Assembly: GCA_009783355.1 (NCBI GenBank)
Contig: WRHH01000004.1
Coordinates: 32,852-96,851, forward strand
Length of the DNA: 64,000 bases
Reading direction: 5' to 3'
From: Synergistaceae bacterium
GTDB lineage: Bacteria > Synergistota > Synergistia > Synergistales > Aminobacteriaceae
Part shown: piece after piece, positions 1-64,000 of the stretch
Layout of the letters: the number at the start of each line of letters is the position of its first letter
How positions within the stretch are numbered: position 1 is the stretch's first letter
Position numbers and translations under genes: made by a program
The notes under the pieces: model-generated
What the model was told of the DNA's origin: nothing
Database searches by the model: none
The model's input: the letters and a program-made list of their open reading frames with translations, nothing else

Positions 1-619
1 ATAATATTGTAAGGTTAAACTTACGGCGTATCTCGGATATCAGGTCAACGAGCGACAAAGTCTCTTCCGGGTTCATCCCGGCCGCAGGCTCGTCGAGCAG
101 CAACAGTTTCGGCGAAGCCGCTATCGCCCTTGCTATTTCCAGTTTTCTCTGCAATCCGTATGGCAGCGTTCCCGCTACCCTATTCGCTTCGTTCGAAAGT
201 CCCATAGCCGAAAGCACCGACATCGCCTCCTCCTTCGCTTCCCGCTCTATTCTGCGCGCGCTGCCGAGCCTGACGAGAGCCGAGACTATACTGCATTCTT
301 TGCGCTGTAATATAGGAGTAAGCACATTTTCAAGGCAAGTTGAGCGCTTGAAGAGGCGTATGTTCTGAAACGTCCTGGATATTCCTGTTTTCACTATTAT
401 ATCGGGTCGCAGTCCCGTGCAGTTGCGCGAGTCGAACGTAATCTCTCCGCAGGTCGGTTTGTATACTCCGGTTATAAGGTTAAAAACTGTGGTTTTTCCC
501 GCTCCGTTGGGGCCAATTATTCCAGTCACGAGACCGGTTTTCGCCTCAAAAGACAAGGAGTCGACGGCGTTAATTCCGCCAAAATTACGGGAGAGTTCCT
601 TCACTTCAAGAAGTTCCAT
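1..619 (-). CDS. livG: Branched-chain amino acid ABC transporter ATP-binding protein (LivG-like). The 5' part is present; the 3' end runs off the window.
   Basis: Minus-strand translation from ATG at 619 reads MELLEVKELSRNFGGINAVDSLSFEAKTGLVTGIIGPNGAGKTT (Walker A), then LSGGQ-like and LLLDEPAAGMNPEE. The start lies 1 bp after the livM stop. Confidence 0.8.
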   Translation of the reverse strand, partial: MELLEVKELSRNFGGINAVDSLSFEAKTGLVTGIIGPNGAGKTTVFNLITGVYKPTCGEITFDSRNCTGLRPDIIVKTGISRTFQNIRLFKRSTCLENVLTPILQRKECSIVSALVRLGSARRIEREAKEEAMSVLSAMGLSNEANRVAGTLPYGLQRKLEIARAIAASPKLLLLDEPAAGMNPEETLSLVDLISEIRRKFNLTIL

Positions 620-620
620 A

Positions 621-1493
621 TCAGTTCTTTCCCCCTTTTTCCCTGCGTTTGAAAATAACGAAAAAGTCGGTCAGTTCCCTGTAACCCATAAGCCCCTGCG
701 GGCGGTGTATCATTATGAGCACAAGAAGGAGCCCGTAAGCCGGTAACCGCCACATTTCGAGCCAACGCAGAATCTCTGGCAGCGACATAAACACTAATGA
801 AACTATAGCCGGCCCGCTCAGGCTACCCATACCACCCGCTATGACTGTGGCAAGAAGTTGTGTTGATTGAACTAACATAAACATGTCGGGTTTAATAAAA
901 GAGAAGTAATGAGCCAGCAACCCGCCGGACAGTCCGCAAAAAGCCGCGCTTAATACAAGCGATAAAAGCCGTGTTCGGAAAAGGTTGACTCCGCTCATCT
1001 CCGCCGCGATGCTGTCCTCCCTTATCGCTATACAGGCGGCGCCGTATCTGGACTTGAGAAAGTTACTCGCGGTGAACAGCACTGCTACGAGCGAAAAAAG
1101 CAAAACTATGGGTGTGGTATGCACCTCCAAACCCAAGCCCCTTGCCCCATTTGTGATGTCGAGGTTATCCAGTGTCACCCGTAGCGCCTCACCAAATCCT
1201 AGGGTAGCTATCGCGAAATAATCGCTACGTAGTTTTGCGCGCAGGGTGGGAATTCCTATTATCAGGCTTGCAACGGTAGCACCAGCCATTCCAGCCAAAA
1301 GCGCAACATAATAATTGGTATACTCGTAATATGTGAGGATTCCAGATATATACGCCCCTATTCCCACGAACGCGGCGTGTCCGAGCGAAAAAAGCCCGGT
1401 AAATCCCGTAAAAATCGAAAGCCCCGTGACGGCTATAATGTTTATGCCCACGATCATAAATATATGAGTTATGTATGGGATATAGGCGCTCAA
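621..1493 (-). CDS. livM: Branched-chain amino acid ABC transporter permease (LivM-like)
   Basis: 290-aa polytopic membrane ORF. Its position between livH and livG is the typical HAAT permease layout. Confidence 0.75.
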   Translation of the reverse strand: MSAYIPYITHIFMIVGINIIAVTGLSIFTGFTGLFSLGHAAFVGIGAYISGILTYYEYTNYYVALLAGMAGATVASLIIGIPTLRAKLRSDYFAIATLGFGEALRVTLDNLDITNGARGLGLEVHTTPIVLLFSLVAVLFTASNFLKSRYGAACIAIREDSIAAEMSGVNLFRTRLLSLVLSAAFCGLSGGLLAHYFSFIKPDMFMLVQSTQLLATVIAGGMGSLSGPAIVSLVFMSLPEILRWLEMWRLPAYGLLLVLIMIHRPQGLMGYRELTDFFVIFKRREKGGKN

Positions 1494-2419
1494 ACTTTTT
1501 CCTCCGTCTCATGCCCGAGCAGTCCGTTCGGAAGCCATATGAGCAGGGCTATAAGGAGTGTGAAAGTGTACACGTCACGCCACACGCTGGAAATGTAAGC
1601 CGAAACGAAAGTCTCAAGCACTCCCAGTATGAGCCCCCCGATGAACGCGCCGGGAAGGCTGCCAAGCCCTCCTATGACGGCGGCAATATATGCTTTGTTG
1701 GTAATTGAGCCCATTGTTGGTTGCACGTAATACTTTATCCCGAGATATACTCCGGCTAACCCTGCGAAAGCCCCCGCGAGAAAGAAGACGACTGCTATAA
1801 GTCGATTTGTGTTCACTCCCATTAGGGAACACATTGTAAGATCGTCCACTCCTGCGCGTATTGCAATTCCAGTTCTCGTCTTCATTATGAATATGTGGAG
1901 GGCGTAAATCGAAAGCAGCGATATAACAAACGCCGCTAGGTCCAGTAAACTCAAAGTGATTCCCGCTATTTCGATCACACTATGTTCGGCTGCAAGACCG
2001 AGAAAGCTTATGATGTTTCTCACGATATCCAACACTTGATTTGTAATCTTATCCGGAAATGGATATGGTTTCGCTCCTATTGTCGCGTATACCATATTTT
2101 CAAGAAAGACTGCACAGCCCATGGCGCTTATCATAAGATAAAGCGAAGGCGCCCTCCTCTGGCGGAGCGCGCGGTAAGCGAGCCGCTCGTTGAGCACCGC
2201 AAGGACGCCTGCGCCCGCTATTGCTCCTGAAAGCACGAGGCCCAACCCGAGGTTCAATTTTGCGGCCAATCCGAGCCCCATATACGCTCCAAGCATAATA
2301 ACTGCTCCATGAGCAAAGTTACTGAACGATAACACGCTGAATACAAGCGAATATCCCACGGCCATCAGGGCATAAATTCCTCCGATGGACAGCCCTGTGA
2401 CAAGAGTTTGTAAAAACAA
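1490..2419 (-). CDS. livH: Branched-chain amino acid ABC transporter permease (LivH-like)
   Basis: 309-aa hydrophobic ORF overlapping livM by 4 bp. BPD transporter pattern. Confidence 0.75.
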   Translation of the reverse strand: MFLQTLVTGLSIGGIYALMAVGYSLVFSVLSFSNFAHGAVIMLGAYMGLGLAAKLNLGLGLVLSGAIAGAGVLAVLNERLAYRALRQRRAPSLYLMISAMGCAVFLENMVYATIGAKPYPFPDKITNQVLDIVRNIISFLGLAAEHSVIEIAGITLSLLDLAAFVISLLSIYALHIFIMKTRTGIAIRAGVDDLTMCSLMGVNTNRLIAVVFFLAGAFAGLAGVYLGIKYYVQPTMGSITNKAYIAAVIGGLGSLPGAFIGGLILGVLETFVSAYISSVWRDVYTFTLLIALLIWLPNGLLGHETEEKV

Positions 2420-2500
2420 AACGACAACTCCAATACAATAGTGTTTATAAATATAACGTTGTTATTATGCCACCAAGCGTTACAAATTACAAATTATAAA

Positions 2501-2962
2501 TTATCCAAACAACACAAGATACACGTTCATTTCATTCTCGTTTAAGAATTCATTTATTGTCGTCTCCGCGACATTCATCGCTTCATCTTTTGGATATCCG
2601 AAAATTCCCGATGAAATCAAAGGAAACGCTATCGATTCCAGATTATGCTTTTTTGCAAGCAGCAGCGAATTCCTGTAACAATTCCTGAGCAGTGTTTCTT
2701 CTCCATGTCCTCCGCCATGCCAAACCGGCCCGACGGTATGAATAATATGCTTTGCGGGAAGATTATAGCCTTTTGTTATCACAGCTTCTCCTGTCTTGCA
2801 TTCGCCTATTTTGTCGCATTCGCGTTGAAGTTCGTCCGCTCCGGCAGCAGCAAAAATGGCGCCGCATACGCCGCCTCCGCGTTTCAAGGCCTCGTTGGCT
2901 GCGTTCACTATAGCGTCGGTCTTTAGTTTCGTTATATCCCCTTTTATTATTTCAAACGGCAC
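2501..2962 (-). CDS. Macro domain protein (O-acetyl-ADP-ribose deacetylase, YmdB-like)
   Basis: 153 aa. Motifs [21 protein letters not shown] and [14 protein letters not shown] are diagnostic of macro domains. Confidence 0.8.
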
Positions 2963-2998
2963 AAAATCTCCCTCCTTTTGGAAAAAAGCTGCGGAGGA

Positions 2999-3184
2999 CT
3001 AATGCCCGCAGCCTGAACAACCTGAGCAATTACCGCCGCATGATTTTGAGGACTTAAGAGAAGCCCCTTCAATCAAAATAAGCGTCTTGCCTCTGCATTC
3101 AGGACACCTTATGGATAGTTGACATTCCGGTTGTTCAAATACGGCGCTGCATAGAGCGCACTTAAATACACGTTTTTCTCCCAT
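2999..3184 (-). CDS. FmdB-family-like zinc-ribbon protein with a Cys/Gly-rich tail
   Basis: 61 aa. CxxC..CPxC (FKCALC...CPEC) and a C-terminal CGGNCSGCSGCGH. Confidence 0.5.
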   Translation of the reverse strand: MGEKRVFKCALCSAVFEQPECQLSIRCPECRGKTLILIEGASLKSSKSCGGNCSGCSGCGH

Positions 3185-3201
3185 TCAAACTCCTCCATTG
3201 A

Positions 3202-4152
3202 TCATTGTATCGTCGCTACCATCACAGCCTTTATAGTGTGCATCCTGTTTTCGGCTTCGTCGAAAACTTTCGAGGCGGAAGATTCGAATACTTCTTCTGT
3301 TACTTCGTTTCCTTTCTCCGCTGGGAGGCAGTGTAAAAATATAGTATCGCCGCGACCGGTTGCGCTCATTAAATCCGTGTTCACCTGATATGGTCTTAAA
3401 AGTTTTACCCTTTTCTCCTTCTCGGCTTCCTCCCCCATTGACGCCCAAACATCTGCGTAAATTGCATCAGCGCCTTTTACTGCTTCTTTGGGATCATCGT
3501 AAACTTCTATGGCGCCTCCGCTTACTTCACAAAGCGCTTTACAGTCTGCAAGTATTTTTGGATCCGGGAACAAGCTCTTTGGCGATCCTACTGTATAGTG
3601 CATTCCAAGCTTTGAGCAGCCTATCATGAGGGCGTTTGACATGTTATTGCGTCCGTCTCCGACATAAGCGAGACGCACTCCTTTGAGGTTTTTACCGCTT
3701 GGAAGGCACTCCTGAAGCGTAAGGAAATCAGCCAATACCTGAGTAGGGTGATCCACGTCCGTCAATCCGTTCCATACAGGGACTCCCGACCATTGCGCGA
3801 GTTCTTCAACCATTGATTGTTTGAATCCTCTGAACTCGATTCCGTCAAACATTCTGCCCAGGACTCTTGCAGTATCCTTTACGTCTTCCTTGCCTCCAAG
3901 GTGAATATCATTTTTCCCCAGAAATTCCGGGTGTGCTCCTTCATCGACACATGCCACCACGAAAGCGCAACGTGTGCGCGTGGACGCTTTTTCAAAAAGC
4001 AGCGCTATGTTTTTGCCTTCAAGGAGGTTTCCGCGCGCGCCCGCGCGCTTTTTCGCCTTGAGATCGGCCGCGAGATCGAGAAGGTAAAGTATTTCTTCGG
4101 CGGAAAAATCCATTAACGTTAAAAAACTCTTTCCCTTAAGGTTGACTGGCAT
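3202..4152 (-). CDS. argF: Ornithine carbamoyltransferase
   Basis: STRTR carbamoyl-phosphate binding motif, HCLP motif, and SMG and DVW regions. Start at MPVNLKG, with a GGAGG RBS 9 nt upstream. The ORF-track M at 4194 is probably an upstream in-frame extension. Confidence 0.85.
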   Translation of the reverse strand: MPVNLKGKSFLTLMDFSAEEILYLLDLAADLKAKKRAGARGNLLEGKNIALLFEKASTRTRCAFVVACVDEGAHPEFLGKNDIHLGGKEDVKDTARVLGRMFDGIEFRGFKQSMVEELAQWSGVPVWNGLTDVDHPTQVLADFLTLQECLPSGKNLKGVRLAYVGDGRNNMSNALMIGCSKLGMHYTVGSPKSLFPDPKILADCKALCEVSGGAIEVYDDPKEAVKGADAIYADVWASMGEEAEKEKRVKLLRPYQVNTDLMSATGRGDTIFLHCLPAEKGNEVTEEVFESSASKVFDEAENRMHTIKAVMVATIQ

Positions 4153-4399
4153 TATTAGACCTCCATTTTCAATAATAACTGAATAATATCCCAAAAATGA
4201 CGCTTAGTCCAGAGAAGTCTTTGTATTCTCTGGCTATTCAGGGGAGAGCAATCGCGCGTTATCTGCATTTACGGCAATGCTTGTAAAATGATACAACTTA
4301 CTAAGCTGTTATAATCTTCATCCGATAAATATACTGCAATGAATGTGTTTTTTATATTGATCCACAGTAAAAAAAAACGATTGGTGGCGCTGATCATAA

Positions 4400-5221
4400 A
4401 TGAAAAATAAGAAACTCAATTACAGTGACTGCATTGAAATAGCTGAAGAAGTCTATTGGGTGGGTCTTTTTGATGAAACTGCTCCCATCACTAACAATCC
4501 ATATCTGATAGTGGATAATAAAGAGGCGGTTCTAATAGACGGAGGCAATCGGAATGAATTCAGCACGGTGATGTTAAAGATACTGCGCACAGGGGTCAAT
4601 CCGAAGAATATAACGAGGCTTATCTATCAGCATTACGACCCGGATTTGTGCGGAAGCCTTCCGCACATGGAAGAGGTAATCGGCAGCAAGGAACTGAAAA
4701 TCATATCTCATTACGAGAACAATGCCTTCATCAATTGTTATTCGTCAAAGACACCTAAACTGTGTATCGAAGATCTGAATTTCCGCTTCGATTTCTCAAG
4801 CGGGAGGCGCCTTGAATTTATCCGTACTCCTTATGCCCATACAGCCGGAAACTTTATTACTTATGACACAAAGACAAAGGTACTGTTCAGCAGCGATATA
4901 TTTGGAGGATTCGATTCCGATTGGAGCCTGTACACCCGGATTTTTGAACAGTGTGCAAGCTGCAGCCCGCTAAATATCTGCCCGGTTACTAATAGATTCT
5001 GTCAAATTAATGGTATTTGGGAATTCCACAAACGTGTTATGCCCTCGGTTAGAGCTTTACATTACGCTCTCAAACTGATAGAGGAAAAGGATGTATCGTT
5101 GATTGCGCCGCAGCATGGAAGTATTTTTCCAACTGATATAACCCAAGAAATAGTCATTGAGCAGTTAAGGTCACTAACAAAATTGGGAATTGATTATTTT
5201 CTTGAGAATAACGAATCATGA
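4400..5221 (+). CDS. Metallo-beta-lactamase-fold protein (flavodiiron-protein-like MBL domain only) with a Cys-rich insert
   Basis: 273 aa. HxHxD-like YQHYDPDLCGSLPH motif, the AHTAGN region typical of FprA/ROO MBL domains, and a CASCSPLNICPVTNRFC cluster. No flavodoxin domain. Confidence 0.6.
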   Translation: MKNKKLNYSDCIEIAEEVYWVGLFDETAPITNNPYLIVDNKEAVLIDGGNRNEFSTVMLKILRTGVNPKNITRLIYQHYDPDLCGSLPHMEEVIGSKELKIISHYENNAFINCYSSKTPKLCIEDLNFRFDFSSGRRLEFIRTPYAHTAGNFITYDTKTKVLFSSDIFGGFDSDWSLYTRIFEQCASCSPLNICPVTNRFCQINGIWEFHKRVMPSVRALHYALKLIEEKDVSLIAPQHGSIFPTDITQEIVIEQLRSLTKLGIDYFLENNES

Positions 5222-6099
5222 AGGACTTCATAGAGCTTTTTTCAGTATTGGATTCTGAACTGATAAAGACGCAAGCGGAAGAACATTCAAAGGTTGTGTT
5301 TGATTATTTTGCGGATCAGGTCGATAACAGTTTACAGAATGCCTTGGTTTCCGAACTGATTGTGAGATATGCGGATATGTCAAAACAATTGGAGGATAAG
5401 AACAAAACGCTTAGAAGATACAATGAGCATTTGGAAGAAATAGTCCAGGAAAAAGTAAATGAAATATCAGCTTCGCAGATTGCAACCATACACGCTCTTG
5501 TAAAGGCGGCCGAAACGCGTGATGACGATACAGGCGCTCATATTGAACGAACATCATTGTACTGTAGGGTATTGGCGGAAAAATTACGGGAAGCGGGAAT
5601 GTATAAAAGTATCATGAACGACGCTTTTGCCGAAAACATAGCAAGAGCCAGCCCCTTGCATGACATAGGCAAGATAGGAATAAGGGACTCGATTTTGCTA
5701 AAACCTGGCCCGTTGACAAGCGAAGAATTTGAGATAATGAAAACACATGTTATCATAGGACATGATACGCTTTCCAGCGTAGTAAAGATGCACCCGGGAA
5801 ACATGTTTCTGAAATTCGGTCTGGAAATCTCAATGTATCATCACGAAAAATGGGATGGTAGCGGGTATATGTACGGACGTTCCAAGGAGGATATTCCGCT
5901 GTCGGCTCGTATTATGGCTGTATCGGACGTGTACGACGCGTTACGGTCAAAGCGCGTATATAAAGAAGCTTATTCTCACGAGAAGACTATCAGTATCATT
6001 TCCGATGGAAGCGGATATGGTTTTGATCCTGCCCTGATTGAAGTTTTTCTAAGGCATAATCTATTATTTCGCGATATTTATAATAAATTATCCGGATAA
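5218..6099 (+). CDS. HD-GYP domain phosphodiesterase
   Basis: HDIGKIGI and HHEKWDGSGY (HD-GYP signature). N-terminal coiled-coil region of about 95 aa. Start overlaps the upstream stop (ATGA). Confidence 0.8.
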   Translation: MKDFIELFSVLDSELIKTQAEEHSKVVFDYFADQVDNSLQNALVSELIVRYADMSKQLEDKNKTLRRYNEHLEEIVQEKVNEISASQIATIHALVKAAETRDDDTGAHIERTSLYCRVLAEKLREAGMYKSIMNDAFAENIARASPLHDIGKIGIRDSILLKPGPLTSEEFEIMKTHVIIGHDTLSSVVKMHPGNMFLKFGLEISMYHHEKWDGSGYMYGRSKEDIPLSARIMAVSDVYDALRSKRVYKEAYSHEKTISIISDGSGYGFDPALIEVFLRHNLLFRDIYNKLSG

Positions 6100-6104
6100 T
6101 AAGG

Positions 6105-8240
6105 TCATACCGACAGAGAAAGCAGGTTACGGTAGGTCGGATACGGCCAAATTTCGTCCGAGACAATCAATTCAGCGGCGTCGCATACGGCGCGTATTGA
6201 ATTCATCAGTGGTATAACTTCATTCATAAGTAACGCAGCGCGTTCTCGCGCGCCGAGTACCGCCATCTTTTCTTTTAACGCCGAGAGTTTTTTAGCGTCA
6301 ACTATGAGAGCGGCCTTGAAACAGCCAATGTCGTGAATGTAATTTTTCAACGGCGCCGATTCTAAGAAGCCGATGCCGTCCAGCGCAGAGAGTGAGTTAC
6401 TCTCAAGGATGAGCTGTTTCGATATGGCGGGTATAATTCCCTCCCAGAGCATAGCGTGCAGTATTGACATCTCAATTTCAAACGCCCGCTCGAAGGAATC
6501 CATGCGTATATCGCACAATGTCTCAAGTTCAGATCCTTTATAAACACCCAAGTGTTCAAGCATTTCCCTATTCTTCGGCAGGAGGAAAAGATCAATCTTT
6601 TCAGGCATGCTTTCTGCCTGAATCAGCCCTCTGCGTCTTGCCTCAGCTTGCCATTCGCTTGTATAGGCGTCGCCTTCAAACAAAACGTCTCTGCCGCGCT
6701 TAACCGCTTCATTCACTGCATCTAACGCAACGTCGATGGGCTCCATGCCATTTGTTGCCCGCGCTTCAATCATCTCCGTTATTTGTTCAAGCCCCCAAGC
6801 CCAAATGGAAGCGAACATTGTCACAGGAAGCGCAATGGATTGTGAAGCGCCCGGCGCTCGGAATTCAAATTTATCTCCCGTGAAGGCGATTGGCGACGTC
6901 CTGTTGCGATCACTGTCAAATGGCGTGAGTTCAGGCAATTTGGATAGGCCGATATTCAATTGACCTTTTTCGGGCATCGTCAGGCCGGATTTGTCTATCC
7001 GCATTAAAAGCTCCGTCAGCGTCTGCCCTAGATAAATACTCATGATGCTTGGAGGCGCCTCGTGTCCGCCCAGGCGCAACAAGTTCCCCGCCGTGGCGAT
7101 GCTTGCCTGCAATAAACTGTGGTACTCCGATACGCCCAACACAAGCCCGGCAATGAATGTAAGGAAGACGGCGTTCCGCCTGTGGTTGTTCGAAGCTTTA
7201 AGAAGATTTCGCCCCTCGTTGTCCATCAGAGATATGTTTATGTGTTTCCCGCTGCCGTTCATTTCGGCAAAAGGTTTTTCATGGAATAATAGACGTAGCT
7301 CATGCTTACGCGCCAGTTTCCGCATCGTTTCCATGAGGATCTGGTTTTGGTCGCACGCCATGTTGGCATCGGAGTAAAGCGGCGCGAACTCGAACTGACA
7401 ACGCGCGGATTCATTATGCCGCGTCATGACCGGCACGCCCAACTGCGCAAGGTCGCGTCCCACGTCATCCATATAATCGAGAACTCTCGGAGGGATTGCT
7501 CCCATGTAATGATGGTCAAGTTTTTGATCTTTAGCGGGTTTGGCGCCTATTAAGGTGCGCCCGCAGAATCGGATATCCGGCCTCAATTGCGCGCGCGGCC
7601 GATCTAAAAGGAAGTATTCCTGTTCTGCGCCTATAGTCAGTTTGACGCTATGTACTCCACGTTGCCCTAAGAGTTTCAGCAATTTCAGGGAACGTTCTTC
7701 TATCGCTGACAGTGCGCGAAGCAGGGGAATTTTATGATCTAGCGGGGTGCCGTCATAAGAGAGGAAAACTGATGGAATACAGAGTGTTCCGCCCTTTTCA
7801 GTTTTTACGATGAACGCGGGGCTGGTTGGATCCCACGCGCTGTAACCGCGCGCTTCGAACGTAGAGCGCCTCCCGCCCGAAGGAAAGGAAGAAGCGTCCG
7901 GGTCGCCCTGAACCAGATCTTTTCCGCGAAAAACGTCTATGGGTGTCCCATCCGGCGATGGAAGGGTGAACGATAAATGTTTTTCAGCCGTAAGCTCCGT
8001 CATGGGATGGAACCAGTGTGCCCAATGCGTTGCTCCCTTGCTGAGCGCCCAGTCCTTCATTGCTGTTGCGACTATGTCCGAAAGTGAGGCGTCCAAAGCA
8101 TGTCCGTCTTCTATTGCCGAAATAAGACGCTCGTAAACATCACTGTTTAATTTTTCCCGCATGACTTTACGGTCGAATACCAGTGAACTAAAAATATCTC
8201 TCATTTTTGGATAACTTTGATTTTGCAACATAATGAACAC
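6105..8240 (-). CDS. glnA: Glutamine synthetase type III
   Basis: 711 aa, the characteristic GSIII length. N-terminal FDRKVMREKL...DVYERLI and the central NESARCQFEFAP region resemble GlnN/GSIII. Confidence 0.75.
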   Translation of the reverse strand: MFIMLQNQSYPKMRDIFSSLVFDRKVMREKLNSDVYERLISAIEDGHALDASLSDIVATAMKDWALSKGATHWAHWFHPMTELTAEKHLSFTLPSPDGTPIDVFRGKDLVQGDPDASSFPSGGRRSTFEARGYSAWDPTSPAFIVKTEKGGTLCIPSVFLSYDGTPLDHKIPLLRALSAIEERSLKLLKLLGQRGVHSVKLTIGAEQEYFLLDRPRAQLRPDIRFCGRTLIGAKPAKDQKLDHHYMGAIPPRVLDYMDDVGRDLAQLGVPVMTRHNESARCQFEFAPLYSDANMACDQNQILMETMRKLARKHELRLLFHEKPFAEMNGSGKHINISLMDNEGRNLLKASNNHRRNAVFLTFIAGLVLGVSEYHSLLQASIATAGNLLRLGGHEAPPSIMSIYLGQTLTELLMRIDKSGLTMPEKGQLNIGLSKLPELTPFDSDRNRTSPIAFTGDKFEFRAPGASQSIALPVTMFASIWAWGLEQITEMIEARATNGMEPIDVALDAVNEAVKRGRDVLFEGDAYTSEWQAEARRRGLIQAESMPEKIDLFLLPKNREMLEHLGVYKGSELETLCDIRMDSFERAFEIEMSILHAMLWEGIIPAISKQLILESNSLSALDGIGFLESAPLKNYIHDIGCFKAALIVDAKKLSALKEKMAVLGARERAALLMNEVIPLMNSIRAVCDAAELIVSDEIWPYPTYRNLLSLSV

Positions 8241-8316
8241 CTCGTAAAATACAATTATGCAATATGCTTGTATTTTAAAGCAAAATATATGACATAATCA
8301 AGCGTTTATATCAGTG

Positions 8317-8330
8317 TAATGTTATCATTA
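8317..8330. promoter_or_regulatory. Putative Fur-family (Zur) box upstream of znuC
   Basis: TAATGttatCATTA palindrome resembling Fur/Zur box half-sites, about 30 bp upstream of a TAGTATAAT -10 at 8357-8365. Confidence 0.35.
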
Positions 8331-8428
8331 TGCTATTCCGCGATTCTTATAAAAATTAGTATAATTTGGAATACGGTAAGTTGTCTGGCGAATCATGAGT
8401 TGCGTGTTGCTCTACCCGCTGAATACAA

Positions 8429-9130
8429 ATGAATATTAATATCCATATATTGGAGCTGGTTTTTTTGGATTGTGTCGTCGAGTTTAATGATGTCAGCTTT
8501 GCTTATGAAAAGGAATATATCCTTCGTGATGTCACGTTTTGTATCCCGCAGGGCGAGTTTGCTGTCGTCATAGGGCCTAATGGAGGAGGAAAAAGCACTC
8601 TTTTAAAAGTTTTACTTGGGCTCATTCCCATAAAGAAAGGGAGCGTCTCCATGTTCGGAACCGCTCCGCTGCAAGGCGGCTCTCGTGTAGGCTACGTTCC
8701 GCAGGATGCGAACCTCAACAGGAAGCTGCCCGTAATGGTCAAAGAGGTTGTGCAGATGGGACAGCTTCCGAAGGCTGGAAAGAGCATGGATGAAAAAATA
8801 GTTCGCGAATCTCTCGCGCGTTTTGGCCTTTGGGAATTAAGGAATACACGGATAGGGGCGCTATCTCAAGGGCAGAGACAGCGAGTGCTTTTAGCGAGGG
8901 CGCTTGCCGCAAAACCGGACTTGCTTGTGCTTGACGAACCATGCGCGAGCCTTGACGCGGAAGGGCATGAGCTTCTTTCGGGCGTGTTATCGGAACTCTC
9001 AAAAGCAATCACGATAATTATTGTGAGTCACGATTTACTTCTCGTGTCCGGCCTTTCAACAGCGATGATAAGGGTAAACAGAAGCGTGACTTACCACAAG
9101 GATGCCGGTTTGAGAGCTGGTATGAGGTAA
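8429..9130 (+). CDS. znuC: Metal (zinc/manganese) ABC transporter ATP-binding protein
   Basis: Walker A GPNGGGKST, LSQGQRQRV signature, LLVLDEP Walker B. The real start may be TTG at 8465, which has GGAG 9 nt upstream. Confidence 0.8.
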   Translation: MNINIHILELVFLDCVVEFNDVSFAYEKEYILRDVTFCIPQGEFAVVIGPNGGGKSTLLKVLLGLIPIKKGSVSMFGTAPLQGGSRVGYVPQDANLNRKLPVMVKEVVQMGQLPKAGKSMDEKIVRESLARFGLWELRNTRIGALSQGQRQRVLLARALAAKPDLLVLDEPCASLDAEGHELLSGVLSELSKAITIIIVSHDLLLVSGLSTAMIRVNRSVTYHKDAGLRAGMR

Positions 9131-9134
9131 AGAG

Positions 9135-9950
9135 ATGGCGGAACTCACAAATATACTTCAATATCAATTCATGCAAAACGCCATAATCGTATGTCTATTG
9201 GCAAGCATCCTGTGCGGCGTGATAGGCGTAGTAGTGGTCGTGAAGAGGATGGTCATTATCGCGGGGGGAGTAGCACACGGGGCGTACGGCGGGCTTGGGC
9301 TCGCAGTGCTGCTTGGAATATCCCCACAAATAGGTATATTGGGGTTTGCCCTCTTGTTGTCAATTATAATGGCGGCGATAACAGCCGACGATATTGGGAG
9401 GGCGGACACGGTCATCGGAGTGCTTTGGGCCTCAGGAATGGCTCTTGGAATAATTTTTATCGATATCGCAAAAGGTTACACGGCGGACTTGATGAGCTAT
9501 CTTTTCGGGAGCTTGCTCGTCGTTTCAAAAGCGGATATGGTCACAACGGCGTTCTTCGCATTTCTGTCCGTCATATTGTTTCTGCGCTTTCGCAGCCAAA
9601 TTGTCGCTTTCATATATGACAAGGATTTTGCCAGAATTAGAGGAGTCAACGTTACTGCTATTCATTACATCATGACGGTAGTGATATCGCTTTCCACAGT
9701 GGTATTGATACAGGTAGCGGGACTGATACTTGTCATTGCCTTGCTCACTATACCCGCTCACATCGCCGAGCGTTATTCCCGCTCGCTCGGCGGAATGATG
9801 ATAATTTCGGGCGCGTTGTGCGCCGTTTTCTCTTTCGCTGGGCTTGCATTGGCATGGAAATACAACATCACAGCCGGCGCCGGCATAGTTCTTACGGCGG
9901 CTGCAGTATACGGGATTGTACAGTTGATATCAGGGAGAATAACGTTATAA
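9135..9950 (+). CDS. znuB: Metal ABC transporter permease (ZnuB-like)
   Basis: 271-aa polytopic protein immediately after znuC. ABC-3 family pattern. Confidence 0.75.
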   Translation: MAELTNILQYQFMQNAIIVCLLASILCGVIGVVVVVKRMVIIAGGVAHGAYGGLGLAVLLGISPQIGILGFALLLSIIMAAITADDIGRADTVIGVLWASGMALGIIFIDIAKGYTADLMSYLFGSLLVVSKADMVTTAFFAFLSVILFLRFRSQIVAFIYDKDFARIRGVNVTAIHYIMTVVISLSTVVLIQVAGLILVIALLTIPAHIAERYSRSLGGMMIISGALCAVFSFAGLALAWKYNITAGAGIVLTAAAVYGIVQLISGRITL

Positions 9951-10007
9951 TCCTTTCTTATGGTATACTGCTTCTGATGCCAAGGAGAAACGGGAGGTGC
10001 TTTTTAT

Positions 10008-10259
10008 ATGTTATCACTCAAGGAACAAGCTATAGAGTTTATTAGGGCAATACCGGACAATAAACTCGTTTATATTATGGATGTGTTTGACGGCATAAAA
10101 GGGCTTTTGGATGATACGAGCGACACTCAGAAAGCTCCATTGGAAGAAACACTGCCATCCGCAATGGGTATTTTTAGAAAATATGCAAATCCAAGTTTAG
10201 TTCCATATGAGAAAGACGCTTGGGGCAATGCGTTGAAGGATAAATATGTTAATTATTGA
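10008..10259 (+). CDS. Putative antitoxin (VapB-like) of a PIN toxin
   Basis: 83-aa ORF overlapping the PIN gene by 14 bp. Confidence 0.5.
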   Translation: MLSLKEQAIEFIRAIPDNKLVYIMDVFDGIKGLLDDTSDTQKAPLEETLPSAMGIFRKYANPSLVPYEKDAWGNALKDKYVNY

Positions 10260-10620
10260 TGCAAACGCAATTCTTAGATATATCTTGTGTGACAATGCGG
10301 ATATGGCAGAAGAAGTCAATAAGTTAATATCAGGCAATGTAGTTACCGTAAGGTATGAAGTGTTGGCAGAGGTCATTTATGTACTGGAAAAGTTATACTC
10401 AATGCCGCGTGACGAGATTGCTGATGGTATTAGAATATTCCTTGCTTTGCCAAATGTAAAAACAGAATCAAAAGACGTTTTACTGTTAGCGATGGAAATA
10501 TACTCAAAAATCAGACTAGACTATGTGGATTGCCTGCTTTATGGCTTTAAAGTAGTGTGCAGCTATGATGTTTTTACGTTTGACAAGAGATTGAATTCCC
10601 TCATGAATAAAACGATATGA
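10246..10620 (+). CDS. vapC: PIN-domain toxin (VapC-like)
   Basis: MLIIDANAIL with Asp at position 5. 124 aa, PIN fold pattern. Confidence 0.65.
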   Translation: MLIIDANAILRYILCDNADMAEEVNKLISGNVVTVRYEVLAEVIYVLEKLYSMPRDEIADGIRIFLALPNVKTESKDVLLLAMEIYSKIRLDYVDCLLYGFKVVCSYDVFTFDKRLNSLMNKTI

Positions 10621-11504
10621 TCAGGATGTATCGTTTTTTATATACAGTTTTACTTGCTTTAAATATTTTACTTACCTATGCTATCCCACTCTCGGCATCA
10701 AGTCAAATCACAGACGAAAAACATGTTATGCCTGTTTTCACTACCGTTGCGCCTCTATCGTGGTTCATAAGCTCCGTAGCAGGAGAAGCCGCCTCAATAT
10801 CAATACTTGTCCCCGCTGGGGCGGACGCTCATGTATATGAACCTAAACCCGAACAAATGACCGCGCTCTCATCCGCTGTAATCTACTTTGCCATTGGAAA
10901 TTTCTCACCTTTCGAGGCTTCGCGTTTACCAAAGCTCGCAGATCAGGCGCCTGCACTAAAGATAGTTAATCTGAACGAAGGATTGGACGACGAACCGCGT
11001 GAAGAAGATGATGAGCACGGGCATGATCCGCATATATGGACTTCCGTGTCGTCCGCGCCAAAAATTCTTCTGAATGTCCTGAACGCATTTGCTGAGGTTG
11101 ACCCGGAGAATGCAAGCCTGTATAACGAAAATTACCTTCGCGCTCTTGATGAAATAAGAAGGCTTGACGCTCATATTAAAAATAAGTTTAGAGACTGCGG
11201 GGGGAAATCTTTTTTCGTATATCACCCCGCATGGGGAAGATTTGCGGAGGAATATGGTATTTATCAGATTGCCGTGGAGCACGAGGGGAAAGAGCCCAAA
11301 ATAAACATGCTCGCGGCGCTTATTGACACCGCTCGGGAAAAGGATATAAAAACGATTTTTGCCGCTCCTTCAGACCCGAAACGCAATGTGCGGATATTCG
11401 CAGATGAAATAGGAGCGGATGTTGTTATAATTGACCCGCTTGCTCACGACTGGCTTCTTAATATGTACAGAGTGGCGGAGGAGATATATGAGGCGCTGAG
11501 ATAA
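10617..11504 (+). CDS. znuA: Metal ABC transporter substrate-binding protein (ZnuA-like) with a His/acidic-rich loop
   Basis: Signal peptide, and a DDEPREEDDEHGHDPHIW loop typical of ZnuA. Start overlaps the vapC stop (ATGA). Confidence 0.75.
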   Translation: MIRMYRFLYTVLLALNILLTYAIPLSASSQITDEKHVMPVFTTVAPLSWFISSVAGEAASISILVPAGADAHVYEPKPEQMTALSSAVIYFAIGNFSPFEASRLPKLADQAPALKIVNLNEGLDDEPREEDDEHGHDPHIWTSVSSAPKILLNVLNAFAEVDPENASLYNENYLRALDEIRRLDAHIKNKFRDCGGKSFFVYHPAWGRFAEEYGIYQIAVEHEGKEPKINMLAALIDTAREKDIKTIFAAPSDPKRNVRIFADEIGADVVIIDPLAHDWLLNMYRVAEEIYEALR

Positions 11505-11523
11505 AGTAAACGGAGGGAACGTA

Positions 11524-12291
11524 TTGAGTCATTTTAGGGTTGAAAATGTAAAGATAATTGAAAACACAGAGGTAAAGGGCGGGTATTTCCTCATGAGCTT
11601 CAGGAGCGAACACATGCTGTCGGCGAAAGCTGGTCAGTTTATGAGCTTATCGATACCCGGGAAGATGGGAAAGGATATGCCCCTCAGGAGGCCTTTCACC
11701 GTTTACCGGCTTCATAAGGGAATAACAGAAGTACTTTATAAGGTCGCAGGACGGGGGACGGAGCTTTTCTCCACGCTTCGCGCGGGCAACGTCATATCCT
11801 GTTTCGGCCCGCAGGGGAATACTTTCCCTGTTCGGCAAAGCGAGAGCGGCGCCGACATGAACATTTTATTGGGAAGAGGCGTTGGCTTAGCGTGTTTGGC
11901 ATGGCTTGGAAGTACGCTCAAGGAAAACGGTTCGAAAGTGACAACCATCGCGAGTTTCAAAGATGCACAGTCAAATCTGGTCGATAAATATATAAGGGGT
12001 TTTTCCGGCGCCGTGCATGAAATATACGACGAGGACGGAACAAGTTCAATTGATAATGTCGCGCGGCTTATAAATGAAATATCGCCCGCAGTAATATATA
12101 CATGCGGCTCAAAAAGGCTTGCGCGAATGCTGAAAGGTATGCCTTACGAAGCTTACGTTTCATTGGAAGAGCACATGGGCTGCTGCGGCCTTGGTTCCTG
12201 CTATACTTGCGTCGTGAAGGCAAGCGACGGGGAGTATATAAGGTCATGCAAGGAAGGACCGTGTTTCAACGTACTGGAGGTCGAAATATAA
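11524..12291 (+). CDS. pyrK: Dihydroorotate dehydrogenase electron transfer subunit
   Basis: FAD/NAD-binding PyrK-like sequence ending in a CCGLGSCYTCV 2Fe-2S motif. Confidence 0.8.
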   Translation: MSHFRVENVKIIENTEVKGGYFLMSFRSEHMLSAKAGQFMSLSIPGKMGKDMPLRRPFTVYRLHKGITEVLYKVAGRGTELFSTLRAGNVISCFGPQGNTFPVRQSESGADMNILLGRGVGLACLAWLGSTLKENGSKVTTIASFKDAQSNLVDKYIRGFSGAVHEIYDEDGTSSIDNVARLINEISPAVIYTCGSKRLARMLKGMPYEAYVSLEEHMGCCGLGSCYTCVVKASDGEYIRSCKEGPCFNVLEVEI

Positions 12292-12292
12292 A

Positions 12293-13213
12293 ATGGGTAC
12301 GGTAAATCTTGAAGTCAAAATTGGTTCACTTTCGTTGCGAAATCCCGTAATGAACGCTTCCGGGACGTTTGGAACGTATGAATACGCCGAATATATAGAT
12401 TTTTCGCGAATAGGGGCAGTCGTTCCAAAAAGTATCACCCTGTATCCCCGCGCAGGCAACAAGACTCCCCGGATAACCGAAGTGTTCGGCGGAGTTATAA
12501 ACGCAGTCGGGATACAGAATACAGGAGTTGACGATTTTGTGGAAAACAAGCTGCCTGAAATGCTTGCAATAAAAGCGCCGATAATCGTCAGCCTGTCAAA
12601 TACAGCGGTAAAAGATTTTGAAACTTCCATTCGTATTCTGGAAAATGCCGAAGGCATATCAGCTTATGAAATTAATATTTCTTGTCCAAATATTGAGAAA
12701 GACGGGTGCGCATTTGGTTCATCCGAGTCCGATACTGCGATGGTCGTCTGTACGGTTCGCAAAGCAATGAAGACAAATCGCCCCGTAATAGTTAAATTAA
12801 CGCCGAACGTGACGGATATTGTGCCTATAGCGCGCGTGGCGTCGAATTCCGGCGCGGACGCCTTGACTATAGCGAATACCTATATTGGAATGGTCGTTGA
12901 TTTGAATACCCGAAAACCTGTGCTCGGCAACAAACTGGGAGGGGTCTCAGGCGCTGCGATAAAGCCGCTTACGATGAGGCGCGTTTATAGCGTCTGCAAA
13001 GCGCTGAAGATACCAGTGATAGCGGCTGGCGGAATATGCTCGGCGGAGGACGCGCTTGAATATCTTATGGTAGGAGCGAGAGCAGTGCAGGTTGGAACAG
13101 CTAACTTTACCAATCCTGCAATTATGGAGGAAATAGTTGCTGGAATTGAAAACTGGCTTCAGAAGAATGGAGTATCGGATGTAAATGATTTTATAGGAAC
13201 GATTCAGGATTGA
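12293..13213 (+). CDS. pyrD: Dihydroorotate dehydrogenase catalytic subunit (class 1B)
   Basis: LRNPVMNASGTFG, NISCPN and IAAGGI motifs. Confidence 0.85.
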   Translation: MGTVNLEVKIGSLSLRNPVMNASGTFGTYEYAEYIDFSRIGAVVPKSITLYPRAGNKTPRITEVFGGVINAVGIQNTGVDDFVENKLPEMLAIKAPIIVSLSNTAVKDFETSIRILENAEGISAYEINISCPNIEKDGCAFGSSESDTAMVVCTVRKAMKTNRPVIVKLTPNVTDIVPIARVASNSGADALTIANTYIGMVVDLNTRKPVLGNKLGGVSGAAIKPLTMRRVYSVCKALKIPVIAAGGICSAEDALEYLMVGARAVQVGTANFTNPAIMEEIVAGIENWLQKNGVSDVNDFIGTIQD

Positions 13214-13366
13214 AAGAAATTATCAATTACAAATATGAAACGCTTGATGATGGCGAGCGTCAATTGTTACTTGTCAGAACAGGTTCACATTCTGATTTGA
13301 TAAGCAATTAACATGACCCGATAGAATTATCGTTTTAAACAATTAATGTTGCGGGAGATATGAAAC

Positions 13367-13999
13367 ATGCCGGATATTATGAAAGTGTTTGCAAAAATTG
13401 ATGATATCGAATTTGTCGAACTTTGCACGGAGGGCTCGGGACAGCAGATAGCCGACGCTATAAAAAACGGCGCGAACGCGAACGCGAAGTATAAGGACGG
13501 TAAAAAGACAGCGCTTATGGTAGCCGGAGCTCTAAACTCCGACCCGGAAGCGATAGTTGTACTTGTTAGCGCGGGCGCCGACGTCAACGCGAAGGGCGAA
13601 ATAGGCTTGACGCCTCTCATGTGGGCGGCGGGCGGCAACTCCAACCCGGAGGCGGTAACGGCGCTCGTTAATGCGGGCGCTTCAATCGACGCGAAGAATA
13701 TATTTGGAAATACGCCACTGATGGAGGCGGCGCAAAACAATTCAAATCCTGAAGTAATAACAACCCTCATCAAAGCTGGCGCGGATGTCAACGCGAACAA
13801 CAACAATGGATGGACGCCTGTCATGCTGGCGGCTGCGCGAGACTCCGTCAGTCCTGAAATAATAACAATCCTTATCAATGCAAGAGCAGACCTGAAAGCA
13901 AGGAATTGCTTCAATAAAACAGCGTTAGACTACGCGAAAGAGAATGATAGACTTATGGATACAGATGTTTTGAAGAAACTTGAGGAAGCAAGCTGGTAG
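13367..13999 (+). CDS. Ankyrin repeat protein (cytoplasmic)
   Basis: Five or more ANK repeats (G.TPLM.AA...VV..L...GADVNA). The Ala-rich minus-strand ORF 13327..13914 is its antisense shadow. Confidence 0.75.
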   Translation: MPDIMKVFAKIDDIEFVELCTEGSGQQIADAIKNGANANAKYKDGKKTALMVAGALNSDPEAIVVLVSAGADVNAKGEIGLTPLMWAAGGNSNPEAVTALVNAGASIDAKNIFGNTPLMEAAQNNSNPEVITTLIKAGADVNANNNNGWTPVMLAAARDSVSPEIITILINARADLKARNCFNKTALDYAKENDRLMDTDVLKKLEEASW

Positions 14000-14024
14000 C
14001 ACAATGCACAATGAAAGACAAAGG
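13999..14024. repeat. Heptamer array (GCACAAT x2) plus AAAGACAAAGG box
   Basis: Sits directly after the ankyrin stop. Same family as arrays at 28094, 48279, 54559, 55970. Confidence 0.6.
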
Positions 14025-14075
14025 CCCATGAACTAAAGTTCACCACGATGAATGAAATTTGGGAACCTCTTGGTA

Positions 14076-14176
14076 AAGACTACTGGATTACCATGAAAGT
14101 AATCAAAAGGCAAAAACTAAAAGACAACTGAATTGCCGCGCCGCAAAAAGACGCGGCTCGCAAAGACGTTAATTAG
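14076..14176. repeat. Structured intergenic repeat element, copy A (81-bp core about 95% identical to 48710..48790)
   Basis: aagactactggattaccatgaaagtaatcaaaaggcaaaaactaaaagacaactgaattgccgcgccgcaaaaagacgcgg. Contains hairpins gattac/gtaatc and gccgc/gcggc. A related direct repeat ctggattatcacgaaagtaataaaaag lies at 14337. Confidence 0.7.
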
Positions 14177-14454
14177 GCAAGTTTCGTTCACTGTGGCGAG
14201 TGAAACTCGTGACCATTGCTTCGTCCCAAAAAGACGCTCCTCGCAAAGACGCTGCCCATTACACGTCTTTGCGACCGCGAGTGTAGCGTGGCGGGAAGCA
14301 ATCCAGAAGGCTCATAACATTGATAAGTTAATATTACTGGATTATCACGAAAGTAATAAAAAGTTATATTAAAAATATTTTATGGTAAAGACAAAAAGTA
14401 AATCGTATTGAGTAATTATTTTATTTATATCATTAATATAACATATTTGTTATA

Positions 14455-14853
14455 ATGCAAAATGAAAAGGAGTCAAAATGGATGTATGAAGTTATCTTTT
14501 ATAAAGATAAAAACGGCAATGAGCCAATAAAAGGAGTAGAAAATATGAGAAAGATCAATGACATAGAGTACACAACATTAAATGATCTCTGGGATGATCC
14601 GGCATTACTCACAGCGGACGACAAAGATCGTATAAATTTTGAAGTATCCCTTATTGGCAAACTGATTGAAGCAAGAGAATTGAAGGGATTAACTCAAAAG
14701 GAACTTGCAGATAAGGCAGGTATAAAACAATCAGCCGTTGCGAGGTTGGAGAGCTTGAAAGCAACTCCACAGATTGATACTCTTTTCAAAGTCCTAAAAC
14801 CATTAGGTTACACTTTAGAGATTGTCCCTGACAGAAAACAGATGCAAAAATAA
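14455..14853 (+). CDS. HigB-like toxin remnant (about 30 aa) fused in frame to an intact XRE-family HTH antitoxin (HigA-like)
   Basis: N-terminus WMYEVIFYKDKNGNEPI matches the start of RelE/HigB (Gp49-like) toxins. From MRKINDIEY onward, LKGLTQKELADKAGIKQSAVARLE is an HTH_XRE. AAAGGAG sits 8 nt before the internal ATG at 14545. Confidence 0.6.
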   Translation: MQNEKESKWMYEVIFYKDKNGNEPIKGVENMRKINDIEYTTLNDLWDDPALLTADDKDRINFEVSLIGKLIEARELKGLTQKELADKAGIKQSAVARLESLKATPQIDTLFKVLKPLGYTLEIVPDRKQMQK

Positions 14854-14894
14854 ATGTTCATTAATAGAACAGCGTAAAAATTATAATATACAAG

Positions 14895-15647
14895 GTGATA
14901 ACGATGCATAGAGATAGCGATTATTATTACAGAGTTCTTGGACTTGAGCCGGGCGCCTCGCGGGCTGAGGTCAAGGCTGTGTATCGCCACTATGTAAAGC
15001 TTTATCACCCGGATCGTAATAAAATGCTGGCTGCAGCGGTAGTATATAAGGAAATGCGCGAAGCTTACGAGGCGCTGATTAATTCGACACTTCCCGATAG
15101 TACGGGTGCAGATTTAAAGCGTGACTCGTCAAATTGGGCGGCGAACTCCCCGAACGCTAGTGCGCGTGCGGGGCAGGACGATTCACAGGCAAAACATACG
15201 GCGAATTCCGCAGGCTCAAATGAATGGAATGCAGGCCATAATCGCAGCTCCTCAAATCGGGTTGAATGGACTTCCGTAGAATGGGAAAAGTGGGAAAGTG
15301 CTTTTTCAGGTATACAATTAGAGAATGTGGTTATAGCTTTTATGCTTATTTGTTTATCCAGCGGCTTGCCCCTGTCTAGTAAAGTCAGAACTCAAATAAC
15401 GCCGCCATACGTTGCACTGGCCTTCTTTTATCATGTAATTTCATGGATAATTTTCTATTTTTTAAGGCATTTTTATGCCCCTTCAATGTGGCCTATTTTC
15501 ACTAAATTTATTGCGGGGGCTATATACGGGATTGTTCTGGTAATTTTGATAGCTTGCTGTTATGAGGTAAAGGCAACAAATTTTTTAGTTGCGGGAGTCA
15601 CGGCAGCAGCGTCAGCATGGGTACTAATGGCTGATTTTGATTTCTGA
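14895..15647 (+). CDS. DnaJ (J-domain) protein with a low-complexity linker and C-terminal transmembrane segments
   Basis: YYRVLGLEPGASRAEVKAVYRHYVKLYHPDRN (HPD motif). The last roughly 110 aa are hydrophobic. Confidence 0.75.
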   Translation: MITMHRDSDYYYRVLGLEPGASRAEVKAVYRHYVKLYHPDRNKMLAAAVVYKEMREAYEALINSTLPDSTGADLKRDSSNWAANSPNASARAGQDDSQAKHTANSAGSNEWNAGHNRSSSNRVEWTSVEWEKWESAFSGIQLENVVIAFMLICLSSGLPLSSKVRTQITPPYVALAFFYHVISWIIFYFLRHFYAPSMWPIFTKFIAGAIYGIVLVILIACCYEVKATNFLVAGVTAAASAWVLMADFDF

Positions 15648-15680
15648 CTTGTTAATGCATGAAAGGAGTTGTCTTGTATA

Positions 15681-15791
15681 ATGTCCAAAATTCTATCAGG
15701 AGTTCATGAAGCCATAGGTAACACTCCAATAGTCAATTTGAGCAGGATTACGACAAAAGTAGATGAGGAGCGGAAGGAAACATATTGGTAA
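15681..15791 (+). pseudogene. cysK: Cysteine synthase (CysK) N-terminal fragment, 36 codons, with its own RBS
   Basis: MSKILSGVHEAIGNTPIVNLSRI matches the CysK N-terminus (IGNTPLVRLN), then diverges. Stop TAA abuts the next ATG (TAAATG). Confidence 0.55.
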
Positions 15792-16631
15792 ATGGAAATT
15801 TTCTATAAACTTGCCAAAGCGCTTGTAATACTGGTAATAATTGTTGTTGCGCTGCGCTTTTTTATAATGCGGATAATTTTTCAGCCTTCGGGGCATATAG
15901 CGTGGACTCCTGACATGGGCGGCTTTGATTACGAGAATGTTTACTTTGCAGCTTCGGACAGCGTAAAAATAAACGGCTGGTATGTCAATTGCGAGAACAG
16001 CAGAGGGACTGTCCTGTTTTTTCACGGCAACGCCGGGAATATTTCCCATAGGGGAGACACTATTAGAATTTTCAATTCTCTCGGCATGTCGGTGTTTATA
16101 ATAGACTACAGAGGCTATGGCGAAAGCAAAGGTTCCCCGTCCATAAATGGCGTTGGCCAAGACGCTTTAGCGGCATGGAATTGGCTCGTATCGGAGAAAA
16201 GAATCCCAGCTCAAAAGATACTGATTTTCGGACGCTCGCTCGGTGGGGCGGTAGCGGTCGAACTCATGAAGCACGTTAGGCCTAAGGCGGCAATTCTTGA
16301 GTCCACATTTTCGGCTCTATCCGACATGGCGGGGTTCGATTTTCTAAGCCCAATAGTGAGTTTGCTTGTCGGCGGAGCGTGGAACTCCGCTCAAACCGCT
16401 GTGAATATAGATACCCCAACTCTTTGCATCCACAGCCCTGAAGATAATGTTGTTCCGTATCGGCTTGGCAAAAGGCTTTATGAAGCATTGGCGGGGGAAA
16501 AACAATTCTTTGAAATAAGAGGCGATCATAATTACGGCTTCATTTTATCAATGCCCGAATACAAAGGTCGGCTTGACGAGTTTCTAACCGTTCATTATGG
16601 AGAGCGCTTTTTCGACGAAGTTGTAAAATAA
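15792..16631 (+). CDS. Alpha/beta hydrolase with N-terminal membrane anchor
   Basis: GRSLGGAVA nucleophile elbow (GxSxG), HGNAGN, and a C-terminal His region. Confidence 0.7.
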   Translation: MEIFYKLAKALVILVIIVVALRFFIMRIIFQPSGHIAWTPDMGGFDYENVYFAASDSVKINGWYVNCENSRGTVLFFHGNAGNISHRGDTIRIFNSLGMSVFIIDYRGYGESKGSPSINGVGQDALAAWNWLVSEKRIPAQKILIFGRSLGGAVAVELMKHVRPKAAILESTFSALSDMAGFDFLSPIVSLLVGGAWNSAQTAVNIDTPTLCIHSPEDNVVPYRLGKRLYEALAGEKQFFEIRGDHNYGFILSMPEYKGRLDEFLTVHYGERFFDEVVK

Positions 16632-17207
16632 TTTTAGACCGTAAAAAATAATGACTGCCCCGCAAACAACGTTGATAGCTCTCATTACGCGCGCGTTGAT
16701 TATTTTACTGAATAGCTTGATTATGAGCACGATCCCAAGAAACCAAACGCAGGAAGCGGAAGCCACGCCTGAAATGAATTTTATCCCTTCTCCCGAAGAA
16801 AGGGTTGCCCTGAACGCCCCTAACATCATAGTGCCGTCGATAATTGCATGGGGATTAAACCATGTCACAACGCACGCGGTAGTGACTACTCTTTTTATAG
16901 GAATATCGACATCTGCCGAAGTTTCCATATTAACTTTTGAGCGCATAAGGTTTAACCCGATAAAAATAACTAATATGCTTCCTATAAGCAATATTAGTAT
17001 CTCTATAAATCTTGAACGTTCCATGATTGCGCCTATTCCCAGAAAACACGCAAGCGCAAGTGATATGTCGAAAAATATAACAATAAGCGCTGTAATAATT
17101 GAGCGTTTTAGGTTTTGGGTCAAAGCTGTATTTATGACGAATAAATTTTGCACCCCTATCGGCGCCAAATAGGCTAAACCCATTATTAATCCTTGTATAT
17201 AATTCAT
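16584..17207 (-). CDS. LysE/ArgO-family amino acid exporter
   Basis: 207 aa, 6 TM segments, N-terminal LAYLAPIGVQNLFVIN typical of the LysE family. Confidence 0.65.
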   Translation of the reverse strand: MNYIQGLIMGLAYLAPIGVQNLFVINTALTQNLKRSIITALIVIFFDISLALACFLGIGAIMERSRFIEILILLIGSILVIFIGLNLMRSKVNMETSADVDIPIKRVVTTACVVTWFNPHAIIDGTMMLGAFRATLSSGEGIKFISGVASASCVWFLGIVLIIKLFSKIINARVMRAINVVCGAVIIFYGLKLFYNFVEKALSIMNG

Positions 17208-17229
17208 TCTGTCTCCAGTATGTTGCAGG

Positions 17230-18147
17230 CTATAAACTTGAACTTACTTCTATACCACCGATTATTACCAAAACTATCCCGACCCATTGAATCAGGGAAA
17301 GTTTCTCTTTGAAAGCAAATCTTGCTATGATTGCAGCTATTACGGGATTGGACGCCGTTATTGGGGCGACTATCGAAACCGGAACGGTCAGAAGCGCGCA
17401 CATAATTGTTATTCCGCCAAGCGCGAGGCCGCAAGCTCCAGCTATAAACGGGCTTACCCATTTACCGAATCCTACATTAAAAATATGCTTTTTCTCTTCT
17501 CTGTTTTTACGAATATACCAATAACTCCAGGCTACTATACTTAACGAAACTGCGCGCCAAAATGTAAACGTTAAGGGCTCAATGTTATGTGTATTAACTA
17601 ACCATTTTTGAATAGTTATCATTGACCCCCATAATAATGCTGTCAGAATGGCTAAAGTAAATCCAAGGGAATTGCTACGGATTTTTCCGGTTGAAGGGAG
17701 CGAGCTCTTCTTTGGCAGGTTCAGGCAGGCCAATCCGATTATTATAATTATCGTTCCTATCCAAAGCTTCATCGAAGGGGTTTCGCCAACGACGAACATG
17801 GAGAATATGGATACGAAGATAGGATATGAGTTCGATGTGGAAAGAGCTCTTCCAACTCCGATATTGTCTATAGCAATCATATAGCAGAGGTCGCCTATAA
17901 GATTGCCTAAAATTACCATTCCGAAAACAATTCCAAGAACGTGAAGCTCATATTTCCAGAGAATCAGGGAAGGGTTGGTCACGAGGCACGCTATAGCCGC
18001 CACGGAGAAGAACCCCAAGCATCTGGTCGCGTTTATCTCAACATTGTCAAACGTATCTTGGCTTTTCCTTAAAAAAATTGGGCTTAACGCCCAGAATACC
18101 GTGGTCAATAAACAATATGTAAGTCCCATTGCGTCCATTCGTAACAA
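17230..18147 (-). CDS. EamA/DMT-family transporter
   Basis: 305 aa, 10 TM helices, two EamA-like halves. Confidence 0.6.
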   Translation of the reverse strand: MLRMDAMGLTYCLLTTVFWALSPIFLRKSQDTFDNVEINATRCLGFFSVAAIACLVTNPSLILWKYELHVLGIVFGMVILGNLIGDLCYMIAIDNIGVGRALSTSNSYPIFVSIFSMFVVGETPSMKLWIGTIIIIIGLACLNLPKKSSLPSTGKIRSNSLGFTLAILTALLWGSMITIQKWLVNTHNIEPLTFTFWRAVSLSIVAWSYWYIRKNREEKKHIFNVGFGKWVSPFIAGACGLALGGITIMCALLTVPVSIVAPITASNPVIAAIIARFAFKEKLSLIQWVGIVLVIIGGIEVSSSL

Positions 18148-18204
18148 CTTCTTTTCTATTGAGATTTTGATACAGTAAGGATTTTTTCACATTCTGTAAT
18201 TTTG

Positions 18205-19320
18205 TCAATAGCAAAATTGACCCAATTGATGTGAAAGGGTAGATTCCGCCCTTATCATTATTAATTCCGCGGCTATACTGACGGCTATTTCAGCGGGGGC
18301 GCCTGCTTTGATGTCAATACCGATAGGCGTGTGAATGCTGTCAATTTCCTCCTGCAAAAAGTTTTGTTCCCGAAGTTTTTTTGAAACAGCAGCGATTTTT
18401 GCCTTGCTGCCAATAACTCCTATATAACGCGGCTTTGGTTGCAGCCTAAGCGTCTGCGCCAGAACGCTAAAGTCGAAGCTGTGCCCTCTCGTCAGGATAA
18501 CTACATAATCCTTTTCCGTGATGTCAACAGATGCGGAAATATCGTCGTAATCGCCCACAATTACGCCGTCCGCAGCAGGGAATAATTCTGCATTCGCGAA
18601 TTTCTGGAGGCTGTCAAACACGAAGCAGCTAAACCCAAGACGCGGCAGCAAAGGCGCCAATTCCTGCGAGATATGCCCTCCGCCGAAAATGTAGACCCTT
18701 CCCGCCCTTGTAAGCGGCTCTGAATAATATTTTTTTCCGCTTCCCATTTCAATCTGCGCGCCGCGATTTGTAAACAACTCTTTACCCTCGTTGCCCGGAA
18801 TACTGCTGCAGTTATTTGAGTCAGGCGTGTGAATGCTCATACGCCAATCAGCTTCATCGGTAATTTCCGTTACAAGCCAACTGTCGATGTTTTGCGAAAA
18901 CAACTCGCTGCCCCGGGCAAACAGTTTCCGCGCATTTTCGTCGCGCGCGGATATATACTGAATGTATACCGTAACATTTCCTCCGCAAATCATCCCTAAA
19001 TCCTCCTTTTCGTTTGGAGAAAGTATGAAGGATTTGATTTGGGACTTAACATTCTTATCCACAAACGCTTCCATTGCCATTTGTTGGACTTTGTACTCCA
19101 CAGCCCCGCCGCCTATAGTGCCGGTAAAACTCCCGTCGCTGATAATCGCCATTCGAGCGCCCGCTCCTCGCGGCGTCGAGCCAGAATCGGCGATTATTGT
19201 GACCATTATCACATTTTCACCTTTGCTCAGCCACTCTGAAACAGTTGCCATCAATTTTTTCACTTTATCCGCCTCATCTCTTACCTTCCTTTTCCAAAGC
19301 CGCAGTTCGGAAACACGCAT
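18205..19320 (-). CDS. xdhC: XdhC/CoxI-family molybdenum hydroxylase maturation factor
   Basis: N-terminal MVTIIADSGSTPRGAGARMAI...GGGAVE and a C-terminal Rossmann region with YIFGGGHISQ...ILTRGHSFD. An alternative start at MATVSEW (19251) is possible. Confidence 0.75.
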   Translation of the reverse strand: MRVSELRLWKRKVRDEADKVKKLMATVSEWLSKGENVIMVTIIADSGSTPRGAGARMAIISDGSFTGTIGGGAVEYKVQQMAMEAFVDKNVKSQIKSFILSPNEKEDLGMICGGNVTVYIQYISARDENARKLFARGSELFSQNIDSWLVTEITDEADWRMSIHTPDSNNCSSIPGNEGKELFTNRGAQIEMGSGKKYYSEPLTRAGRVYIFGGGHISQELAPLLPRLGFSCFVFDSLQKFANAELFPAADGVIVGDYDDISASVDITEKDYVVILTRGHSFDFSVLAQTLRLQPKPRYIGVIGSKAKIAAVSKKLREQNFLQEEIDSIHTPIGIDIKAGAPAEIAVSIAAELIMIRAESTLSHQLGQFCY

Positions 19321-20315
19321 TTAGTGCAGGATAGACACAGTCCGCCATGCCCAAGCAACGACAAATCTTTCGCGCTTATCGGGTCGTCGGCCAGTATTCT
19401 TGGCAACACAAGATCAAAAATAGTCCTCTCAGCGTACATAACGCAGCCTGGAAGTCCGATTATTGGAATTTTCGTATTTTCACCGCCGTAATACGCGAGC
19501 ATAAACATTGCGCCTGGCAATACGGGTGCGCCGTATGACACGACCTCAGCGCCTGTATTTTGAATTGCAAGGGGAGTTCTGTCATCCGGGTCGACGCTCA
19601 TTCCACCTGTGCAAATAACTAAATCCATGCCACTGTCAATCATCTCTATGCATGTTCCCGTAATCTTCTCATGATCGTCGCCAAGAATTGCGTGTTTCAA
19701 AATATCAACGCCGTACTCCGAGAGTTTTTCTTTGATAACCGGCGTGAACGTATCCGCTATCCTGCCATGAAATACTTCGCTACCGGTGGTTATGACGCCG
19801 ACCTTTTTTCGCTTTAGCGGTATAACGTTCAGTATGGGCGACCCGCTGCACAATTGTTTTGCAGCGCTCATTCTGCTCTCTTCAATGGCGAGCGGGATTA
19901 TCCTTACTCCGGCAAGTACGTCTCCGGCTTTAACCGGAAAATTGCCGTGTCTTACAGCTATAATCATCTGCCCAAGCGCGTTGATTTCATCCATCTTTTC
20001 TTTATTGACCTTGAACAGTCCGTCAATCATTGAGCTTAACTCTATTTTGCCTTCCTTCGCTTCGGAGCGCGCGATATTAGCTCCACGGCACATGCCGCAC
20101 AACGCTTCAGCAGCGTCGTTTTCGTGCATCATGCCCGTTTCGTCTTCCCATATGTATATGTTTTCTTTGCCCAAGCTCAATAATATCTGAACGTCCTCTT
20201 CTTTAACGACATGGCCCTTTCTGAACGCGGGGCCTTTAGTTTCGCCGCGCACAATGCGGGTTATGTCGTGACAGAGTGTTGTCCCAACAGCATCTGCAGT
20301 CTTTATCAGCTTCAT
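19281..20315 (-). CDS. Molybdopterin-binding MoeA/MogA-like protein (selenium-dependent Mo-hydroxylase context)
   Basis: GVITTGSEV...ICTGGMSVDPDDRT and IIGLPGCVMYA (LPGNP-like) motifs. Start chosen at MKLIK (ATG 20315) because it has a GGAGGAAA RBS. The ORF-track start at 20459 overlaps modC. Confidence 0.6.
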   Translation of the reverse strand: MKLIKTADAVGTTLCHDITRIVRGETKGPAFRKGHVVKEEDVQILLSLGKENIYIWEDETGMMHENDAAEALCGMCRGANIARSEAKEGKIELSSMIDGLFKVNKEKMDEINALGQMIIAVRHGNFPVKAGDVLAGVRIIPLAIEESRMSAAKQLCSGSPILNVIPLKRKKVGVITTGSEVFHGRIADTFTPVIKEKLSEYGVDILKHAILGDDHEKITGTCIEMIDSGMDLVICTGGMSVDPDDRTPLAIQNTGAEVVSYGAPVLPGAMFMLAYYGGENTKIPIIGLPGCVMYAERTIFDLVLPRILADDPISAKDLSLLGHGGLCLSCTKCVFPNCGFGKGR

Positions 20316-20352
20316 TTTAAGTCTATTTCCTCCAATTCCATAACGAATATAA

Positions 20353-21396
20353 CTATCCATACAGCAGCATGATGTTCGCAGGGGATACACCAAGCTCGCC
20401 CCGAAACTGTTCCATCCTTTTTTCCTTTGGCATGAGCCACCAAATGTCCTGAGAATCATCTATCTGGTCTTTATATCGGAATTGGACGATATATTCAAAC
20501 TGTCCCTCAATCTCATCCGTTAACCGTACCGAGAAACGGTTTTGAATGGCCTTTGGGTTGAAATAGTGAGCTCTGACGCCTATGGCGCAAAGATCGTCGC
20601 ACACAGGCCGGGATGCTGTGAACCGCAATCCCCAATCAGGAACGTCTACTTCGTATTCGCCCGCCTTTTTTGCGTCTATAACGTTTTTACAGCCGGTTAA
20701 GTACGCTGCCTGACGGCTTTCGGGGTCGGCGAAAAGCTGTTTTGTTTCTTTACGGATAACTATTTTTCCGGCGTCAAGCAGCGCTATCTCGCTGCACAGT
20801 TGATAAGCCTCGTCCCTGCTGTGGGTGACTAAAAGCGTGTTTTTGCCAAAACGTTTGAGTAATTTCTGAATTTCGACCTGCAACTGGCTGCGCAAATGGC
20901 TGTCTAATGCGCTGAACGGCTCGTCCAGTATGAGCAGTTCGGGATCGCCGACAAGTATACGCGCCAGCGCAACGCGTTGCTGTTGGCCGCCGGAAAGTTG
21001 TTTTGGGCGGTTATTTTCAATGCCGCGCAATTGCATTATTTCAATTATTTCACTCAAAGAGCGTTCCTTTTTTGATTTGTCCTTTTCTTTATGCAGCCCG
21101 CACAGAATATTTTGGCGCGCGGTCATATCGGGGAAGAGCGCGTAATTCTGAAACAAGTATCCGACGCGCCTCCGTTGCGGGGTAAGGTCGATATTGCGTT
21201 CGGAATCGTATAATGCCCTGCCGTTCAAAATGATTTTGCCGCTGTCCGGCTTCAATATTCCGGCAATGCACATCAGGGTCACGCTTTTTCCGCTGCCCGA
21301 CGCGCCGAGCAATCCCGATACACCGCTATTTATATTGAACGATACGTCAAGGCAAAAATTACCTAGCCTTTTTTTTATATCAACGGTCAGGCTCAT
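20353..21396 (-). CDS. modC: Molybdate ABC transporter ATP-binding protein with TOBE domain
   Basis: Walker A GASGSGKS, LSGGQQQRVALAR, ILDEPFSALD, and a C-terminal TOBE-like domain. Confidence 0.8.
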   Translation of the reverse strand: MSLTVDIKKRLGNFCLDVSFNINSGVSGLLGASGSGKSVTLMCIAGILKPDSGKIILNGRALYDSERNIDLTPQRRRVGYLFQNYALFPDMTARQNILCGLHKEKDKSKKERSLSEIIEIMQLRGIENNRPKQLSGGQQQRVALARILVGDPELLILDEPFSALDSHLRSQLQVEIQKLLKRFGKNTLLVTHSRDEAYQLCSEIALLDAGKIVIRKETKQLFADPESRQAAYLTGCKNVIDAKKAGEYEVDVPDWGLRFTASRPVCDDLCAIGVRAHYFNPKAIQNRFSVRLTDEIEGQFEYIVQFRYKDQIDDSQDIWWLMPKEKRMEQFRGELGVSPANIMLLYG

Positions 21397-22061
21397 TTTG
21401 CCGCCGCCTTTCTATCTTGCTTTTCCAGCATGTTCACGGTGGTTAAAACAAGCGCGCTGATAGCTACGTTGACCATCACCCATTTGAACGCGAGGGCGTC
21501 GTTATTGGTACGCCAAAGCTGATAGACCGTCGTTGATATAGTAGCGGTTTTTCCGGGGGTATAGCCTATGAGCATACTTGTCGCGCCATATTCGCCAAGC
21601 GCGCGCGCAAAAGCCAAAACAGCGCCGGCAAGTATTCCCTGTCGGCAGGCGGGCATTCGTATTCGCCAAAAAATGAAAGTATCGCTCAAGCCGAGGGTTT
21701 GCCCCGCATAGGCGAGAGTTTCGTCAAAGCTCTCAAAAGCTCCGCGCGCCGTGCGGTACATCAGCGGAAACGCCGTCAATACGGCAGCGAGTATACCGCC
21801 GTACCATGTCATTACAAATTTTATCCCGTATTGAGCGAGGAACATGCCAAACGGTCTCCTTAACCCGAACAACATAAGCAAAAAATAGCCGCAAACAGTT
21901 GGAGGGAGTACGAGCGGCAGCGTTAGCAGCACATCAAGAAAACCCTTAAGTACGCGCGGAAGCCGCGCCGCGTAATAAGCGGCAAATATTCCCGTGAAAA
22001 ACACTATAACACAGCTTATCGCCGCGATCCTGACGGAATTTATCAGCGGATACCAATCCAT
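21393..22061 (-). CDS. modB: Molybdate ABC transporter permease
   Basis: 222 aa with the EAA-like motif region. Overlaps modC by 4 bp. Confidence 0.8.
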   Translation of the reverse strand: MDWYPLINSVRIAAISCVIVFFTGIFAAYYAARLPRVLKGFLDVLLTLPLVLPPTVCGYFLLMLFGLRRPFGMFLAQYGIKFVMTWYGGILAAVLTAFPLMYRTARGAFESFDETLAYAGQTLGLSDTFIFWRIRMPACRQGILAGAVLAFARALGEYGATSMLIGYTPGKTATISTTVYQLWRTNNDALAFKWVMVNVAISALVLTTVNMLEKQDRKAAAK

Positions 22062-22130
22062 AATCTATCTCCAAATCATATAATCGTTGCGAAGCGGGTG
22101 CTACTCCGCAATCTTTCTGTATGAACGCCT

Positions 22131-22982
22131 CTATGGTTTTGAAAAGCCGACGCTCTCAAATACTACCATAGCTTCATCGGAAGTCAAATAATCCAAAAAC
22201 GCGCGAGCGGCGTTCGGGTTTTCACTTGTCTTAAGAACAGCGGCGGGATAGGTCACACGACCGCACATTTCTGTAGTGGCATAATCCACGATTTCAAGTT
22301 TCGCGCTGAATGCGTCCGTGCAATAGATAACGCCGCAGTCAACGCTTGCTTCGGATACCTGAGTGGTCACTTCCTTGACATTAGAGCCGTAGCTTAAGCA
22401 CCCCGATGCGGCAATCGCCTTCTCGTCAAGTTTGTAATACGCAAGAATTCTTTGTGTGTATTGACCGACAGGCACATCGCTGTTTCCCATAGCCATTAAT
22501 ATTTTAGCGCTGGAGAGCGCGCTGCTCATGTCGTTAAAGTTGTTTATGTTCTTCGGGTTCCCTTTTGGGACTACTAACGTTACTCGGTTTTCAAGCAGGT
22601 TAATTCGGGATTCCGCAACGACGAAATCGAGTTTTTCGGTGTTGACGGTATCAGGGGCTGTTATGTCGAGTTGATCCATCTGCCTTTGTCCTGCGGATAT
22701 GAACAAGTCACATTCCGCGCCCTCCTGAATCTGAGTTTTTAGCGTACCGGAAGAGTCAAAGTTAATGGTGAGCTTAACATTCGGTTCCGTTTTGGCGTAC
22801 AGGGCGGCTATTTCCTGAAGCGTTTCGGTCATGGACGCCGCTGCGAAAATTATAAGCTCGGTCTGAGTGTCATTTCCGGGATATAGTACGCTTGACGGCG
22901 CTGCGGAAGCTCCGCAGACTGATACGCCAAATACAATAAATAGCACAAACGCAATGGAAAAGGGGTATTTTAAATTGATCAT
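22131..22982 (-). CDS. modA: Molybdate/tungstate ABC transporter substrate-binding protein
   Basis: Signal peptide plus a ModA-like periplasmic domain. Start at MINLKYPF (ATG 22982), which has an AAAGGA RBS. Confidence 0.7.
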   Translation of the reverse strand: MINLKYPFSIAFVLFIVFGVSVCGASAAPSSVLYPGNDTQTELIIFAAASMTETLQEIAALYAKTEPNVKLTINFDSSGTLKTQIQEGAECDLFISAGQRQMDQLDITAPDTVNTEKLDFVVAESRINLLENRVTLVVPKGNPKNINNFNDMSSALSSAKILMAMGNSDVPVGQYTQRILAYYKLDEKAIAASGCLSYGSNVKEVTTQVSEASVDCGVIYCTDAFSAKLEIVDYATTEMCGRVTYPAAVLKTSENPNAARAFLDYLTSDEAMVVFESVGFSKP

Positions 22983-23078
22983 TTTTGATAATCCTTTCTT
23001 GCTTTTCGCAAAAATATACAAGGCATGGATTTACACGCCTTGCTTTCACAATTATATCTCCCTTGGTGAGAATTAGTA

Positions 23079-23198
23079 GGGGCTGTAACAAAAGCTGGCG
23101 GCAGAATGCCGTCCCTACAACATATTGTGCTCACAATACCAAACAACCACTATATATTGTGGTTTGGCTAGCCAATATACTACTTTTGTTACAGCCCC
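23079..23198. mobile_element. MITE-like element copy 1 (16-bp perfect TIR GGGGCTGTAACAAAAG)
   Basis: Left end ggggctgtaacaaaag, right end cttttgttacagcccc. An internal hairpin ggcggcagaatgccg and the whole element recur, reverse-complemented, at 48479..48618. Confidence 0.75.
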
Positions 23199-23439
23199 TT
23201 TTCAAAGATAGTTTGAGATGAGCTTATTAATCTTGCGGAAGAAGATATTTCAGATGATGAAATCCGGGAAGAAATTGGTATAATATTTGATATGGCAACA
23301 CATGCGAGTTTATGGCGTTTCAAAAATCAAGCGCTAAGCTTTGTATCATGAAATTCATTTAAACCTGAATCAATGTAAAGAGATTTGTACAATAAAGTTA
23401 TAACGGCTCTAAAAAATTGTCAATGGAGATGATGTATCA

Positions 23440-23694
23440 ATGTTTTCTGACGATGTAAAACAAATATTGTTCGAAATGGGCGCAGATTTATGCGGTTTTG
23501 CTTCTATTGACCGTTTTAACGAAGCGCCGAAGGGCTTTCATCCTTGCGATGTCCTGCCTTCATGCAAAACGGTGGTTGTTTTTGCTAAACAGTTTCCGAC
23601 CGGCTCGTTGCATTGTAATACAACAGTGCCTTACACTATAAACGGTTATCAATTATATTCGTATCAACAACGAGCCCGTTTTCCACGCTTATGA
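23440..23694 (+). pseudogene. Possible N-terminal fragment of an epoxyqueuosine reductase (QueG)-like gene
   Basis: ILFEMGADLCGFASIDRFNEAP...SCKTVVVFA resembles the QueG N-terminal domain. Only 84 codons, and the ORF overlaps the convergent gene by 58 bp. Confidence 0.3.
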
Positions 23695-24133
23695 GCAGAG
23701 TTTCCTCATAAACAGTTTCATACCCCATATGAACATAATTGAGCACTTCTCCTCTGGGAACTCTCAAAACGCCGGAAAACCAATCCGCAAACAACGGCTC
23801 TTCTCCGGACAACTCAAACAGCCCGATAATGCTTGTGAGAAACAACCGTTTATCCTTTATTTCCCAGCTTCCTATATATAGCCTCCAACATGCGGTTGAA
23901 GAAATTATGGAAGGAAAAGTTCTATTCCTTACTTTCTCTTGAAATTCTTCTTGTGGAAGCGCTCTTATTCTGGGATTACCTACCGGAATCTTCGGCTCGG
24001 TAAACATATTTTCCGTTTTCCCTTCATAAACGAGTATTTCAGGAGTTTGAGCCGTAGCCAAGGCAGCGGTTGGAGTTAAAAGAATACAGCCTAATAGTGT
24101 AACAAAACACACAAATATCACATATTTTTTCAT
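23636..24133 (-). CDS. Hypothetical lipoprotein
   Basis: Signal peptide with LLGC lipobox. 165 aa, no recognisable domain. Confidence 0.5.
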   Translation of the reverse strand: MKKYVIFVCFVTLLGCILLTPTAALATAQTPEILVYEGKTENMFTEPKIPVGNPRIRALPQEEFQEKVRNRTFPSIISSTACWRLYIGSWEIKDKRLFLTSIIGLFELSGEEPLFADWFSGVLRVPRGEVLNYVHMGYETVYEETLLISVENGLVVDTNIIDNRL

Positions 24134-24218
24134 TGTTTACACGTCCTTTCTGAATAGGAGTTCCGTCATTTCACCAGTTCCAAACCCTTGAACCAGCTCA
24201 CAACGTTTTCATTATACA

Positions 24219-24254
24219 CAAAAAAGAGCTCAGGAGAATTATCTCTTGAGCTCT
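24219..24254 (-). terminator. Rho-independent terminator downstream of tRNA-Gly
   Basis: Hairpin agagctcaggagaattatctcttgagctct, with the A-run on the plus strand giving a U-run on the minus transcript. Confidence 0.6.
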
Positions 24255-24267
24255 TGATATAAAAAAT

Positions 24268-24342
24268 TGGAGCGGAAGACGGGATTTGAACCCGCGACCC
24301 CAACCTTGGCAAGGTTGTGCTCTACCCCTGAGCTACTTCCGC
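24268..24342 (-). tRNA. tRNA-Gly (anticodon GCC)
   Basis: Reverse complement reads GCGGAAGTAGCTCAGGGGTAGAGCACAACCTTGCCAAGGTTGGGGTCGCGGGTTCAAATCCCGTCTTCCGCTCCA. Cloverleaf with a GCC anticodon and encoded CCA. Confidence 0.9.
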
Positions 24343-24477
24343 AACGGGAAGTATCTTACATCACTAAAGTTCAAAATGCAAGAGGAAATTTTTATAACTT
24401 TTAAAAATATGAAGAAAACGTATTAAAGTACATGGTTTTTCGAATTCGAATTATTGAATAAATCATTTTGACCAGTA

Positions 24478-24548
24478 TTGACATTGGGCTGTATATCTGT
24501 TATTCTTTTTTTGTCGATGTGTTGGCACTCAATACAAGAGAGTGCTAA
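24478..24548 (+). promoter_or_regulatory. sigma-A-type promoter (TTGACA-17-TATTCT) plus CIRCE operator for hrcA-grpE-dnaK
   Basis: TTGACA at 24478, 17-bp spacer, TATTCT at 24501. CIRCE TTGGCACTC-N9-GAGTGCTAA at 24522..24548. Confidence 0.85.
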
Positions 24549-24573
24549 TACAGCGAGAGTAGGGGATGAGAAT

Positions 24574-25605
24574 ATGCTGACCGAACGACAATTAGGTATA
24601 GTTCTAGCAGTAGTATATGAGTTTATTAAAAGCGGGGAACCTGCCGGAAGCCGTACCATAACTAAAAAATATATAAAGGGCCTAAGCCCTGCAACAATTC
24701 GTAACGAGATGTCCGATCTGGAAGATATGGATTTTTTCTACCAGACTCATACTTCTTCGGGCAGACTTCCAACCGCCAAAGCTTACAGGGTTTATGTCGA
24801 TTCGATAATGCAACGAAGCCGCACTCCTTTCATGGAGACTGCAGAACTGGAAAAAGAGCTTTCTGAGCCTTCGGGTTCAAGAAAAATCGGGAGTATAGAG
24901 GATGTTCTGGAACGAGTGACCAGAATGATAGCGCGTCTCACAAATTGCGTAGGGGTTGCGGTGGTTTCCGCGCTTGACGATATTGAAATTCAAAGAATAG
25001 ATTTTGTTCACATGGGAAGTTCTTCAGTCCTTCTTATAGTGGTGTTAAGAGGCGGGCTTGTTTATCACGGTCATTTTTCCCTCCCGTACAGAATGAGCCC
25101 CAATTTACTTGAAGAATTTGCAAGGCGCATCAACACGATAGCTTCAGGAAGAAAATGGAAGGATGTAAGGCAGGTTCTTTACAGCTACGCGCTTTCAGGG
25201 TTGGAGGAAATGGAAGTTATTTGCGAGTCCGCTATGAAAGAGATGGAAAATCTTTTGATTTCAAAGAACTATCGCTTTTTCAGCAGCGGAGCTCAACAAA
25301 TTCTTAAGCTCCCGGATTTTCAAGAGATAGGAAAAATACAGGCAATACTCTCGCTGTTGGAAGAGGAAAAATACCTTGCCGATATGGTTCTGCAATGCAG
25401 AATGGAAAACAGCCTGAAAGTAAGCATAGGTAATGAGAGCTCTCCCGACCATATTAAGGACAATTCAATAATATTTCTGCCTGCGAAAGCTTGCGGGCAA
25501 CAAGCAGTTATAGGAATTATCGGTCCGCTCAGAATGGATTACGAAAGGTCTATTTCAGTTCTTGAGGGAATAGTAGCAGCCATGGAGGAGAAAGATAATG
25601 AATGA
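24574..25605 (+). CDS. hrcA: Heat-inducible transcription repressor HrcA
   Basis: Start at MLTERQLGIVLAVVYEFIKSGEPAGSRTI, with an AGGGGATGAG RBS. HrcA family pattern. The ORF-track upstream extension is unlikely, because it would span CIRCE. Confidence 0.85.
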   Translation: MLTERQLGIVLAVVYEFIKSGEPAGSRTITKKYIKGLSPATIRNEMSDLEDMDFFYQTHTSSGRLPTAKAYRVYVDSIMQRSRTPFMETAELEKELSEPSGSRKIGSIEDVLERVTRMIARLTNCVGVAVVSALDDIEIQRIDFVHMGSSSVLLIVVLRGGLVYHGHFSLPYRMSPNLLEEFARRINTIASGRKWKDVRQVLYSYALSGLEEMEVICESAMKEMENLLISKNYRFFSSGAQQILKLPDFQEIGKIQAILSLLEEEKYLADMVLQCRMENSLKVSIGNESSPDHIKDNSIIFLPAKACGQQAVIGIIGPLRMDYERSISVLEGIVAAMEEKDNE

Positions 25606-26173
25606 TAGTCAAGAGTTGAACAAAGAGAATGCGGCTAATATGTCTGAAAGTGAAATTTGTTCAGGCGAGGCGACAGAAACGCAAAATGAAACTGAAATGC
25701 AATTAACTGAGCTTCAGAATAAGGTATCGGAGCTCCAGAACGAGCTTGCGCTCGCGCGCGCCGATTTTTATAACTACCGCCAACGAATCGAAAAAGAGAG
25801 AGCAAGAATGCGCGCTTCGATATCAGAGGACAGAGTGCTCGACTTTATTCCCGTTCTTGATAATCTGGACAGGGCTCTCTGCGTCTCTCCGGACTCAACG
25901 GCTTCAGATGTGCTTAAGGGCGTAAAAATGGTACAGAGGCAATTCTTGAGCGTTCTGCAGGATATTGGTGTAGAAGCGATTGCAGTAAACCTGAGTGATG
26001 GTTATACGGACTTTGACCCTTTACTGCACGATGCGGTAGGCGCTGACGAGGTATCCGATCCAAATTTGGACAGGAGAGTAGTACAGGAATTATTAAGAGG
26101 GTACCGCGCTAAGGAAAGAGTTCTCCGCCCCGCGCAGGTGAGAGTAGGGAAATATGTACCGCCGGAAGAATAA
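25598..26173 (+). CDS. grpE: Nucleotide exchange factor GrpE
   Basis: Coiled-coil N-terminus and a GrpE C-terminal motif DPNLDRRVVQELLRGY. Confidence 0.85.
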   Translation: MNDSQELNKENAANMSESEICSGEATETQNETEMQLTELQNKVSELQNELALARADFYNYRQRIEKERARMRASISEDRVLDFIPVLDNLDRALCVSPDSTASDVLKGVKMVQRQFLSVLQDIGVEAIAVNLSDGYTDFDPLLHDAVGADEVSDPNLDRRVVQELLRGYRAKERVLRPAQVRVGKYVPPEE

Positions 26174-26234
26174 TTAATGCCAAACCTGCATAATTACGGC
26201 TTGGTATCGCAAAAAATTTCATGAGAGGTGATAG

Positions 26235-28091
26235 ATGATGGCTAAAATAGTAGGAATTGATCTCGGAACGACAAACAGTTGCATATCAGTACAGGAAGGA
26301 GATCAGGCCACAATCATTCCGAATGCGGAAGGGATGCGCACGACTCCTTCGGTGGTGGCTTTCACAAAGGAAGGGGAACGCCTTGTCGGGCAGCTGGCAA
26401 AACGCCAGTCGATTGTGAACCCCGATCGCACAGTGATTTCAATCAAACGCGATATGGGAACCGACCGTAGAATAACGATAGACGGAAAGAGTTACACTCC
26501 GCAGGAGATCTCGGCGATGGTGCTTCAAAAACTGAAACATGACGCAGAGGAATATTTGGGGGAAACAATAAAACAGGCTGTCATAACCGTCCCCGCATAT
26601 TTCACCGATGCACAGCGCCAGGCGACGAAGGACGCCGGCACAATAGCGGGGCTTGATGTCTTAAGGATAATAAATGAACCTACAGCGGCCGCTCTTGCGT
26701 ATGGAGAGAATAAACAGGGGGAGCATAAAATACTGGTTTTCGATTTGGGCGGAGGGACTTTCGATGTTTCGCTGCTTGATGTAGGAGAGGGCGTCTTCGA
26801 AGTCCTTGCGACAGCGGGCGACAACAGGCTCGGCGGGGATGATTGGGATGAGCGGGTAGCCCGTTGGATGGTGGCTGAATTTAAGAAGAATGAGGGAATA
26901 GACCTTTCGAACGACCGAATGGCCATGCAAAGGCTCCGCGAGGCTGCGGAAAAAGCCAAGGTGGAGCTTTCATCAATGGCTGAGACCTCGATTTCCCTGC
27001 CATTCATAACAGCAAATCAGACTGGCCCGAAGCATCTTGAAATGGCGCTTTCCCGCGCAAGATTTGAGGAAATGACGGCTGACCTTCTTGACAGAGTCAT
27101 TGGGCCGACGAAACGCGCTATTGAGGACTCAAAGCTTCCTGTGGGCGAGATAAGCAAAATCCTTCTCGTCGGAGGTTCGACACGTATGCCGATGGTTCAG
27201 AAGAAAATTCGCGAGCTTCTCGGCAAGGAGCCGACAAAGGGAATAAACCCTGACGAATGCGTCGCCGCAGGCGCCGCAATTCAGGCGGCGATTTTAGGAG
27301 GAGACCATAAGGATATCGTCCTTGTCGACGTGACTCCGCTTTCTCTTGGGCTTGAAACTTTGGGAGGAGTTTTTACCAAAGTTATCGAGCGCAACACAGC
27401 GATACCGGTCTCAAAAAGTCAGGTATTCACAACTGCCGCGAATAATCAGACGCAGGTTGAGATTCTGGTGCTTCAAGGTGAACGCGCCATGGCTTCCGAC
27501 AACGTCAAACTCGGGCAGTTCACGCTTGACGGGATAGCGCCGGCGCCAAGGGGAATACCGCAGATTGAGGTGTCGTTCAACATTGACGTCAACGGCATTC
27601 TCAACGTTTCAGCCAAGGATAAAGGAACCGGAAAGAACCAGAAGATAACTATTCAGTCCTCCAACCTTTCAAAGGACGATATTGAGCGCATGAAAAAGGA
27701 CGCAGAAAGCCATGAGGAAGAGGACAAAAAGAAAAAAGAAGCCGTTGAAGCCAAAAACGAAGCTGACAGCCTTATTTTTTCAGCTGAAAAAGTAATGAAC
27801 GATCTTGGAGACAAGATGACTCCAGATGAAAAGGGCAAGGTAAACAGCAAAATTGATGTCCTGAAAAGGGCTGTCGAGGGAGGCAACATAAGCTCAATAA
27901 ACAGCGCAAAAGAGGACCTTAACAAGACAATGCACGAGTTTTCCACCAGGCTTTATCAGGCGGCAGGAGCGGAATCTCCGACGGGCGACGCAGGCGCTGG
28001 CACAGGACATCAGGGGTATCAGGAACAAAGTGGTAATACTAACGACAGCGATACGGTGGATGCGGAGTTTAGCGATCACGGACAGGGGTAA
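26235..28091 (+). CDS. dnaK: Chaperone DnaK
   Basis: [19 protein letters not shown], and a canonical Hsp70 throughout. 618 aa. Confidence 0.95.
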
Positions 28092-28093
28092 AT

Positions 28094-28137
28094 GCAATGC
28101 ACAATGCACAATGCACAATGAAAGGCAAAAGATAAAG
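28094..28137. repeat. Heptamer array (GCACAAT x3-4) plus GAAAGGCAAAAGA box immediately after the dnaK stop
   Basis: gcaatgcacaatgcacaatgcacaatgaaaggcaaaagataaag. Confidence 0.7.
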
Positions 28138-28210
28138 AACTGTTTTGATATTGGGGTGCGGGTTATGGTTTTCGTACCAAATATAATGCAAGCGCAATAA
28201 AGACACTTTA

Positions 28211-28240
28211 GGGGCGGTTCGTTTATAGCCGCCCTTTTCT
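28211..28240 (+). terminator. Putative rho-independent terminator after dnaK
   Basis: gggcgg...ccgccc stem followed by TTTTCT. Confidence 0.4.
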
Positions 28241-28464
28241 ATTTGCTTTTTGGCTCGTCGCTTTGTCGTAAATTATGCCCGTTAATCGAACATGGTTGTG
28301 ATGTATTAACGCAGAATTGACAAAGCAGGATGTGTTACAGTAGAATCGTCAACAGCAAACGATTAAGTGGATTCATGCAACGCGGCTAATTTATCAAACC
28401 TGTTTAGCAAGCAGGAAAAAATGTGGCGCCGACCCGAATGGTGACGTAACATTACTTATGAGCT

Positions 28465-28725
28465 TTGTTCTGGATATATTTCAAAGGTTATGGGAAAGGT
28501 AGGTTAAAAAGTTTGAAACAGAATTTCACTGTTTTGATTGAGCAAGGCGAAGATGGCGCTTACGTTGCGACTGTTCCTGCGTTGAAGAGTTGTTATACAC
28601 AAGCTGATACAGTATCGGAACTACTTGAAAAGGTACATGAAGTAATTGAATTATGCTTGGAAGAAAATGAAGCTCAAGCTTATACCAAGTTTATCGGTGT
28701 TCAGCAAGTGGAAGTCACAGTATGA
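28465..28725 (+). CDS. hicB: HicB-family (UPF0150) antitoxin, orphan
   Basis: FTVLIEQGEDGAYVATVPALKSCYTQADTVSELLEKVHEVIELCLEE matches the HicB/UPF0150 consensus. No hicA could be read upstream. Confidence 0.6.
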   Translation: MFWIYFKGYGKGRLKSLKQNFTVLIEQGEDGAYVATVPALKSCYTQADTVSELLEKVHEVIELCLEENEAQAYTKFIGVQQVEVTV

Positions 28726-28730
28726 GCCAA

Positions 28731-28960
28731 CTAAAAATCATTACAAGTATACAAATGTGCAAGCTGTTGGAGGTTGTAAGACCACCAAATAACCTTTTTT
28801 CGACGCGACAAATTTTTTCGCTTCAATGCCTTATCAATATCCACGCCGCCTAACGCGTTCATCATTGCCTTAAGCTCATACGCTATCGCATCTGCTTCAG
28901 CTTTGCTGTTTTCAGCGGCAAGAGCCGTCAAAATCTTTCTTTAGCTTCCAGTTTTTGCTA
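28731..28960 (-). pseudogene. Deletion-derivative remnant of the flotillin/NAD-kinase-like operon
   Basis: 28771..28830 matches 30559..30617 (3' end of the NADK-like gene). 28834..28956 matches 31633..31757 (flotillin C-terminal coding). The fused ORF reads LTALVAENSKAEADA...ALGGVDID. Confidence 0.75.
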
Positions 28961-29031
28961 AATTTGCTCCCATCTGGAACGCATGTTCACAATCTGTTGG
29001 GAATTGTTCCTTTTTCTGTCTTGCTTTGTTG

Positions 29032-30318
29032 TTACCACGGTAAAGGGATTATTTCAAAAGCATTTGCAACAGGGCCGACCGGCATGACCACCCTTCTTCT
29101 CACCGAGATAGCGCCTTCCTCTTTATTAAAGTAGCTCGCCGGGTAGAACCTGTCATCTGACGATGTGCTTCCACTATGATCAGGTTTCCCGGCCGGATAA
29201 TAGGTTATATCCTCAATAACGGAATCGTCAATGCTCTGCCACTGTCCCTGCCTTTTGGGCGTAAGCTGCTCCCTCTCCGTGTAGCCGGGGATGTTCGCGT
29301 TCCAATACGTGAACATACAATTGGTGAAATAGAGGCTGCCGTCGGATTCGCGCCAGTTGCCCGCCTTAAGCGTCATAAGCGAAGCCATGGACATGGAGCC
29401 AACACGGGTATATGTGACCCGCACTTCCTTAAAAGTGCCGTCGTCCTTGAATTCAAAATATATGTCGCCGCCGCCGGCAAGTCCATATTCGCCAATCACA
29501 TGAATCGTGCCGCCCCAAATACCGAAATATTTTTGTTCCTCTGCGGTAGTTGTTCTTGTGGTCAGCGGCTTTACAGGTTTCGGCGGCGGGGGCGCGGCCT
29601 GTTTTTCATGCGCCAAAGGAATATGAACAAAAGCGTTTGCAACAGCCCCGGTCGGCATGACCACCCTTCTTTCGAGGCTGAATGAACCGTTCTCACCATT
29701 GACGTAGCTTGCCGGGTATATACGGTCATATTCACTTTTGGTTCCCGATTTAGTGGGGGCGGACTCTCCGGCGGGGCAGTAAAAAGCGTCCAATATTACG
29801 ACATCGTCCTCGCTTTGCCACTGCAATATGGTCATTGGCGTGATTTGTTCCGCTGCTTCCACGTAACCGGGGTTAAACGTATTCCAGGACGTGGTCATAC
29901 GGTTGGTTAAATAAAGGTTACCGTTGGATAAATGCCAGCTGCCCGCCGCAAAAGTCATTAAGTTGGCATGATACGATAACGGCCTCTCTGACAGTTCCCG
30001 CCGGACGATGCCGACCAATACCTCCTTGAACGTGCCGTCGTCCTTGAGCTCATAATATATTTCCCCTATACCGCTCAGTTCGTCGGGATATCGGTCTATG
30101 TATCTGTAATAGTCCGTGTATCCACGGACGATGCCGCCCCAAATACCGACGTATTTTTGTTCTTCTGCGGCAATCGTTCTTGCAGTCGGCGGTTCGGTCG
30201 CTCCCGGGCTTCCTGCCCTCTGCGGCGCCTGCGCGTCCTGCGCAATGGCGGCGACCGCCGTGGCTGCGAAGATACCAGATGAGATTATTAGCGCGAGGGT
30301 CAAGATTTTCTTTTTCAT
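29032..30318 (-). CDS. Secreted protein made of two tandem homologous domains of about 190 aa each (unknown function)
   Basis: Signal peptide MKKKILTLALIISSGIFAATAVAAIA. Repeats begin TTAEEQKY(V/F)GIWGG and end RRVVMP(T/V)G(A/P)VANAF. Confidence 0.6.
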   Translation of the reverse strand: MKKKILTLALIISSGIFAATAVAAIAQDAQAPQRAGSPGATEPPTARTIAAEEQKYVGIWGGIVRGYTDYYRYIDRYPDELSGIGEIYYELKDDGTFKEVLVGIVRRELSERPLSYHANLMTFAAGSWHLSNGNLYLTNRMTTSWNTFNPGYVEAAEQITPMTILQWQSEDDVVILDAFYCPAGESAPTKSGTKSEYDRIYPASYVNGENGSFSLERRVVMPTGAVANAFVHIPLAHEKQAAPPPPKPVKPLTTRTTTAEEQKYFGIWGGTIHVIGEYGLAGGGDIYFEFKDDGTFKEVRVTYTRVGSMSMASLMTLKAGNWRESDGSLYFTNCMFTYWNANIPGYTEREQLTPKRQGQWQSIDDSVIEDITYYPAGKPDHSGSTSSDDRFYPASYFNKEEGAISVRRRVVMPVGPVANAFEIIPLPW

Positions 30319-30563
30319 TAGATGTGATTTCCTCTCTGTATTGATCTTTCCATTTTATATCATAAACACGCAGATGGGCGTACTGCTGTTGTTCCTATGC
30401 ATGCGTCAGGTATAGATAGAACGCTGATAAGAAAAATTCTGAAAATTATGATATGTCTATTGACGACTATAACAACAGAGTATAAACATTTTCTGTGGAG
30501 TAGTAAATATCTTTCGTAATCGGATCCGAATTCATGTTGGAAATTCTGCTGTATTCGTGGTTG

Positions 30564-31496
30564 TCAGACCACTAAATAGCCTTTTTTCGACGCGACAGAT
30601 ATTTTCGCTTCAATACCTGAATTGAATCGTAAAAAATCATGCTCAATTCCATCGCTGAAAATTACCCCGCCTTCCGGCATCTGCGAAATCACCAATAATG
30701 GAGAGTTGGTAATTGTCCCAAAAACAATACCTGCGCCTGTGGTATTGCTGTGGAAAGGTTCGCGTACCGAGTAATATAGAAACTCGCTGTCCCATTCGGG
30801 GAAAGTAATGCTAGAGTTTATGATTTTGCCGGTAATAACTCCGGCTATTCTGCTGGCGCCTGCAATTACGCTTTTTAACCAGCCGGTTGAACCAAGCCCC
30901 GTGGAAACAATAATTCCGCTAGATGATTGATTCTCCTCCTGTCCGTTGATTTTAATTTTGTATCTTGCCGAAACATGGGTTTGCCTTCCGATAAAAAAGT
31001 CGTTAACGGCCAATAAGCTTTGCCCATCATTCAGTTCGGCTATTGCCATTGAAATTTCTTTTTTTTGCCTGCGATTACCTAGCACTTCCCGAACAACGAC
31101 GGGCACATCAGCACAGCGAAAAGGGAGCAGCACACCGTCATATCTGGCAGGATCGGGGTTTATGGCAATAAGCGGCTGACCATTCAGGTATTTCAGCGTG
31201 TTTGCTACTAAGCCGTCCTGACCGATGACAACGACTATGTCATCTTCACTGAACATGAAATTGGGCGCGTATTCTCTATCGATTAATTGAACCCGAGCCA
31301 AATTTTTCAAGTGGTTAATTGAAGCGAAAACCGATTCTTTATAAATCCTGTCCTCTTCAACATACTCCTTGATATCTCCGCCCATTTTTTCCACATAAAA
31401 GGCTGCTTGAGCCATATTATTGAACTTTTTTACCAATTCATCCGCGCGAGTTGACCTTGTTATGACGACGATTTTGCGTTCGGGTACATAACTCAT
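30564..31496 (-). CDS. ATP-NAD kinase-fold protein (COG3199-like)
   Basis: VVVIGQDGLVAN (GGDGT-like), NDG, and SSGIIVSTGLGSTGW (the DGlivSTPtGSTAY equivalent). Start overlaps the flotillin stop (ATGA). Confidence 0.55.
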   Translation of the reverse strand: MSYVPERKIVVITRSTRADELVKKFNNMAQAAFYVEKMGGDIKEYVEEDRIYKESVFASINHLKNLARVQLIDREYAPNFMFSEDDIVVVIGQDGLVANTLKYLNGQPLIAINPDPARYDGVLLPFRCADVPVVVREVLGNRRQKKEISMAIAELNDGQSLLAVNDFFIGRQTHVSARYKIKINGQEENQSSSGIIVSTGLGSTGWLKSVIAGASRIAGVITGKIINSSITFPEWDSEFLYYSVREPFHSNTTGAGIVFGTITNSPLLVISQMPEGGVIFSDGIEHDFLRFNSGIEAKISVASKKGYLVV

Positions 31497-32509
31497 GGCG
31501 TCATCATTTCACGAATCAAATCGGGGGTGATATTCAATTGGCCGATTCTTTCCGCTTTACCCGCCAGATTCTGGAACGCATTTGCTATTAGAGTTTGCGG
31601 CTGCATGCCAATCACAGTCAATGCTTTGATGACGTCAATATCCACGCCGCCTAACGCGTTCATCATTGCCTTAAGCTCATACGCTTTAGCGTCTGCTTCA
31701 GCTTTGCTGTTTTCAGCGACAAGCGCCGTCAAAATCTTTCTTTTTTCTTCCAGTTTGATTTCCGCATCAAGCTGCTCATTTTTCAATTCATTTTGCCTTC
31801 TCATTTCAGCTTGTTCGGCATTGAGCTTAGTCTCGCGAACCTGCCAGCGTTTGTTTTCAACGGCGATTTCCGTATTGTACTCGTTTTCCTTGACGCCGCG
31901 CTCTTGTTCAATGGAGGCGTTTCTACGTTCATAAATAGCGTCGTCGGCCATTTTTAAGATTTTTTCTCTGGTTTCCGCCTCTAGTGCCCTTGAGGTTTCT
32001 TTGTTTGGTAGAACTGACAGAACCGTCAAACCCATGATCTCGATACCCAGCAATTGAATTTCTTCATTTCGCCGCAAGTCTTCAAGAATGCTCTTTGCTA
32101 GAGTTTCACTGGAGCGGATGGCGTCAGAAAGTTTTAAACCCTCCAAATGCTTTTTTGCCATGACGCGAACCAGATTACTTATTCTTACGGGAAGCTTTTC
32201 CGGGTCGTCGGATATGTAACTCTTTTTCCAACCTCTGACATCCAGTGTGAAATTAAGGAGTTTGATTAAATTTTTGTTATCTACTATACGATATGTGACC
32301 TGGCCTTGAATGGAAACCGACTGAAAATCCGCTGTGGCTTCTTCGAACATGAAAGGACAGTCGTCGCTCGCAATAGGCGCCACGACAATTGATGTGGTGG
32401 GAGCGTAGTAAAAAAAGGAAATTCCCGCGCCTTCTTTCACTACATGACCGTTTTTGAATTTAAGAACGTACTCGTTTGGTTGAAATTTGACGTAATGAAG
32501 CCCGAACAT
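31493..32509 (-). CDS. SPFH/band-7 flotillin-like protein (YqiK-like)
   Basis: SPFH domain N-terminus, and a long Glu/Ala/Lys-rich coiled-coil with a flotillin C-terminal pattern. Confidence 0.7.
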   Translation of the reverse strand: MFGLHYVKFQPNEYVLKFKNGHVVKEGAGISFFYYAPTTSIVVAPIASDDCPFMFEEATADFQSVSIQGQVTYRIVDNKNLIKLLNFTLDVRGWKKSYISDDPEKLPVRISNLVRVMAKKHLEGLKLSDAIRSSETLAKSILEDLRRNEEIQLLGIEIMGLTVLSVLPNKETSRALEAETREKILKMADDAIYERRNASIEQERGVKENEYNTEIAVENKRWQVRETKLNAEQAEMRRQNELKNEQLDAEIKLEEKRKILTALVAENSKAEADAKAYELKAMMNALGGVDIDVIKALTVIGMQPQTLIANAFQNLAGKAERIGQLNITPDLIREMMTP

Positions 32510-32531
32510 GATAATCCCTCCTAAGAATTAA

Positions 32532-33251
32532 TTATTTTTTTGTGTATAACTTTGCCGGACGATGCCCTTTGTCGCTCGTATACTTATCAGTTTCCTGAAC
32601 AAGGCCAATAATCTTAAGCCGAAAATTAGCCGTTGGAACCTTTTTCCAAAGAATCGCTTCATATGCGTTTTGAAGCTGAGTCAAAGTGAACTCGAGAGGT
32701 AATAAATGGAAAATTACGTTGCTGTATAGGATTTTAGACTGCAGTCGCCCTAAAGCCATTTTTACGATACCGAAGTGATCAAAACCAAAATCCGGTTCGG
32801 TTATTATGAGCTCCTTGTTCTGGAATACCGGTCTCCGGTCTGATGTATTCTGCACCGTAAACCATACCGCATCGCTTTGATATTTTTTTGACTCTTCTTC
32901 GTTCATAAGGCCTAAATATGATATGGAAATCACTCTTGCGCGCGGATCCCTGTCTAAATCGCAAAATGTGTAAAGTTGTTCTAAATAGCACCGGTCAACA
33001 TGTGACTTCTCGGAAATTTTTCTGCATATATTGTCGCTTGGCATCTCGTCAATATTCAAAAAACCTCCCGGCAAACACCACCTGTCCCGATACGGTTCAA
33101 CCGGTCGCTTGTACAACAGAACCCTTAAATAGGTATCCGGCAGCTTCCTATAACTGTCCGCTTCCTGTGTCTTTATGGTAAAAACAACTGCGTCGGTGCA
33201 AACAAAAGGGTGTTCATAATTATATATACTGCCCACTATCCACGCCTCCAT
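32532..33251 (-). CDS. nrtR: NrtR-family regulator (Nudix-like domain plus C-terminal winged helix)
   Basis: Nudix-like CLPGGFLNIDE. C-terminal FTLTQLQNAYEAILWKKVPTANFRLKIIGL...RPAKLY is typical of the NrtR wHTH. Confidence 0.65.
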   Translation of the reverse strand: MEAWIVGSIYNYEHPFVCTDAVVFTIKTQEADSYRKLPDTYLRVLLYKRPVEPYRDRWCLPGGFLNIDEMPSDNICRKISEKSHVDRCYLEQLYTFCDLDRDPRARVISISYLGLMNEEESKKYQSDAVWFTVQNTSDRRPVFQNKELIITEPDFGFDHFGIVKMALGRLQSKILYSNVIFHLLPLEFTLTQLQNAYEAILWKKVPTANFRLKIIGLVQETDKYTSDKGHRPAKLYTKK

Positions 33252-33265
33252 TAGTTATTATAAAA

Positions 33266-33292
33266 TAGATAATATCACTTAGATATTATCTA
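33266..33292. promoter_or_regulatory. 10-bp inverted repeat (TAGATAATAT-N7-ATATTATCTA), candidate operator just upstream of nrtR
   Basis: Perfect palindrome read directly in the sequence, 15 bp from the nrtR start codon. Confidence 0.4.
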
Positions 33293-33572
33293 ATATAATA
33301 TATCATCATCGGTTTGTCAAGCCCCCCCGCGTTATCTAAAGAAAATCTCTTGCACTCATCATTTTGATATACTATTTTGCTGCTATTAAAAGATATAGTG
33401 TTGCGAAGGAATGTTTCTGAACGGATAAAGACAAAAATTTGTGTTTCCGCTGGCGACACAAATAATCTGTACAAATCATGACGTTTGTTTATGGCTGTAT
33501 TCATGTTAATATATGTAATTATTTTGCAAATAGTAGTATTATTTTGGAAAACGAATTGAATAGAAAGGGTGG

Positions 33573-33839
33573 ATGAATATGGAGCAGAACCATTGCCAAA
33601 GCTGCGGAATGCCGATGGGCGAGGGAGACGGGTTGTATGGGACGAATTCCGACGGAAGTGTAAGCAGCGACTATTGCAGTTATTGTTACGATAATGGGGC
33701 GTTCACGACAAATTCAACGATGGAGGAAATGATCGAAATTTGTGTCCCTCATGTGTTGTCTGCTACCGGTATGAGCGAGCATGACGCGCGAAACATGATG
33801 CTCGGCTTTTTACCGTCGCTTAAGCGCTGGAAGAAATAG
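33573..33839 (+). CDS. Zinc-ribbon domain protein (Zn_ribbon_2-like)
   Basis: HCQSCGMPM...DYCSYCYDNGAFT pattern. Confidence 0.6.
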   Translation: MNMEQNHCQSCGMPMGEGDGLYGTNSDGSVSSDYCSYCYDNGAFTTNSTMEEMIEICVPHVLSATGMSEHDARNMMLGFLPSLKRWKK

Positions 33840-33847
33840 GGCGCGTC

Positions 33848-34264
33848 ATGAGGGACGCGGAACAAACGGTGGGGAACCTCATAGACAAACAGAGCGTTTC
33901 TTTCATAAGCTCCGTGGACGCTGACGGTTTTCCAAATACGAAAGCCATGCTTCCGCCGAGGAAGCGCGAGGGAATAAAGGTATTCTATTTCACCACCAAC
34001 ACGTCTTCAATGAGAGTCTCGCAGTTCATGGCAAACCCAAACGCCTGCATATATTTCTGCGACAAGCGTTTCTTCAGAGGAGTGATGCTCGTCGGCGCCG
34101 TCGAAGTCCTGCATGACAGTAAAAGTAAGGAAATGATATGGCGTGATGGAGACACGATGTACTACTCTAAGGGAGTCACCGACTCGGATTACTGCGTTTT
34201 GAAATTTACCGCGCATAAGGGAAGAATTTACGGAAACTTCAAATCGGAGGATTTTTTGGTATAA
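33848..34264 (+). CDS. Pyridoxamine 5'-phosphate oxidase-family FMN-binding protein (general stress protein 26-like)
   Basis: 138 aa with a split-barrel pattern (FISSVDADGFPNTKAM...ACIYFCD...GVMLVGAVEV). Confidence 0.55.
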   Translation: MRDAEQTVGNLIDKQSVSFISSVDADGFPNTKAMLPPRKREGIKVFYFTTNTSSMRVSQFMANPNACIYFCDKRFFRGVMLVGAVEVLHDSKSKEMIWRDGDTMYYSKGVTDSDYCVLKFTAHKGRIYGNFKSEDFLV

Positions 34265-34271
34265 CATATTT

Positions 34272-34420
34272 AAAATAATATGTGGGACGGTAATCCCATA
34301 ACACTTGAACAAGGCGGCATTGACAGGATTTTCAATACCGTCAATCTGTTTAACAAAGATAACGCGCATATTTTTCGGCGGCAAAGCAACAACGCGAATA
34401 GATGGAGGGTATTATATTTG
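34272..34420 (+). pseudogene. Duplicated 3' fragment of the phzF-like gene
   Basis: About 145 bp, roughly 90% identical to 36228..36365. Encodes MWDGNPITLEQGGIDRIFNTVNLF. Confidence 0.7.
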
Positions 34421-34508
34421 AAGATAATTCTAAGCTGCGTTATTTTTATAATAGCGATGGCTTAAAAATGACCAACGAACAGTTTAAAAACTAAAGGAGC
34501 GGAGGATA

Positions 34509-34802
34509 ATGCTGACAATTGATTTTATAAAAGAGACAGTAATTCCATTAGCAAAAAAATATGATATTGTAAAAATCGATTTATTCGGTTCATACGCCAG
34601 TGGAAAGGCAAATGATAAATCTGACGCGGACTTCCTTGTTACGTTCAAAGTCGAAGTACCATCCATTTTTAGAGTTATGGGATTTAAGCATGAACTTGAA
34701 ACCAGTTTGAATCATCCCGTTGACATAGTTACGTTGCCGCAGTCGCGACCAGAAAAGCTGCTTATTGAAGAGGTGGTTAGTATATATGAATATGCGGGAT
34801 AG
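34509..34802 (+). CDS. mntA: Nucleotidyltransferase antitoxin (MntA-like)
   Basis: GSYASGKANDKSDADFLV (GSxxxGxxxxxSDxD). Confidence 0.7.
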   Translation: MLTIDFIKETVIPLAKKYDIVKIDLFGSYASGKANDKSDADFLVTFKVEVPSIFRVMGFKHELETSLNHPVDIVTLPQSRPEKLLIEEVVSIYEYAG

Positions 34803-35112
34803 AACACATATTGACAGGATTAAGAAGGAATTATGCTTTATTAAAAGAACTACAGGACAGATTAGCAAAGAAAAGTTCTTATCAGATGACGTTTTTCAGC
34901 ACGCGATTTCAATGTCCTTAATAACCATCGGCGAATGCGCAAATCATTTATCAGAAGAATTCAAAGAACACCATCCGCAAATACAATGGATACAAATAAT
35001 TGCGGTCAGAAATATTGCTTCACATGGTTATTGGCAGCTTGACATGAAGCAGATATGGAAAGCCGTCGAAGAAGACATACCCGAACTTATGGAATTCTTT
35101 CTGAAATTTTGA
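34765..35112 (+). CDS. hepT: HepT-like (DUF86/HEPN) toxin
   Basis: RNIASHGYWQLD (Rx4HxY motif). Overlaps mntA by 38 bp. Confidence 0.7.
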   Translation: MKRWLVYMNMRDRTHIDRIKKELCFIKRTTGQISKEKFLSDDVFQHAISMSLITIGECANHLSEEFKEHHPQIQWIQIIAVRNIASHGYWQLDMKQIWKAVEEDIPELMEFFLKF

Positions 35113-35483
35113 ACATCAATGGCAAAGGAAATGGCGATGAGTGAGTGGGATAAAAAGTAGCTATGGAAATGATTGCTGTTAATCTGTTTTCGTTGGTCGG
35201 GATTTTAAGAAGCTGTTTTTCCGTTTGCATTGCATCCAACTCACACATGAAGATGATGTGTTGCGGCTTTGGTTATGGGTAATGAATATATCCCCCTTGA
35301 ACACCTCTCGAAATCATGATTCTTGCGGCGAAGTCGATTCCTCCTTCACAACCGCTAAACTTATAACCCAAAGGTTTCAATATTCTAATTATGCTGTTTA
35401 TCTGCGGGGAGTGGACAGCATTTTCAAGCCTTGCGATATTGTTGTATTATAGTATTGGCATGTATTTGGGGGAGAGTGATTTT

Positions 35484-36365
35484 ATGAAAAAATATGATTA
35501 CAAAAAAGTTGACGCTTTTACTTCCAATAACTCGTTAGGAAATCCTGCGGCTTGCGTTTATTTAAACGAAGGACAGTCATTGGCTGAGGATGAAATGCTA
35601 AGCATCGCGAAACAGCATAAAGGTTTTGTTTCGGAAGTTGTTTACTGCACAAATAATGGCAGTTGCGGTTTTGACTTGGCGTATTATTCATCGGAATGCG
35701 AAGTCCCGTTTTGCGGCCATGGCACAATTGCATGTATGTATTCGTTGATAAAAGATTCTCCTGAATTGTTGAAACAGTCGGAGATAATTATTCATACCCG
35801 AACCAAAGGAAGCCTCATAATTTACAATAAAATAACTGAACAGGACGCAGTTTACATTTCAGCGCCCGAGCCGGTATATTCATCTGTTCCTATATCTTTA
35901 GAAGCTATTATTGATTGCTTAAGCGTGGATATATCGGCGATTTCAGACGCTTATCCTGTTGATTTTATCGACGCGGGAAACAGAACTCTAATCATACCGA
36001 TAAGAGGCTTGGAAGACGAAATAAACATCTTCCCGAATGAGCAAACCTTAAAAGAATTCTCGTTGAATAACGGCATAGACGTTATTTTGATTTTCTGCAC
36101 AGAAGTAATGGACGAAGCGCATTTTGCGCATACGAGGGTGTTCGCGGCGAAATACGGCTATCTTGAAGACCCCGCTACAGGCTCTGCAAATAGCGCTTTC
36201 GGCTATTATCTTCTGAAAAATAATATGTGGGACGGCAATCCCATAACACTTGAACAAGGCGGCATTGACAGGATTTTCAATACCGTTAATCTGTTTCACA
36301 AAGATAATAGAATATTTTTCGGCGGCAAAGCGACAACGCGAATAGAAGGGGTTTATTATATTTAA
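35484..36365 (+). CDS. PhzF-family isomerase-like protein
   Basis: KVDAFTSNNSLGNPAACVYL, FCGHGTIA. Start at MKKYDYK, with a GGGGGAGAG RBS. Confidence 0.75.
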   Translation: MKKYDYKKVDAFTSNNSLGNPAACVYLNEGQSLAEDEMLSIAKQHKGFVSEVVYCTNNGSCGFDLAYYSSECEVPFCGHGTIACMYSLIKDSPELLKQSEIIIHTRTKGSLIIYNKITEQDAVYISAPEPVYSSVPISLEAIIDCLSVDISAISDAYPVDFIDAGNRTLIIPIRGLEDEINIFPNEQTLKEFSLNNGIDVILIFCTEVMDEAHFAHTRVFAAKYGYLEDPATGSANSAFGYYLLKNNMWDGNPITLEQGGIDRIFNTVNLFHKDNRIFFGGKATTRIEGVYYI

Positions 36366-36457
36366 TAGTTTTTAACAAAAGAGCAGATAAATCAAATCCC
36401 CTGTAAACGCTTTTTGCGTGCAGGGGAAAACTCACTTTAGTCTGAGGAAAAGAAGCG

Positions 36458-37456
36458 TTAGTTTATCATACTTTGTATTTGTTCCACGGGCAAACCTGTA
36501 CTCTTAGTGATTATTTCCAGTGGTATTCCATTAAAAAGAAGATTCCTTGCCACTTCTTCTTTACCTTTTACAAAGCCTTTTTCCATGCCTTTTTCCATGC
36601 CTTTTTCCATGCCTTTTTCCATGCCGCGCTCTTCAGCCATTCTTTCTTCCACTTGTTTAAGAAAAGGCTCATACATAAGCTTTCCCTCCTTATTCAGTTG
36701 TTGGCAGTATTCCCAATATTGTTTCTGCAACATTTCATCTTTCAGATTTAATATACGTATTATAAAAAGTACAAGGTCGCGTTTCTCGTTCTTGTCCCAG
36801 CTCCGTTCAGCGAGAAGTTCCGTCAACGTTCGCAGGTATTTAAACTTCTGAATCTCCTCTTTTGTTTTCTGCGCACACATTGCAGCGTAAAGGGCTAGGT
36901 CTATCGGGTTGTCGCTTATTCGTAACTCGTCGTCGTTGAGTTCCATCAAAACGAGATTATTATACCTGTAAACAATTTCCGTGCCAAAATTGGAATGAGA
37001 ATAAAACCGCTCATCTTTTCTATGACCGCTTGTAATGATAGCCAGAGCCACTGGATTTTTCCTGTAATGCGCATATATCAGACAACAGTAATGAAACATT
37101 CTCTCGGCAAGATTGCCTCCACCAGAACCTTGTTGAGCCTCACAATGGAGGAGTATCCACTTATCATTCCCGTTTTTCAATGGCACTTCAAGTATGAGAT
37201 CGGCAAAATGCGGGCTCGTATGAATTGACGGGTCTCCCGTATTCAGGATGTCACGAAATTCCTTATCGAGAAGCCGGTGAGACCGGTTCGTATCAACTGC
37301 ATTGTAAAGCTCCGGGAGCGCCCTTTTAAGCAAATAGTAAATGAAACGGTCTATTAAATCCTTCCAATAACTATCGTAATCGAAATATTCCTGCTTTTCG
37401 GAGCCGTTATAATATGCCCCCGTATTCGCTATATCTGTGATGTTCTCTGCCGTCAT
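36458..37456 (-). CDS. Rpn-family (YhgA-like) PD-(D/E)XK recombination-promoting nuclease/putative transposase
   Basis: N-terminal PD-(D/E)XK core. C-terminal DUF4351-like tail with (GMEK)x4 encoded by a 12-nt tandem repeat at 36576..36625, and ARNLLFNGIPLEIITKSTGLPVEQIQ. Confidence 0.65.
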   Translation of the reverse strand: MTAENITDIANTGAYYNGSEKQEYFDYDSYWKDLIDRFIYYLLKRALPELYNAVDTNRSHRLLDKEFRDILNTGDPSIHTSPHFADLILEVPLKNGNDKWILLHCEAQQGSGGGNLAERMFHYCCLIYAHYRKNPVALAIITSGHRKDERFYSHSNFGTEIVYRYNNLVLMELNDDELRISDNPIDLALYAAMCAQKTKEEIQKFKYLRTLTELLAERSWDKNEKRDLVLFIIRILNLKDEMLQKQYWEYCQQLNKEGKLMYEPFLKQVEERMAEERGMEKGMEKGMEKGMEKGFVKGKEEVARNLLFNGIPLEIITKSTGLPVEQIQSMIN

Positions 37457-37512
37457 AAGCTTTCACCTCTGAATGAACCATTATAACACGTTTCTTCTAA
37501 AAACACCGGAAT

Positions 37513-37582
37513 ATCACTGAACAGGACGCAGTTTACATTTCAGCGGCAAAGCGACAACGCGATTAGGGGGGTATTATTATTG
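37513..37582 (+). pseudogene. Internally deleted remnant of the phzF-like gene
   Basis: 37515..37544 matches 35838..35867, then joins directly to a match of 36322..36360. Confidence 0.6.
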
Positions 37583-37843
37583 AGTTCGGAAAACTATACT
37601 GCTCAATTCTCAATTTCAGGCGGGCACATTATTGTTGCCTTAATTGTTGTCATTCTTCAGACAGCCTTTTGCTGATGTATAAAGCATTGTTCAAAACTCT
37701 TGTGATATAGACCGTTTCAAACCTGATTACAAAGAAAACTATATAATTATCAACAATCAATGACTAAAACCACTTGGAACACTCAGCTTCTGAACCTATT
37801 ATCTATATTCGTTACGTCATATATTCAAAGGACAACTCTCTTC

Positions 37844-38704
37844 TCATGATCCATTTTCAGCTTCAGTACCCCCACGCTGTATGAAATCAATTAGCTTTTT
37901 CGTAATGATATAAGGTAAAGCAGGTTTATCTATCTCCTTGATAACCTTTAAATATAAATCAGAGTCAATTGAATGTCCCAGTTTTTTTGCTGATTCCTTT
38001 AAGCGTTTTAGTTCATAATTTACTATTTTGTTAGTAATTTCGCGCTGTCTGCCTAGATGCAGCTTGTTTTGACTCATAATTAGTTCGTCGCGCATGACAT
38101 CGAAAAGAAATTTGTCGCGGTTTAGCCAATCTGCTAATATCTGCTCGTAATTGGTTATAATTAAGCTCTTTGTCATGTTATCTGATGCTACTGCGCATTG
38201 TAAGGCTGCATATATATAATTCACACATTCATCCACACCAGAACAAATATTTCTAATATATGACCCCCATTTATTCGATTGAAGCTGCGGAATACTGAAG
38301 AAAAACTCGTCTTGATCCATTTTAAAAAAATCGTGAACATCTGTCAGTATTTTCCTATTTTTGGAAAAAACATCAGCATTGACATTATGGCAATAAACAT
38401 ATCGTAAAGCATTTATCTTTTTAACATACTCTTCAACATAATCCATCTTTTGGTCGTTCAGGGAACCTTTATTATTCAGCATATTAAGTAATTTTTTTAT
38501 ATTAGGCATACAGTCAAAAAACAATCCATAGATATTAGTCACGGCGCACCAAAACAGTCCTTCGTCATTGCTACACTGATGTGCTTTTGGCGCGTAATAG
38601 GCAGCGAAAAAAAGACGCGGTGATAAATGGGATGCCATATATATATTTATTTCTTCAATTTTGCGTGTTGTAAATGCAACCCCATCTATGTAATTATCAC
38701 TCAT
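37844..38704 (-). CDS. Hypothetical 286-aa protein translationally coupled to the SIR2/NTPase gene
   Basis: Start ATG overlaps the upstream stop by 8 bp. No recognisable motif. AT-rich codon usage. Confidence 0.6.
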   Translation of the reverse strand: MSDNYIDGVAFTTRKIEEINIYMASHLSPRLFFAAYYAPKAHQCSNDEGLFWCAVTNIYGLFFDCMPNIKKLLNMLNNKGSLNDQKMDYVEEYVKKINALRYVYCHNVNADVFSKNRKILTDVHDFFKMDQDEFFFSIPQLQSNKWGSYIRNICSGVDECVNYIYAALQCAVASDNMTKSLIITNYEQILADWLNRDKFLFDVMRDELIMSQNKLHLGRQREITNKIVNYELKRLKESAKKLGHSIDSDLYLKVIKEIDKPALPYIITKKLIDFIQRGGTEAENGS

Positions 38705-41700
38705 TCGCTTGACCGTCTTTCGGAGTCAGCCCACGGAAAGCGGCAAGTCCCATGTAACCTAATCCAAGCTGAAAATCGTCGCATGACACACCACTTTTTA
38801 TTTCAATTCCTTTTATATTCCATTTGCGAAAATAAATATCCCTACCACCGTTATTATCTCTACTTATTCTTCCAATGCGGACATAATTACCGCTTAGAAC
38901 ATTATCTGGTGTGTTTTGGTTAAAATTACCGCTGAATTCTAAAGGCTTTCCTTTTTCGTCGCAAAGAATATGTTTTGTGCGGATACGATCATTGCCCCGT
39001 TGCTCAACTAATTCGGTACAATTGCGTATTTTGTTGATTGTTTGCCCGTAAGCACTGTATTGTTCTAGATGTAGGTTCGCTAATGCCATGACATAAAAGA
39101 ACAACAGCGTTTTTGGCGTGCAATCTTGATTTCCGCAAAAATCACGGCATACACCGAGTATATCTTTCCATTGGTCGTTTGTCATCGCAGTAAACTGTTC
39201 TTCAGCTGTAAAAATCGGCGTTTTATTATATGCAATCCATTTTAGTTTTAACCGTTGCCTCTGGCAGATATGATCTTTTATTGTTATTACAGCATATTCA
39301 TTCTCGTCATAATATTTCGCGCATATTTCACGGCATCTTAAAGCTTGGTCATTGTTGAATGCTTCAATTCGGTTTTCATACTCTCTTTGGCGTTTAGTAA
39401 TTCCAGCAGTCTCCATTTCTCTGGCCACTTTCAAATAGACAGCATATGGATTTCCATCAATAATGAGGCTATTAATATATTCATCACTTAAGGAAGAATC
39501 TATCTTTCTATAAATCCCTTCGGCAGGATTAATAAAATTCGAATCTTGTGCAACATAAACATACTCATCCTGAGTCTTTCGTATCAAATTATCAGCGGAA
39601 GCAAGCAATTCAACTGTTTTGGCCTGCGGCAATTTGTCGCAAAATTTCAAGGTAAGCCATAATTTAGTGCTGATAATATACCCGTTATCCGGTGCGTAGC
39701 CAAGCTGCTCGTCTAAATCCTTACTAAGTTCCATATATTCTCGTTCATCATATTTGTTTTCATACTCCATCAGATTTATGCAACAGTTTACCCTTTCAAC
39801 CACCAAGCTTGTAAGTAGACGTGACGAAATTTGTCCATGTCTCTTTTCAATTTGGATGGCTTCGTTGCAAATTATAACAGCATCACGTAACATTTTCTGT
39901 TTGTTGTCGTTTATGTGTCTATTCTCACTTTCTAGCATTTTTATATACTCGCGGATGTATGACGCCTCTTGCACCACGAGTGGCGATAATAGTGATCCTT
40001 GCTCTCGTGATTCGCGTAACGCATCAATTATCTTTTCATATTCCTCGGATGTCAAACGCTGAAAATCCTTGGAGTTTGGACCTATCCTAATCAACAACTT
40101 TACAATTAAGTTCACCTCGGTTTTATCATTGTAATTCAGGGTCATTATAATATTCACAATCTGGTTAACTTCTTCAGACTCAATTATCTTTTGTGACCGT
40201 AAATAAATCATTGCTTCGCCACGGGTTCTGAACCGTACAGCGTAATCGGAAAACTCATATTCGTCATATGTCAGATAAATCATGGATGAAAGCACTTCCT
40301 TTACCCGGTGATCATATAGATTTATCAGACGCAGTATAAGCGAAAAAGGCATGAAGAGGTCATATTTTGTGCATATGGCCGTGTTTACTAGTGCTTTCTT
40401 AATGTTATTAATAATTTTATCTTCGTCGTTATTTGTTTGCCCTTTTTCGTTTGTAATAAATCCTGAATTTTTTAAGGCTATTTTTATCTGGCTTGTTTCG
40501 TATTTTTCAGCAATAAGCTTTTCGACAAAATCTTTACTAGAATATTGAATTACATTCTCAATATAATTGCCCATACCTTTTTCAATCCCAAGTCGCGTGT
40601 CTGTGAGTGAGGTGTATAGGAACAGCATGAAATTATTACGCAATTCTTCTGATTTTTTAAGTTGTTCAATTACTTTGTCAATATACACCTGTTCCCATCG
40701 CGCTTTGCGACTAAGAATCTGCTTGAGATGGTTGATTTCAAGAGAATCATCACCCATATTCAATGATTTATTTGTTTCAAGGAACTGAAAATAGGTTTTT
40801 TTTACACTTTTTGTGATTTGTTGCGTCATATGCTCATCTATGCTTTCGTATTTGTCTGCGTTTTCATATGCAGTAAAAACAAATTGGACATTACGCGCGC
40901 GGGTATGCTTTATGTAGTTACATAAACTCCTGCATTTTAGCATGTCGCTGGTAAAAGCCGACAAATCCCAAATGACAAGTGAACACTTAGCTCCAATTTT
41001 TTCAAGCTGGTGTAAAACATTATCTAAGACATTCATTTCACCATCAGCATTCTCAATCCTTCCGCTTGGAGACATCATAACTTCGCGATGAAAATCTATG
41101 TCCTTTTTGTTTATAAAGATAACAGGGTATTCTTTTTCGTAAAAAACGCGGTATGCTAAGTAAGCAACTGCAACACTTTTACCACTACTTGGTTCTCCTT
41201 TAAGACATATCGGATAGTTATCTTGCTTTTTTTCTTCAGTACCGGGATTCTTTAGACCTTTATTCACTCGTTTGAACAATTCTTCATCGTGAGCTCGCAC
41301 TAAATTAAACTTATTCTTGTAACCGTACCATGCTGGGGAAGTGGTGCTCTCCTTTAAAAAACTGGAAAATTCTGTTTCTATGTATTGTGGAAGTACTATG
41401 CGCCTGTTAATTTCTTCTTCAGTCAGCAATGTTGCAAATTCATTGAAGCGCACCAAATCCTTTTTATCTATAAAGCAAGCTTTGCCAGCTACGTACACTT
41501 TTGTTTTGTCGCTTTCGTAATGAAGGCTATAGGAATTGTCATACTCGTCATTGACTGAGTCATCGGGTACGGTAAATTCTTCGCTTAAGCATAGTATTGG
41601 GGTGGGATCTTCGTTCTCCATGTCTCGTTCGGGTAATATTTCTTTTACTAGTATATCTTTGACACCAAAAAAGATAACAGAGCTGTCACGTTTTACACTA

Positions 41701-42152
41701 TAGAGGAAGTCTTGCATTTCGCTTGTAATAAATGCATCGTTTTCGGAATAGCCTACAAAGATGAAACTACCGCCATTCTTTAGCCTGTCATCAAGAACTC
41801 TTTCTAAAGCTTTTCGGGCTGTCTTTTGGTCGCGTTGAGATGGTTTTGCTCTTGATACTGATTCAATTTCCGGTGTTCCGAAAAGATAGCATATTTTTAG
41901 GTTTCGTTGCTTAGGAAAGCACGGATCGTCGATGGACACCAATCTCACTTGTCTGTATGAAGGAAGGGCTTTTGTTACGGCGTTACACAACGCCAAATCT
42001 CGTTGCGAAGTTATAATGAGCCACCATTTCTGCTTGAGGATGCGCAAGTTTTCTTCATTTGCTAAGTCAAAACTCTCGCCGACAAACAACACGTGCGGTT
42101 CTGAATCTAAGTTGTCCAGAATTCTACTGGAAATATCCTTTACGTTTTGCAT
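38697..42152 (-). CDS. 1151-aa protein with an N-terminal SIR2-like domain, a central P-loop NTPase and a C-terminal helical region (candidate antiphage defence NTPase, SIR2-STAND-like)
   Basis: N-terminus HVLFVGESFD...LIITSQRD...IFVGYSENDAFI (SIR2_2-like). Walker A GEPSSGKS near residue 320, and hhhhD Walker B LVIWDLSAF. The remaining roughly 700 aa are helical. Confidence 0.65.
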   Translation of the reverse strand: MQNVKDISSRILDNLDSEPHVLFVGESFDLANEENLRILKQKWWLIITSQRDLALCNAVTKALPSYRQVRLVSIDDPCFPKQRNLKICYLFGTPEIESVSRAKPSQRDQKTARKALERVLDDRLKNGGSFIFVGYSENDAFITSEMQDFLYSVKRDSSVIFFGVKDILVKEILPERDMENEDPTPILCLSEEFTVPDDSVNDEYDNSYSLHYESDKTKVYVAGKACFIDKKDLVRFNEFATLLTEEEINRRIVLPQYIETEFSSFLKESTTSPAWYGYKNKFNLVRAHDEELFKRVNKGLKNPGTEEKKQDNYPICLKGEPSSGKSVAVAYLAYRVFYEKEYPVIFINKKDIDFHREVMMSPSGRIENADGEMNVLDNVLHQLEKIGAKCSLVIWDLSAFTSDMLKCRSLCNYIKHTRARNVQFVFTAYENADKYESIDEHMTQQITKSVKKTYFQFLETNKSLNMGDDSLEINHLKQILSRKARWEQVYIDKVIEQLKKSEELRNNFMLFLYTSLTDTRLGIEKGMGNYIENVIQYSSKDFVEKLIAEKYETSQIKIALKNSGFITNEKGQTNNDEDKIINNIKKALVNTAICTKYDLFMPFSLILRLINLYDHRVKEVLSSMIYLTYDEYEFSDYAVRFRTRGEAMIYLRSQKIIESEEVNQIVNIIMTLNYNDKTEVNLIVKLLIRIGPNSKDFQRLTSEEYEKIIDALRESREQGSLLSPLVVQEASYIREYIKMLESENRHINDNKQKMLRDAVIICNEAIQIEKRHGQISSRLLTSLVVERVNCCINLMEYENKYDEREYMELSKDLDEQLGYAPDNGYIISTKLWLTLKFCDKLPQAKTVELLASADNLIRKTQDEYVYVAQDSNFINPAEGIYRKIDSSLSDEYINSLIIDGNPYAVYLKVAREMETAGITKRQREYENRIEAFNNDQALRCREICAKYYDENEYAVITIKDHICQRQRLKLKWIAYNKTPIFTAEEQFTAMTNDQWKDILGVCRDFCGNQDCTPKTLLFFYVMALANLHLEQYSAYGQTINKIRNCTELVEQRGNDRIRTKHILCDEKGKPLEFSGNFNQNTPDNVLSGNYVRIGRISRDNNGGRDIYFRKWNIKGIEIKSGVSCDDFQLGLGYMGLAAFRGLTPKDGQANE

Positions 42153-42556
42153 GATTCACTCCTCATTCTACAAAATTAGTTTTTCTTATTTATAAACTGT
42201 ATAGCTGTATAATATTTTTAAGAAAGTTATAAAATTCCAGATAACGACTTAATTATTATAGCTTAAAAATTCAGTTTATGTTTGAATGCTTATAATCTCT
42301 GGAAGCAGGTTGTCGATAAGTCCAAAAAATCCAGCATTTCTATTTCTCTATTCAACACCCGTTTTTTCGTGTGCTATTTCGTCATAACAACCCTGCTTTC
42401 TGGTGTTCTTCAAGCTCGCGTAAGTAAGAGCTGAGATCTGCCTGATACTTCAACTAAATCTGGTATTGTAGCTGACGGATTGTATTTTAATATATCAAGA
42501 ATTGAATCTATATTTTATAATAATATCAAATACTCTGACACAAAGGAGAGTGCGCC

Positions 42557-42778
42557 ATGGATCGCAACTTTGCTCAAACTAAAAAGATGACTCTATATCA
42601 CGGGAGCAACATGGCTGTTGAGAATCCCGTTATTATACATTCCCCGAGAACTCTTGACTTCGGAGAAGGTTTTTACACCACTACAAACAAACTGCAAGCG
42701 GAGATATTCGCACAAAAAGTTTTGGGCAGGAGAAAAACGGGCGTTGCGATCGTTAATGTCTGCACTGTAAGGGGGTAA
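42557..42778 (+). pseudogene. DUF3990-like protein, apparently truncated at 73 aa
   Basis: MTLYHGSN...[12 protein letters not shown]...QAEIFA matches the DUF3990 N-terminus. Ends prematurely just before the next gene. Confidence 0.45.
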
Positions 42779-42782
42779 AGGC

Positions 42783-43022
42783 GTGGAAAAGGATAAATTT
42801 GCTGCTATGATGGAAATGCTCGTTCCACAGGTTGTAGCGCTTATTGCGGAACGCAGGAACGTGACGACGCTTGACGCTATAAAACTTTTCTATGCGTCCG
42901 CGCTCTATGAGCGTCTTGAAGTTGAAGAAACCAAGCTGTGGCATCTTAGCGCCCTAACACTATATACTTTATTCGAAGAAGAACTGGACACAGGCAAAAT
43001 CACCTACCCCGAGGAGGCGTAA
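42783..43022 (+). CDS. DUF3791-like protein
   Basis: 79 aa. MEMLVPQVVALIAERRNVTTLDAIKLFYASALYERLEVEETKLWHLS pattern. Confidence 0.5.
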   Translation: MEKDKFAAMMEMLVPQVVALIAERRNVTTLDAIKLFYASALYERLEVEETKLWHLSALTLYTLFEEELDTGKITYPEEA

Positions 43023-43025
43023 TCG

Positions 43026-43238
43026 GTGGATAGCAAAACAAAATTCTTGATATATTGCATGGAGATATACAAGCGCGAAAAAGAATTGAATGGAGTGCAG
43101 GTCTTGGATCATTTTTCGAGGTACAACCTGTTTAACTACGTGCTGGAATTCTACGAAATATTACATATTCATGGTGTTTCCTACATATTGCATGACATAA
43201 ACAATTACATCTCCGAGCAAAATAGAGCATATTCATAA
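43026..43238 (+). CDS. DUF3791-like protein (second paralog)
   Basis: LIYCMEIYKREKELNGVQVLDHFSRYNLFNYVLEFYEILHIHGVSYILHDINNYI. Confidence 0.5.
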   Translation: MDSKTKFLIYCMEIYKREKELNGVQVLDHFSRYNLFNYVLEFYEILHIHGVSYILHDINNYISEQNRAYS

Positions 43239-43502
43239 AATGAAAACATCCCGCCCTTACGACAAAGATTCCCGTCCATGTCCCGTATTGCACAAATAAT
43301 AATTGGAAGTTATAATTTTTGATAGAAAGAAAGTAATCGTAAAAGCGGGCGGCAATCACGTATATGTATGGAGTACTCGCCAGTATAAGTGATTGTTGTG
43401 GTTATTCGAACTGGCAGCAATGGTAAAACGGGCGGTTCAATGAGACCTCCGGTTCACATGGGGCTCATTTACTTCACAAAACACGAAAGGAAGTGCAGGG
43501 CA

Positions 43503-44762
43503 ATGTTGGTAAAATCAAAAGCGGTAAAGTTTTTTCTGGTGTTGGTATTTGTTCTTGCGGTGAGTAGCGCGTCGTTTGCAGCGGAGAAGATAATCAAGAT
43601 TGGTACGATATTCCCGCATACAGGGCCGGCGGCAGTCTCCGGGCAGAACTGTGTTGCGGCGGTCGAGACTGCGGTCGAGTTCATCAATAACAAGTACGAC
43701 TGGGAAGGGTTCCCCCTCGCTCAAAAAGAGGGACTGCTTGACGGATACAAAATAGTACTCGTCAATGCGGATCATCAAGGAAAACCTGACATCGCGAAGT
43801 CCGAAGCGGAGCGCCTCTATGAAGAAGAAGGCGTCTTTGCCATCATCGGGTGTTACAACAGCTCATCAAGTAAACCTGCCAGCGCAGTTGCCGAGCGCCT
43901 TGAGAAGATTTTCATGTGCGGCGCGTCCAGTTCCGCAGAGTTGACGGAGCGAGGCTTCAATTACTTTTTCAGAACAGCTGCAACCGACGCGATTGAGTCG
44001 GCGGAGTTCGGCGAATACATCGAGCACCTTAACAAAGAGAAGGGCACGAATCTGACAACGCTCGGGCTTATCTATGAGAACTCCGAGTTTGGAAAGCACG
44101 CTGCGGACGAAGGAAAGAAAGTTGCGGCAAAGATGGGAATAAATGTTGTGGCGGACATCCCGTTCACAGTTGGCGCCACGAACATGGACAGCGAAATTCA
44201 GACTCTCAAGGCGGCTAATCCTGATGTCGTCTTCGGCGCGGCGCTTGGCGGAGACTATTCCCTTATGGTGCGCACGATGAAGCAGAGCAACTGGGCGTCC
44301 AAAATTTTCATCAATTACTGCACAGGATATCAGAATCCCGCGATAAACAAGGAACTTGGAGCGGACAGCAGTTACTACATGGGCGGTATGGGTTATTCCC
44401 CTGAAATAGCTGAGGTATACATGAAGGCAGCACTTCCCGCGCAAGAGATCTATCGTGCTAAAACAGGATTTCCTCTCGACTCAGACTCAATTCAGGAGAC
44501 AGTTTGTCTGCATGTACTAGCGCAGGCCATTGAGAAAGCCGGTGTTCTGAACACGGAGAAGGTAGTTGAAATACTGCGCACTGAGACATTTGATTCCCCG
44601 CTCTCGCTGAGCGGAAAAGTAGCGTTCGCCCCCGGCGGTCAGAACAGCAAAGCTTTCACCGTAATCACTCAGCTGCTTGACCTGAAATATCGCACGGTCT
44701 TCCCCGCAAGCTACGCGGATTCCGAGCTGATATACCCGTTCCCTGCTTGGGATAAGAGATAG
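43503..44762 (+). CDS. livK: Branched-chain amino acid ABC transporter substrate-binding protein
   Basis: Start at MLVKSK, with an AGGAAG RBS and a signal peptide. Type I periplasmic binding fold pattern. The ORF-track start at 43389 is an upstream extension. Confidence 0.75.
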   Translation: MLVKSKAVKFFLVLVFVLAVSSASFAAEKIIKIGTIFPHTGPAAVSGQNCVAAVETAVEFINNKYDWEGFPLAQKEGLLDGYKIVLVNADHQGKPDIAKSEAERLYEEEGVFAIIGCYNSSSSKPASAVAERLEKIFMCGASSSAELTERGFNYFFRTAATDAIESAEFGEYIEHLNKEKGTNLTTLGLIYENSEFGKHAADEGKKVAAKMGINVVADIPFTVGATNMDSEIQTLKAANPDVVFGAALGGDYSLMVRTMKQSNWASKIFINYCTGYQNPAINKELGADSSYYMGGMGYSPEIAEVYMKAALPAQEIYRAKTGFPLDSDSIQETVCLHVLAQAIEKAGVLNTEKVVEILRTETFDSPLSLSGKVAFAPGGQNSKAFTVITQLLDLKYRTVFPASYADSELIYPFPAWDKR

Positions 44763-44837
44763 AAAGAAACAATACTTAGAGCTTAGAACGTAGATGAGTA
44801 AATCGGGCATTTTGGTTCGTAATAATAAAAGGTATTG

Positions 44838-44868
44838 AAATAAGCGGGCGGCATAATGCCGCCCCTAC
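44838..44868. repeat. Fragment of the MITE internal hairpin (gcgggcggcataatgccgcccctaca)
   Basis: Reverse complement matches the gtaggggcggcattctgccgcc core of the element at 48556. May terminate the livK transcript. Confidence 0.5.
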
Positions 44869-44910
44869 ATTGCTATAACCACATTTCTTTGTTGGAGGGA
44901 GGCATGGATA

Positions 44911-45771
44911 GTGGATTTTTTCGTTCAGGTCCTGATTGACGGATTGATGAACGGCGCGATTTATGGGCTCGTGGCCGCAGGGTTGAGCCTGATTTGGGGC
45001 GTGATGGACGTTATTAACTTCGCGCACGGGGAGTTCCTGATGGTGGCGATGTATACCTGCTACTGGATTGGAATGCTCGTCGGGTTGGACCCGCTGTTCT
45101 CGTGGGTGCTTACCGGCGCCTTTTTGTTTTTCCTTAGCGCGGGTTCGTATAAATTTATTGTTCGGCGCAGCATCGGCAAGGCGGCAATGGCGCCTCTGCT
45201 TGCGACGTTTGGGCTGTCGATTTTTCTAAAAAACTTCTGCCTTAACAGGTTTACCCCAAACTTCAGGCTGCTCTCAGGAACTTCTCTGGAAGGCAAAGTA
45301 ACGCACATTTTCGGAGCAATAGTCTCGCAGCCTAAATTAGTGACAGCTATTTTTTCATTAGTTATGCTGTGCGTTCTCCATTACATGATTAAGAAAACGA
45401 GAATAGGGAGGGCGATACAGGCGACGGCCATGGACAGGGAAGCTGCTGAACTTATGGGAGTAGATACGGAGCGTATATTTACGCTCGTGTTCGGAATTGG
45501 CGGGATGTGTGTAGGTATAGCGGGCGGTTTTATGACATCATATTTGGCTGTTTTTCCCGAGGTGGGAGCGCTCTTTAGCCTCATCGCGTTTGTCGTGGTG
45601 GCGCTCGGCGGATTTGGAAGCATTCCCGGCGCGCTGTGCGCGGCTCTTCTTATTGGCTTAGTCGAGTCGTTCGCTGGTTTTTATATTGCGCCCGTAATGA
45701 AATACGTTGCGGTTTTCGCCCTTTACCTCGCCGTTGTTTTAGTTAGGCCAAAGGGCCTTTTCGGGTGGTGA
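44911..45771 (+). CDS. livH: Branched-chain amino acid ABC permease
   Basis: GTG start 8 nt after GGAGGGAGG. 286-aa polytopic protein. Confidence 0.75.
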   Translation: MDFFVQVLIDGLMNGAIYGLVAAGLSLIWGVMDVINFAHGEFLMVAMYTCYWIGMLVGLDPLFSWVLTGAFLFFLSAGSYKFIVRRSIGKAAMAPLLATFGLSIFLKNFCLNRFTPNFRLLSGTSLEGKVTHIFGAIVSQPKLVTAIFSLVMLCVLHYMIKKTRIGRAIQATAMDREAAELMGVDTERIFTLVFGIGGMCVGIAGGFMTSYLAVFPEVGALFSLIAFVVVALGGFGSIPGALCAALLIGLVESFAGFYIAPVMKYVAVFALYLAVVLVRPKGLFGW

Positions 45772-45777
45772 CGGACT

Positions 45778-46815
45778 ATGAACGATAAAAATGGAAGCTT
45801 TATGAAATCGAAAAGAAGATTAATCGACAATATCCTGTGGATAGGGTTGATAGCTGTGCTTGCAGCGCTTATATTCATTCCCGGCGCGATAGGAAAATCG
45901 ACCCATACCCATGTGTTGGTACTGGTGCTGCTTTACGCTAGCATGGCGCAGAGCTGGAACATACTAGGCGGCTACTGCGGGCAAATATCGTTCGGACACT
46001 CGGTTTTCTTCGGCTTAGGCGCCTACGGCGCGGGCATGGCGATGGTAACTTACGGGAGCATGCCGTGGCTTGGGATTCTGGCAGGAGCAATCATAGCCGC
46101 CGTCACAAGCGTCTTGCTTGGTTGGCCGTGCTTTAAGCTGAGGGGACATTATTTTGCTATAGCTACATTCGCCATCGTTGAGATATTCGGGCGGGTTTTT
46201 CTGATTTGGGACTGGATAGGCGGAGCGTTAGGGCTTGACTATCCAATAATAAAGGATTCATGGTCGTATTTCCTTTGGTCGAGCAACAAGACCGGGTATT
46301 ACACGGGCGCCCTTGTCCTCTTCGTGTTTATCTTCGGCGTTGTCAGGTACATCGAGAGCAGGAAGCTGGGCTACTATATGCGAGCTGTCAAAGAGGGGCA
46401 GGAGACCGCTGAGTCGCTCGGAGTGAACAGTACGAAGGTCAAACTGACCGCGATGGCGTTGTCCGCGTTCTTGGCGGCGCTCTGCGGGGCGTTCTTTGCG
46501 CAGTACAATTACAGGGTTGACCCTCCAATGGTCATGTCGCTTGATATGTCGATGAAGTTTGTACTGATAACTATTTTGGGAGGAATGGGGACGTTTTGGG
46601 GGCCGTTTCTTGGCGCAGCCGTCCTGATCCCTCTGCAGGAGTACACGCGCACATCTCTGGCGTTTCTTGGGCCCGGCGTCGACCAAATGGTTTATGGATT
46701 ATTAATAATATTCATGATGGTCAGGCAGCCAAAGGGCATCATGGGATTTTTGGCCGAGTTCGGAATTCTGGGACGCAACGAAAAGAAGGAGGCGACCGGT
46801 GATGACGCTTCTTGA
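45778..46815 (+). CDS. livM: Branched-chain amino acid ABC permease
   Basis: 345-aa polytopic protein. Confidence 0.75.
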   Translation: MNDKNGSFMKSKRRLIDNILWIGLIAVLAALIFIPGAIGKSTHTHVLVLVLLYASMAQSWNILGGYCGQISFGHSVFFGLGAYGAGMAMVTYGSMPWLGILAGAIIAAVTSVLLGWPCFKLRGHYFAIATFAIVEIFGRVFLIWDWIGGALGLDYPIIKDSWSYFLWSSNKTGYYTGALVLFVFIFGVVRYIESRKLGYYMRAVKEGQETAESLGVNSTKVKLTAMALSAFLAALCGAFFAQYNYRVDPPMVMSLDMSMKFVLITILGGMGTFWGPFLGAAVLIPLQEYTRTSLAFLGPGVDQMVYGLLIIFMMVRQPKGIMGFLAEFGILGRNEKKEATGDDAS

Positions 46816-47560
46816 CGTGCATGGACTGACGATGAAGTTCGGTTCTCTTGTCGCCAACAGGGAGGTTTCATTCTCGGTAGACGAGGGGCAGATAGTTGGA
46901 CTGATAGGCCCGAACGGGTCGGGGAAAACTACGCTTTTCAACTGCGTTTCCGGTCTCTACAAACCTATTGCGGGGCGTGTGGTCTTTAATGGAAAGGACA
47001 TAACATCGAAACCGGTACACGAGATAGCCCAGCTCGGGCTGACGAGGACGTTCCAGATTGTGAAGCCGCTGAGCGACATGACGGTGTTGGAAAACGTCAT
47101 GGTCGGCGCGTACCTCCGTTATCCGGACAGGGAGGCGGCGCGCGAAGAGGCTCTTAAATGCGTGAAACTTTGCTACCTGGAAGAATTTCGCGACAGGCTT
47201 GCCGGCGATATGACTATTGGAAATAAAAAGCGGCTGGAAGTTGCGCGGATTCTCGCCACCAATCCGAAAATGATCCTTCTCGACGAATCGGTAGCAGGTC
47301 TCACTTCAACAGAAGCCAAAGAGATGGTAGCGCTTATCGTGAAACTCAGGGAGGAAGGGCGGACGATATTGATGGTCGAGCACATAATGGAAGCCATCAT
47401 GCCCATATCCGACAAGATTGTGGTACTGAGCAGCGGAAGCAAAATAGCCGAAGGGCGTCCGGAGGAAATCGCTTCGGACGAGCGGGTCATTAGCGCTTAT
47501 CTCGGTGAGAAGTACGCTAAACGCTTTGCACATAGCGGAGGAGGGGTCGGCCATGAGTGA
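46799..47560 (+). CDS. livG: Branched-chain amino acid ABC ATP-binding protein
   Basis: GPNGSGKTT, and a LivG-like C-terminus. A likely ATG at 46802 follows AAGGAGG. Confidence 0.8.
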   Translation: MMTLLDVHGLTMKFGSLVANREVSFSVDEGQIVGLIGPNGSGKTTLFNCVSGLYKPIAGRVVFNGKDITSKPVHEIAQLGLTRTFQIVKPLSDMTVLENVMVGAYLRYPDREAAREEALKCVKLCYLEEFRDRLAGDMTIGNKKRLEVARILATNPKMILLDESVAGLTSTEAKEMVALIVKLREEGRTILMVEHIMEAIMPISDKIVVLSSGSKIAEGRPEEIASDERVISAYLGEKYAKRFAHSGGGVGHE

Positions 47561-48269
47561 CGTAATTTTGAGAGTGTCGAACATTTCCTGCTATTACGGG
47601 CAGATGCAGGCGGTCAAAGACATGTCGCTTGAGGTCCGGCGCGGGGAAATAGTTGCCATTATCGGGGCGAACGGAGCGGGCAAATCGACGCTCATGAAGT
47701 CTATAGCCGGACTCGTTGCTCCGCGCAGAGGAACTATCGAATTCGAGGGTGCAAAAATAACAGGCGCCCCGGCGAACAGGCTGATCCGAAAGGGTATAAG
47801 CTACGTACCTGAAGGGCGCAGGCTTTTTGCGAATCTCTCCGTGCGTGAGAACCTTGAGCTTGGCGCCTTTGTGGAAAAAGATAATAAAAAGATAAAAGAT
47901 AGGCTGGACGAAATCTTTGAACTTTTCCCAATCCTAAAAGAGCGGGAACACCAGAGAGCTCATACGATGAGCGGCGGAGAGCAGCAAATGTGCGCGATAG
48001 CGCGCGGCTTGATGAGCGCGCCAAAGCTGCTGATGCTGGACGAGCTTTCGCTAGGGTTGATGCCGAGCCTCGTCGAAAAAGTAATGGAGTCCGTCGTAGC
48101 TATTAACAAAAAGGGCGTATCTATTCTGTTGGTGGAACAGATGGTTCAGGAGGCTCTCGAAATCTCAGCCAGGGGATACGTAGCGCAAGTCGGCAGGATC
48201 GTACGCGAAGGAACGGCAAAAGAGCTGCTGGATTCGGACGAAGTCCGCCGCGCTTATATGGGAATGTGA
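47553..48269 (+). CDS. livF: Branched-chain amino acid ABC ATP-binding protein
   Basis: Start at MSDVILRV (RBS GGAGGAGGGG). GANGAGKST, LSGGEQQM, LLMLDE. Overlaps livG by 8 bp. Confidence 0.8.
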   Translation: MSDVILRVSNISCYYGQMQAVKDMSLEVRRGEIVAIIGANGAGKSTLMKSIAGLVAPRRGTIEFEGAKITGAPANRLIRKGISYVPEGRRLFANLSVRENLELGAFVEKDNKKIKDRLDEIFELFPILKEREHQRAHTMSGGEQQMCAIARGLMSAPKLLMLDELSLGLMPSLVEKVMESVVAINKKGVSILLVEQMVQEALEISARGYVAQVGRIVREGTAKELLDSDEVRRAYMGM

Positions 48270-48278
48270 AAAAATACA

Positions 48279-48326
48279 GTGGCGAGTGGCGAGAAAAGAC
48301 AAAAGACAAAAGACAAGACAAAAGAT
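48279..48326. repeat. Heptamer arrays (GTGGCGA x2, AAAAGAC x4) directly after the livF stop
   Basis: gtggcgagtggcgagaaaagacaaaagacaaaagacaagacaaaagat. Confidence 0.7.
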
Positions 48327-48345
48327 TGAGCAAGAGAAGAAAGGG

Positions 48346-48389
48346 CTTTATAGGGGAGGCATTATTCCTCCCCTATAAAGTCTTTTTTT
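48346..48389 (+). terminator. Rho-independent terminator after livF
   Basis: Hairpin ctttataggggagg-cattatt-cctcccctataaag followed by TCTTTTTTT. Confidence 0.75.
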
Positions 48390-48478
48390 ACTACATTTTT
48401 ACGAATTCATCGACGTTCAAGGCGACAATTCAAAGTTTTTAACAATGTTCTAACCGGCAACCCAATGTCTTTGGCAAC

Positions 48479-48618
48479 AGGCGGCTGTAACAAAAGTAGT
48501 ATATTAGCTAGTCGAACCACAATATATAGTGGTCAAGCGGCATAATGAACACAATATATTGTAGGGGCGGCATTCTGCCGCCAGCTTTTGTTACAGCCCC
48601 GCTTTTGTTACAGCCCCC
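48479..48618. mobile_element. MITE-like element copy 2 (inverted relative to copy 1; right TIR tandemly duplicated)
   Basis: ggctgtaacaaaag ... ggggcggcattctgccgcc ... cttttgttacagccccgcttttgttacagcccc. Reverse complement aligns with 23079..23198. Confidence 0.75.
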
Positions 48619-48709
48619 TAACTAAGCTATATTTGACAACTCGAAGTCTTGAGGATTTTCTTTTGTCTTTAACTCCACACTCCACACCAATGTCATTAAG
48701 TTAAGTAAA

Positions 48710-48830
48710 AAAGACTCTGGATTACCATGAAAGTAATCAAAAGGCAAAAACTAAAAGACCACTGGATTGCCGCGCCGCAAAAAGACGCGGGCGTAAAGAG
48801 CGGCTTCGCCGAGGCGCAAAGACGATTAGG
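48710..48830. repeat. Structured intergenic repeat element, copy B
   Basis: 81-bp core with 4 mismatches against 14076..14156, followed by a related cgcaaagacg(a)ttagg segment. Confidence 0.7.
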
Positions 48831-48943
48831 GTGTATTTTGCGATGCAATTTTGTGTCCATTGGGGTGTTATATGTCAAAAAAGCTTCGCCTATTATATGC
48901 ACATAGCAGAAAATGCTTTGAGTTTTAATAGGAGGTCGAAACT

Positions 48944-49933
48944 ATGGACAGTTTGCTCAAATTCGTAAAAGCTTATGTGAAATCTATGCGGCTTTATTAT
49001 GCCTTCATTACGGGCATATCCGGATGGGTGGGAGTTTCGTTTTACGAATACGTTACGCCCGTTCACTACTCCAATATACAGGTAATGCCTTCAGCAGAAA
49101 AGAAATTGATAATATTAACGTTTCTATTCATGTGTTGGGGAATTAACCAGATATTCAACGACTATATGGGGCTTGCGGAGGGCAGAATTAACGCCCCGAA
49201 CAGACCGATGGTGACGGGAGAGCTTAACGCCGCCGCCTCTTTACTTCTTTCCACTGTCCTTCTCGCTGCTGTTTCGCTCGCCACTTATTATTACCTTGAG
49301 CCGCTTGCCCTGTTTCCGTTGCTGACAGGAGTGGGGCTGAACTTCATCTATGAGCACGCAAAGGGATACGGAATACTAGGTAACATCGTCTATGGCCTGA
49401 CTATAAGCTCTTGTTCGGTGTTCGGTTTTCTGGCCTGCGGCCCTGTTGCCCACCCGCTTTTTACGAAAGAAAGAGTTTCAATACTGGTCATGATGTGGCT
49501 GCTGAACGCATTGATGACATATTTCACATACTTCAAGGACTATGAAGGCGATAAAGCTGCAGGCAAAAGAACCATCATCGTCAAATATGGCCTTGAGAAA
49601 TCCAAATTGTTCGGCGTGATTTCCTCTTTTCTGCCCTCTGTGACTTTTATCGCAATCTACATGAGTGGTTGCATCACAGTGCCTTTAACGCCAACGTTCT
49701 GGATCCTTGCAATTCTAACATTATTCCTTGAACTATGGAATGCCTGCCTCTACTACGTAAACCCGGGTGAAGAAAAAACGTCCTATTCTCTCGCGACGAA
49801 CACTCGCGCCTGTGTGTGCGGACAGACGACGTTCATAGCAATTTACGCTCCTCAGCTTGCTACGCTCCTGTTTCTTGTGAGTTACATCTTTATTGGATTC
49901 TTGTTTGACTTGCACAAGAATTCGAAAGAATAG
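48944..49933 (+). CDS. UbiA-family membrane prenyltransferase
   Basis: 329 aa, about 9 TM segments. FNDYMGLAEGRINAPNRP (a variant of the first Asp-rich motif) and KDYEGDKAAGKRT (second DxxxD). Confidence 0.6.
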   Translation: MDSLLKFVKAYVKSMRLYYAFITGISGWVGVSFYEYVTPVHYSNIQVMPSAEKKLIILTFLFMCWGINQIFNDYMGLAEGRINAPNRPMVTGELNAAASLLLSTVLLAAVSLATYYYLEPLALFPLLTGVGLNFIYEHAKGYGILGNIVYGLTISSCSVFGFLACGPVAHPLFTKERVSILVMMWLLNALMTYFTYFKDYEGDKAAGKRTIIVKYGLEKSKLFGVISSFLPSVTFIAIYMSGCITVPLTPTFWILAILTLFLELWNACLYYVNPGEEKTSYSLATNTRACVCGQTTFIAIYAPQLATLLFLVSYIFIGFLFDLHKNSKE

Positions 49934-49988
49934 AATGTACAAATTGCAATTTATGCACAGTAATGGTTGACAGCAAACAAACTTTAAA

Positions 49989-50264
49989 ATGCTATGGAGG
50001 TGTTGGTTCATGGAACAGAGAGTAATTGACGTAGTGGAAAATTGCAGGCCCAAAAGCGGCGGGAGCATTTCACTCAAGACGGATATTCAAAACGACCTCG
50101 AATTCGAGTCGCTGGATATGATAATGCTGGGAAACGAGCTGGAAGAGGAGTTTGGCGTCATTATCCGGGACGAGGATTTAAAAGGTGTCAGGACAGTGAG
50201 CGATATTATCGGAAAAATTGAAAATTTACTCAAGAACGGAGAGATTTGTTATGAAACAGTTTGA
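49989..50264 (+). CDS. Acyl carrier protein-like
   Basis: 91 aa. DLEFESLDMIMLGNELEEEFG with a phosphopantetheinyl Ser in ESLD. Confidence 0.6.
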   Translation: MLWRCWFMEQRVIDVVENCRPKSGGSISLKTDIQNDLEFESLDMIMLGNELEEEFGVIIRDEDLKGVRTVSDIIGKIENLLKNGEICYETV

Positions 50265-51390
50265 ACAGATGAAGGCTCTTATAGAGGAAATGAACTTCAA
50301 TCCATATTATAACGTGGTAAACGGTGACAATTATATTGACCTCGCATCCAACAATTACCTCGGGTTGGCTAAAGCGGAGACTGTAAAGAAGGCAGCCATG
50401 GCAGCTATTGATAAATATGGTACATCCATGTGCGGATCACCGGTGGCGAACGGTTACATCAACCTGTTTCGCGTTACTGAAAGAAGGCTGGCGGAATTTC
50501 TCGGGACGGACGACGCGCTCATTTTTCCTTCCTGTTATCAGGCAAACACGGGAATATTCACAGCGCTTGCCGGTGACGAAGATCATATTATCGTGGATAC
50601 GCGCGCACATTCCTCCATCATGCAGGGAATAAAGGGCGTCAGGTGCAAAGTTAGTCCGTTTCGGCACAATGACATGGAGCATCTGGAGAAAATACTTTCC
50701 CGTAGCGGCTCATACGCGCGTAAATTCGTCGTCACTGATTCCGTCTTTTCGACGGACGGGAGCGTCGCGCCTATAGACGCGGTTGTGGAACTGTGCCGAC
50801 GCTATGACGCAACGCCCATCGTGGACGATTCGCACGGGTTCGGCGTATTTGGCGAAACCGGACGCGGAGTTCTGGAGCATTTCGGTATCAAGGATTTCGG
50901 TGGAATTTTCACAGCCTCGCTCGCAAAAGCCTTTGCGAACAACGGAGGAGTTCTCGCAGGCAGTTTCGAGACCGTTGAATATCTGCGCCTCTGCTGCCCT
51001 CACCTCGCTTACTCAACTGCCGTGCCGCCCGCGATACTCGGCGGAATTCTGGGCGCGCTCGAAGCCATAGAAAAGGATTTCACACAGATTAGCAAGAGAA
51101 TGTGGGATTACCGGAAAAGAGTTCGCGCAAGCGTCATGGAGGCGGGAATGACTCTACTGGATGGCGCCTCGCCCATCAACGCAGTTTTCACAGGAAACCC
51201 CAGAAACACGTTGCTGCTAAGCAAGGAGCTTTATGAAGAGGGCATTCTTTCAATGGCGTTCGTCGAGCCGTCGGTACCGCAGGGCGAGTGTCTCGTGCGC
51301 CTCGTGGCAAGCGCGGGGCTTTCGGAAGCCCATATTGACAGGGCTTGCGATATTATCGAGGACTGCAAATGCGTTACTTCCTGGTCATGA
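50251..51390 (+). CDS. PLP-dependent alpha-oxoamine synthase family enzyme (serine palmitoyltransferase / BioF / KBL-like)
   Basis: DDSHGFGVFG and the PLP-lysine motif FTASLAKAF. Start at MKQFEQ, with a GGAGAG RBS. Overlaps the ACP gene. Confidence 0.7.
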   Translation: MKQFEQMKALIEEMNFNPYYNVVNGDNYIDLASNNYLGLAKAETVKKAAMAAIDKYGTSMCGSPVANGYINLFRVTERRLAEFLGTDDALIFPSCYQANTGIFTALAGDEDHIIVDTRAHSSIMQGIKGVRCKVSPFRHNDMEHLEKILSRSGSYARKFVVTDSVFSTDGSVAPIDAVVELCRRYDATPIVDDSHGFGVFGETGRGVLEHFGIKDFGGIFTASLAKAFANNGGVLAGSFETVEYLRLCCPHLAYSTAVPPAILGGILGALEAIEKDFTQISKRMWDYRKRVRASVMEAGMTLLDGASPINAVFTGNPRNTLLLSKELYEEGILSMAFVEPSVPQGECLVRLVASAGLSEAHIDRACDIIEDCKCVTSWS

Positions 51391-51782
51391 ACCCCGCCTC
51401 ACGCGGTGGGAAGAGCGCGGGCTTCTTTGAGCTGATTCACAAGGACTCAATTTATATCACGGGGAAAATCGGCGCCGGTAACTTGCAGGCGCTGAAAATT
51501 AAAAAGCGCTTCACGCTGAGAAATGCCGAAGCGGAGGTCGTGCGTCAACACGCCACATCCTGCATCGACACCAGCGACGGAGCCTGGAACGCCGTTAACC
51601 TTATAGCGGCGCAGAGCAAAGTCGGGTACGAACTGCACGACCTGCCCTACGACGCTACGGGGCTCCGTATCACAAATACCTTGGGCTGGCCGAAAGAGTT
51701 GCTGTTTTTTGAGAAGGCGGCGAATTTGAGCTACTATTCACTTCGCCGCAAGAACTCCCGTTTCGCAAAATCGGCATCATAA
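51369..51782 (+). CDS. Short lipid-kinase-like (DAGK catalytic-type) protein, possibly truncated
   Basis: YFLVMNPASRGGKS resembles the DAGK_cat N-terminus, and TSDGAWNAV resembles GGDGT. Only about 137 aa. Confidence 0.3.
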   Translation: MRYFLVMNPASRGGKSAGFFELIHKDSIYITGKIGAGNLQALKIKKRFTLRNAEAEVVRQHATSCIDTSDGAWNAVNLIAAQSKVGYELHDLPYDATGLRITNTLGWPKELLFFEKAANLSYYSLRRKNSRFAKSAS

Positions 51783-51946
51783 CGAAAAGTTCAAAGACCT
51801 TGGACGGCAAGGATATATCGTCGTTCGACCTGAGCGCGCGGCAATTTGAGAACGTCCAGCATTATGTCGAGGCGGTGAAAGAAAAATGCGCTTCACTAAT
51901 GCTAATGTAACAACGAATCAACATAAGTTCAAGGAGCTGAAATGGA

Positions 51947-52237
51947 ATGAATGACAGATACAATCTTGATGAACCGGCTGCGAAGAAGCCGGAACCCGGT
52001 CAAGTTAATGAAATAAGACAAAATGGGTGTGGGTGTTTTATAGCTATAGTTATATTTATATTCATGTGGGTTATGGCTTTTTTTTATGATCACCGGACGG
52101 GATTTAGGACTTTAAGCCTCTTATCTGAAATTGCAAAATTTGCGGGGAGCCTTATAGGCGCGCGATGCGATGCAACCGGCGTTGGGTTCCCCGGTTTGTT
52201 TTTGCTGCCACTGCTTTTCATTCGAAATCGAAAATAA
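51947..52237 (+). CDS. Small hypothetical membrane protein
   Basis: 96 aa, one or two TM segments. Confidence 0.35.
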   Translation: MNDRYNLDEPAAKKPEPGQVNEIRQNGCGCFIAIVIFIFMWVMAFFYDHRTGFRTLSLLSEIAKFAGSLIGARCDATGVGFPGLFLLPLLFIRNRK

Positions 52238-52331
52238 AGGAGTTGAATAAATTGAATAATGGAGACGATTTTACGGAAAATGCGCCGAAGGAACATTTAA
52301 ATATTCAAACTATTGATTTCATCGCGCGAGG

Positions 52332-53324
52332 ATGTGTAAAACAATGAGCAAAATTTTAATAACCGGCGGGACGGGGTTTATTGGCAGCCATATCGTCGAA
52401 TACTTCCGCGAGATGGGCGAGGATATCCGTACCATTACGCGGCAGGACGCCGATCTGCGCGACGCGGACAGCGTATTGAGAGCTATAAATGGCGCCGACT
52501 GCGTCATTCATAACGCGGCTTTGGCTGCGGATTGGGGACGATATGGCGATTTTTATGACAACAACGTAACGGGAACGCTGAACGTGCTGAAGGCTTGCGT
52601 CAGGAACGGCGTCGGGCATGTGATAGTTGCAAGCTCGTGCAGCGTATACGGTGAGGAGGACTGCTCTTCGGTCAAGGACGAAAACAGCCATCATAATTCC
52701 CACTACACGTATTTTATGGATAGAGTATTCCCGTGTGCAATGAATTACTATCGCGATACGAAGCGTATCGCGAAGGAAAAGGCTATAGAGTTTTCACGTG
52801 AGCACAAGCTACCACTCGCTCTCATTGAACCGGTCTGGGTGTACGGCGAACGCGAGTTTCACACAGGCTTCTACGATTACCTCAAGGCAGCGCGGGACGG
52901 GCTTCCTTTCTGCATGGGGAGCAGGAAGAACAAATTTCACGTCGTCTACGCGCGCGACCTGGCGAGAGCGTATTACCTCGCGTATAAAGCAAAGGCGGAA
53001 GGAAGCTTCATCATAGGAAACCGTGAGGTCGCCGACATGGAAGAGATTTTTTCGCTCTTTTGCAGCGAGGCGGGAGTCGTGAAACCGCGCCGTGCGCCAA
53101 AGGCGCTGATGTACCCCATAGGGTTCGTTCTCGAACTTTTATGGACGGTTTTCGGGGCAAAAAAGCCGCCCTTTATGACGAGAGGCAGGGTCAATATTTT
53201 TTACGACAGCGTCCTATATGGCGTCCAAAAAGCCAAGGACGTTTTGGGGTTCGAGAGCGAGTACACGCTCGCGCAGGGAATAAAAAACACGGTAAGCTGG
53301 TATAAAAAGGAGGGTTACCTATGA
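52332..53324 (+). CDS. NAD-dependent epimerase/dehydratase (extended SDR)
   Basis: GGTGFIGSH Rossmann motif. YRDTK catalytic YxxxK. Confidence 0.75.
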   Translation: MCKTMSKILITGGTGFIGSHIVEYFREMGEDIRTITRQDADLRDADSVLRAINGADCVIHNAALAADWGRYGDFYDNNVTGTLNVLKACVRNGVGHVIVASSCSVYGEEDCSSVKDENSHHNSHYTYFMDRVFPCAMNYYRDTKRIAKEKAIEFSREHKLPLALIEPVWVYGEREFHTGFYDYLKAARDGLPFCMGSRKNKFHVVYARDLARAYYLAYKAKAEGSFIIGNREVADMEEIFSLFCSEAGVVKPRRAPKALMYPIGFVLELLWTVFGAKKPPFMTRGRVNIFYDSVLYGVQKAKDVLGFESEYTLAQGIKNTVSWYKKEGYL

Positions 53325-54601
53325 ATATGAGCGCAAGTATTTTAATGAAACTCAAAGTATTTACCCATTATCTGCCGCTTCTCCTCAAGGGCGAAATGTC
53401 ATTCAGGCGTTTTGTTGCGTTTATGCGTAGGATGTCGTTTTTCCTCTCGAAAATGGGTCATAATAAATTTGTCAAATTTAACGGAGGCACGCGGTTCGGT
53501 TTCTATATCCCGACTTACCCGTCGAGGGCTTTTTGCACGACGACGGATAAATTCAGGACTTTCGAAGGTAAATTTCCATGTATCAACGTTCTCCTGTCCG
53601 TTACGTCGGCGTGTATGCACAAATGCGAGTATTGCTATCAGAGGCGGGACGCAGGCGCGGACATGGATCTTGACTTGCTTATAGCAACGGCGCGGAAACT
53701 TCAGGATATGGGTATAGCGCTTTTCAGTATTGAGGGCGGCGAGCCGTTTCTGAGGTACGACAGGCTGAAAGCTTTGTGCAACGCTATCGATGACCGTTCG
53801 GAGATTTGGGTCAACTCAAACGGCTGGGGCATGACCGTAGAGAGATTAAAAGAGCTCCGGATAGCAGCTGTGACTTTTTCTCTGCACCATCCCGAGCCCG
53901 AGGCTTTTAACAAGTTCATGGGGAACGAGCAGGCATGGGCCCACATGGAACAAGGCATCAAAGCGTGCCATGAAGCGGGCGTCCCCGTGACGTTCAACAC
54001 CTGTCTGATGAAAGAGGCGTTCTACGACGGAACTTTCGAGAAGGTCATGGATTACGCAAAAGAACAGGGAGTCCTGATGATACAGTTGATAAAACCAAAA
54101 CCTGCGGGCGGCTGGCTCTTAAATGACGAACTCCTCTTTTCGGAGGAGGACATGAAGGCTGCAAAAGTGAAGATCCACATGTACAATAAGGACAAAAAGT
54201 ACTCGGCGTTCCCCGCTATCAGCGCGCAAATAATCGAAGAGCAGCCGGACGTGTTTGGCTGCACTGCGGGCGGTACGGACAGGTTTTATATTAACGCAAA
54301 GGGCGACGTCCAGCCGTGCGAGTTTCTGAACATCTCGTTCGGCAATATCGCAGACGAAAAATTCGAGGACATCTACGACAGGATGAGAGCATGTTTTGAA
54401 ACTCCGGGAGAACGCATCCTGTGCGAAGAGGCGGCAAAAAAGATAGCAGCGCTATACAAACAGCATAATTTGAACTCCCTGCCGCTTCCGCCCGAACTCT
54501 CGAAGCAGGTCTACGAAGAATGGGACAGAGGCGCGGCAACGGAGTTGTATAGAATAACAGTTGCGAGTGGCGAGTTGCGAGTTGCGAGTGAAAGACCTTA
54601 A
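53321..54601 (+). CDS. Radical SAM protein with SPASM-like C-terminal domain
   Basis: CMHKCEYC (CxxxCxxC). C-terminal Cys cluster GCTAGGTDRFYINAKGDVQPCEF. The last 13 codons (VASGELRVASERP) are encoded by the heptamer array. Confidence 0.75.
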   Translation: MNMSASILMKLKVFTHYLPLLLKGEMSFRRFVAFMRRMSFFLSKMGHNKFVKFNGGTRFGFYIPTYPSRAFCTTTDKFRTFEGKFPCINVLLSVTSACMHKCEYCYQRRDAGADMDLDLLIATARKLQDMGIALFSIEGGEPFLRYDRLKALCNAIDDRSEIWVNSNGWGMTVERLKELRIAAVTFSLHHPEPEAFNKFMGNEQAWAHMEQGIKACHEAGVPVTFNTCLMKEAFYDGTFEKVMDYAKEQGVLMIQLIKPKPAGGWLLNDELLFSEEDMKAAKVKIHMYNKDKKYSAFPAISAQIIEEQPDVFGCTAGGTDRFYINAKGDVQPCEFLNISFGNIADEKFEDIYDRMRACFETPGERILCEEAAKKIAALYKQHNLNSLPLPPELSKQVYEEWDRGAATELYRITVASGELRVASERP

Positions 54602-54686
54602 AAACAGTTGCGAGTTGCGAGTGGCGAGTGAAAGGCAAAAGACAGAGGCAAGAGGCTTCCATTGAACATTGTGCATTGAACATTGA
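54559..54686. repeat. Heptamer arrays (GTTGCGA/GTGGCGA x about 8; CATTGAA x4) with a GAAAGGCAAAAGA box
   Basis: gttgcgagtggcgagttgcgagttgcgagtgaaagacc...gttgcgagttgcgagtggcgagtgaaaggcaaaagacagagg...cattgaacattgtgcattgaacattgaa. Confidence 0.7.
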
Positions 54687-55141
54687 AAGCTATTGATTAT
54701 GCAAAGAATAACAGATACCTTAAAAATACTTATGCTATTGAGGAACTGGACAATCTCTCGAAATGGGGTAAAAAAACTAATTTATTTATAGTGATATTCG
54801 TTTACGTTTTACTGTTAGTATTGTTTGTGTGGATTATAAGGCTTATCAGCCGTTACTGGGATAAAGAAACAACGAAGTTTGTGCTGTGCAGTTTTTCGAC
54901 TTTTGCGATTATGGGACTACTATTTTATCTTTTCAGAGCGTCGTATGTTTATTTCGATTTGTCAGGAGTATTAACAGCTAGCTCGTTGACCCTAGGACTT
55001 ATGTTGATGATATCTAAGCTCGCGGGATGGAAAAATGTGAAGAAGTTTATATTGCATTGTTTCCTGATTCTTGTGATTGGGACGCTGACTTATATGTCAT
55101 ACATTATTTATGTAATTATCCATACTTTGATGGGTTTTTGA
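54683..55141 (+). CDS. Hypothetical membrane protein
   Basis: 152 aa, 4 TM segments. Confidence 0.4.
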   Translation: MKAIDYAKNNRYLKNTYAIEELDNLSKWGKKTNLFIVIFVYVLLLVLFVWIIRLISRYWDKETTKFVLCSFSTFAIMGLLFYLFRASYVYFDLSGVLTASSLTLGLMLMISKLAGWKNVKKFILHCFLILVIGTLTYMSYIIYVIIHTLMGF

Positions 55142-55175
55142 CGTCATTTTCCAACCCTTAACAAAATATTCCCGC

Positions 55176-55236
55176 CCCCTTGACAACATTTAAGACGAGT
55201 GTATTATATAGTATAAGGCGTATGTCTTAGATATTA
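55176..55236 (+). promoter_or_regulatory. Promoter/operator-like region, copy 1 of a duplicated pair
   Basis: cttgacaacatttaagacgagtgtattatatagtataaggcgtatgtcttagatattaatggaggtgg parallels the region upstream of blaI at 56040..56108. Inverted taagac...gtctta. Confidence 0.45.
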
Positions 55237-55971
55237 ATGGAGGTGGAAATTATGTACACTGCTAAGAGAAAAATAATCATGGCAATATTTTGCACGGCGC
55301 TGCTCGTTGCCTTCGGGGCGGGTTTTGCGGGTCGAAGTTCGGCAGCGGTAGGAGACGTTATCAAACTCGGCGGATTTGATTGGCGCGTGCTCGAAGTGAA
55401 GGATGGAAACGCCCTCATCATAAGCGACAAAATATTGTCGAAGGGCGCGTACAATATACCGGATAAAGGTGTGTTGTACGATTCATTGGGTTCAGTCTGG
55501 CAGGATACCCCCGTTAAATGGGAAGAATGTACTTTGCGGCAATATCTGAACGGGCAGTTTTATGATTCGACTTTCTCAAATGAAGAAAAGGGACGAATAG
55601 TCGAGACGACGATAGTAAACAATGATAACCCATGGTTCGGTATGGCGGGCGGTAACGACACCACGGACAAAGTGTTTTTGTTGAGCCTTGAGGAAGTAGT
55701 GTTATATTTCGGCGACAGCGGAGAATTGGGGAACCGGCCAAAAGACGCTGACACTATAAACGACAGCTTCAATGAGAAGAGGATTGCAGAAACGCTGGAC
55801 GGCAATGCTTGCAGATGGCTTCTTAGGTCTCCCGGCCTCTTTCACCGCATGTGCGACAGCAACCACGTCTATGCCGGTTGTGTCGCTGTGAACGGATATC
55901 TCTCCGTAATAGGCGAATATGTCCATAATGAATACAGCGGGATTCGCCCCGCGATGTGGATAAAACAATAA
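55237..55971 (+). CDS. Secreted paralog of the BlaR1-like sensor domain (DUF6273-like extracytoplasmic domain)
   Basis: Signal peptide. About 60% identity to residues 340-548 of the 56480 gene. Shared blocks include GDVIKLGGFDWRVL, SNEEKGRIVET, KVFLLS, WLLRSPG and RPAMW. Confidence 0.65.
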   Translation: MEVEIMYTAKRKIIMAIFCTALLVAFGAGFAGRSSAAVGDVIKLGGFDWRVLEVKDGNALIISDKILSKGAYNIPDKGVLYDSLGSVWQDTPVKWEECTLRQYLNGQFYDSTFSNEEKGRIVETTIVNNDNPWFGMAGGNDTTDKVFLLSLEEVVLYFGDSGELGNRPKDADTINDSFNEKRIAETLDGNACRWLLRSPGLFHRMCDSNHVYAGCVAVNGYLSVIGEYVHNEYSGIRPAMWIKQ

Positions 55972-55980
55972 AGACAAAGC

Positions 55981-56019
55981 ACAATGCACAATGTTCAACG
56001 ATTGTGCATTGTTTTTTTT
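55981..56019 (+). terminator. Strong rho-independent terminator built from the GCACAAT heptamer and its inverted copy
   Basis: acaatgcacaat-gttcaacg-attgtgcattgt, then TTTTTTTT. Confidence 0.85.
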
Positions 56020-56108
56020 GATAATGATATAAGACATACGTCATTTTCTATTACTTGACAACATTATAAGACATATGTATTATATGTAACAAATGGAGGT
56101 GGTTTTAT

Positions 56109-56480
56109 ATGAGGAAACTGCCGGATGCGGAGTTTGACATCATGAAAGTGGTTTGGGCAAACGAACCGCCAATCACTACATCCGAAATAATGAAGCAACT
56201 GGGAAATGAAAAGGAGTGGAAGATACAGACCATCGTTTCGCTGATGCTCCGACTGGTTGAAAGGGGCTTTTTGCGCTCGGAAAAACACGGCAAGGAACGC
56301 ACGTATTTTCCGTTGGTGGGCAAGGAGGAATATCTCAAATTTGAGACGGGTAATTTCATCAGGAACTTCCACAATAATTCGTTCCTCAATCTCGTCACAA
56401 CCTTGTATGACGGCGAAACGCTCTGCGAGGAAGATATCAGCGAATTATTAAAATGGGCTAAAGAACGGGGAGAGAAATAA
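56109..56480 (+). CDS. blaI: BlaI/MecI/CopY-family transcriptional repressor
   Basis: 123 aa. LPDAEFDIMKVVWANEPPITTSEIMKQL winged-helix N-terminus. Confidence 0.8.
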   Translation: MRKLPDAEFDIMKVVWANEPPITTSEIMKQLGNEKEWKIQTIVSLMLRLVERGFLRSEKHGKERTYFPLVGKEEYLKFETGNFIRNFHNNSFLNLVTTLYDGETLCEEDISELLKWAKERGEK

Positions 56481-58126
56481 TGCAGGGCTTTATCGTCACA
56501 TTGATGATTTGTTCGGTCACCATGTCGATGATTGCGCTCGTTTACATGGCAGCATCCCCGTTTCTGGCGAAACGATATTCCGCGAAATGGCGCTATTATA
56601 CATGGCTCGTCGTTGTTATTGGGCTTATTATCCCATTCCGGCCGCAATGGGGCAGCGCCGTTATCCGGGTTTTTATCCCGGGCGAAAATGCACCCGTCAT
56701 TCAGGTAGGAAGCCGGATAGTCGCCGGGCAGATTGAGAGCCAAATATCAGTACAGATAGAGAGCGAAGCTGATGTTTCCACCACGCTCACGGTTGGAAAA
56801 ACAGCGGTTCCCTCATTTTGGCGGCTTGTTCCGTGGTGGAGGATAGCGGCGGCGGTATGGCTGGCTGGATTGATGGTTACCCTCGTTTATCACATAATAA
56901 AATACTATTGCTTTGCGAAAATGGTGAGGCGCTGGAGCGAAAAGGCCACGAACGAAAAAACGCTTGACTTGCTGCAAAGACTGAAATCCGAGATGGGAAT
57001 ATTAAAGCCCATCGGCCTTTATCAGTGCCCGTGCATTGGCAGCCCTATGATGATAGGATTAACAAATCCACGAATACTACTGCCGAAAACCGGTATAAAG
57101 CAAAATGAACTCCACTTTATCCTCAAACACGAGCTTGTGCATTTAAAGCGGAATGACCTGTACTACAAATGTCTGGTACTTGCCGCAACCGCCATTCATT
57201 GGTTCAATCCTTTCGTCTATATTATTGCAAAAGCAATTGAAGTGCAATGTGAATTGTCCTGCGACGCCGAGACAGTGCGAAGCGCTGACGCTGGAACGCG
57301 CCGACATTACACCGAAGCTATTATCAGTTTTGTGAAATATAGTTCAAATCTGAATACAGCATTATCGACTAATTTTCAAAGAGGCCGAAAAGGCATGATG
57401 AAAAGGATATTTTCCATCATGGACACCGGCAATAAAAAGGCAGGTATCGCAATCTTCTGTGCTGCGCTGCTCGTCACTCTTGGAACGGGCTTTGCCGTCT
57501 GCTACGGCGCCCCGTATTCAGAGACGACTGTTGGCAGCGTTATGAAGCTCGGTGGGATTGACTGGCGCGTGCTTTTGGTGAAGGATGGAAAAGCCTTGGT
57601 TTTGAGCGATAAAATATTGTCGAAAAGGGCGTACAATGCGTCGGTTAATGACTGGCCGAATGGAACTGTGACATGGGAAGAATGCGATTTACGGCGTTAT
57701 CTGAACGGACAGTTTTTCGACACCGCCTTCTCAAATGAGGAAAAGGGGCGAATCGTCGAAACTGTGCTTGATAACAATAATAACCCCTGGTTTGCAACGG
57801 CGGGCGGTAGCGCTACCAAAGACAGAGTGTTTTTGCTGAGCATTGAGGAAGTTGTGCAATATTTGGGTAACAACGAGAAACTTGAAGCCCGGAATGACGG
57901 AACGTTTTTAATAAGTGACCGGTTCAATGAGAGACGAATAGCGCAAACGCTGGACGGCGAAGAGTGGAGATGGCTCTTACGGTCGCCCGGAATTTTATAT
58001 TACTCGTGCGGCGCCGCCCACGTCCATGCTGCTTGCGTCGCGGCAAACGGCGATCTGTCCGTTAGCGGCGAATACGTTAACAACAGCGGCGGCGGCGTTC
58101 GTCCCGCGATGTGGTTGACAATGTAA
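56480..58126 (+). CDS. BlaR1/MecR1-like M56 peptidase signal transducer. Its extracytoplasmic sensor is a DUF6273-like domain rather than a penicillin-binding domain.
   Basis: N-terminal TM segments, and HELVHLKRND (HExxH of M56). The C-terminal 210 aa are paralogous to the 55237 gene product. Confidence 0.75.
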   Translation: MQGFIVTLMICSVTMSMIALVYMAASPFLAKRYSAKWRYYTWLVVVIGLIIPFRPQWGSAVIRVFIPGENAPVIQVGSRIVAGQIESQISVQIESEADVSTTLTVGKTAVPSFWRLVPWWRIAAAVWLAGLMVTLVYHIIKYYCFAKMVRRWSEKATNEKTLDLLQRLKSEMGILKPIGLYQCPCIGSPMMIGLTNPRILLPKTGIKQNELHFILKHELVHLKRNDLYYKCLVLAATAIHWFNPFVYIIAKAIEVQCELSCDAETVRSADAGTRRHYTEAIISFVKYSSNLNTALSTNFQRGRKGMMKRIFSIMDTGNKKAGIAIFCAALLVTLGTGFAVCYGAPYSETTVGSVMKLGGIDWRVLLVKDGKALVLSDKILSKRAYNASVNDWPNGTVTWEECDLRRYLNGQFFDTAFSNEEKGRIVETVLDNNNNPWFATAGGSATKDRVFLLSIEEVVQYLGNNEKLEARNDGTFLISDRFNERRIAQTLDGEEWRWLLRSPGILYYSCGAAHVHAACVAANGDLSVSGEYVNNSGGGVRPAMWLTM

Positions 58127-58393
58127 CCCCGTCAGCATATGGGAAAAATATCTACAAAATAAAGGCCGTGAACCTGACAGTGACGTTGCCGGGTTGGCTG
58201 GATAAAGAAGCGAAATTTGCCTATTTAAATTATTCACAAATTTAATACCCGATTGAGAACACCAATAGGGATTTTTGTATTTTGAGCATGAATATATGTG
58301 TCGTAATTCAGTGTACAAAAATAGCGGATGGCGATTGCGGGGTTGTTTTTCCAGTCAATCAGGGCGTTGCTTAATCCAGCAGTGGGTGACAAA

Positions 58394-60932
58394 TCACACC
58401 AACTTCCTCTCTGCGGCTATCCTTATTACATCCGCAATATTGCAGGCGTTCAGTTTTTCGTAAATGCTGTTAATGTATAGCTTGACCGTATTGATTGACA
58501 AATTTTGGTTCGTGGCAATTTCTGAGCGGGAAAGACCGTGGTACATATCGCGCAGGACGTCGCTTTCGCGCGATGATAAAACCGCCTCGCCGTCTTCGTT
58601 GTTTGCCTTTTTGTAGTCGAAAATCAACGTCCCCTGATGCTTGGCATACGAGGTGGATTTACGCCCTACCTCCTCCAGCCACGGCTTGGGAATGTTGTAA
58701 TCCGGCTCGCGCAACGCAGTTGCTGTAAGCGTGCGCATGTCCTTGCCCAGCTCTATGAATGGCATCAGTATGACGTTGGGGAACGCGTTTGCATAAGCTT
58801 CCTGAAGCGCAGCTAGTGCTTTAGTTTTATCTTTCATTTTTAGATATACGCAAGCTTCCATAGACAGCATTTCTACACGTCCGTACAAAATCGATTCCCT
58901 CCGCTTCAGCTCCTCCATGTAAGCGAGAAGCTGGGCGTAATTCTTTGTAAGATAACAATAGCGTGCCTTCACTTGGTTTGCGAAGTTTTCTATGAAATAC
59001 GCGTGCCCGTAGGGCGTAAATTTTTCCTTGAGCCAACCCGGTATCCTCTCCGGTTGGCAAAGCGCATAGTAATACCAGCCCAGAGCGATATCGTATGTGG
59101 TGAAACGCATAGTATACTCATTTTCGTCGAGTAATGTCTCCATGTCCGAGAGCGCCTCCGCCGCATGAGCGCAGTTTCCTTGCGAAACGGCAATACGCAT
59201 GAGGTAAAATAGCCCCCTGTGCGCAAGTTCATACTGTTTGCTCTCTCTCGCCCGCTTAAGGCCGCGAACGAGCAATGGGCCCGCCGCGCGAACGTCGCCT
59301 TGGTAGAACAATAACTCGCCCAGAGTCAAATCATCCTTGCCTTCCATGCATCCGTAGAGGCAGTGCGACGTATGCTTCATTGCAATGGTTGAAGCTTCAA
59401 TGTATTTGCCGGGGCGCCCCGTTCGGCAGATCCCGCCAGATTTATCCACGGGCCGACGGGATGGTTGGCCAACTGCCCGGGCGCAATTGGAGACTGGGTC
59501 AGGCATTCGTCCTGCTTGGCAAAATACAAATGAAAATCGTAGCGGTCGTTCGTAGTACACATCAGCGACCGTAATATTCCCCAGCAATAGTATATGCTGC
59601 CAAGAGAATGGTTTCTGAACTCGTCATCTACGGGCAGAAGCAGGAATTTCGCCTCGTAACGCGCCATTAACTCAAACGCTTCCTGCCACTTGCCAAGGCA
59701 CATGACGACGCGCACGCGCATCACTGCAAGAAAGCTCACCCGGTCGAACGCTTCCGGCGGCGCCCTGTTAAAAATAAGTTCCGCATATTGTGCGATATCG
59801 AGAGGAACCTGCGAAGGAAGCTCAAAGAAAATGGACACGATGGAGTCGTAGTCCCCAACATTTTCGTAATAGGTCATGGCGTCAATTTTAAAACCGTTTT
59901 GGTTGCACCAGTCCGCCGCTGCCTGATAGGTCGCCCGCTTTTCCTCTTCGGTCAGGATATCCTGCTTCGCGCGCAGGAAGTCCAGAAACAGGTGGTGTAT
60001 CATGTATGCGTTTATGTAGCTGTCAAAACGAACAAAAGCGTTTTGTCGCCTCAGCTCTTCCAGAAGGTTTACATCCCCTTTGGCCAAAATAGCGACCAAC
60101 TCAGCCGAAAGGTGATCCACCAAGGATAGGCAGACTAAAAAATGCCGAAGCTGCTCAGAAATTATATTGAATACCTCAATTTCCATCAATTGGAAAATGT
60201 TGCTTCTCATCGCGTTGCGGACATAACCTGAATAACCGGGCGACTTGCGGAGCGATCGCGCGATAAAATTCACGGCAAACGCCCAGCCATTTGTATCCTG
60301 AAAAATCTCTCTCAAGCTTCGCTTTTCAACGGACAATCTCTGTAGGGAGAGATATTGTGTCAGTTCGCTTTCCGTGAAATTCAGATTCTCTTCGCTTATG
60401 CTGTGGACAAGGTCTTTTGCCTGCAGTCCGGCGAGATTGATTTGCGGCGATGATCGGCATATAAGGATTAAGGTTCTGTTCTCCGGCATTGAATATATAG
60501 CCCGCTCCATAAAAGAAGTTACAGCAGGATCTTTCAGAACGTGAAAGTCGTCCAGCACAACCATGTAATGTTCGTTGGGTATGCCGCGATCGCGTAAGCG
60601 GAAGAACTGGTTCAATTTATCTTCCGTATCAGGGAATCCGAGTTCCTTGAAGTCCTCGGATAGAGATCTGCTCACCTGCAAGAACGAGCGGACGTAGTTT
60701 TCCCAGAAACGCGATCCTACGTTGTCGCGCTCCGAAAGCTGCACCCACGCGGCAGTGACTTTATGCTTCCGCATGTAATCAGAAACCGCGCGCGTTTTGC
60801 CGTAGCCTGACCCGGCGCACACTATTACCAGAGGTTTTTAGCCGCCTGAGCTAAAACCGCGCTGATGCGCGGACGAACTAAATAATCGGTGTTGTCCGAC
60901 TGCCATACATCATCCATTACAAAAGACCCCAT
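58394..60932 (-). pseudogene. MalT/LuxR-family large ATP-dependent regulator disrupted by at least two frameshifts
   Basis: Three consecutive frames, upstream to downstream on the minus strand. Frame 1: MGSFVMDDVWQ...RPRISAVLAQAA. Frame 2 (GTG ORF 59377..60822): KPLVIVCAGSGYGKT (Walker A). Frame 3 (58394..59587): TPR-like region and a C-terminal LuxR HTH LSRSEIATNQNLSINTVKLYINSIYEKL. Confidence 0.6.
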
Positions 60933-61021
60933 TTAGCGAAGAATGTATTTTCTTCCTGATTTATTACGAAATTATTAATGGCGTTCTGTCTGAACATGAT
61001 TGGCTCAGAACCTGTCAGAGT

Positions 61022-61921
61022 TCATTTTTTGGCTTCTACTAGCAAAGTATATGCTTTTGAATCTACAATGCTTTCGTTTTCAGCTGCATAGTCGAGAGCG
61101 GTTTTGCCGCTGTTATCCTTAATTTTTGCGTCCGCGCCCAGTTTCAGAAGAGTTTCTATAATTTCCGGAAAGATGCTGATCTCAGCGGTCAGAATCAACG
61201 CGGTTTTCCCGTCTTCGTTTACAATGTTAATATCGGCGCCTGACTTTATCACTTCTTCAACAATATCGTTATTTGAGATCTCCGATGGCGTTACGGAATA
61301 CATCAGGGCTGTCCATCCGTCAATATCCTTTGCGTTAATATCCGCTCCTGCTTTCATGAGAGTCTGTATCATCTGCGGGTTATTCAAATTATCTCCTGCG
61401 GCAAACATTATGGGAGTTTTTCCCTGATAATCGGACGCGTTTACGTCAGCCCCCGCTTTGAGTAGCGCCGTCACCATTTCCACGGAAGCATTTCCTGAAG
61501 CTACCATCAGCGGAGTTTCTCCAGAGTTGCTTTTTGGATTTGGATTCGCTCCGGCTTTAATAATAGGCTCTATCATGCCTGTTGTTGAGTCGTTGCCTAC
61601 AGCGTAGAACAAAGCTGTCCACCCGTCCACATCCTTTGAGTCAACGAAAGCTCCAGCATTCAATAATACTTCAATGACCTCAGGTTTTGAGTTGTATTGT
61701 GCCGTGAACATCAATGCAGTCCAATCATCCTCGTTTTTTGCGTTTACATTCACTCCGTCCTTTAGAGCTGCAGCAATGTCTTTCGACGAGGCGCTCTTGC
61801 ACATTTCAAGAAAATCCTCGTCGTTTACTGCTGCTTCAGCGGGAAAATTGACTAACCCGGCTGAGAAACACAAAGTTATAATAACTAAAAGCTTTAGCAT
61901 GTATTTCATAATGAACGCCAT
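61022..61921 (-). CDS. Secreted ankyrin repeat protein
   Basis: Signal peptide, then seven or more ANK repeats. Confidence 0.75.
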   Translation of the reverse strand: MAFIMKYMLKLLVIITLCFSAGLVNFPAEAAVNDEDFLEMCKSASSKDIAAALKDGVNVNAKNEDDWTALMFTAQYNSKPEVIEVLLNAGAFVDSKDVDGWTALFYAVGNDSTTGMIEPIIKAGANPNPKSNSGETPLMVASGNASVEMVTALLKAGADVNASDYQGKTPIMFAAGDNLNNPQMIQTLMKAGADINAKDIDGWTALMYSVTPSEISNNDIVEEVIKSGADINIVNEDGKTALILTAEISIFPEIIETLLKLGADAKIKDNSGKTALDYAAENESIVDSKAYTLLVEAKK

Positions 61922-61930
61922 TTTAAATAT

Positions 61931-62455
61931 TTATCCTGCGTAAACATCATCGGGTACTCTAGGCATCGTGATTTTTTCGCGGCTTTTGCGAACATCCAAG
62001 GACGCGTTAGCAACCCATTTTTCAAGTTCTAAAGATATACTATTATCAAGTAAAGATAGTATTCTTATGGTCATAAGTGCGGCGTTCCTTGCGCCGTCAA
62101 TTCCAACAGATGCTACAGGAACCCCTGGAGGCATCTGGGCTATTGACAAGAGCGCGTCGATACCGTTAAGCGAAGCTCCGCCCGCGGGAACCCCTATTAC
62201 CGGCAGGTTCGTGTGCGCCGCAATAACTCCCGGCAGCGCGGCAGAGAGCCCCGCTATAGCTATAATAACTTTCACTCCCCTTGCCGCAGCGCTTTCCGCA
62301 TACCTTACAACATCTTGCGGCGTCCTATGAGCGCTTGCTATTCCCACTTCATATCTTACGCCGAAGGATTCAAATACATCTCCGGCCTTCTTTGCAAGCT
62401 CCAGATCCGACGCCGAACCCAAAATTATTCCGACTAAAAAATTGTTGTCTTTCAT
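61931..62455 (-). CDS. purE: N5-carboxyaminoimidazole ribonucleotide mutase
   Basis: VGIILGSASD...GVKVIIAIAGLSAALPGVIAAHT. Start at MKDNNF, with an AAAGGA RBS. Confidence 0.85.
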   Translation of the reverse strand: MKDNNFLVGIILGSASDLELAKKAGDVFESFGVRYEVGIASAHRTPQDVVRYAESAAARGVKVIIAIAGLSAALPGVIAAHTNLPVIGVPAGGASLNGIDALLSIAQMPPGVPVASVGIDGARNAALMTIRILSLLDNSISLELEKWVANASLDVRKSREKITMPRVPDDVYAG

Positions 62456-62467
62456 GTAATACAATCC

Positions 62468-62488
62468 TTTCCCTAATCCCTAATCCCT
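62468..62488. repeat. Heptamer array CCCTAAT x3 between purD and purE
   Basis: tccctaatccctaatcccta read directly in the sequence. Confidence 0.6.
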
Positions 62489-63800
62489 ATATTTCCCCTA
62501 TATCTTTCCTATAATGCATTTTTTCAAATTTAATTTTTCCTATTGCTTCATACGCCAAAGAACGCGCGTTTTCGATACTGTCGGATATTGCTGTGACTCC
62601 AAGCACTCTTCCGCCTGTTGTCCTGATTTCGCCATCAGCTACTTTTTTGGTCCCAGCATGATAAATTTCTACTCCTGACATTGCTTCCGCTTCTGGTATT
62701 CCCTCTATTATTTTGCCAGGCTCGTAAAAGCCCGGGTATCCTCCCGACGCTAATATGACGCATATTGAGGATTTTTTTGCGTTTTCTGACAGCGAGCTCA
62801 GAGAGTAATGCTCTTGATATTCTCCTAAAGTTCCATTACAGCATGATAAAACTGCTTCTCCAAAGTCTCCGTTGAAAATAGGCAGTACAGCTTGAGTTTC
62901 AGGGTCTCCGAAACGCGAGTTATACTCCAGCAAACACAGCTCCCCATCCGGTTTTAACATTAGTCCCAAGTATAAGACGCCGCAATATGAAATTCCTTCA
63001 TTTTTTAAACCTTCAAGGGAAGGGTTTAGTACCTGAGTCCCTATTTTTGAAAGAAGCTCTTTATCCGCCCAGCTCACAGGCGAATATGCTCCCATCCCCC
63101 CTGTATTGGGCCCTTTATTGTCATCGAAAACTCTTTTATGGTCCTGACTTGGTTCTAGTAAAATGGCGTTATTGCCGTCTGTCATCGCTAAAACCGTGAG
63201 TTCCTTTCCCTCCATGTAGTCTTCAATTACAAGCGTATTTCCGGCGTCACCGAGAAAATGCCCTTCGAGCAGGTTGCTGCAAACATCAATCGCCTCATCG
63301 TAACTGTCTGGAAGGAATACTCCTTTCCCTGCCGCAAGCCCATCCGCTTTGATAACGTAAGGCGCCTGCCTTTTTGCGAGCGCTTCTTTGCATTGCGACA
63401 TTGTGCTGCATACATCGAAGCCAGCCGTTGGGATCCCGTTTTTGACCATAAACTGCTTTGAGAATGACTTGCTTCCTTCCAGCTTAGCGCCTCTAGCTCC
63501 CGGGCCAAAAACTTTAATCCCGTTATTCCTCAGAGTATCGGAAACTCCTACGATTAGAGGTTCTTCAGGCCCTACAATGGCGAGATCTATTTCAAGCTTC
63601 TTGCATAATGCAAGAATTTCATCCGGTGCATTGATATTAGCCTGGTGACATTGCGCTATTTGCGCAATTCCGGAGTTTCCCGGCGCTGAATGAAGATACT
63701 CTTTTAAATCACCCGTCGTCGCTGCGAAGACCCTTGACTTTGCAAGCGCGCACACTATCGCATGTTCTCTCCCGCCCGATCCTAAAACCAATATTTTCAT
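62487..63800 (-). CDS. purD: Phosphoribosylamine--glycine ligase
   Basis: MKILVLGSGGREHA. ATP-grasp motifs throughout. 437 aa. Confidence 0.9.
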   Translation of the reverse strand: MKILVLGSGGREHAIVCALAKSRVFAATTGDLKEYLHSAPGNSGIAQIAQCHQANINAPDEILALCKKLEIDLAIVGPEEPLIVGVSDTLRNNGIKVFGPGARGAKLEGSKSFSKQFMVKNGIPTAGFDVCSTMSQCKEALAKRQAPYVIKADGLAAGKGVFLPDSYDEAIDVCSNLLEGHFLGDAGNTLVIEDYMEGKELTVLAMTDGNNAILLEPSQDHKRVFDDNKGPNTGGMGAYSPVSWADKELLSKIGTQVLNPSLEGLKNEGISYCGVLYLGLMLKPDGELCLLEYNSRFGDPETQAVLPIFNGDFGEAVLSCCNGTLGEYQEHYSLSSLSENAKKSSICVILASGGYPGFYEPGKIIEGIPEAEAMSGVEIYHAGTKKVADGEIRTTGGRVLGVTAISDSIENARSLAYEAIGKIKFEKMHYRKDIGEI

Positions 63801-64000
63801 AAAGAGTCACCTGCTTTTCGTTTTTTTGTGATTCGAAAATTTTTCTTGCGTACTGTAAGTATAAAACGTTAGCCGATAAAATGTAAGAGATAATTCCAAT
63901 TTGAAAAAAATATATAGTAACCAACAAACCTGAGAGAGGTTAATGAATATGATGAGGAAGTGTATTCTTACATAGTATGCCTTACAATATGCGCCGCGAA

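Follow-up and report, generated by a model that had tools for sequence, protein, structure and literature searches.

A probable composite defence island, scarred by PhzF fragments, in a termite-gut Synergistaceae genome

Defence islands, also discussed as variable defence hotspots, have reportedly been described by Makarova and colleagues in 2011 and by Doron and colleagues in 2018. Among the proteins relevant to the locus presented here, those of the Rpn family have been reported as non-autonomous defence toxin-antitoxins and not as transposases, the hallmark of RpnS being 4-aa repeats located 8-20 residues past the start (PMC10400941). Avs5 (AVAST type 5, SIR2-STAND) is a single-gene system whose NADase activity needs the GAGxS and TTNxD motifs, with residues N110 and D112 (PMC12931631). 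In human SAMD9, the domain order is SIR2-like, delta, NOD, TPR1, TPR2 and OB, and the SIR2-like domain has been judged unlikely to bind NAD, acting instead as an oligomerisation interface (PMC13600222, PMC12680541, PMC5445408).

The DNA analysed here is a 64-kb stretch (the window) of a Synergistaceae genome, in which an earlier note had pointed to an accessory mosaic region with truncated gene copies, lying between nrtR and the liv operon. The analysis largely supports this description. We consider it probable (about 0.7) that a composite defence island has formed at this place in what is a termite-gut Synergistaceae genome, assembled by illegitimate recombination and not by an integrase.

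Extent, composition and flanks of the segment

The features of the segment and its flanks are collected in Table 1. All the families that had been named previously were confirmed (NrtR, Zn_ribbon_2, PNPOx_N, MntA, HepT-like, PhzC-PhzF, Rpn, DUF3990 and two DUF3791).

Table 1. Features of the segment and its flanks, in window coordinates.
Feature	Coordinates	Strand	Evidence
nrtR (NUDIX + NrtR winged-helix regulator)	32532..33251	-	Pfam NrtR_WHD 2e-17, NUDIX
Zn_ribbon_2 gene	33573-33839	+	Pfam 1e-30
PNPOx-like gene (PNPOx_N)	33848-34264	+	Pfam 7e-14
PhzF remnant A, last 148 nt of PhzF gene	34272..34419	+	92% to 36217-36363, E=3e-55
MntA nucleotidyltransferase	34509-34802	+	Pfam Polbeta 3e-12, NTP_transf_2 3e-11
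HepT, HEPN toxin	34786-35112	+	Pfam HepT-like 4e-23
XRE-type HTH (antitoxin-like) remnant, C-terminal part, 25 aa	35363..35437	-	tblastn
PhzF copy B, intact PhzF-family isomerase gene	35484..36365	+	Pfam PhzC-PhzF 2e-32, TIGR00654 4e-35
Rpn-family PD-(D/E)XK nuclease ("putative transposase")	36458..37456	-	TIGR01784, PHROG 3300 2e-18
PhzF remnant C, PhzF nt 346-381 joined to nt 834-876	37510..37584	+	BLAST
STAND partner, 286 aa, orphan	37844..38704	-	Overlaps STAND stop codon by 8 nt
STAND NTPase, 1151 aa	38697..42152	-	AF2 pLDDT 82.6, Foldseek, family Pfam matches
DUF3990, truncated to 73 aa of ~155	42557-42778	+	PADLOC PDC-M13A 9e-24; Pfam DUF3990
DUF3791 gene, first	42783-43022	+	PADLOC PDC-M13B 6e-31
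DUF3791 gene, second	43026-43238	+	PADLOC PDC-M13C 5e-25
Liv, branched-chain amino-acid ABC substrate-binding protein	43389..44762	+	Peripla_BP_5/6 on the identical gene of a second sample record (L106)

The segment 33252-43400 has a GC content of 0.386, compared with 0.465 elsewhere in the window, and the extremes are found at 38-42 kb, where the GC z-score falls to -3.4 and the tetranucleotide distance z-score rises to +5.6 (2-kb intervals). These values bear out the proposed AT-rich tract of about 10 kb except for its left 1 kb, which holds the zinc-ribbon and PNPOx genes and is compositionally native. The true AT-rich block extends from ~34265 to 42556, starting exactly at the PNPOx stop codon, which is where PhzF remnant A begins (8 nt past that codon).

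GC3 is uneven from gene to gene across the segment. The ORFs outside the block, taken as the host reference, have a mean GC3 of 0.51 (sd 0.07, minimum 0.373). The Zn_ribbon_2 (0.62) and PNPOx (0.61) genes are host-like, as are the Liv genes (0.59-0.64), while PhzF (0.41) and Rpn (0.44) fall in the lower host range and are not compositional outliers. The true outliers are MntA (0.34), HepT (0.39), the STAND gene (0.365) and its partner (0.321), the last two lying under all 48 other long ORFs. Deviant composition, the general criterion for a genomic island, was found for 34265-42556 but is lacking in the zinc-ribbon and PNPOx genes, which are probably resident and not island cargo.

On the left, nrtR is the flank and lies outside the island. 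The DNA directly upstream of it (33268-33323) is kept in two relatives (82% over 56 nt in L039; 81% over 54 nt in L028) and is probably nrtR regulatory DNA. The right flank starts with the host-like Liv gene at 43389 (GC3 0.59), the start of which was placed near 43503 in an independent gene call. The segment had been described as lying between two conserved operons; the order nrtR-SPFH-next gene is indeed kept in ~13 related loci, but no relative joins nrtR to liv, and therefore no empty site is definable. Among ~100 nrtR-bearing loci, the closest of which has an NrtR of 84% protein identity, none shows an nrtR-liv junction, and in none does liv or any island gene lie on the other side of nrtR. 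That side is different in nearly every relative examined, with zero genes in common with the window. The refuting condition set in the earlier note, synteny of the whole segment in all relatives together with even composition, does not hold: the segment is neither syntenic in relatives nor uniform in composition.

Site-specific integration was considered as the origin of the island and rejected, since an integrase, a tRNA target and att repeats are all absent. No integrase or recombinase was found among the ORFs with Pfam and curated family models, and a PHROG search of the block gave no phage families except for the Rpn "transposase". There is no tRNA in or beside the block (the sole tRNA is at 24268, with none within 9 kb), and neither inverted repeats nor flanking direct repeats beyond chance were found around it. 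The second sample record (L106) runs collinear with the window for 15.8 kb at 99.55% identity, and a read-run assembly (L107) is 100% identical over 6 kb; because the three assemblies carry identical junctions, an assembly artefact is ruled out.

Defence-type modules and gene scars

The MntA and HepT genes overlap, match PADLOC PDC-S09 at 9e-19, and conserve in their translations the intact motifs GSx10DxD (MntA) and R-x4-H-x-Y (HepT). With both Pfam domains, the gene overlap and the motifs in place, and no difference noted, the pair looks like a standard member of the MNT/HEPN type VII toxin-antitoxin system.

The Rpn protein resembles the RpnL/RpnS antiphage toxin-antitoxins (PMC10400941; PMC5350276) in its TIGR01784 match, its 4-residue repeats and its neighbouring defence genes. 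The repeats are four tandem MEKG units, coded within a 12-nt repeat tract (36553-36624); they belong to the C-terminal domain and follow an internal Met at a distance of 18 residues. The protein differs in that its score of 57.3 bits is barely over the curated cut-off of 52.1. Both family match and repeats place it in the predicted RpnL/RpnS gene-within-gene type.

At the right end, the DUF3990 gene and two DUF3791 genes reproduce PADLOC PDC-M13 with strong matches to all three genes in A-B-C order. Unlike the reference set, DUF3990 keeps only positions 1-60 of 159 of the PADLOC PDC-M13A profile (1-57 of 152 in Pfam), and because of this loss the candidate defence set at 42557-43238, which is decayed, is probably inactive.

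The earlier note had also referred to truncated copies of resident genes. Remnants are present, but PhzF is the only resident gene copied in this way, the other scars being the cut DUF3990 and the HTH remnant. Three PhzF 3' ends are located at module junctions, and one of them carries a microhomology deletion. Remnant A is broken by a 1-nt indel and ends at the PhzF stop position; its first 76 nt are 91% identical to a foreign PhzF allele (in locus L112), so that it is roughly equally close to that allele and to the resident copy. In remnant C, the two pieces of PhzF meet at an 8-nt microhomology, TTTC(A/G)GCG, where their query ranges overlap by 8 nt, and this remnant is the scar left by an internal deletion in a third copy of PhzF. 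The BLAST matches of the remnants have E-values of 3e-55 (remnant A), 5e-9 and 2e-7. PhzF homologues with 79-82% identity occur in unrelated gene contexts. The HTH remnant, placed in the spacer upstream of PhzF, shares 52% identity with the ORF at 14455-14853 along 25 aa (E=1e-5, tblastn), and its frame reads "...ARLE...PQI...ILKPLGYKF".

The STAND gene and its partner

What had been described as a SIR2/NTPase pair proved to be SIR2-like and STAND at the fold level; however, both domains belong to one 1151-aa protein with degenerate SIR2 motifs, and the second gene encodes an unrelated 286-aa partner. From N to C, the large protein begins straight at a degenerate SIR2-like Rossmann domain (~aa 1-195), after which come a small beta domain and an nSTAND5-type NOD; helical TPR-like repeats then lead to the beta (OB-like) domain at the C-terminus. 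Curated models match the window protein below threshold (SIR2_2 E=0.013; nSTAND_NTPase5 E=0.011). Among its relatives, Pfam nSTAND_NTPase5 is found in 30/42 at E<=1e-3, and a weak nSTAND3 signal in 15/42, so that the type is nSTAND5 and not nSTAND3, while SIR2_2 does not rank among the 25 Pfam families that hit the largest numbers of relatives at E<=1. Walker A K325 and Walker B D396 are invariant in 53/53 family members. In the SIR2 motifs, conservation is limited to G25 and T48, the Asn position of TTNxD is Asn in only 4/53 members, and FG has taken the place of HG, all of which indicates a SIR2-like domain that is catalytically degenerate by prediction.

The family comprises 503 representatives (~500 clusters at 50% identity), all unnamed. 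AVAST models matched none of the 42 members searched, and PADLOC reached E 1e-3 only with a few weak mad8, PDC-S01 and HerA matches. A sequence search of the PDB with the window protein produced no match at E<=1. The Foldseek matches of its model are human SAMD9 (4.5e-20), EfAvs5 (8.9e-14) and AVAST5 (1e-9). The SAMD9 match is collinear over ~1300 alignment columns, to chains beginning at the SIR2 domain; as TM-scores are low (0.25-0.28), it concerns domain order and local fold and not a rigid-body superposition.

A partner homologue lies directly downstream of the STAND gene in 7/7 family loci examined. The window partner has no match in Pfam, NCBIfam, PADLOC or PDB, and its AF2 model is all-alpha (pLDDT 59). 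Invariant residues are N20, P39, N57, Y59, D64, R101, H106, N107 and P264, with R101-x4-H106-N107 invariant in 11/11 sequences. Compared with HEPN proteins (R-x4-6-H, all-alpha four-helix), neither a profile nor a fold match was obtained, while the motif is present and the model is all-alpha; the partner is possibly a HEPN-like RNase.

According to these data, it may be postulated, although only tentatively, that the two genes (37844-42152) form an undescribed antiviral system, a bacterial "split SAMD9" in which the SIR2-like domain would serve as a non-catalytic assembly module and killing would have moved to the partner of unknown fold with its R-x4-H-N motif. The C-terminal TPR/OB region would sense a phage product, the NOD would bind NTP and oligomerise, and the catalytically dead SIR2-like domain would provide the surface for assembly, as in SAMD9. 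Once put together, the complex would switch on the small partner as the effector, perhaps as an R-x4-H (HEPN-like) RNase, leading to abortive infection. The family is widespread (~500 clusters at 50% identity) yet wholly unannotated. It seems unlikely that the pair has no part in defence, the STAND NTPase having a housekeeping or regulatory role together with an adaptor protein and lying in the island by chance. Such a role would account for the failure to detect a known effector domain or a PADLOC match and for a partner with no recognisable fold. Nevertheless, the fold is closest to antiviral SAMD9 and Avs5, the distribution is patchy and the composition atypical, and in the five other loci with flanks the neighbours of the pair include restriction-modification genes, a HaeIII restriction enzyme, AbiEii, GmrSD, AAA_15/21, HicAB and CTD11/MC7.

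The STAND protein shares with Avs5 (PDB 9jap, 9nc9; PMC12931631) the succession of SIR2-like Rossmann domain, STAND NOD and helical sensor, as well as a Walker A/B STAND NTPase. In contrast to Avs5, it has lost GAGxS and TTNxD, has an nSTAND5-type NTPase, a C-terminal beta domain and a conserved second gene, and belongs to a family in which curated AVAST models recognised none of the 42 members searched. Human SAMD9/SAMD9L is the best structural match (4.5e-20), collinear over essentially the whole protein, and the SAMD9/Avs9 core (SIR2-like, P-loop NOD, TPR, OB) is present in the model, according to this match and the layout of secondary structure. However, SAMD9 and bacterial Avs9 carry an N-terminal AlbA_2 (Schlafen-like) tRNase effector, and Avs6 a PNP domain (PMC13600222, PMC12680541, PMC5445408), whereas this family is without an N-terminal effector (profile searches for AlbA_2 in the protein and its relatives gave no match), has a separate partner gene, and shows no detectable sequence similarity to those proteins. 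The pair is a plausible new Avs-type variant.

Origin of the region and relation to known defence islands

In the composite-island reading, the foreign AT-rich part would cover ~34265-42556, with the decayed module extending to 43238, and four anti-phage-type modules would have been gathered: MntA/HepT, the RpnL/RpnS-type nuclease, the two-gene STAND system and the degraded DUF3990/DUF3791 set (PDC-M13). The build-up would have proceeded in steps through homology-facilitated and microhomology-mediated (illegitimate) recombination, each acquisition or deletion leaving a scar, of which the three PhzF 3' ends at module junctions would be the clearest. We infer the horizontal origin of the block and the order of events; acquisition is deduced from composition and mosaic structure only, because the comparison yielded neither an empty site nor a strain that lacks the island.

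A block that is ancestral to the lineage is improbable, somewhat more so than a non-defence role of the STAND pair. Here, a PhzF-paralogue array would be decaying slowly, its low GC being due to low expression or weak selection, and the remnants would be what tandem duplication and later deletion within the lineage left behind. The structure is indeed identical in two assemblies differing at 0.45% of sites, PhzF and Rpn have GC3 values within the host range, remnant A is 92% identical to resident PhzF, and neither mobility genes nor an island-free relative were found. Against this, the STAND gene and partner fall below all 48 other long ORFs in GC3 and have their relatives (33-39% identity) in quite different genomes and contexts, the genes next to the PhzF homologues of ~80% identity are unrelated, remnant A resembles the foreign allele (91% over 76 nt) about as closely as resident PhzF, and 0 of ~100 nrtR loci share a gene on the island side. 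Still less credible is the decayed remnant of one mobile element (a transposon, integrative element or prophage fragment) inserted once with Rpn as its transposase, as the contiguity of the block and the annotation of Rpn (putative transposase; PHROG 3300) would suggest, given that terminal inverted or direct repeats, an integrase, a tRNA target and phage structural or replication genes are lacking, GC3 within the block is heterogeneous (0.32-0.49), Rpn proteins are defence toxin-antitoxins according to PMC10400941, and PhzF scars separate the modules, which indicates several events.

The composite island agrees with the definition of a defence island as at least two recognised adjacent systems, MntA/HepT, Rpn and PDC-M13 being recognised by models and the STAND pair by its Avs5/SAMD9 fold. 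Like other defence islands, it clusters unrelated defence and toxin-antitoxin modules and combines atypical composition, mosaic content and decayed genes. It differs from them in that the searches revealed neither an integrase or tRNA to anchor it nor defined hotspot flanks, and in that fragments of a single metabolic gene, PhzF, mark its junctions.

Composition, extent and gene content of the block

An earlier note had proposed an AT-rich accessory island at 33252-43400, between nrtR and the liv operon. Taken as a whole, this segment does deviate from its surroundings: its GC content is 0.386, versus 0.465 in the remaining window, and a scan in 2-kb windows gives GC z-scores down to -3.4 and, at 38-42 kb, tetranucleotide distance z-scores up to +5.6. 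However, the deviation is not uniform gene by gene. The zinc-ribbon and PNPOx genes show host-like GC3 values (0.62 and 0.61, close to the 0.59-0.64 of the Liv genes), and those of PhzF and Rpn (0.41 and 0.44) fall within the lower part of the host range, defined by 48 long ORFs outside the block (mean 0.51, sd 0.07, minimum 0.373). The true outliers are MntA (0.34), HepT (0.39), the STAND NTPase gene (0.365) and its partner gene (0.321), the last two being lower than all other long ORFs. According to these gene-by-gene values, the boundaries have to be corrected: the atypical block starts at 34265, the first base past the PNPOx stop codon, and ends near 42556, followed by a DUF3990/DUF3791 tail to 43238 of intermediate composition.

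Within the region, AT content is highest in the 321-bp spacer between nrtR and the zinc-ribbon gene (33252-33572, GC 0.30), whose first ~70 bases are kept in two relatives, as would fit a putative NrtR operator or promoter. A further low-GC patch of the window, the third, is found at 23-25 kb (tetranucleotide z-score 3.0). It contains the only tRNA gene of the window, tRNA-Gly(gcc) at 24268-24342, adjoining a 165-aa ORF (23636-24133, minus strand) with a signal-peptide-like N-terminus and a GC3 of 0.373, the lowest among long ORFs outside the island.

The gene families that had been named from the sequence are matched by curated models: NrtR (NUDIX and NrtR_WHD), Zn_ribbon_2, PNPOx_N, an MntA-type nucleotidyltransferase, HepT, PhzF, Rpn (TIGR01784 at 57 bits versus a cut-off of 52), and a DUF3990 gene with two DUF3791 genes, which correspond in the same order to components A, B and C of the PADLOC candidate system PDC-M13. 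The block holds four modules of defence or toxin-antitoxin type, namely MntA/HepT, Rpn, the STAND pair and the PDC-M13-type set. In MntA/HepT, the GSx10DxD and R-x4-H-x-Y sequences, which we take from the MNT/HEPN literature to be the MntA and HepT motifs, are intact. The PDC-M13-type set is probably inactive, as judged from its truncated DUF3990 component, which stops after 73 residues, covers profile positions 1-60 of 159 and has its stop codon 4 nt before the next gene.

As demonstrated by Zhong et al. (PMC10400941), the RpnL product of rpn genes is a toxic endonuclease, and internal translation yields the antitoxin RpnS, with four-residue repeats starting 8-20 residues after the RpnS start; these genes cluster with defence genes and are not autonomously mobile. 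The window gene fits this description, as the C-terminal region of its predicted product holds (MEKG)x4, 18 residues past an internal Met and encoded by four 12-nt tandem repeats in perfect register (36553-36624). On the opposite strand, this tract generates long spurious ORFs with 'FFHA' repeats (36473-36851) that could mislead gene callers.

Remnants and assembly of the island

The gene remnants reported among the island genes have been corroborated, and comprise PhzF copies A and C, the truncated DUF3990 gene and an HTH fragment.

Resident genes and remnants of the island, in window coordinates
Feature	Position	Strand	Description
PhzF copy A	34272-34419		last 148 nt of a PhzF gene, with a 1-nt indel
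XRE-type HTH remnant	35363-35437	-	25 residues, resembling the C-terminus of ORF 14455-14853
PhzF copy B	35484-36365	+	intact resident gene
Rpn	36458-37456	-	
PhzF copy C	37510-37584		PhzF nt 346-381 joined to nt 834-876
STAND partner gene	37844-38704	-	286 aa
STAND NTPase gene	38697-42152	-	1151 aa

Copy A begins 8 nt past the PNPOx stop codon, finishes level with the PhzF stop codon and is 92% identical to the 3' end of the resident gene; its identity to a foreign PhzF allele (91% over the first 76 nt) is about equal. In copy C, the two PhzF matches share an 8-nt overlap (TTTCAGCG / TTTCGGCG), as is typical of an internal deletion mediated by microhomology. The ORF resembled by the HTH remnant (plus strand, 132 aa) has an N-terminal extension, its C-terminal half being an XRE-type HTH (HigA-like), and is located in the second low-GC patch of the window (14-16 kb, GC z-score -2.1). 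The similarity between both sequences hints at another toxin-antitoxin-like mini-island.

This mosaic is not an assembly artefact, because two further assemblies keep the same junctions, one collinear and 99.55% identical over 15.8 kb (L106) and the other identical over 6 kb. Sixty of the 71 differences between the window and L106 fall within 28954-30000 (gene 29032-30318) and six more inside 63 bp of PhzF (35855-35917), with the roughly 8 kb of defence genes between them free of any difference; these clusters suggest either short recombination tracts or assemblies in which strains are mixed. Gene conversion of PhzF by the remnants has been rejected as the cause of the cluster at 35855-35917, because copy C has the window allele at 35855.

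Comparison with relatives, which had been proposed to define the empty site, has not yielded one. Exact look-up of the NrtR protein gave no match, and scans of genome contigs (22 loci) and metagenome contigs (80 loci) revealed no relative near enough, the best showing 84% protein identity. The order nrtR-SPFH-next gene is kept in about 13 loci, and the island-facing side of nrtR is different in almost all of the relatives examined and has no gene in common with the window. The empty site is not definable since none of the ~100 nrtR loci carries liv or any island gene on that side. Uniform composition and universal synteny, by which the note would have been refuted, are clearly absent. Two of the loci with the exact STAND protein of the window were considered as island-free strains and rejected, as they belong to the same population.

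Termite-gut metagenomes are the source of all the nearest relatives of the flanking nrtR. Five termite-gut MAG contigs among the GTDB genome contigs (L001, L002, L005, L007 and L009), labelled Methanimicrococcus, Methanomassiliicoccaceae, Coriobacteriia and Clostridiales, encode NrtR homologues with 60-74% identity, and L009 retains the bacterial nrtR-SPFH gene order. These homologues are probably the result of mis-binning, or else of wide horizontal transfer.

Neither an integrase, a phage structural gene, flanking repeats nor a tRNA in or near the block was found; a search of Rfam on 30-47 kb revealed no RNA family, and promoter and terminator scans were uninformative. PhzF is a floating gene: its homologues with 79-82% protein identity have unrelated neighbours. 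The island was probably built by stepwise recombination, anchored on one side by homology to the well-conserved PhzF 3' end and closed on the other by illegitimate joins; microhomology deletions would have come afterwards. Rpn proteins are reported to promote RecA-independent recombination (PMC5350276), and Rpn could conceivably have taken part in the process.

In summary, the first observation is confirmed in part, its interpretation being partly supported once the boundaries are corrected. As a defence island it is ordinary, lacks an integrase and hotspot anchors, and is of modest interest in itself. It comes from an under-sampled phylum (Synergistota, termite gut) and provides a further example of defence genes that have probably accumulated through illegitimate recombination and not through integrases; its scars, namely three PhzF 3' ends and one microhomology deletion, are still legible and show how this occurred. 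The more useful lead, and the part worth following up, is the STAND pair.

The STAND gene pair

Both proteins of the pair are identical to NCBI entries FWF87_02265 and FWF87_02260, annotated as 'MAG: hypothetical protein' from a Synergistaceae bacterium, and neither reaches the threshold of any Pfam, NCBIfam, PADLOC or PHROGs model. A word-index search with the STAND protein returned two relatives only (39% and 33% identity), and a profile search of 1.84 billion representatives recovered 503 sequences at E<=1e-3, of which 222 reach E<=1e-30; most are full length (1100-1270 aa), and they are called 'hypothetical protein' where named by their sources at all. Among 42 relatives, Pfam nSTAND_NTPase5 is matched by 30 at E<=1e-3 and by 39 at E<=1, SIR2_2 by none at E<=1e-3, and the AVAST models by none. 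No match was found by tblastn against plasmids and phages or at the sequence level in the PDB, and a literature search on nSTAND5 found no description.

An AlphaFold2 model built from 42 sequences (mean pLDDT 82.6) has human SAMD9 as its top Foldseek match in the PDB (E=4.5e-20, ~1300 alignment columns), and also matches EfAvs5 'SIR2-STAND' (E=8.9e-14) and the AVAST5 filament (E=1e-9). The TM-scores, at 0.25-0.35, are low, which is not surprising for proteins with several domains whose conformations differ. Solved SAMD9 chains start at the SIR2-like domain, followed by delta, NOD, TPR1, TPR2 and OB (PMC13600222), and the match is collinear with them, so the same domain order has been assigned to the STAND protein. 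Its predicted layout comprises a Rossmann domain (~aa 1-195), a small beta unit, a NOD with Walker A/B, helical repeats and a C-terminal beta domain (aa 1059-1140). NTPase residues K325 and D396 are invariant in the family. The Avs5-type SIR2 motifs are not conserved: only G25 and T48 remain, just 4 of 53 members keep Asn at its SIR2 position, and HG is changed to FG.

In the seven loci examined, which span the family down to E=1e-41, a homologous small gene is always located directly downstream of the STAND gene, usually overlapping it. Residues N20, P39, N57, Y59, D64, R101, H106, N107 and P264 of the partner are invariant in 11 sequences. Neighbours at other STAND loci include a cytosine methylase with DUF4928 and Vsr, CTD11/MC7, DUF2326, AbiEii, GmrSD, AAA_15/21, HicAB, RhuM and a HaeIII-type restriction enzyme. 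The closest relative of the pair (39% identity) adjoins a cytosine methylase and DUF4928 cluster, followed by CTD11/MC7-domain genes and DUF2326, in another dense defence island (L103, 14724-19824, and L104); these are two assemblies of the same locus, and differ because the Vsr gene is present in L104 only.

Comparison with known SAMD9-like systems

SAMD9 and SAMD9L are human antiviral and disease genes with a non-enzymatic SIR2-like domain. That of SAMD9 is considered unable to bind NAD and mediates oligomerisation (PMC13600222); likewise, the STAND family lacks the SIR2 catalytic motifs. The bacterial SAMD9-like STANDs Avs5, Avs6 (PNP) and Avs9 (AlbA_2) all have fused effectors (Legrand et al., PMC12680541), and Avs5 activity needs GAGxS and TTNxD, with N110 and D112 (PMC12931631). 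Although the modelled STAND protein is similar in architecture to Avs5 and SAMD9, it does not belong to SAMD9/Avs9, because it has no AlbA_2 effector, nor to Avs5, because it lacks the catalytic SIR2 motifs, has a different NTPase family and is accompanied by a second gene.

No description of a SAMD9-like STAND with an effector in trans was found in the literature, and a STAND catalogue of 589 clades (PMC13581612) may include this clade unnamed. Tentatively, with a probability of roughly 40%, the two genes can be read together as a previously undescribed antiviral system of SAMD9-like type, in which the SIR2 domain is dead and the effector is detached. If so, it would be one more unannotated family for defence-system catalogues, and its bacterial SAMD9 core, combining an inactive SIR2 domain with an effector that can be detached, would provide a tractable model of how activation is transmitted.

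Follow-up and report, generated by a model that had tools for sequence, protein, structure and literature searches.

Avs5 is a single-gene defence system in which a SIR2 domain is joined to a STAND NTPase, and it acts by NAD+ hydrolysis (PMC12931631, PMC11897194). The NTPases of PaAvs5 and EfAvs5 have been reported to be of the nSTAND3 type (PF20720), and immunity by PaAvs5-1 is abolished by the substitutions N110A and N153A/Q (PMC12931631). For SAMD9L, a Sir2-like domain has been proposed to serve as a scaffold, with a distinct RNase module, AlbA_2, as the effector (bioRxiv 10.64898/2026.02.01.703102). Published tables of gene neighbourhoods place HEPN genes beside SIR2 and STAND genes (PMC8195603 supplement). 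Pfam also holds nSTAND_NTPase5 (PF25199), a model that describes a domain and to which neither a system nor a function has been assigned.

The pair of genes described here, from a member of the Synergistaceae, probably belongs with the Avs5 and SAMD9 immune sensors, as a relative not described before in which the killing module is encoded separately. The larger protein resembles Avs5 in its order of parts: it starts with a SIR2-fold domain, continues with a P-loop NTPase and ends in a C-terminal region that is long and helical. It differs from Avs5 in that the catalytic motifs of the SIR2 domain have been lost in its family, such that NAD+ hydrolysis would not be expected from the sequences, and in that a second gene is obligate.

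The locus and its relatives

The window, that is, the whole stretch of DNA that was analysed, comprises 64,000 nucleotides of contig WRHH01000004.1 (positions 32,852 to 96,851), and the features of the locus within it are collected in Table 1. The two open reading frames and their overlap are as described in an initial annotation of this DNA, and the larger protein is identical to NCBI FWF87_02265 from a Synergistaceae MAG. The segment gcgaATGAGTGA contains the ATG of the partner gene, and its 8-bp overlap with the stop codon of the big gene is consistent with translational coupling of the two. A Shine-Dalgarno sequence, GGAG, lies 7 nt 5' of the big-gene ATG, and the upstream region also has an AT-rich segment that includes a TATAAT-like box. 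The operon promoter is rated as putative because a consensus scan gave no enrichment over shuffles.

Table 1. Positions of the two genes and of the features assigned to them
Feature	Position in window	Strand	Basis
Big gene, 1151 aa	38697..42152	(-)	ORF and translation
Partner gene, 286 aa	37844..38704	(-)	ORF and translation
Stop/start overlap, big gene to partner	38697..38704	(-)	8 bp, ATGAGTGA
Upstream region with putative operon promoter	42153..42270	(-)	Sequence reading
SIR2-derived N-terminal domain, residues 1-190, predicted inactive	41583..42152	(-)	Profile against PDB, motif columns
P-loop NTPase core, residues 256-450	40803..41387	(-)	Pfam nSTAND_NTPase5 in relatives, invariant residues
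Walker A GEPSSGKS, residues 319-326	41175-41198	(-)	Motif with K325
Walker B LVIWDLS with D396	40959-40982	(-)	Motif
Helical region, residues 451-1045	39018..40802	(-)	AF2 secondary structure
C-terminal beta-rich domain, residues 1046-1151	38700..39017	(-)	Conservation
Partner motif A-L-R101-Y-V-Y-C-H106-N107-V	38381..38410	(-)	Invariant R-x4-H-N

The locus is AT-rich, as had been noted, with a GC content of 0.355-0.39 across 37-43 kb against 0.45-0.53 in the flanks. Most of the neighbours first listed were also recovered: an MntA/HepT toxin-antitoxin pair at 34509-35112, genes for DUF3990 (a 73-aa fragment) and DUF3791, and gene remnants, in that the 3' end of a PhzF-like gene is present three times. 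The label 'Rpn transposase' for the ORF at 36458-37456 is tentative, since it has no Pfam match at E<=0.01.

The initial annotation had proposed that the partner is co-transcribed with the big gene and that its co-occurrence be checked in other genomes. At each of the 27 loci where DNA beyond the big gene is available, the next gene downstream encodes a partner homolog, which bears out the proposal; these loci reduce to 21 non-redundant pairs, with identity between the big proteins down to 26%. They span three phyla, Bacillota, Synergistota and Deferribacterota, across which the cassette is patchily distributed. Elsewhere the two genes overlap by 1-35 bp or are separated by 2-5 bp, and no third gene is conserved around the pair. 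The partner had been regarded as a possible accessory, but it is an obligate component, and it is the more likely effector.

Neighbours of related loci include Dcm/DUF4928/Vsr, CTD11, MC7 and DUF2326. At eleven further loci they include McrBC, AbiH, Vsr, ResIII, SWI2_SNF2, PLDc_2, reverse transcriptase, HpaII endonuclease, a type I restriction subunit, MC2, transposases and recombinases, and parts of ABC-3C are among the recurrent defence-type neighbours of cassette loci. Neighbourhoods are not conserved and differ even between close homologs; housekeeping genes dominate at five loci. The cassette, which is mostly found among anti-phage genes, is a resident of defence islands, as first annotated, by the recurrence of known defence genes in varied contexts rather than by an enrichment statistic. 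Searches of phage, plasmid and IMG/VR collections recovered no homolog; this and the five housekeeping settings count against a role of the pair in conflict.

Domains of the 1151-residue protein

The family of the big protein comprises about 500 full-length relatives at 50% clustering. Every motif that had been quoted for the window protein, Walker A and Walker B included, is present in that protein. Profile comparison shows its N-terminal domain to be genuinely homologous to SIR2. The profile built from this domain of the family matches three sirtuins in the PDB: the SIR2 NADase KomC (E 5.3e-6), EfAvs5 (9JAP, E 1.4e-5, residues 5-143 of the family against 41-259 of EfAvs5) and a third structure (E 1.3e-3). 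Pfam SIR2_2 (PF13289) matches the window protein alone with E 0.013. The alignment to KomC and EfAvs5 is in register with GAGxS, TTNYD, H/N-G and GYS..D, so that all four SIR2 motifs of EfAvs5 are covered; the corresponding residues of the window protein are G25-ESFD29, T48-S-Q50-R-D52, L90-F91-G92 and G134-Y-S136. The segments LFVGESFD (residues 22-29), IITSQRD (46-52) and FVGYSEND (132-139) are those that align with GAGxS, TTNYD and GYS..D of solved SIR2 NADases, and their likeness to SIR2 motifs is therefore not due to chance.

The NAD-site residues have been lost from these motifs. In the window protein, GAGxS is changed to GESFD, TTNxD to TSQRD and HG/NG to FG, such that Q50 replaces the Asn of TTN, F91 replaces the His/Asn, and ESF replaces AGxS. 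Both the Asn and the His/Asn of the NAD site are missing from 118 of 139 relatives, and only four of the 139 keep the Avs5-like pair of TTN and NG. Most members, the window protein included, also lack the small-domain insertion of SIR2 proteins (~65-80 residues), which is a further difference from Avs5. The domain is predicted from its motifs to be catalytically dead, although PaAvs5-1 tolerates N in place of H (PMC12931631), which is a point against inactivity. The protein had been annotated as having the effector layout of SIR2-STAND proteins. The SIR2 homology stands, but the arrangement of Avs5, with SIR2 as the effector, does not hold here, because the residues that define an active defence sirtuin are missing.

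The P-loop NTPase follows the SIR2-like domain, as had been read from the sequence. Its Walker motifs are not chance occurrences, given that all 139 relatives have the same lysine and aspartate at K325 and D396; the core also holds an invariant W275-Y-G-Y and R286. Matches to Pfam nSTAND_NTPase5 were obtained for 38 of 42 relatives (best E 2.7e-11) and span the region from WYGY through the Arg to Walker A. Eleven of the 42 give weak matches to nSTAND3, the NTPase model of Avs5 (best E 6.9e-4). The NTPase appears to fit nSTAND5 better than nSTAND3, contrary to the resemblance to AVAST type 5 that had been suggested. The label 'STAND' comes from one Pfam model, with the window protein itself (E 0.011, 15.9 bits) under the 34-bit cut-off. 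The best sequence matches of the NTPase in the PDB are the AAA+ protein midasin (3e-12), FtsY and ClpB, and NLR or STAND structures are not among the closest solved sequences.

The PADLOC models, Avs5 included, gave no match to the proteins of the window at E<=1 and only weak P-loop matches to the 42 relatives at E<=0.1, and no NCBIfam model matched either protein of the pair. Membership in Avs5 is made unlikely by the absent NAD-site motifs, the partner at 27 of 27 loci and the lack of a match to the PADLOC Avs5 models. Also set aside was mad8 of the MADS system, for which matches (E>=1.5e-4) cover P-loop residues ~290-490 only and no mad operon lies nearby.

Helices make up most of the long C-terminal region, in agreement with its first description. 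A winged-helix element may be present around residues 575-655, followed by helical repeats; the AF2 model has a helix/beta-hairpin element at ~575-655 and then helices, and an invariant F-R642-T-R-x-E-A adjoins the putative winged helix. Conserved residues of the helical region are R642, E646, A647, GPN 691-693, R734, E735 and E786. The terminal beta-rich domain, which closes with a conserved DFQLGLGYMGL, is possibly a cold-shock-like OB fold. Comparison of its profile with CspB gave a weak E of 1.2 over the whole cold-shock domain and, by hhalign, E 0.014 with a probability of 3%; against the PDB the profile gave no significant match. The winged-helix, repeat and OB assignments are tentative because the model of the big protein is unusable (mean pLDDT 47.6, with values of 55-85 only at residues ~580-860). 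No recognisable effector domain was found in the big protein with Pfam, PADLOC or NCBIfam, and neither AlbA_2 nor another effector domain was among the Pfam families listed for the 42 relatives.

The partner protein

The AF2 model of the partner is all-helical, with a pLDDT of 78.6 and a pTM of 0.78. The protein has no match to a Pfam, PADLOC or NCBIfam model, nor to a profile or fold. In all 21 non-redundant partners R101, H106, N107, D64, P39 and L61 are invariant. The R-x4-H-N motif resembles the Rx4-6H motif of HEPN proteins, within which R101-x4-H106, followed by N107, falls in 21 of 21. An all-alpha fold with R-x4-H and then a polar residue is a likeness to HEPN RNases such as HepT, Cas13, Csm6 and the Abi-type HEPNs, and the partner is possibly a HEPN-like RNase effector.

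The division of labour proposed for SAMD9L, with a Sir2-like scaffold and a separate effector, would apply in the same way to this pair. In contrast to SAMD9, the putative effector is a separate polypeptide, from a family that no Pfam, PADLOC or NCBIfam model describes. In comparison with SAMD9/SAMD9L and the bacterial SAMD9-like Avs6/Avs9, no AlbA_2, PNP or SAM domain is present, and SAMD9 chains have no match at the sequence level. The Walker A of SAMD9L has His741, whereas the family described here keeps the Walker A lysine.

Proposed mechanism and competing explanations

The pair is tentatively interpreted as a self-contained, horizontally mobile two-gene conflict cassette that consists of an NTPase sensor and a separate partner effector, and its role is probably anti-phage, of the abortive-infection type. 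The big protein would be both sensor and switch, built on a STAND-like, nSTAND5-type NTPase that binds nucleotides, and the trigger would be recognised by the long helical and C-terminal beta region. Because the NAD-site residues are lost, the pseudo-SIR2 domain would not be an NADase but a scaffold for oligomerisation or docking, in line with the proposal for SAMD9L. Once activated and assembled, the big protein would switch on its translationally coupled partner, in which the invariant R-x4-H-N and Asp would form the catalytic site of a toxic output, most likely a HEPN-like cleavage of RNA that arrests the infected cell. A more specific and rather doubtful version is a 'split SAMD9', in which an ancestral Avs5-type chassis of SIR2, STAND NTPase, helical and OB parts has kept its sirtuin purely as a scaffold, and killing has passed to a partner that the assembled sensor activates in trans and that would be the first of a nuclease family of its own, with a HEPN-like or an entirely new fold.

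It is unlikely that the genes form a defence pair in which the partner is a sensor, adaptor or antitoxin-like inhibitor, with toxicity from the NTPase of the big protein, from a nucleic-acid-binding C-terminal domain or from an unrecognised domain at residues 190-255. Such a role would suit a partner without a detectable enzymatic fold, tight translational coupling is also usual in toxin-antitoxin and chaperone pairs, and conservation is even along the length of the big protein, in which many charged residues, such as R642, R734 and E786, never vary. However, the invariant residues of the partner are polar and of catalytic type (R, H, N, D) and lie in two short motifs rather than in the dispersed pattern of an interface, and the searches that found no effector domain in the big protein also count against this explanation. 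A single-chain protein like Avs5, which would deplete NAD+ with its own SIR2 domain on activation and have the partner as a mere accessory, is very improbable. The Q50, F91 and ESF substitutions speak against it, given that N110A and N153A/Q abolish immunity by PaAvs5-1 (PMC12931631), as do the 118 of 139 relatives that lack both residues, the constant presence of the partner, unlike that of an optional accessory, and the unmatched PADLOC Avs5 models. These outweigh the domain order, the homology to the SIR2 domain of EfAvs5 and the few relatives with TTN and NG, as in PaAvs5-1 (PMC12931631).

A non-immune cassette is also improbable, whether it served mobile DNA as a selfish module for addiction or stabilisation, or encoded a STAND-like ATPase with housekeeping or regulatory duties together with its cofactor protein. 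The cassette does lie beside genes for transposases, recombinases and toxin-antitoxin systems, several loci have housekeeping neighbours, and neither PADLOC nor NCBIfam provides a curated defence annotation. Yet restriction-modification, Abi and McrBC genes recur nearby, and the changing neighbourhoods of close homologs, the patchy cross-phylum distribution and descent from an Avs5-type SIR2 domain all favour the conflict cassette.

If the interpretation as sensor and separate effector is correct, the Avs5/SAMD9 lineage of immune NTPases gains a branch that works with two components. The pair would provide a natural case of a defence sirtuin turned into a scaffold without catalysis, as is now proposed for human SAMD9L, and a compact effector family, new to science, whose candidate active site of four residues can readily be probed by mutagenesis. 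Catalogues of defence systems draw largely on Proteobacteria, and Synergistota, Bacillota and Deferribacterota are poorly covered. The hosts of the cassette, from these three phyla, are anaerobes of the gut and of fermenters.

Gene pair, relatives and distribution

The cassette consists of two minus-strand genes, the larger encoding a protein of 1151 residues with a SIR2-like domain, a P-loop NTPase, a helical region and a C-terminal beta domain. The genes overlap by 8 bp, the ATG of the partner lies within gcgaATGAGTGA, and a GGAG ribosome-binding site is found 7 nt 5' of the ATG of the large gene. A promoter and terminator scan gave no enrichment over shuffles. GC content is 0.355-0.39 across 37-43 kb, compared with 0.45-0.53 in the flanks. 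Both products are identical to proteins annotated as "hypothetical protein" in a Synergistaceae MAG (FWF87_02265 and FWF87_02260). All of the motifs quoted for the large protein in the initial annotation were found, at residues 22-29, 46-52, 132-139, 319-326 and 391-398, with positions counted from and including Met1.

Features of the cassette and its surroundings
Feature	Position	Strand	Remark
Large gene	38697..42152	-	1151 aa
NTPase core of large protein	40803-41387		residues 256-450
Partner gene	37844..38704	-	286 aa
MntA/HepT toxin-antitoxin pair	34509-35112		near cassette
PhzF-like gene	35391-36365	+	
PhzF 3' end, first copy	34272-34419		90-97% identity to end of intact gene
PhzF 3' end, second copy	36217-36363		
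PhzF 3' end, third copy	37510-37584		degraded composite
332-aa gene	36458-37456	-	no Pfam match at E<=0.01
12-nt tandem repeat (x4) in 332-aa gene	36553-36624		encodes GMEK repeats near C-terminus
Right-flank region with DUF3990 ORF	42557-43238		
Upstream gene group	29032-33251	-	
Upstream gene	29032-30318	-	no Pfam match
Upstream gene	30564-31496	-	no Pfam match
SPFH/Band7 gene	31493-32509	-	
NrtR-like regulator	32532-33251	-	Nudix/winged-helix

A word-indexed search returned only two relatives of the large protein, with 39% and 33% identity. When 1.84 billion cluster representatives were searched exhaustively by HMMER, a three-sequence profile of the large protein found 501 relatives at E<=1e-3 and 222 at E<=1e-30, nearly all of them full-length at 1100-1300 aa. 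Conservation is even along the whole length of the protein; all 139 aligned members share W275, R286, K325, D396, R734 and W995, and R642, A647, GPN at 691-693, E735 and E786 are near-invariant. The homologs are hosted by Synergistota, Bacillota and Deferribacterota. Megablast against complete E. coli genomes found nothing similar to the cassette, which is therefore not an enterobacterial element, and no homologs were found in PLSDB plasmids or GenBank phages by tblastn or in a scan of IMG/VR.

A profile search recovered eight homologs of the partner, each directly downstream of a homolog of the large protein, and another 23 loci came from scanning GTDB genomes and JGI metagenomes. By local hmmsearch, a homolog of the partner is immediately downstream of the large gene in all 27 loci having downstream DNA (21 non-redundant pairs); three loci without a partner (L010, L011 and L029) meet a contig edge at that point and lie outside the 27. 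At the gene junctions, overlaps reach 35 bp and gaps 5 bp, and comparison of the neighbourhoods revealed no third conserved gene.

Domains of the large protein

Similarity to solved structures emerged only with deep profiles restricted to single domains. The full-length profile found no match in the PDB in its three-sequence version and only weak matches in its 42-sequence version. Likewise, the window protein alone matches Pfam SIR2_2 below threshold (E 0.013), but a profile of 42 N-terminal domains has significant PDB matches to the SIR2 NADase KomC (E 5.3e-6), to 9JAP (E 1.4e-5), which is the filament structure of the SIR2-STAND antiviral protein EfAvs5 (PMC11897194), and to a third sirtuin (E 1.3e-3). 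Family residues 5-143 align to EfAvs5 41-259 with all four SIR2 signatures matched: LF.G.x.[YF][DS] to VFVGAGFSK, W..V.T[ST]xxD to WRRIYTTNYD, L[FY]G to HING and GY[DS]..D to GYSMYD. Unlike SIR2, most family members, including the window protein, do not have the small-domain insertion of ~65-80 residues.

The SIR2-like domain proposed initially is thus upheld as a matter of homology, but its active-site motifs are degenerate. PaAvs5-1 no longer confers immunity when its TTNxD motif (N110A, D112A) or its NG motif (N153A/Q) is mutated (PMC12931631). The window protein has Q50 at the Asn position, F91 at the His/Asn position and ESF in place of AGxS. Both the Asn and the His/Asn are absent in 118 of 139 relatives and both are kept in only four of the 139. 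From these residues the domain is predicted to be catalytically inactive, and the members with vestigial TTN and NG motifs argue that the family descended from an Avs5-like sirtuin and later lost activity. A long-form subgroup of 1200-1300 aa (e.g. relatives P0055-P0139) retains a helical insertion of ~60-80 residues between the first two SIR2 motifs, at the position of the SIR2 small domain, and has its own motif, LFLGQ.Y ... W.G..TS..D ... L....LFG.

For the NTPase, 38 of 42 relatives match Pfam nSTAND_NTPase5 (best E 2.7e-11) and 11 of the 42 match nSTAND3, the model covering Avs5 (best E 6.9e-4); with 15.9 bits, the window protein itself stays below the nSTAND_NTPase5 cut-off of 34 bits. 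A profile of the NTPase core alone finds the AAA+ protein midasin as its closest PDB match (E 3e-12), along with FtsY, ClpB/Hsp101, zeta toxin and dynein, and no solved NLR or Avs protein is among its matches. The STAND label thus comes from Pfam at the level of the family, not from structure. The midasin AAA+ match is far ahead of any STAND/NLR protein, although Pfam places the family in nSTAND5, a term that was not found in the literature searched. The PADLOC model mad8 also matches 15 of the 42 relatives (E>=1.5e-4), in the P-loop region only; kinship with MADS was rejected because the matches are limited to the P-loop, and the MADS paper contains no link to the cassette.

An AF2 model of the large protein built from three sequences was poor (pLDDT 47.6) and was excluded from fold searches. 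In this model, residues ~450 to ~1045 are helical and include a helix/beta-hairpin element at ~575-655, and the last ~100 residues are beta-rich. A profile of this last domain found nothing significant in the PDB, CspB being matched at E 1.2 across the whole cold-shock domain; hhalign of the domain against a CspB sequence gave E 0.014 and a probability of 3%. SAMD9-like immune NTPases have been described with a Sir2-like domain and a P-loop followed by a helical region and an OB fold (PMC5445408), and a SAMD9-like layout for the large protein is plausible but unproven.

Genomic setting

Near the cassette, the initial assignment of toxin-antitoxin and DUF3990/DUF3791 genes was confirmed, but the 332-aa gene named "Rpn" has no support from Pfam. 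Three direct copies of the PhzF-like 3' end are present. Between them lie the MntA/HepT pair and the intact PhzF-like gene, followed by the 332-aa Rpn-like gene. The arrangement resembles the outcome of repeated insertion or duplication events at that gene end. On the right flank, the DUF3990 ORF is an N-terminal fragment of 73 aa that covers only positions 1-57 of the 152 in the profile, followed by a 79-aa ORF without assignment and an intact DUF3791 ORF. Given that DUF3990 is truncated and DUF3791 intact, this is a decayed DUF3990/DUF3791 pair.

The pair containing relative P0002 has Dcm, DUF4928, Vsr, CTD11, MC7 and DUF2326 as neighbours, and its downstream region is a compact multi-system defence island. 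In its two loci (L001 14724-19824; L002 7310-12410), Dcm methylase, DUF4928 and Vsr (L002) are directly downstream, with the CTD11, MC7 and DUF2326 genes beyond Dcm/DUF4928. Among 99 neighbouring ORFs from eleven further loci are McrBC, AbiH, Vsr, ResIII, SWI2_SNF2, PLDc_2, reverse transcriptases, HpaII endonuclease, a type I restriction subunit, DUF3427, AAA_13, MC2, serine recombinases and transposases of the DDE and IS66 types. Five other loci have mostly housekeeping neighbours, plus TniQ, a T4SS coupling protein and UvrD-like helicases. The aggregated PADLOC scan of neighbours was dominated by redundant GajB/UvrD models. Judged from these neighbour lists, the pattern is that of an accessory cassette which is mobile and frequently ends up in a defence island.

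The partner and a proposed division of labour

P39, L61, D64, R101, H106 and N107 are invariant across 21 partners, and the R-x4-H-N so formed fits the HEPN signature, a motif-level lead that makes the partner a candidate HEPN protein. The AF2 model of the partner is confident (pLDDT 78.6, pTM 0.78) and entirely helical. Pfam, NCBIfam and PADLOC 2.0.0 contain no model of the partner family, and neither sequence profiles against the PDB nor Foldseek against the PDB and BFVD gave a match; hhalign against the HepT of the window was negative (probability 0.2%). PADLOC and NCBIfam also have no match for the large protein of the window.

The evidence best supports a STAND-like system of two components, in which the large protein would sense a trigger and switch via nucleotide binding, the pseudo-SIR2 domain would serve as an assembly or docking surface, and the partner would be activated as an effector, most plausibly a HEPN-like RNase. 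Domain homologies, motif loss, gene pairing and genomic contexts are observed, whereas sensing, scaffolding, RNase activity and a part in defence are inferred. Homology to KomC and EfAvs5 would also fit an active SIR2 NADase, but the degenerate motifs point to an inactive domain. The partner may instead be a regulator, which the tight translational coupling would also suit; its invariant R, H, N and D residues speak for an effector. A non-immune function is consistent with the loci in housekeeping surroundings, and those in defence islands argue for the defence role that we infer.

The kind of system is already known, that is, an Avs/STAND-type sensor with toxic output. The cassette described here combines an NTPase of the nSTAND5 type with a degenerate sirtuin of the Avs5 type and an obligate partner of an unmodelled family, and it was not named in the literature searched, with the 589 clades of the Nature 2026 STAND survey outside this comparison. 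The proposed mechanism mirrors the division of labour in SAMD9L, for which assembly is proposed to be governed by the Sir2-like, NTPase and OB domains and killing to be carried out by a distinct RNase domain (bioRxiv 10.64898/2026.02.01.703102). Published neighbourhood tables list HEPN genes adjoining SIR2+STAND genes (PMC8195603 supplement), and the Sphingomonas string "??+HEPN-> ??+SIR2+??+STAND->" in supplementary file 17 is a possible distant analogue of the cassette pairing.

Follow-up and report, generated by a model that had tools for sequence, protein, structure and literature searches.

A Synergistaceae contig carries a decayed copy of a conserved nine-gene operon of anaerobic bacteria

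The strategy of phosphorylating a substrate twice and then substituting it is known from thiamin (ThiD/ThiL/ThiE, with HMP-PP as the diphosphate) and from methanofuran (MfnE/MfnF, with a furan-methanol diphosphate); within it, ThiL converts a monophosphate to a diphosphate. The 2-alkylpyrrole module of undecylprodigiosin, which is aerobic and actinobacterial, consists of RedP/RedQ/RedR/RedL/RedK, RedL being a multidomain PKS. The archaeal enzyme DGGGPS (digeranylgeranylglyceryl phosphate synthase), which acts in the synthesis of ether lipids, uses as its acceptor a one-chain lipid with a free hydroxyl group and a phosphate. In Caulobacter, the ceramide/sphingolipid genes comprise Spt, a dedicated acyl carrier protein (ACP), the reductase CerR and bCerS (PMC11334938), and a GGGPS-DGGGPS gene pair was reported in Cloacimonetes (PMC7852524).

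Here, we analyzed a stretch of 64,000 nucleotides from a Synergistaceae contig (the window), in which a sequence-only reading had flagged six open reading frames (ORFs) between positions 48944 and 54601 as a candidate lipid biosynthesis cluster. What had been flagged turned out to be a conserved nine-gene operon in a state of decay. Five genes are intact, namely those for a UbiA-family enzyme, an ACP, an alpha-oxoamine synthase (AONS), an extended SDR and a radical SAM enzyme, and they are co-directional on the + strand and mostly overlapping (by 14 bp for ACP/AONS, 4 bp for AONS and the next ORF, and 4 bp for SDR/radical SAM). Besides these five, the region holds two gene relics, namely the sixth called ORF and the remnant of an OYE-type reductase. 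The earlier picture of six closely spaced or overlapping co-directional genes thus stands with respect to coordinates, strand and five of the genes, while the sixth ORF proved to be a fusion of relics. Relics were located by tblastn of intact relatives against the window, with the relative L001 as reference. The five intact products are 57-76% identical to their counterparts in L001 and 36-56% to those in D. orientis (L006), with the same gene order and strand. An independent contig from another sample (L088) is 99.6% identical to the window and carries the same deletions, without gaps.

In its intact form, the operon runs UbiA, OYE/Fe-S reductase, ACP, AONS, DAGK-type kinase, ThiL-like protein, KAS, SDR and radical SAM. 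We counted 80 loci from GTDB species representatives plus metagenome loci, with 55 uncut. All nine genes are present in 40 of the 55, the KAS alone is missing in five, and the small ACP alone went undetected in a further five. Median gaps between adjacent genes are each at most 12.5 bp, and the Bacteroidota operons are a circular permutation of the common order. The hosts are anaerobic bacteria from about a dozen phyla, including Bacillota (among them cultured Desulfosporosinus and Petroclostridium), Bacteroidota, Cloacimonadota and Fibrobacterota. Apart from an XRE regulator in Bacillota, the flanks of 84 clustered loci yielded no further recurrent gene family. In a genome-context comparison, a check that had been suggested previously, more than 80 loci from many phyla shared the gene order, so that the arrangement is far beyond chance.

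As for the individual members, the KAS is FabF-like, optional and equipped with a Cys-His-His triad; the DAGK-type protein is nearest to the lipid kinases DgkB/YegS; the AIRS-family protein is nearest to the thiamine-phosphate kinase ThiL; the OYE protein is nearest to YqjM/FadH and ends in a C-terminal Fe-S motif, CxxCxxCxxxC; and the radical SAM enzyme is of the twitch type. No operon member reached an NCBIfam equivalog cut-off, and our literature searches for the operon found no paper. The operon is thus uncharacterized yet tightly conserved, and the earlier statement that the gene combination matches no characterized pathway holds. The operon family is new, and the Synergistaceae locus is a relic of it.

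At the center of the window locus, in agreement with the sequence-only reading, a dedicated ACP (50010-50264, + strand; mechanical ORF from 49989) adjoins an AONS-fold PLP enzyme with its catalytic lysine, as in Spt clusters. The ACP scores 31.6 bits for PP-binding and carries its serine in ESLD, where the family has DSLD (D33E). The AONS (50251-51390, + strand; mechanical ORF from 50218; Aminotran_1_2, 148.5 bits) is intact, including the PLP-lysine in SLAK that had been noted before, and deviates at 2 of 60 invariant columns. One might take it for a housekeeping enzyme, i.e. BioF of biotin synthesis or Kbl of threonine catabolism, that happens to sit beside unrelated genes: among NCBIfam models it scores highest against BioF, with 310.9 bits, followed by Kbl with 284, and its nearest solved structure is a Thermus AONS/KBL enzyme. 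However, these scores fall far short of the curated cut-offs (426.45 bits for TIGR00858, trusted, and 460 bits, respectively), bioA, bioD, bioB and tdh are missing nearby, bio genes are likewise missing from the related loci, and the order of nine genes with overlapping stops and starts is fixed across phyla. We consider the housekeeping reading very improbable, and, judged by score and context, the enzyme is not BioF; firm clustering with BioF together with a biotin operon context had been named beforehand as the finding that would overturn the lipid assignment, which thus survives. The CqsA cut-off was missed, too (223.4 versus 428 bits).

Whether the lipid is a sphingolipid is another matter, and this part of the earlier interpretation is not established. 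The AONS missed all three Spt equivalog cut-offs (NF047600, 265.5 versus 640 bits; NF047599, 246.5 versus 500; NF047603, 198.6 versus 670), and its best solved relatives, KBL/AONS and Spt, score nearly equally, both of which count against the mechanism proposed below. Besides, a ceramide synthase (bCerS) is neither part of the operon nor recurrent in the flanks of the 84 clustered loci. Because no such N-acyltransferase is present, the operon, going by its gene content, is not a ceramide pathway.

The first gene (48944-49933, + strand) encodes a full-length, DGGGPS-like membrane prenyltransferase of the UbiA superfamily (PF01040, 87.6 bits against a gathering score of 34.2). Both the closest PDB entry (6m31) and the closest curated model are DGGGPS, but the DGGGPS equivalog cut-offs were missed by a wide margin (54.5 versus 353 and 49.7 versus 296 bits), and no recurrent GGGPS was found in the flanks of the 84 clustered loci. 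Instead of the canonical first motif NDxxDxxxD, all members of the family have the consensus NDxxGxxED. Within this motif, the window protein bears a substitution of its own, D80G (NDYMGLAEG): 118 of 119 relatives have aspartate at this position, and glycine is found in the window alone. The second Asp-rich motif, DxxxD, is kept (KDYEGD). The nearest relative, at 82% identity, retains the aspartate and has an intact OYE gene adjoining. Between UbiA and ACP in the window, an intact OYE/Fe-S reductase is absent, and merely its last 30 C-terminal codons persist (49933-50025, + strand; tblastn to residues 350-381 of the L001 protein, 59% identity), including the CxxCxxC...C motif (ECTNCNLCTVMVDSKQTLKCYGG).

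Downstream of the AONS, the "lipid-kinase-like" ORF at 51345-51782 was rejected as a gene; it is a pseudogene without a Pfam match, in which the start of a kinase is fused to half of a ThiL-like protein. Codons 1-19 of the DAGK_cat lipid kinase (51387-51443, + strand; 79% identity to residues 1-19 of the L001 protein by tblastn) are joined in frame at 51444 to residue 154 of the ThiL-like (AIRS/PurM-family) relic, which covers residues ~154-306 (51444-51910, + strand; tblastn). The latter is frameshifted near 51710, and its C-terminus continues in another frame to 51910, with residues 242-306 showing 74% identity in this second frame. Intact kinase genes of 290-324 aa are found in L001-L007, whereas an intact DAGK_cat kinase and ThiL-like gene after the AONS are absent from the window and from L088. 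Even the intact D. orientis protein missed the ThiL trusted cut-off (TIGR01379, 124.4 versus 184.15 bits); the window relic scored 23.2 bits. The relic is followed by ~430 bp of unrelated DNA (51910-52330), found in no relative, before the SDR begins. This insert contains a 96-aa ORF (51947-52237, + strand) with a Shine-Dalgarno sequence, one hydrophobic segment and no family match, which is found in the window and L088 only and lies outside the ancestral operon.

The extended SDR (52344-53324, + strand), of the NAD-dependent epimerase/3-beta-HSD type, is intact (Epimerase, 113.6 bits; GxxGxxG and YxxxK present), with no deviation over 41 invariant columns. Its nearest curated models are OleD, a 2-alkyl-3-oxoalkanoate reductase, and HpnA. 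The intact radical SAM enzyme (53321-54601, + strand; PF04055, 76.6 bits) has its cluster motif CX3CX2C at C98/C102/C105, a conserved amphipathic N-terminal extension of ~85 aa, and a C-terminal auxiliary-cluster domain (partial SPASM, PF13186, 29.8 versus 21.5 bits). The seven-cysteine SPASM motif (CX2CX5CX3C) is absent; a CX13GX4C half-motif (C314...C333) is present, along with C368, and because these three are the only invariant cysteines beyond the core, we classify the enzyme as twitch-like by its motifs. A structure search with its model returned SkfB and SuiB, both peptide maturases, as nearest neighbors, with BlsE, viperin and MoaA almost equal. This likeness could suggest a RiPP maturation system, which strikes us as scarcely credible: the neighbors are generic SPASM/twitch structures at a TM of about 0.5, the radical SAM model has no assigned RRE-like domain, the operon lacks a conserved small ORF or precursor gene, and every other gene encodes a lipid or small-molecule enzyme.

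The locus is bordered by repeats. On the left, an array of the heptamer (AGTGGCG)n gives way to AAAGACA runs just behind the livF stop (48278-48325, + strand) and precedes a terminator-like hairpin with a T-run (48337-48389, + strand) at the end of the upstream liv ABC-transporter operon. The sole Rfam match there, mir-365 (E=0.003), coincides with this hairpin and was dismissed as spurious. On the right, two heptamer arrays, (AGTTGCG/AGTGGCG)n, are followed by AAAGGCAAAAGACAGAGGCAAGAGG (54559-54650, + strand), and the final 16 aa of the radical SAM protein come from this flanking array. In the 64-kb window, (AGT[GT]GCG)n arrays occur in these two flanks only.

The previously described cluster, centered on ACP and AONS and accompanied by an SDR, a membrane UbiA, a radical SAM enzyme and a DAGK-type kinase fragment, was therefore recovered, with the kinase as a relic. 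That it forms a working six-gene pathway could not be upheld, as the locus is a degraded eight-to-nine-gene operon without OYE, kinase and ThiL-like genes, and with the UbiA aspartate lost. Two deletions and a frameshift eliminated these three enzymes in the Synergistaceae genome, the insert took the place of the AIRS/SDR junction, and a metal-binding aspartate of UbiA was lost. Given these losses, the full product is out of reach: the window copy is unable to complete the ancestral pathway, and the remaining ACP, AONS, SDR and radical SAM enzyme might at most provide an unphosphorylated amino-alcohol.

Alternatively, the five surviving genes might constitute a working, streamlined pathway to a simpler aminolipid, which amounts to the sequence-only reading without its kinase. 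The five ORFs are of full length and retain catalytic motifs, the SDR and AONS hardly deviate at invariant columns (0/41 and 2/60), the window's branch lengths only slightly exceed those of relatives with intact operons, and two strains, the window's and that of L088, share the architecture. Yet not one of the 55 uncut loci shows the pattern UbiA-ACP-AONS-SDR-radical SAM, the aspartate of 118/119 relatives is gone from UbiA, and a 430-bp insert interrupts the stretch from AONS to SDR. Moreover, conservation of the AIRS relic (72-74%) equals that of the intact genes, which argues that the deletions are recent, and intact ORFs therefore say little about selection in either direction. We regard a streamlined pathway as quite unlikely and prefer decay.

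With regard to the intact operon, the family chemistry of its members suggests that it probably builds a phosphorylated, prenylated amino-lipid. KAS and ACP would furnish a dedicated acyl (or 3-oxoacyl) thioester. From this and a small amino acid, the AONS could form a long-chain alpha-amino ketone by decarboxylative condensation, and reduction of the ketone by the SDR may then give a sphingoid-like amino-alcohol base. A hydroxyl of this base would be phosphorylated first by the lipid kinase and next by the ThiL-like enzyme, yielding a monophosphate and perhaps a diphosphate. The DGGGPS-like UbiA might subsequently link the phospho-lipid to an isoprenoid chain through a C-O or C-N/C-C bond, and tailoring would fall to the OYE/Fe-S reductase together with the membrane-associated radical SAM enzyme. 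The ancestral product is thus likely an amino-alcohol made from acyl-ACP and an amino acid, phosphorylated and alkylated by UbiA. However, three enzymes, namely the ThiL-like, OYE and radical SAM proteins, are left without a step in the simplest sphingoid-phosphate scheme, OYE enzymes normally require an activated C=C bond, and the structural neighbors of the radical SAM model are generic, all of which counts against the proposed mechanism.

A different division of labor would have the DAGK-type and ThiL-like kinases make the diphosphate of the pathway's own lipid alcohol, which UbiA would ionize to alkylate an acceptor, i.e. with a non-isoprenoid donor. The two kinase genes are neighbors that in most cases overlap (median gap, -8 bp), ThiL chemistry leads from mono- to diphosphate, and the donor-binding motif of UbiA is altered in all members, as described above. 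In one coherent version, the AONS would add serine to a 3-oxoacyl-ACP from the KAS, the resulting 2-amino-3,5-diketone would cyclize to a pyrrolinone by RedL/RedK logic, and reduction by OYE and SDR would yield a 2-hydroxymethyl-5-alkylpyrrole, the diphosphate of which would be a strong electrophile. This would fit the elongating KAS that most operons hold without reductive partners, and an ene-reductase suits an enaminone or enone intermediate. Yet the scheme is wholly inferential, the KAS is missing in 5/55 operons, an acceptor is not identifiable, and DAGK_cat kinases are known to act on diacylglycerol, ceramide and sphingosine-type substrates, but not on heteroaryl-methanols. We therefore see the diphosphate-donor scheme as an unlikely, if coherent, option, and slightly favor the reading in which the locus arose by decay from a conserved operon that spread horizontally among anaerobes and that, when intact, works by the mechanism proposed first. 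It is a tentative and rather unlikely prospect that anaerobes of many phyla share a new lipid class, either a hybrid whose sphingoid-like, phosphorylated backbone receives an isoprenoid in ether linkage from an archaeal-type UbiA/DGGGPS-like enzyme, or one made by a new route with a diphosphorylated fatty-acid/amino-acid alcohol as the non-isoprenoid alkyl donor. If true, "Spt-like" and "DGGGPS-like" markers, read in metagenomes as sphingolipid or archaeal-lipid potential, would in part report this new pathway.

Compared with known systems, the operon differs from bacterial sphingolipid genes in an AONS below three Spt cut-offs, the lack of bCerS, and the additional UbiA, OYE/Fe-S reductase, ThiL-like kinase, KAS and radical SAM enzyme, which are not known from any sphingolipid pathway described so far; what they share is an AONS-family PLP enzyme directly after a dedicated ACP, an extended SDR that could reduce the 3-keto group, and, in the intact operon, a lipid kinase of the DAGK_cat family, to which ceramide and sphingosine kinases belong. 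Archaeal DGGGPS (6m31) is set apart by the NDxxGxxED motif and far lower scores of the operon UbiA and by the missing GGGPS/PcrB nearby, in contrast to the gene pair of Cloacimonetes, while its acceptor resembles a phosphorylated long-chain base. The enzyme families of thiamin and methanofuran synthesis are different except for the ThiL-like protein, and the operon substrate is a putative lipid, yet in each case a kinase and a monophosphate kinase adjoin an enzyme acting on a diphosphate leaving group. Finally, UbiA, kinase and radical SAM enzyme are all missing from the undecylprodigiosin module, which employs a PKS, RedL, but resembles the operon in combining KAS, ACP, an AONS-type condensation and an NAD(P)H reductase.

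Five intact co-directional genes, all on the plus strand, were recovered in the window from an ORF list for 44-60 kb together with Pfam and NCBIfam scans: a UbiA-family gene (48944-49933), an ACP gene (50010-50264), a gene for an AONS-family PLP enzyme (50251-51390), an extended SDR gene (52344-53324) and a gene for a radical SAM enzyme with a SPASM-type C-terminal domain (rSAM, 53321-54601). ACP and AONS overlap by 14 bp, SDR and rSAM by 4 bp (ATGA). The sequence-only reading had proposed a six-gene lipid cluster at 48944-54601; its genes are real and five are intact, but it counted one too many, the presumed "lipid-kinase-like" ORF being a relic of DAGK- (lipid kinase) and ThiL-like sequence. 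This ORF (51345-51782) gave no Pfam match, and its best score in the Pfam and NCBIfam scans was a 23-bit match to ThiL. Its DNA opens with a DAGK-like N-terminus (MNPASRGGKS); ThiL-like motifs (IDTSDG) come next, and a typical PurM-family C-terminus (GEFELLFT...) continues in another frame.

A protein search with the window AONS returned one near-identical sequence, six at 73-80% identity and hundreds at ∼45-57%. All examined contigs with AONS relatives, including that of the cultured Desulfosporosinus orientis DSM 765, carry a longer cluster whose ancestral order is UbiA, Oxidored_FMN (OYE, an old-yellow-enzyme/Fe-S reductase), ACP, AONS, DAGK_cat (∼290-325 aa in relatives), AIRS/PurM (a ThiL-like protein of ∼306-339 aa), usually a FabF-like KAS, SDR and rSAM. 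The earlier claim of a novel lipid cluster is partly right for the gene family as a whole; the window copy itself is a relic.

Scanning a radical SAM alignment against one genome per GTDB species yielded 80 loci. Those in Bacillota comprise many Desulfosporosinus, Petroclostridium sp. X23, Acetivibrio, Anaerovorax, Halobacteroidaceae and Heliobacteriaceae, and those in Bacteroidota comprise Prolixibacteraceae, Mangrovibacterium lignilyticum and Mariniphaga. Further loci lie in Cloacimonadota, Fibrobacterota/Chitinispirillaceae, Sumerlaeota, Verrucomicrobiota, Desulfobacterales, Oligoflexia, Spirochaetales, Mcinerneyibacteriota and termite-gut Zoogloeaceae MAGs, and protein matches add Synergistaceae, Omnitrophota, Aureabacteria, Delongbacteria and sequences labelled Marinimicrobia. 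The operon is widespread in anoxic habitats, in phyla including Bacillota, Bacteroidota, Cloacimonadota, Fibrobacterota, Synergistota, Sumerlaeota, Verrucomicrobiota, Desulfobacterota and Omnitrophota. By tblastn synteny, gene order is constant across the loci apart from Bacteroidota, where it is a circular permutation (AIRS-KAS-SDR-rSAM-UbiA-OYE-ACP-AONS-DAGK, e.g. loci L056, L059, L063 and L076); relative to Bacillota and Cloacimonadota, the cut falls between DAGK and AIRS and all other adjacencies are kept. Among the 55 loci uncut by contig ends, 40 hold all nine genes, five lack KAS only and in another five the small ACP alone went undetected; one each lacks DAGK or OYE, one is the deletion variant L008 and two show smaller partial patterns. 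The median intergenic gap is at most 12.5 bp for every adjacent gene pair, gene boundaries overlap, and rSAM protein identity across phyla is ∼50% or more. When all flanking ORFs were clustered, an XRE-type regulator recurred beside 19 Bacillota loci and no other gene did, with no recurrent transporter, prenyl synthase, glycosyltransferase or bCerS. The operon is thus a self-contained module whose genomic surroundings vary, and this points to spread by horizontal transfer; a search of PLSDB with the rSAM gene gave no plasmid match. Intact copies occur in cultured strains, among them D. orientis DSM 765 (CP003108.1, about 2,174,148-2,184,036), D. lacus, D. hippei and Petroclostridium sp. X23. 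M. lignilyticum also carries the operon, with KAS undetected in its copy.

Decay of the window copy was mapped by tblastn of the proteins of L001, a close relative with an intact operon. UbiA (76% identity), SDR (71%) and rSAM (76%) align at full length, AONS nearly so (residues 8-383, 74%) and ACP over L001 residues 1-70 of 75 (57%). Of OYE, only residues 350-381 persist at about 49933-50028, with the translation ECTNCNLCTVMVDSKQTLKCYGG, which is the C-terminal Cys motif of the OYE family. DAGK is reduced to residues 1-19 (51387-51443), and AIRS to residues 154-242, which begin at 51444 in the frame of the DAGK relic, and 242-306 in another frame up to 51901. An independent metagenome contig from another sample (L088, ERZ27257320) is 99.6% identical over 8.7 kb with zero gaps and the same architecture; hence, the deletions are genuine and have become fixed in the lineage. 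SNPs between the two are too few to be informative and are clustered near the contig end. By its exact sequence, the window belongs to a Synergistaceae MAG (locus tags FWF87_022xx, 101-kb contig). The locus of the nearest UbiA relative (L089, 82% identity) keeps an intact OYE adjoining. The AIRS relic is conserved at 72-74%, on par with the intact genes, so the deletions are recent and the intact ORFs of the window are no proof of retained function.

In family alignments, the window UbiA moreover carries D80G in its first Asp-rich motif, where 118 of 119 family members have Asp and the window protein alone has Gly. In UbiA enzymes, the Mg-diphosphate of the donor is bound at this motif, so the activity of the window UbiA is probably impaired. 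Other signals of relaxed selection are weak: Kimura branch lengths of the remaining intact window genes are slightly longer than those of relatives, and deviations at invariant columns number 0/41 in SDR, 2/60 in AONS and 5/87 in rSAM, three of the last being common to the related locus L002. With three of eight core genes lost and a catalytic residue gone in a fourth, the window copy is a relic. Two separate deletion variants were seen elsewhere, namely L008 (Bacillota MAG UR.bin154; HTH-UbiA-OYE, a truncated SDR, rSAM) and L087 (Desulfosporosinus MAG; HTH, UbiA and AONS fragments, ACP, rSAM). They suggest that decay of the operon is recurrent, with assembly error possible for both.

An insert of ∼430 bp (51910-52330) lies between the AIRS relic and SDR, genes that overlap in the related loci, and among the loci compared it has a homologue in L088 alone. 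Its reading as a KAS relic was rejected, no KAS similarity being found in the 430 bp. Within it, a 96-aa ORF (51947-52237, plus strand) follows a good Shine-Dalgarno sequence and encodes a single hydrophobic segment; it matched no family and, among the fetched loci, had a homologue only in L088, which is of the same species.

As for the flanks, heptamer arrays (AGT[GT]GCG)n lie at 48278-48291, 54559-54586 and 54606-54626, each followed by AAAGACA-type runs. Within the 64-kb window they occur only at both cluster flanks, the right one encoding the last 16 codons of the rSAM ORF, and they are absent from L001 and L002. These arrays may be the edges at which the cassette was inserted or recombined. 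Upstream of UbiA, the 670-bp intergenic region contains two dispersed repeats (48717-48790 versus 14083-14156, 97% identical; 48483-48600 versus 23079-23196, inverted, 88% identical), whose other copies in the window are also intergenic; a MITE/REP-like or regulatory nature is possible for both. An Rfam scan of 42-60 kb found no riboswitch, and its sole match, mir-365 at 48328-48395 (32 bits, below the gathering score), was rejected as the terminator hairpin of the liv operon. Promoter and terminator counts were at shuffle level and uninformative on transcription units. Downstream, a BlaI-like repressor ORF (56109-56480) precedes a 548-aa BlaR1/M56-like membrane protein in the region up to 58126. 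On translations only, the C-terminal ∼200 aa of the latter are paralogous to a 244-aa ORF (55237-55971), the two having KLGG(F/I)DWRVL...RPAMW in common.

None of the nine operon proteins reaches a curated NCBIfam cut-off. For AONS, HMM scores (trusted cut-offs in brackets) were 310.9 bits for BioF (426), 284 for Kbl (460), 265.5 (640), 246.5 (500) and 198.6 (670) for the Spt models, 223 for CqsA (428) and 201 for ALAS (339), and the nearest solved structures were a broad-specificity Thermus AONS/KBL (220 bits), KBL (204) and Sphingobacterium Spt (198). Judged by these scores, the operon AONS is a putative separate clade of its family. The operon KAS keeps the Cys-His-His triad and so is an elongating condensing enzyme, and the nearest curated families of the SDR are OleD (2-alkyl-3-oxoalkanoate reductase) and HpnA. 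The OYE resembles YqjM/FadH but lacks the FAD/NADPH domain of FadH; a CxxCxxCxxxC...C motif is conserved at its C-terminus. In the rSAM we found CX3CX2C, a CX13GX4C half-SPASM and one more invariant Cys, i.e. a twitch-like arrangement, behind a conserved, basic and amphipathic N-terminal extension of ∼85 aa. Its AlphaFold model is confident (pLDDT 89.7), with generic structural neighbours (SkfB, SuiB, PqqE, BlsE, anSME, viperin, MoaA, GDGT-MAS). The UbiA protein is nearest to archaeal DGGGPS, and throughout the operon family its first Asp-rich motif reads NDxxGxxED, not NDxxDxxxD.

A parsimonious reading of the intact operon would have the condensation of acyl-ACP with an amino acid yield an alpha-amino ketone, which would be reduced to an amino-alcohol and phosphorylated once or twice; the UbiA enzyme might then join the phosphorylated amino-alcohol to an isoprenoid, with the reductase and the rSAM tailoring the product. 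The operon kinase belongs to the DgkB/YegS lipid-kinase family and the closest family of the AIRS protein is ThiL, an enzyme that turns a monophosphate into a diphosphate. In a serious alternative, the diphosphate made by the two kinases would be specific to the pathway and would serve the UbiA enzyme as donor, not as acceptor.

While the window locus is a relic, it led to a strikingly conserved, uncharacterised operon, whose product is directly testable in cultured strains and which merits experimental follow-up in cultured Desulfosporosinus. The operon may also mislead metagenome surveys that infer sphingolipid producers from Spt-like genes. In JGI, automatic annotation names the operon's UbiA gene geranylgeranylglycerol-phosphate geranylgeranyltransferase, a label that could mislead arguments on archaeal-type lipids in bacteria.

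Full-text literature searches found no paper on this gene combination. The operon family is a newly recognised form of AONS-based lipid biosynthesis and resembles bacterial sphingolipid genes in its ACP-AONS-reductase(-lipid kinase) core, yet differs from them in an AONS that fails the Spt membership tests and in having no ceramide synthase. In Cloacimonadota, none of 33 MAGs had bCerS or CerR near the Spt-like gene (PMC11334938), and the operon is a candidate context for such genes that might explain this observation. A GGGPS-DGGGPS pair has been described in Cloacimonetes (PMC7852524), whereas the DGGGPS-like UbiA of the operon has no GGGPS. Both studies deal with other Spt and DGGGPS contexts than the operon. 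With archaeal ether-lipid synthesis, the operon, though lacking the GGGPS partner, has a DGGGPS-like enzyme in common.
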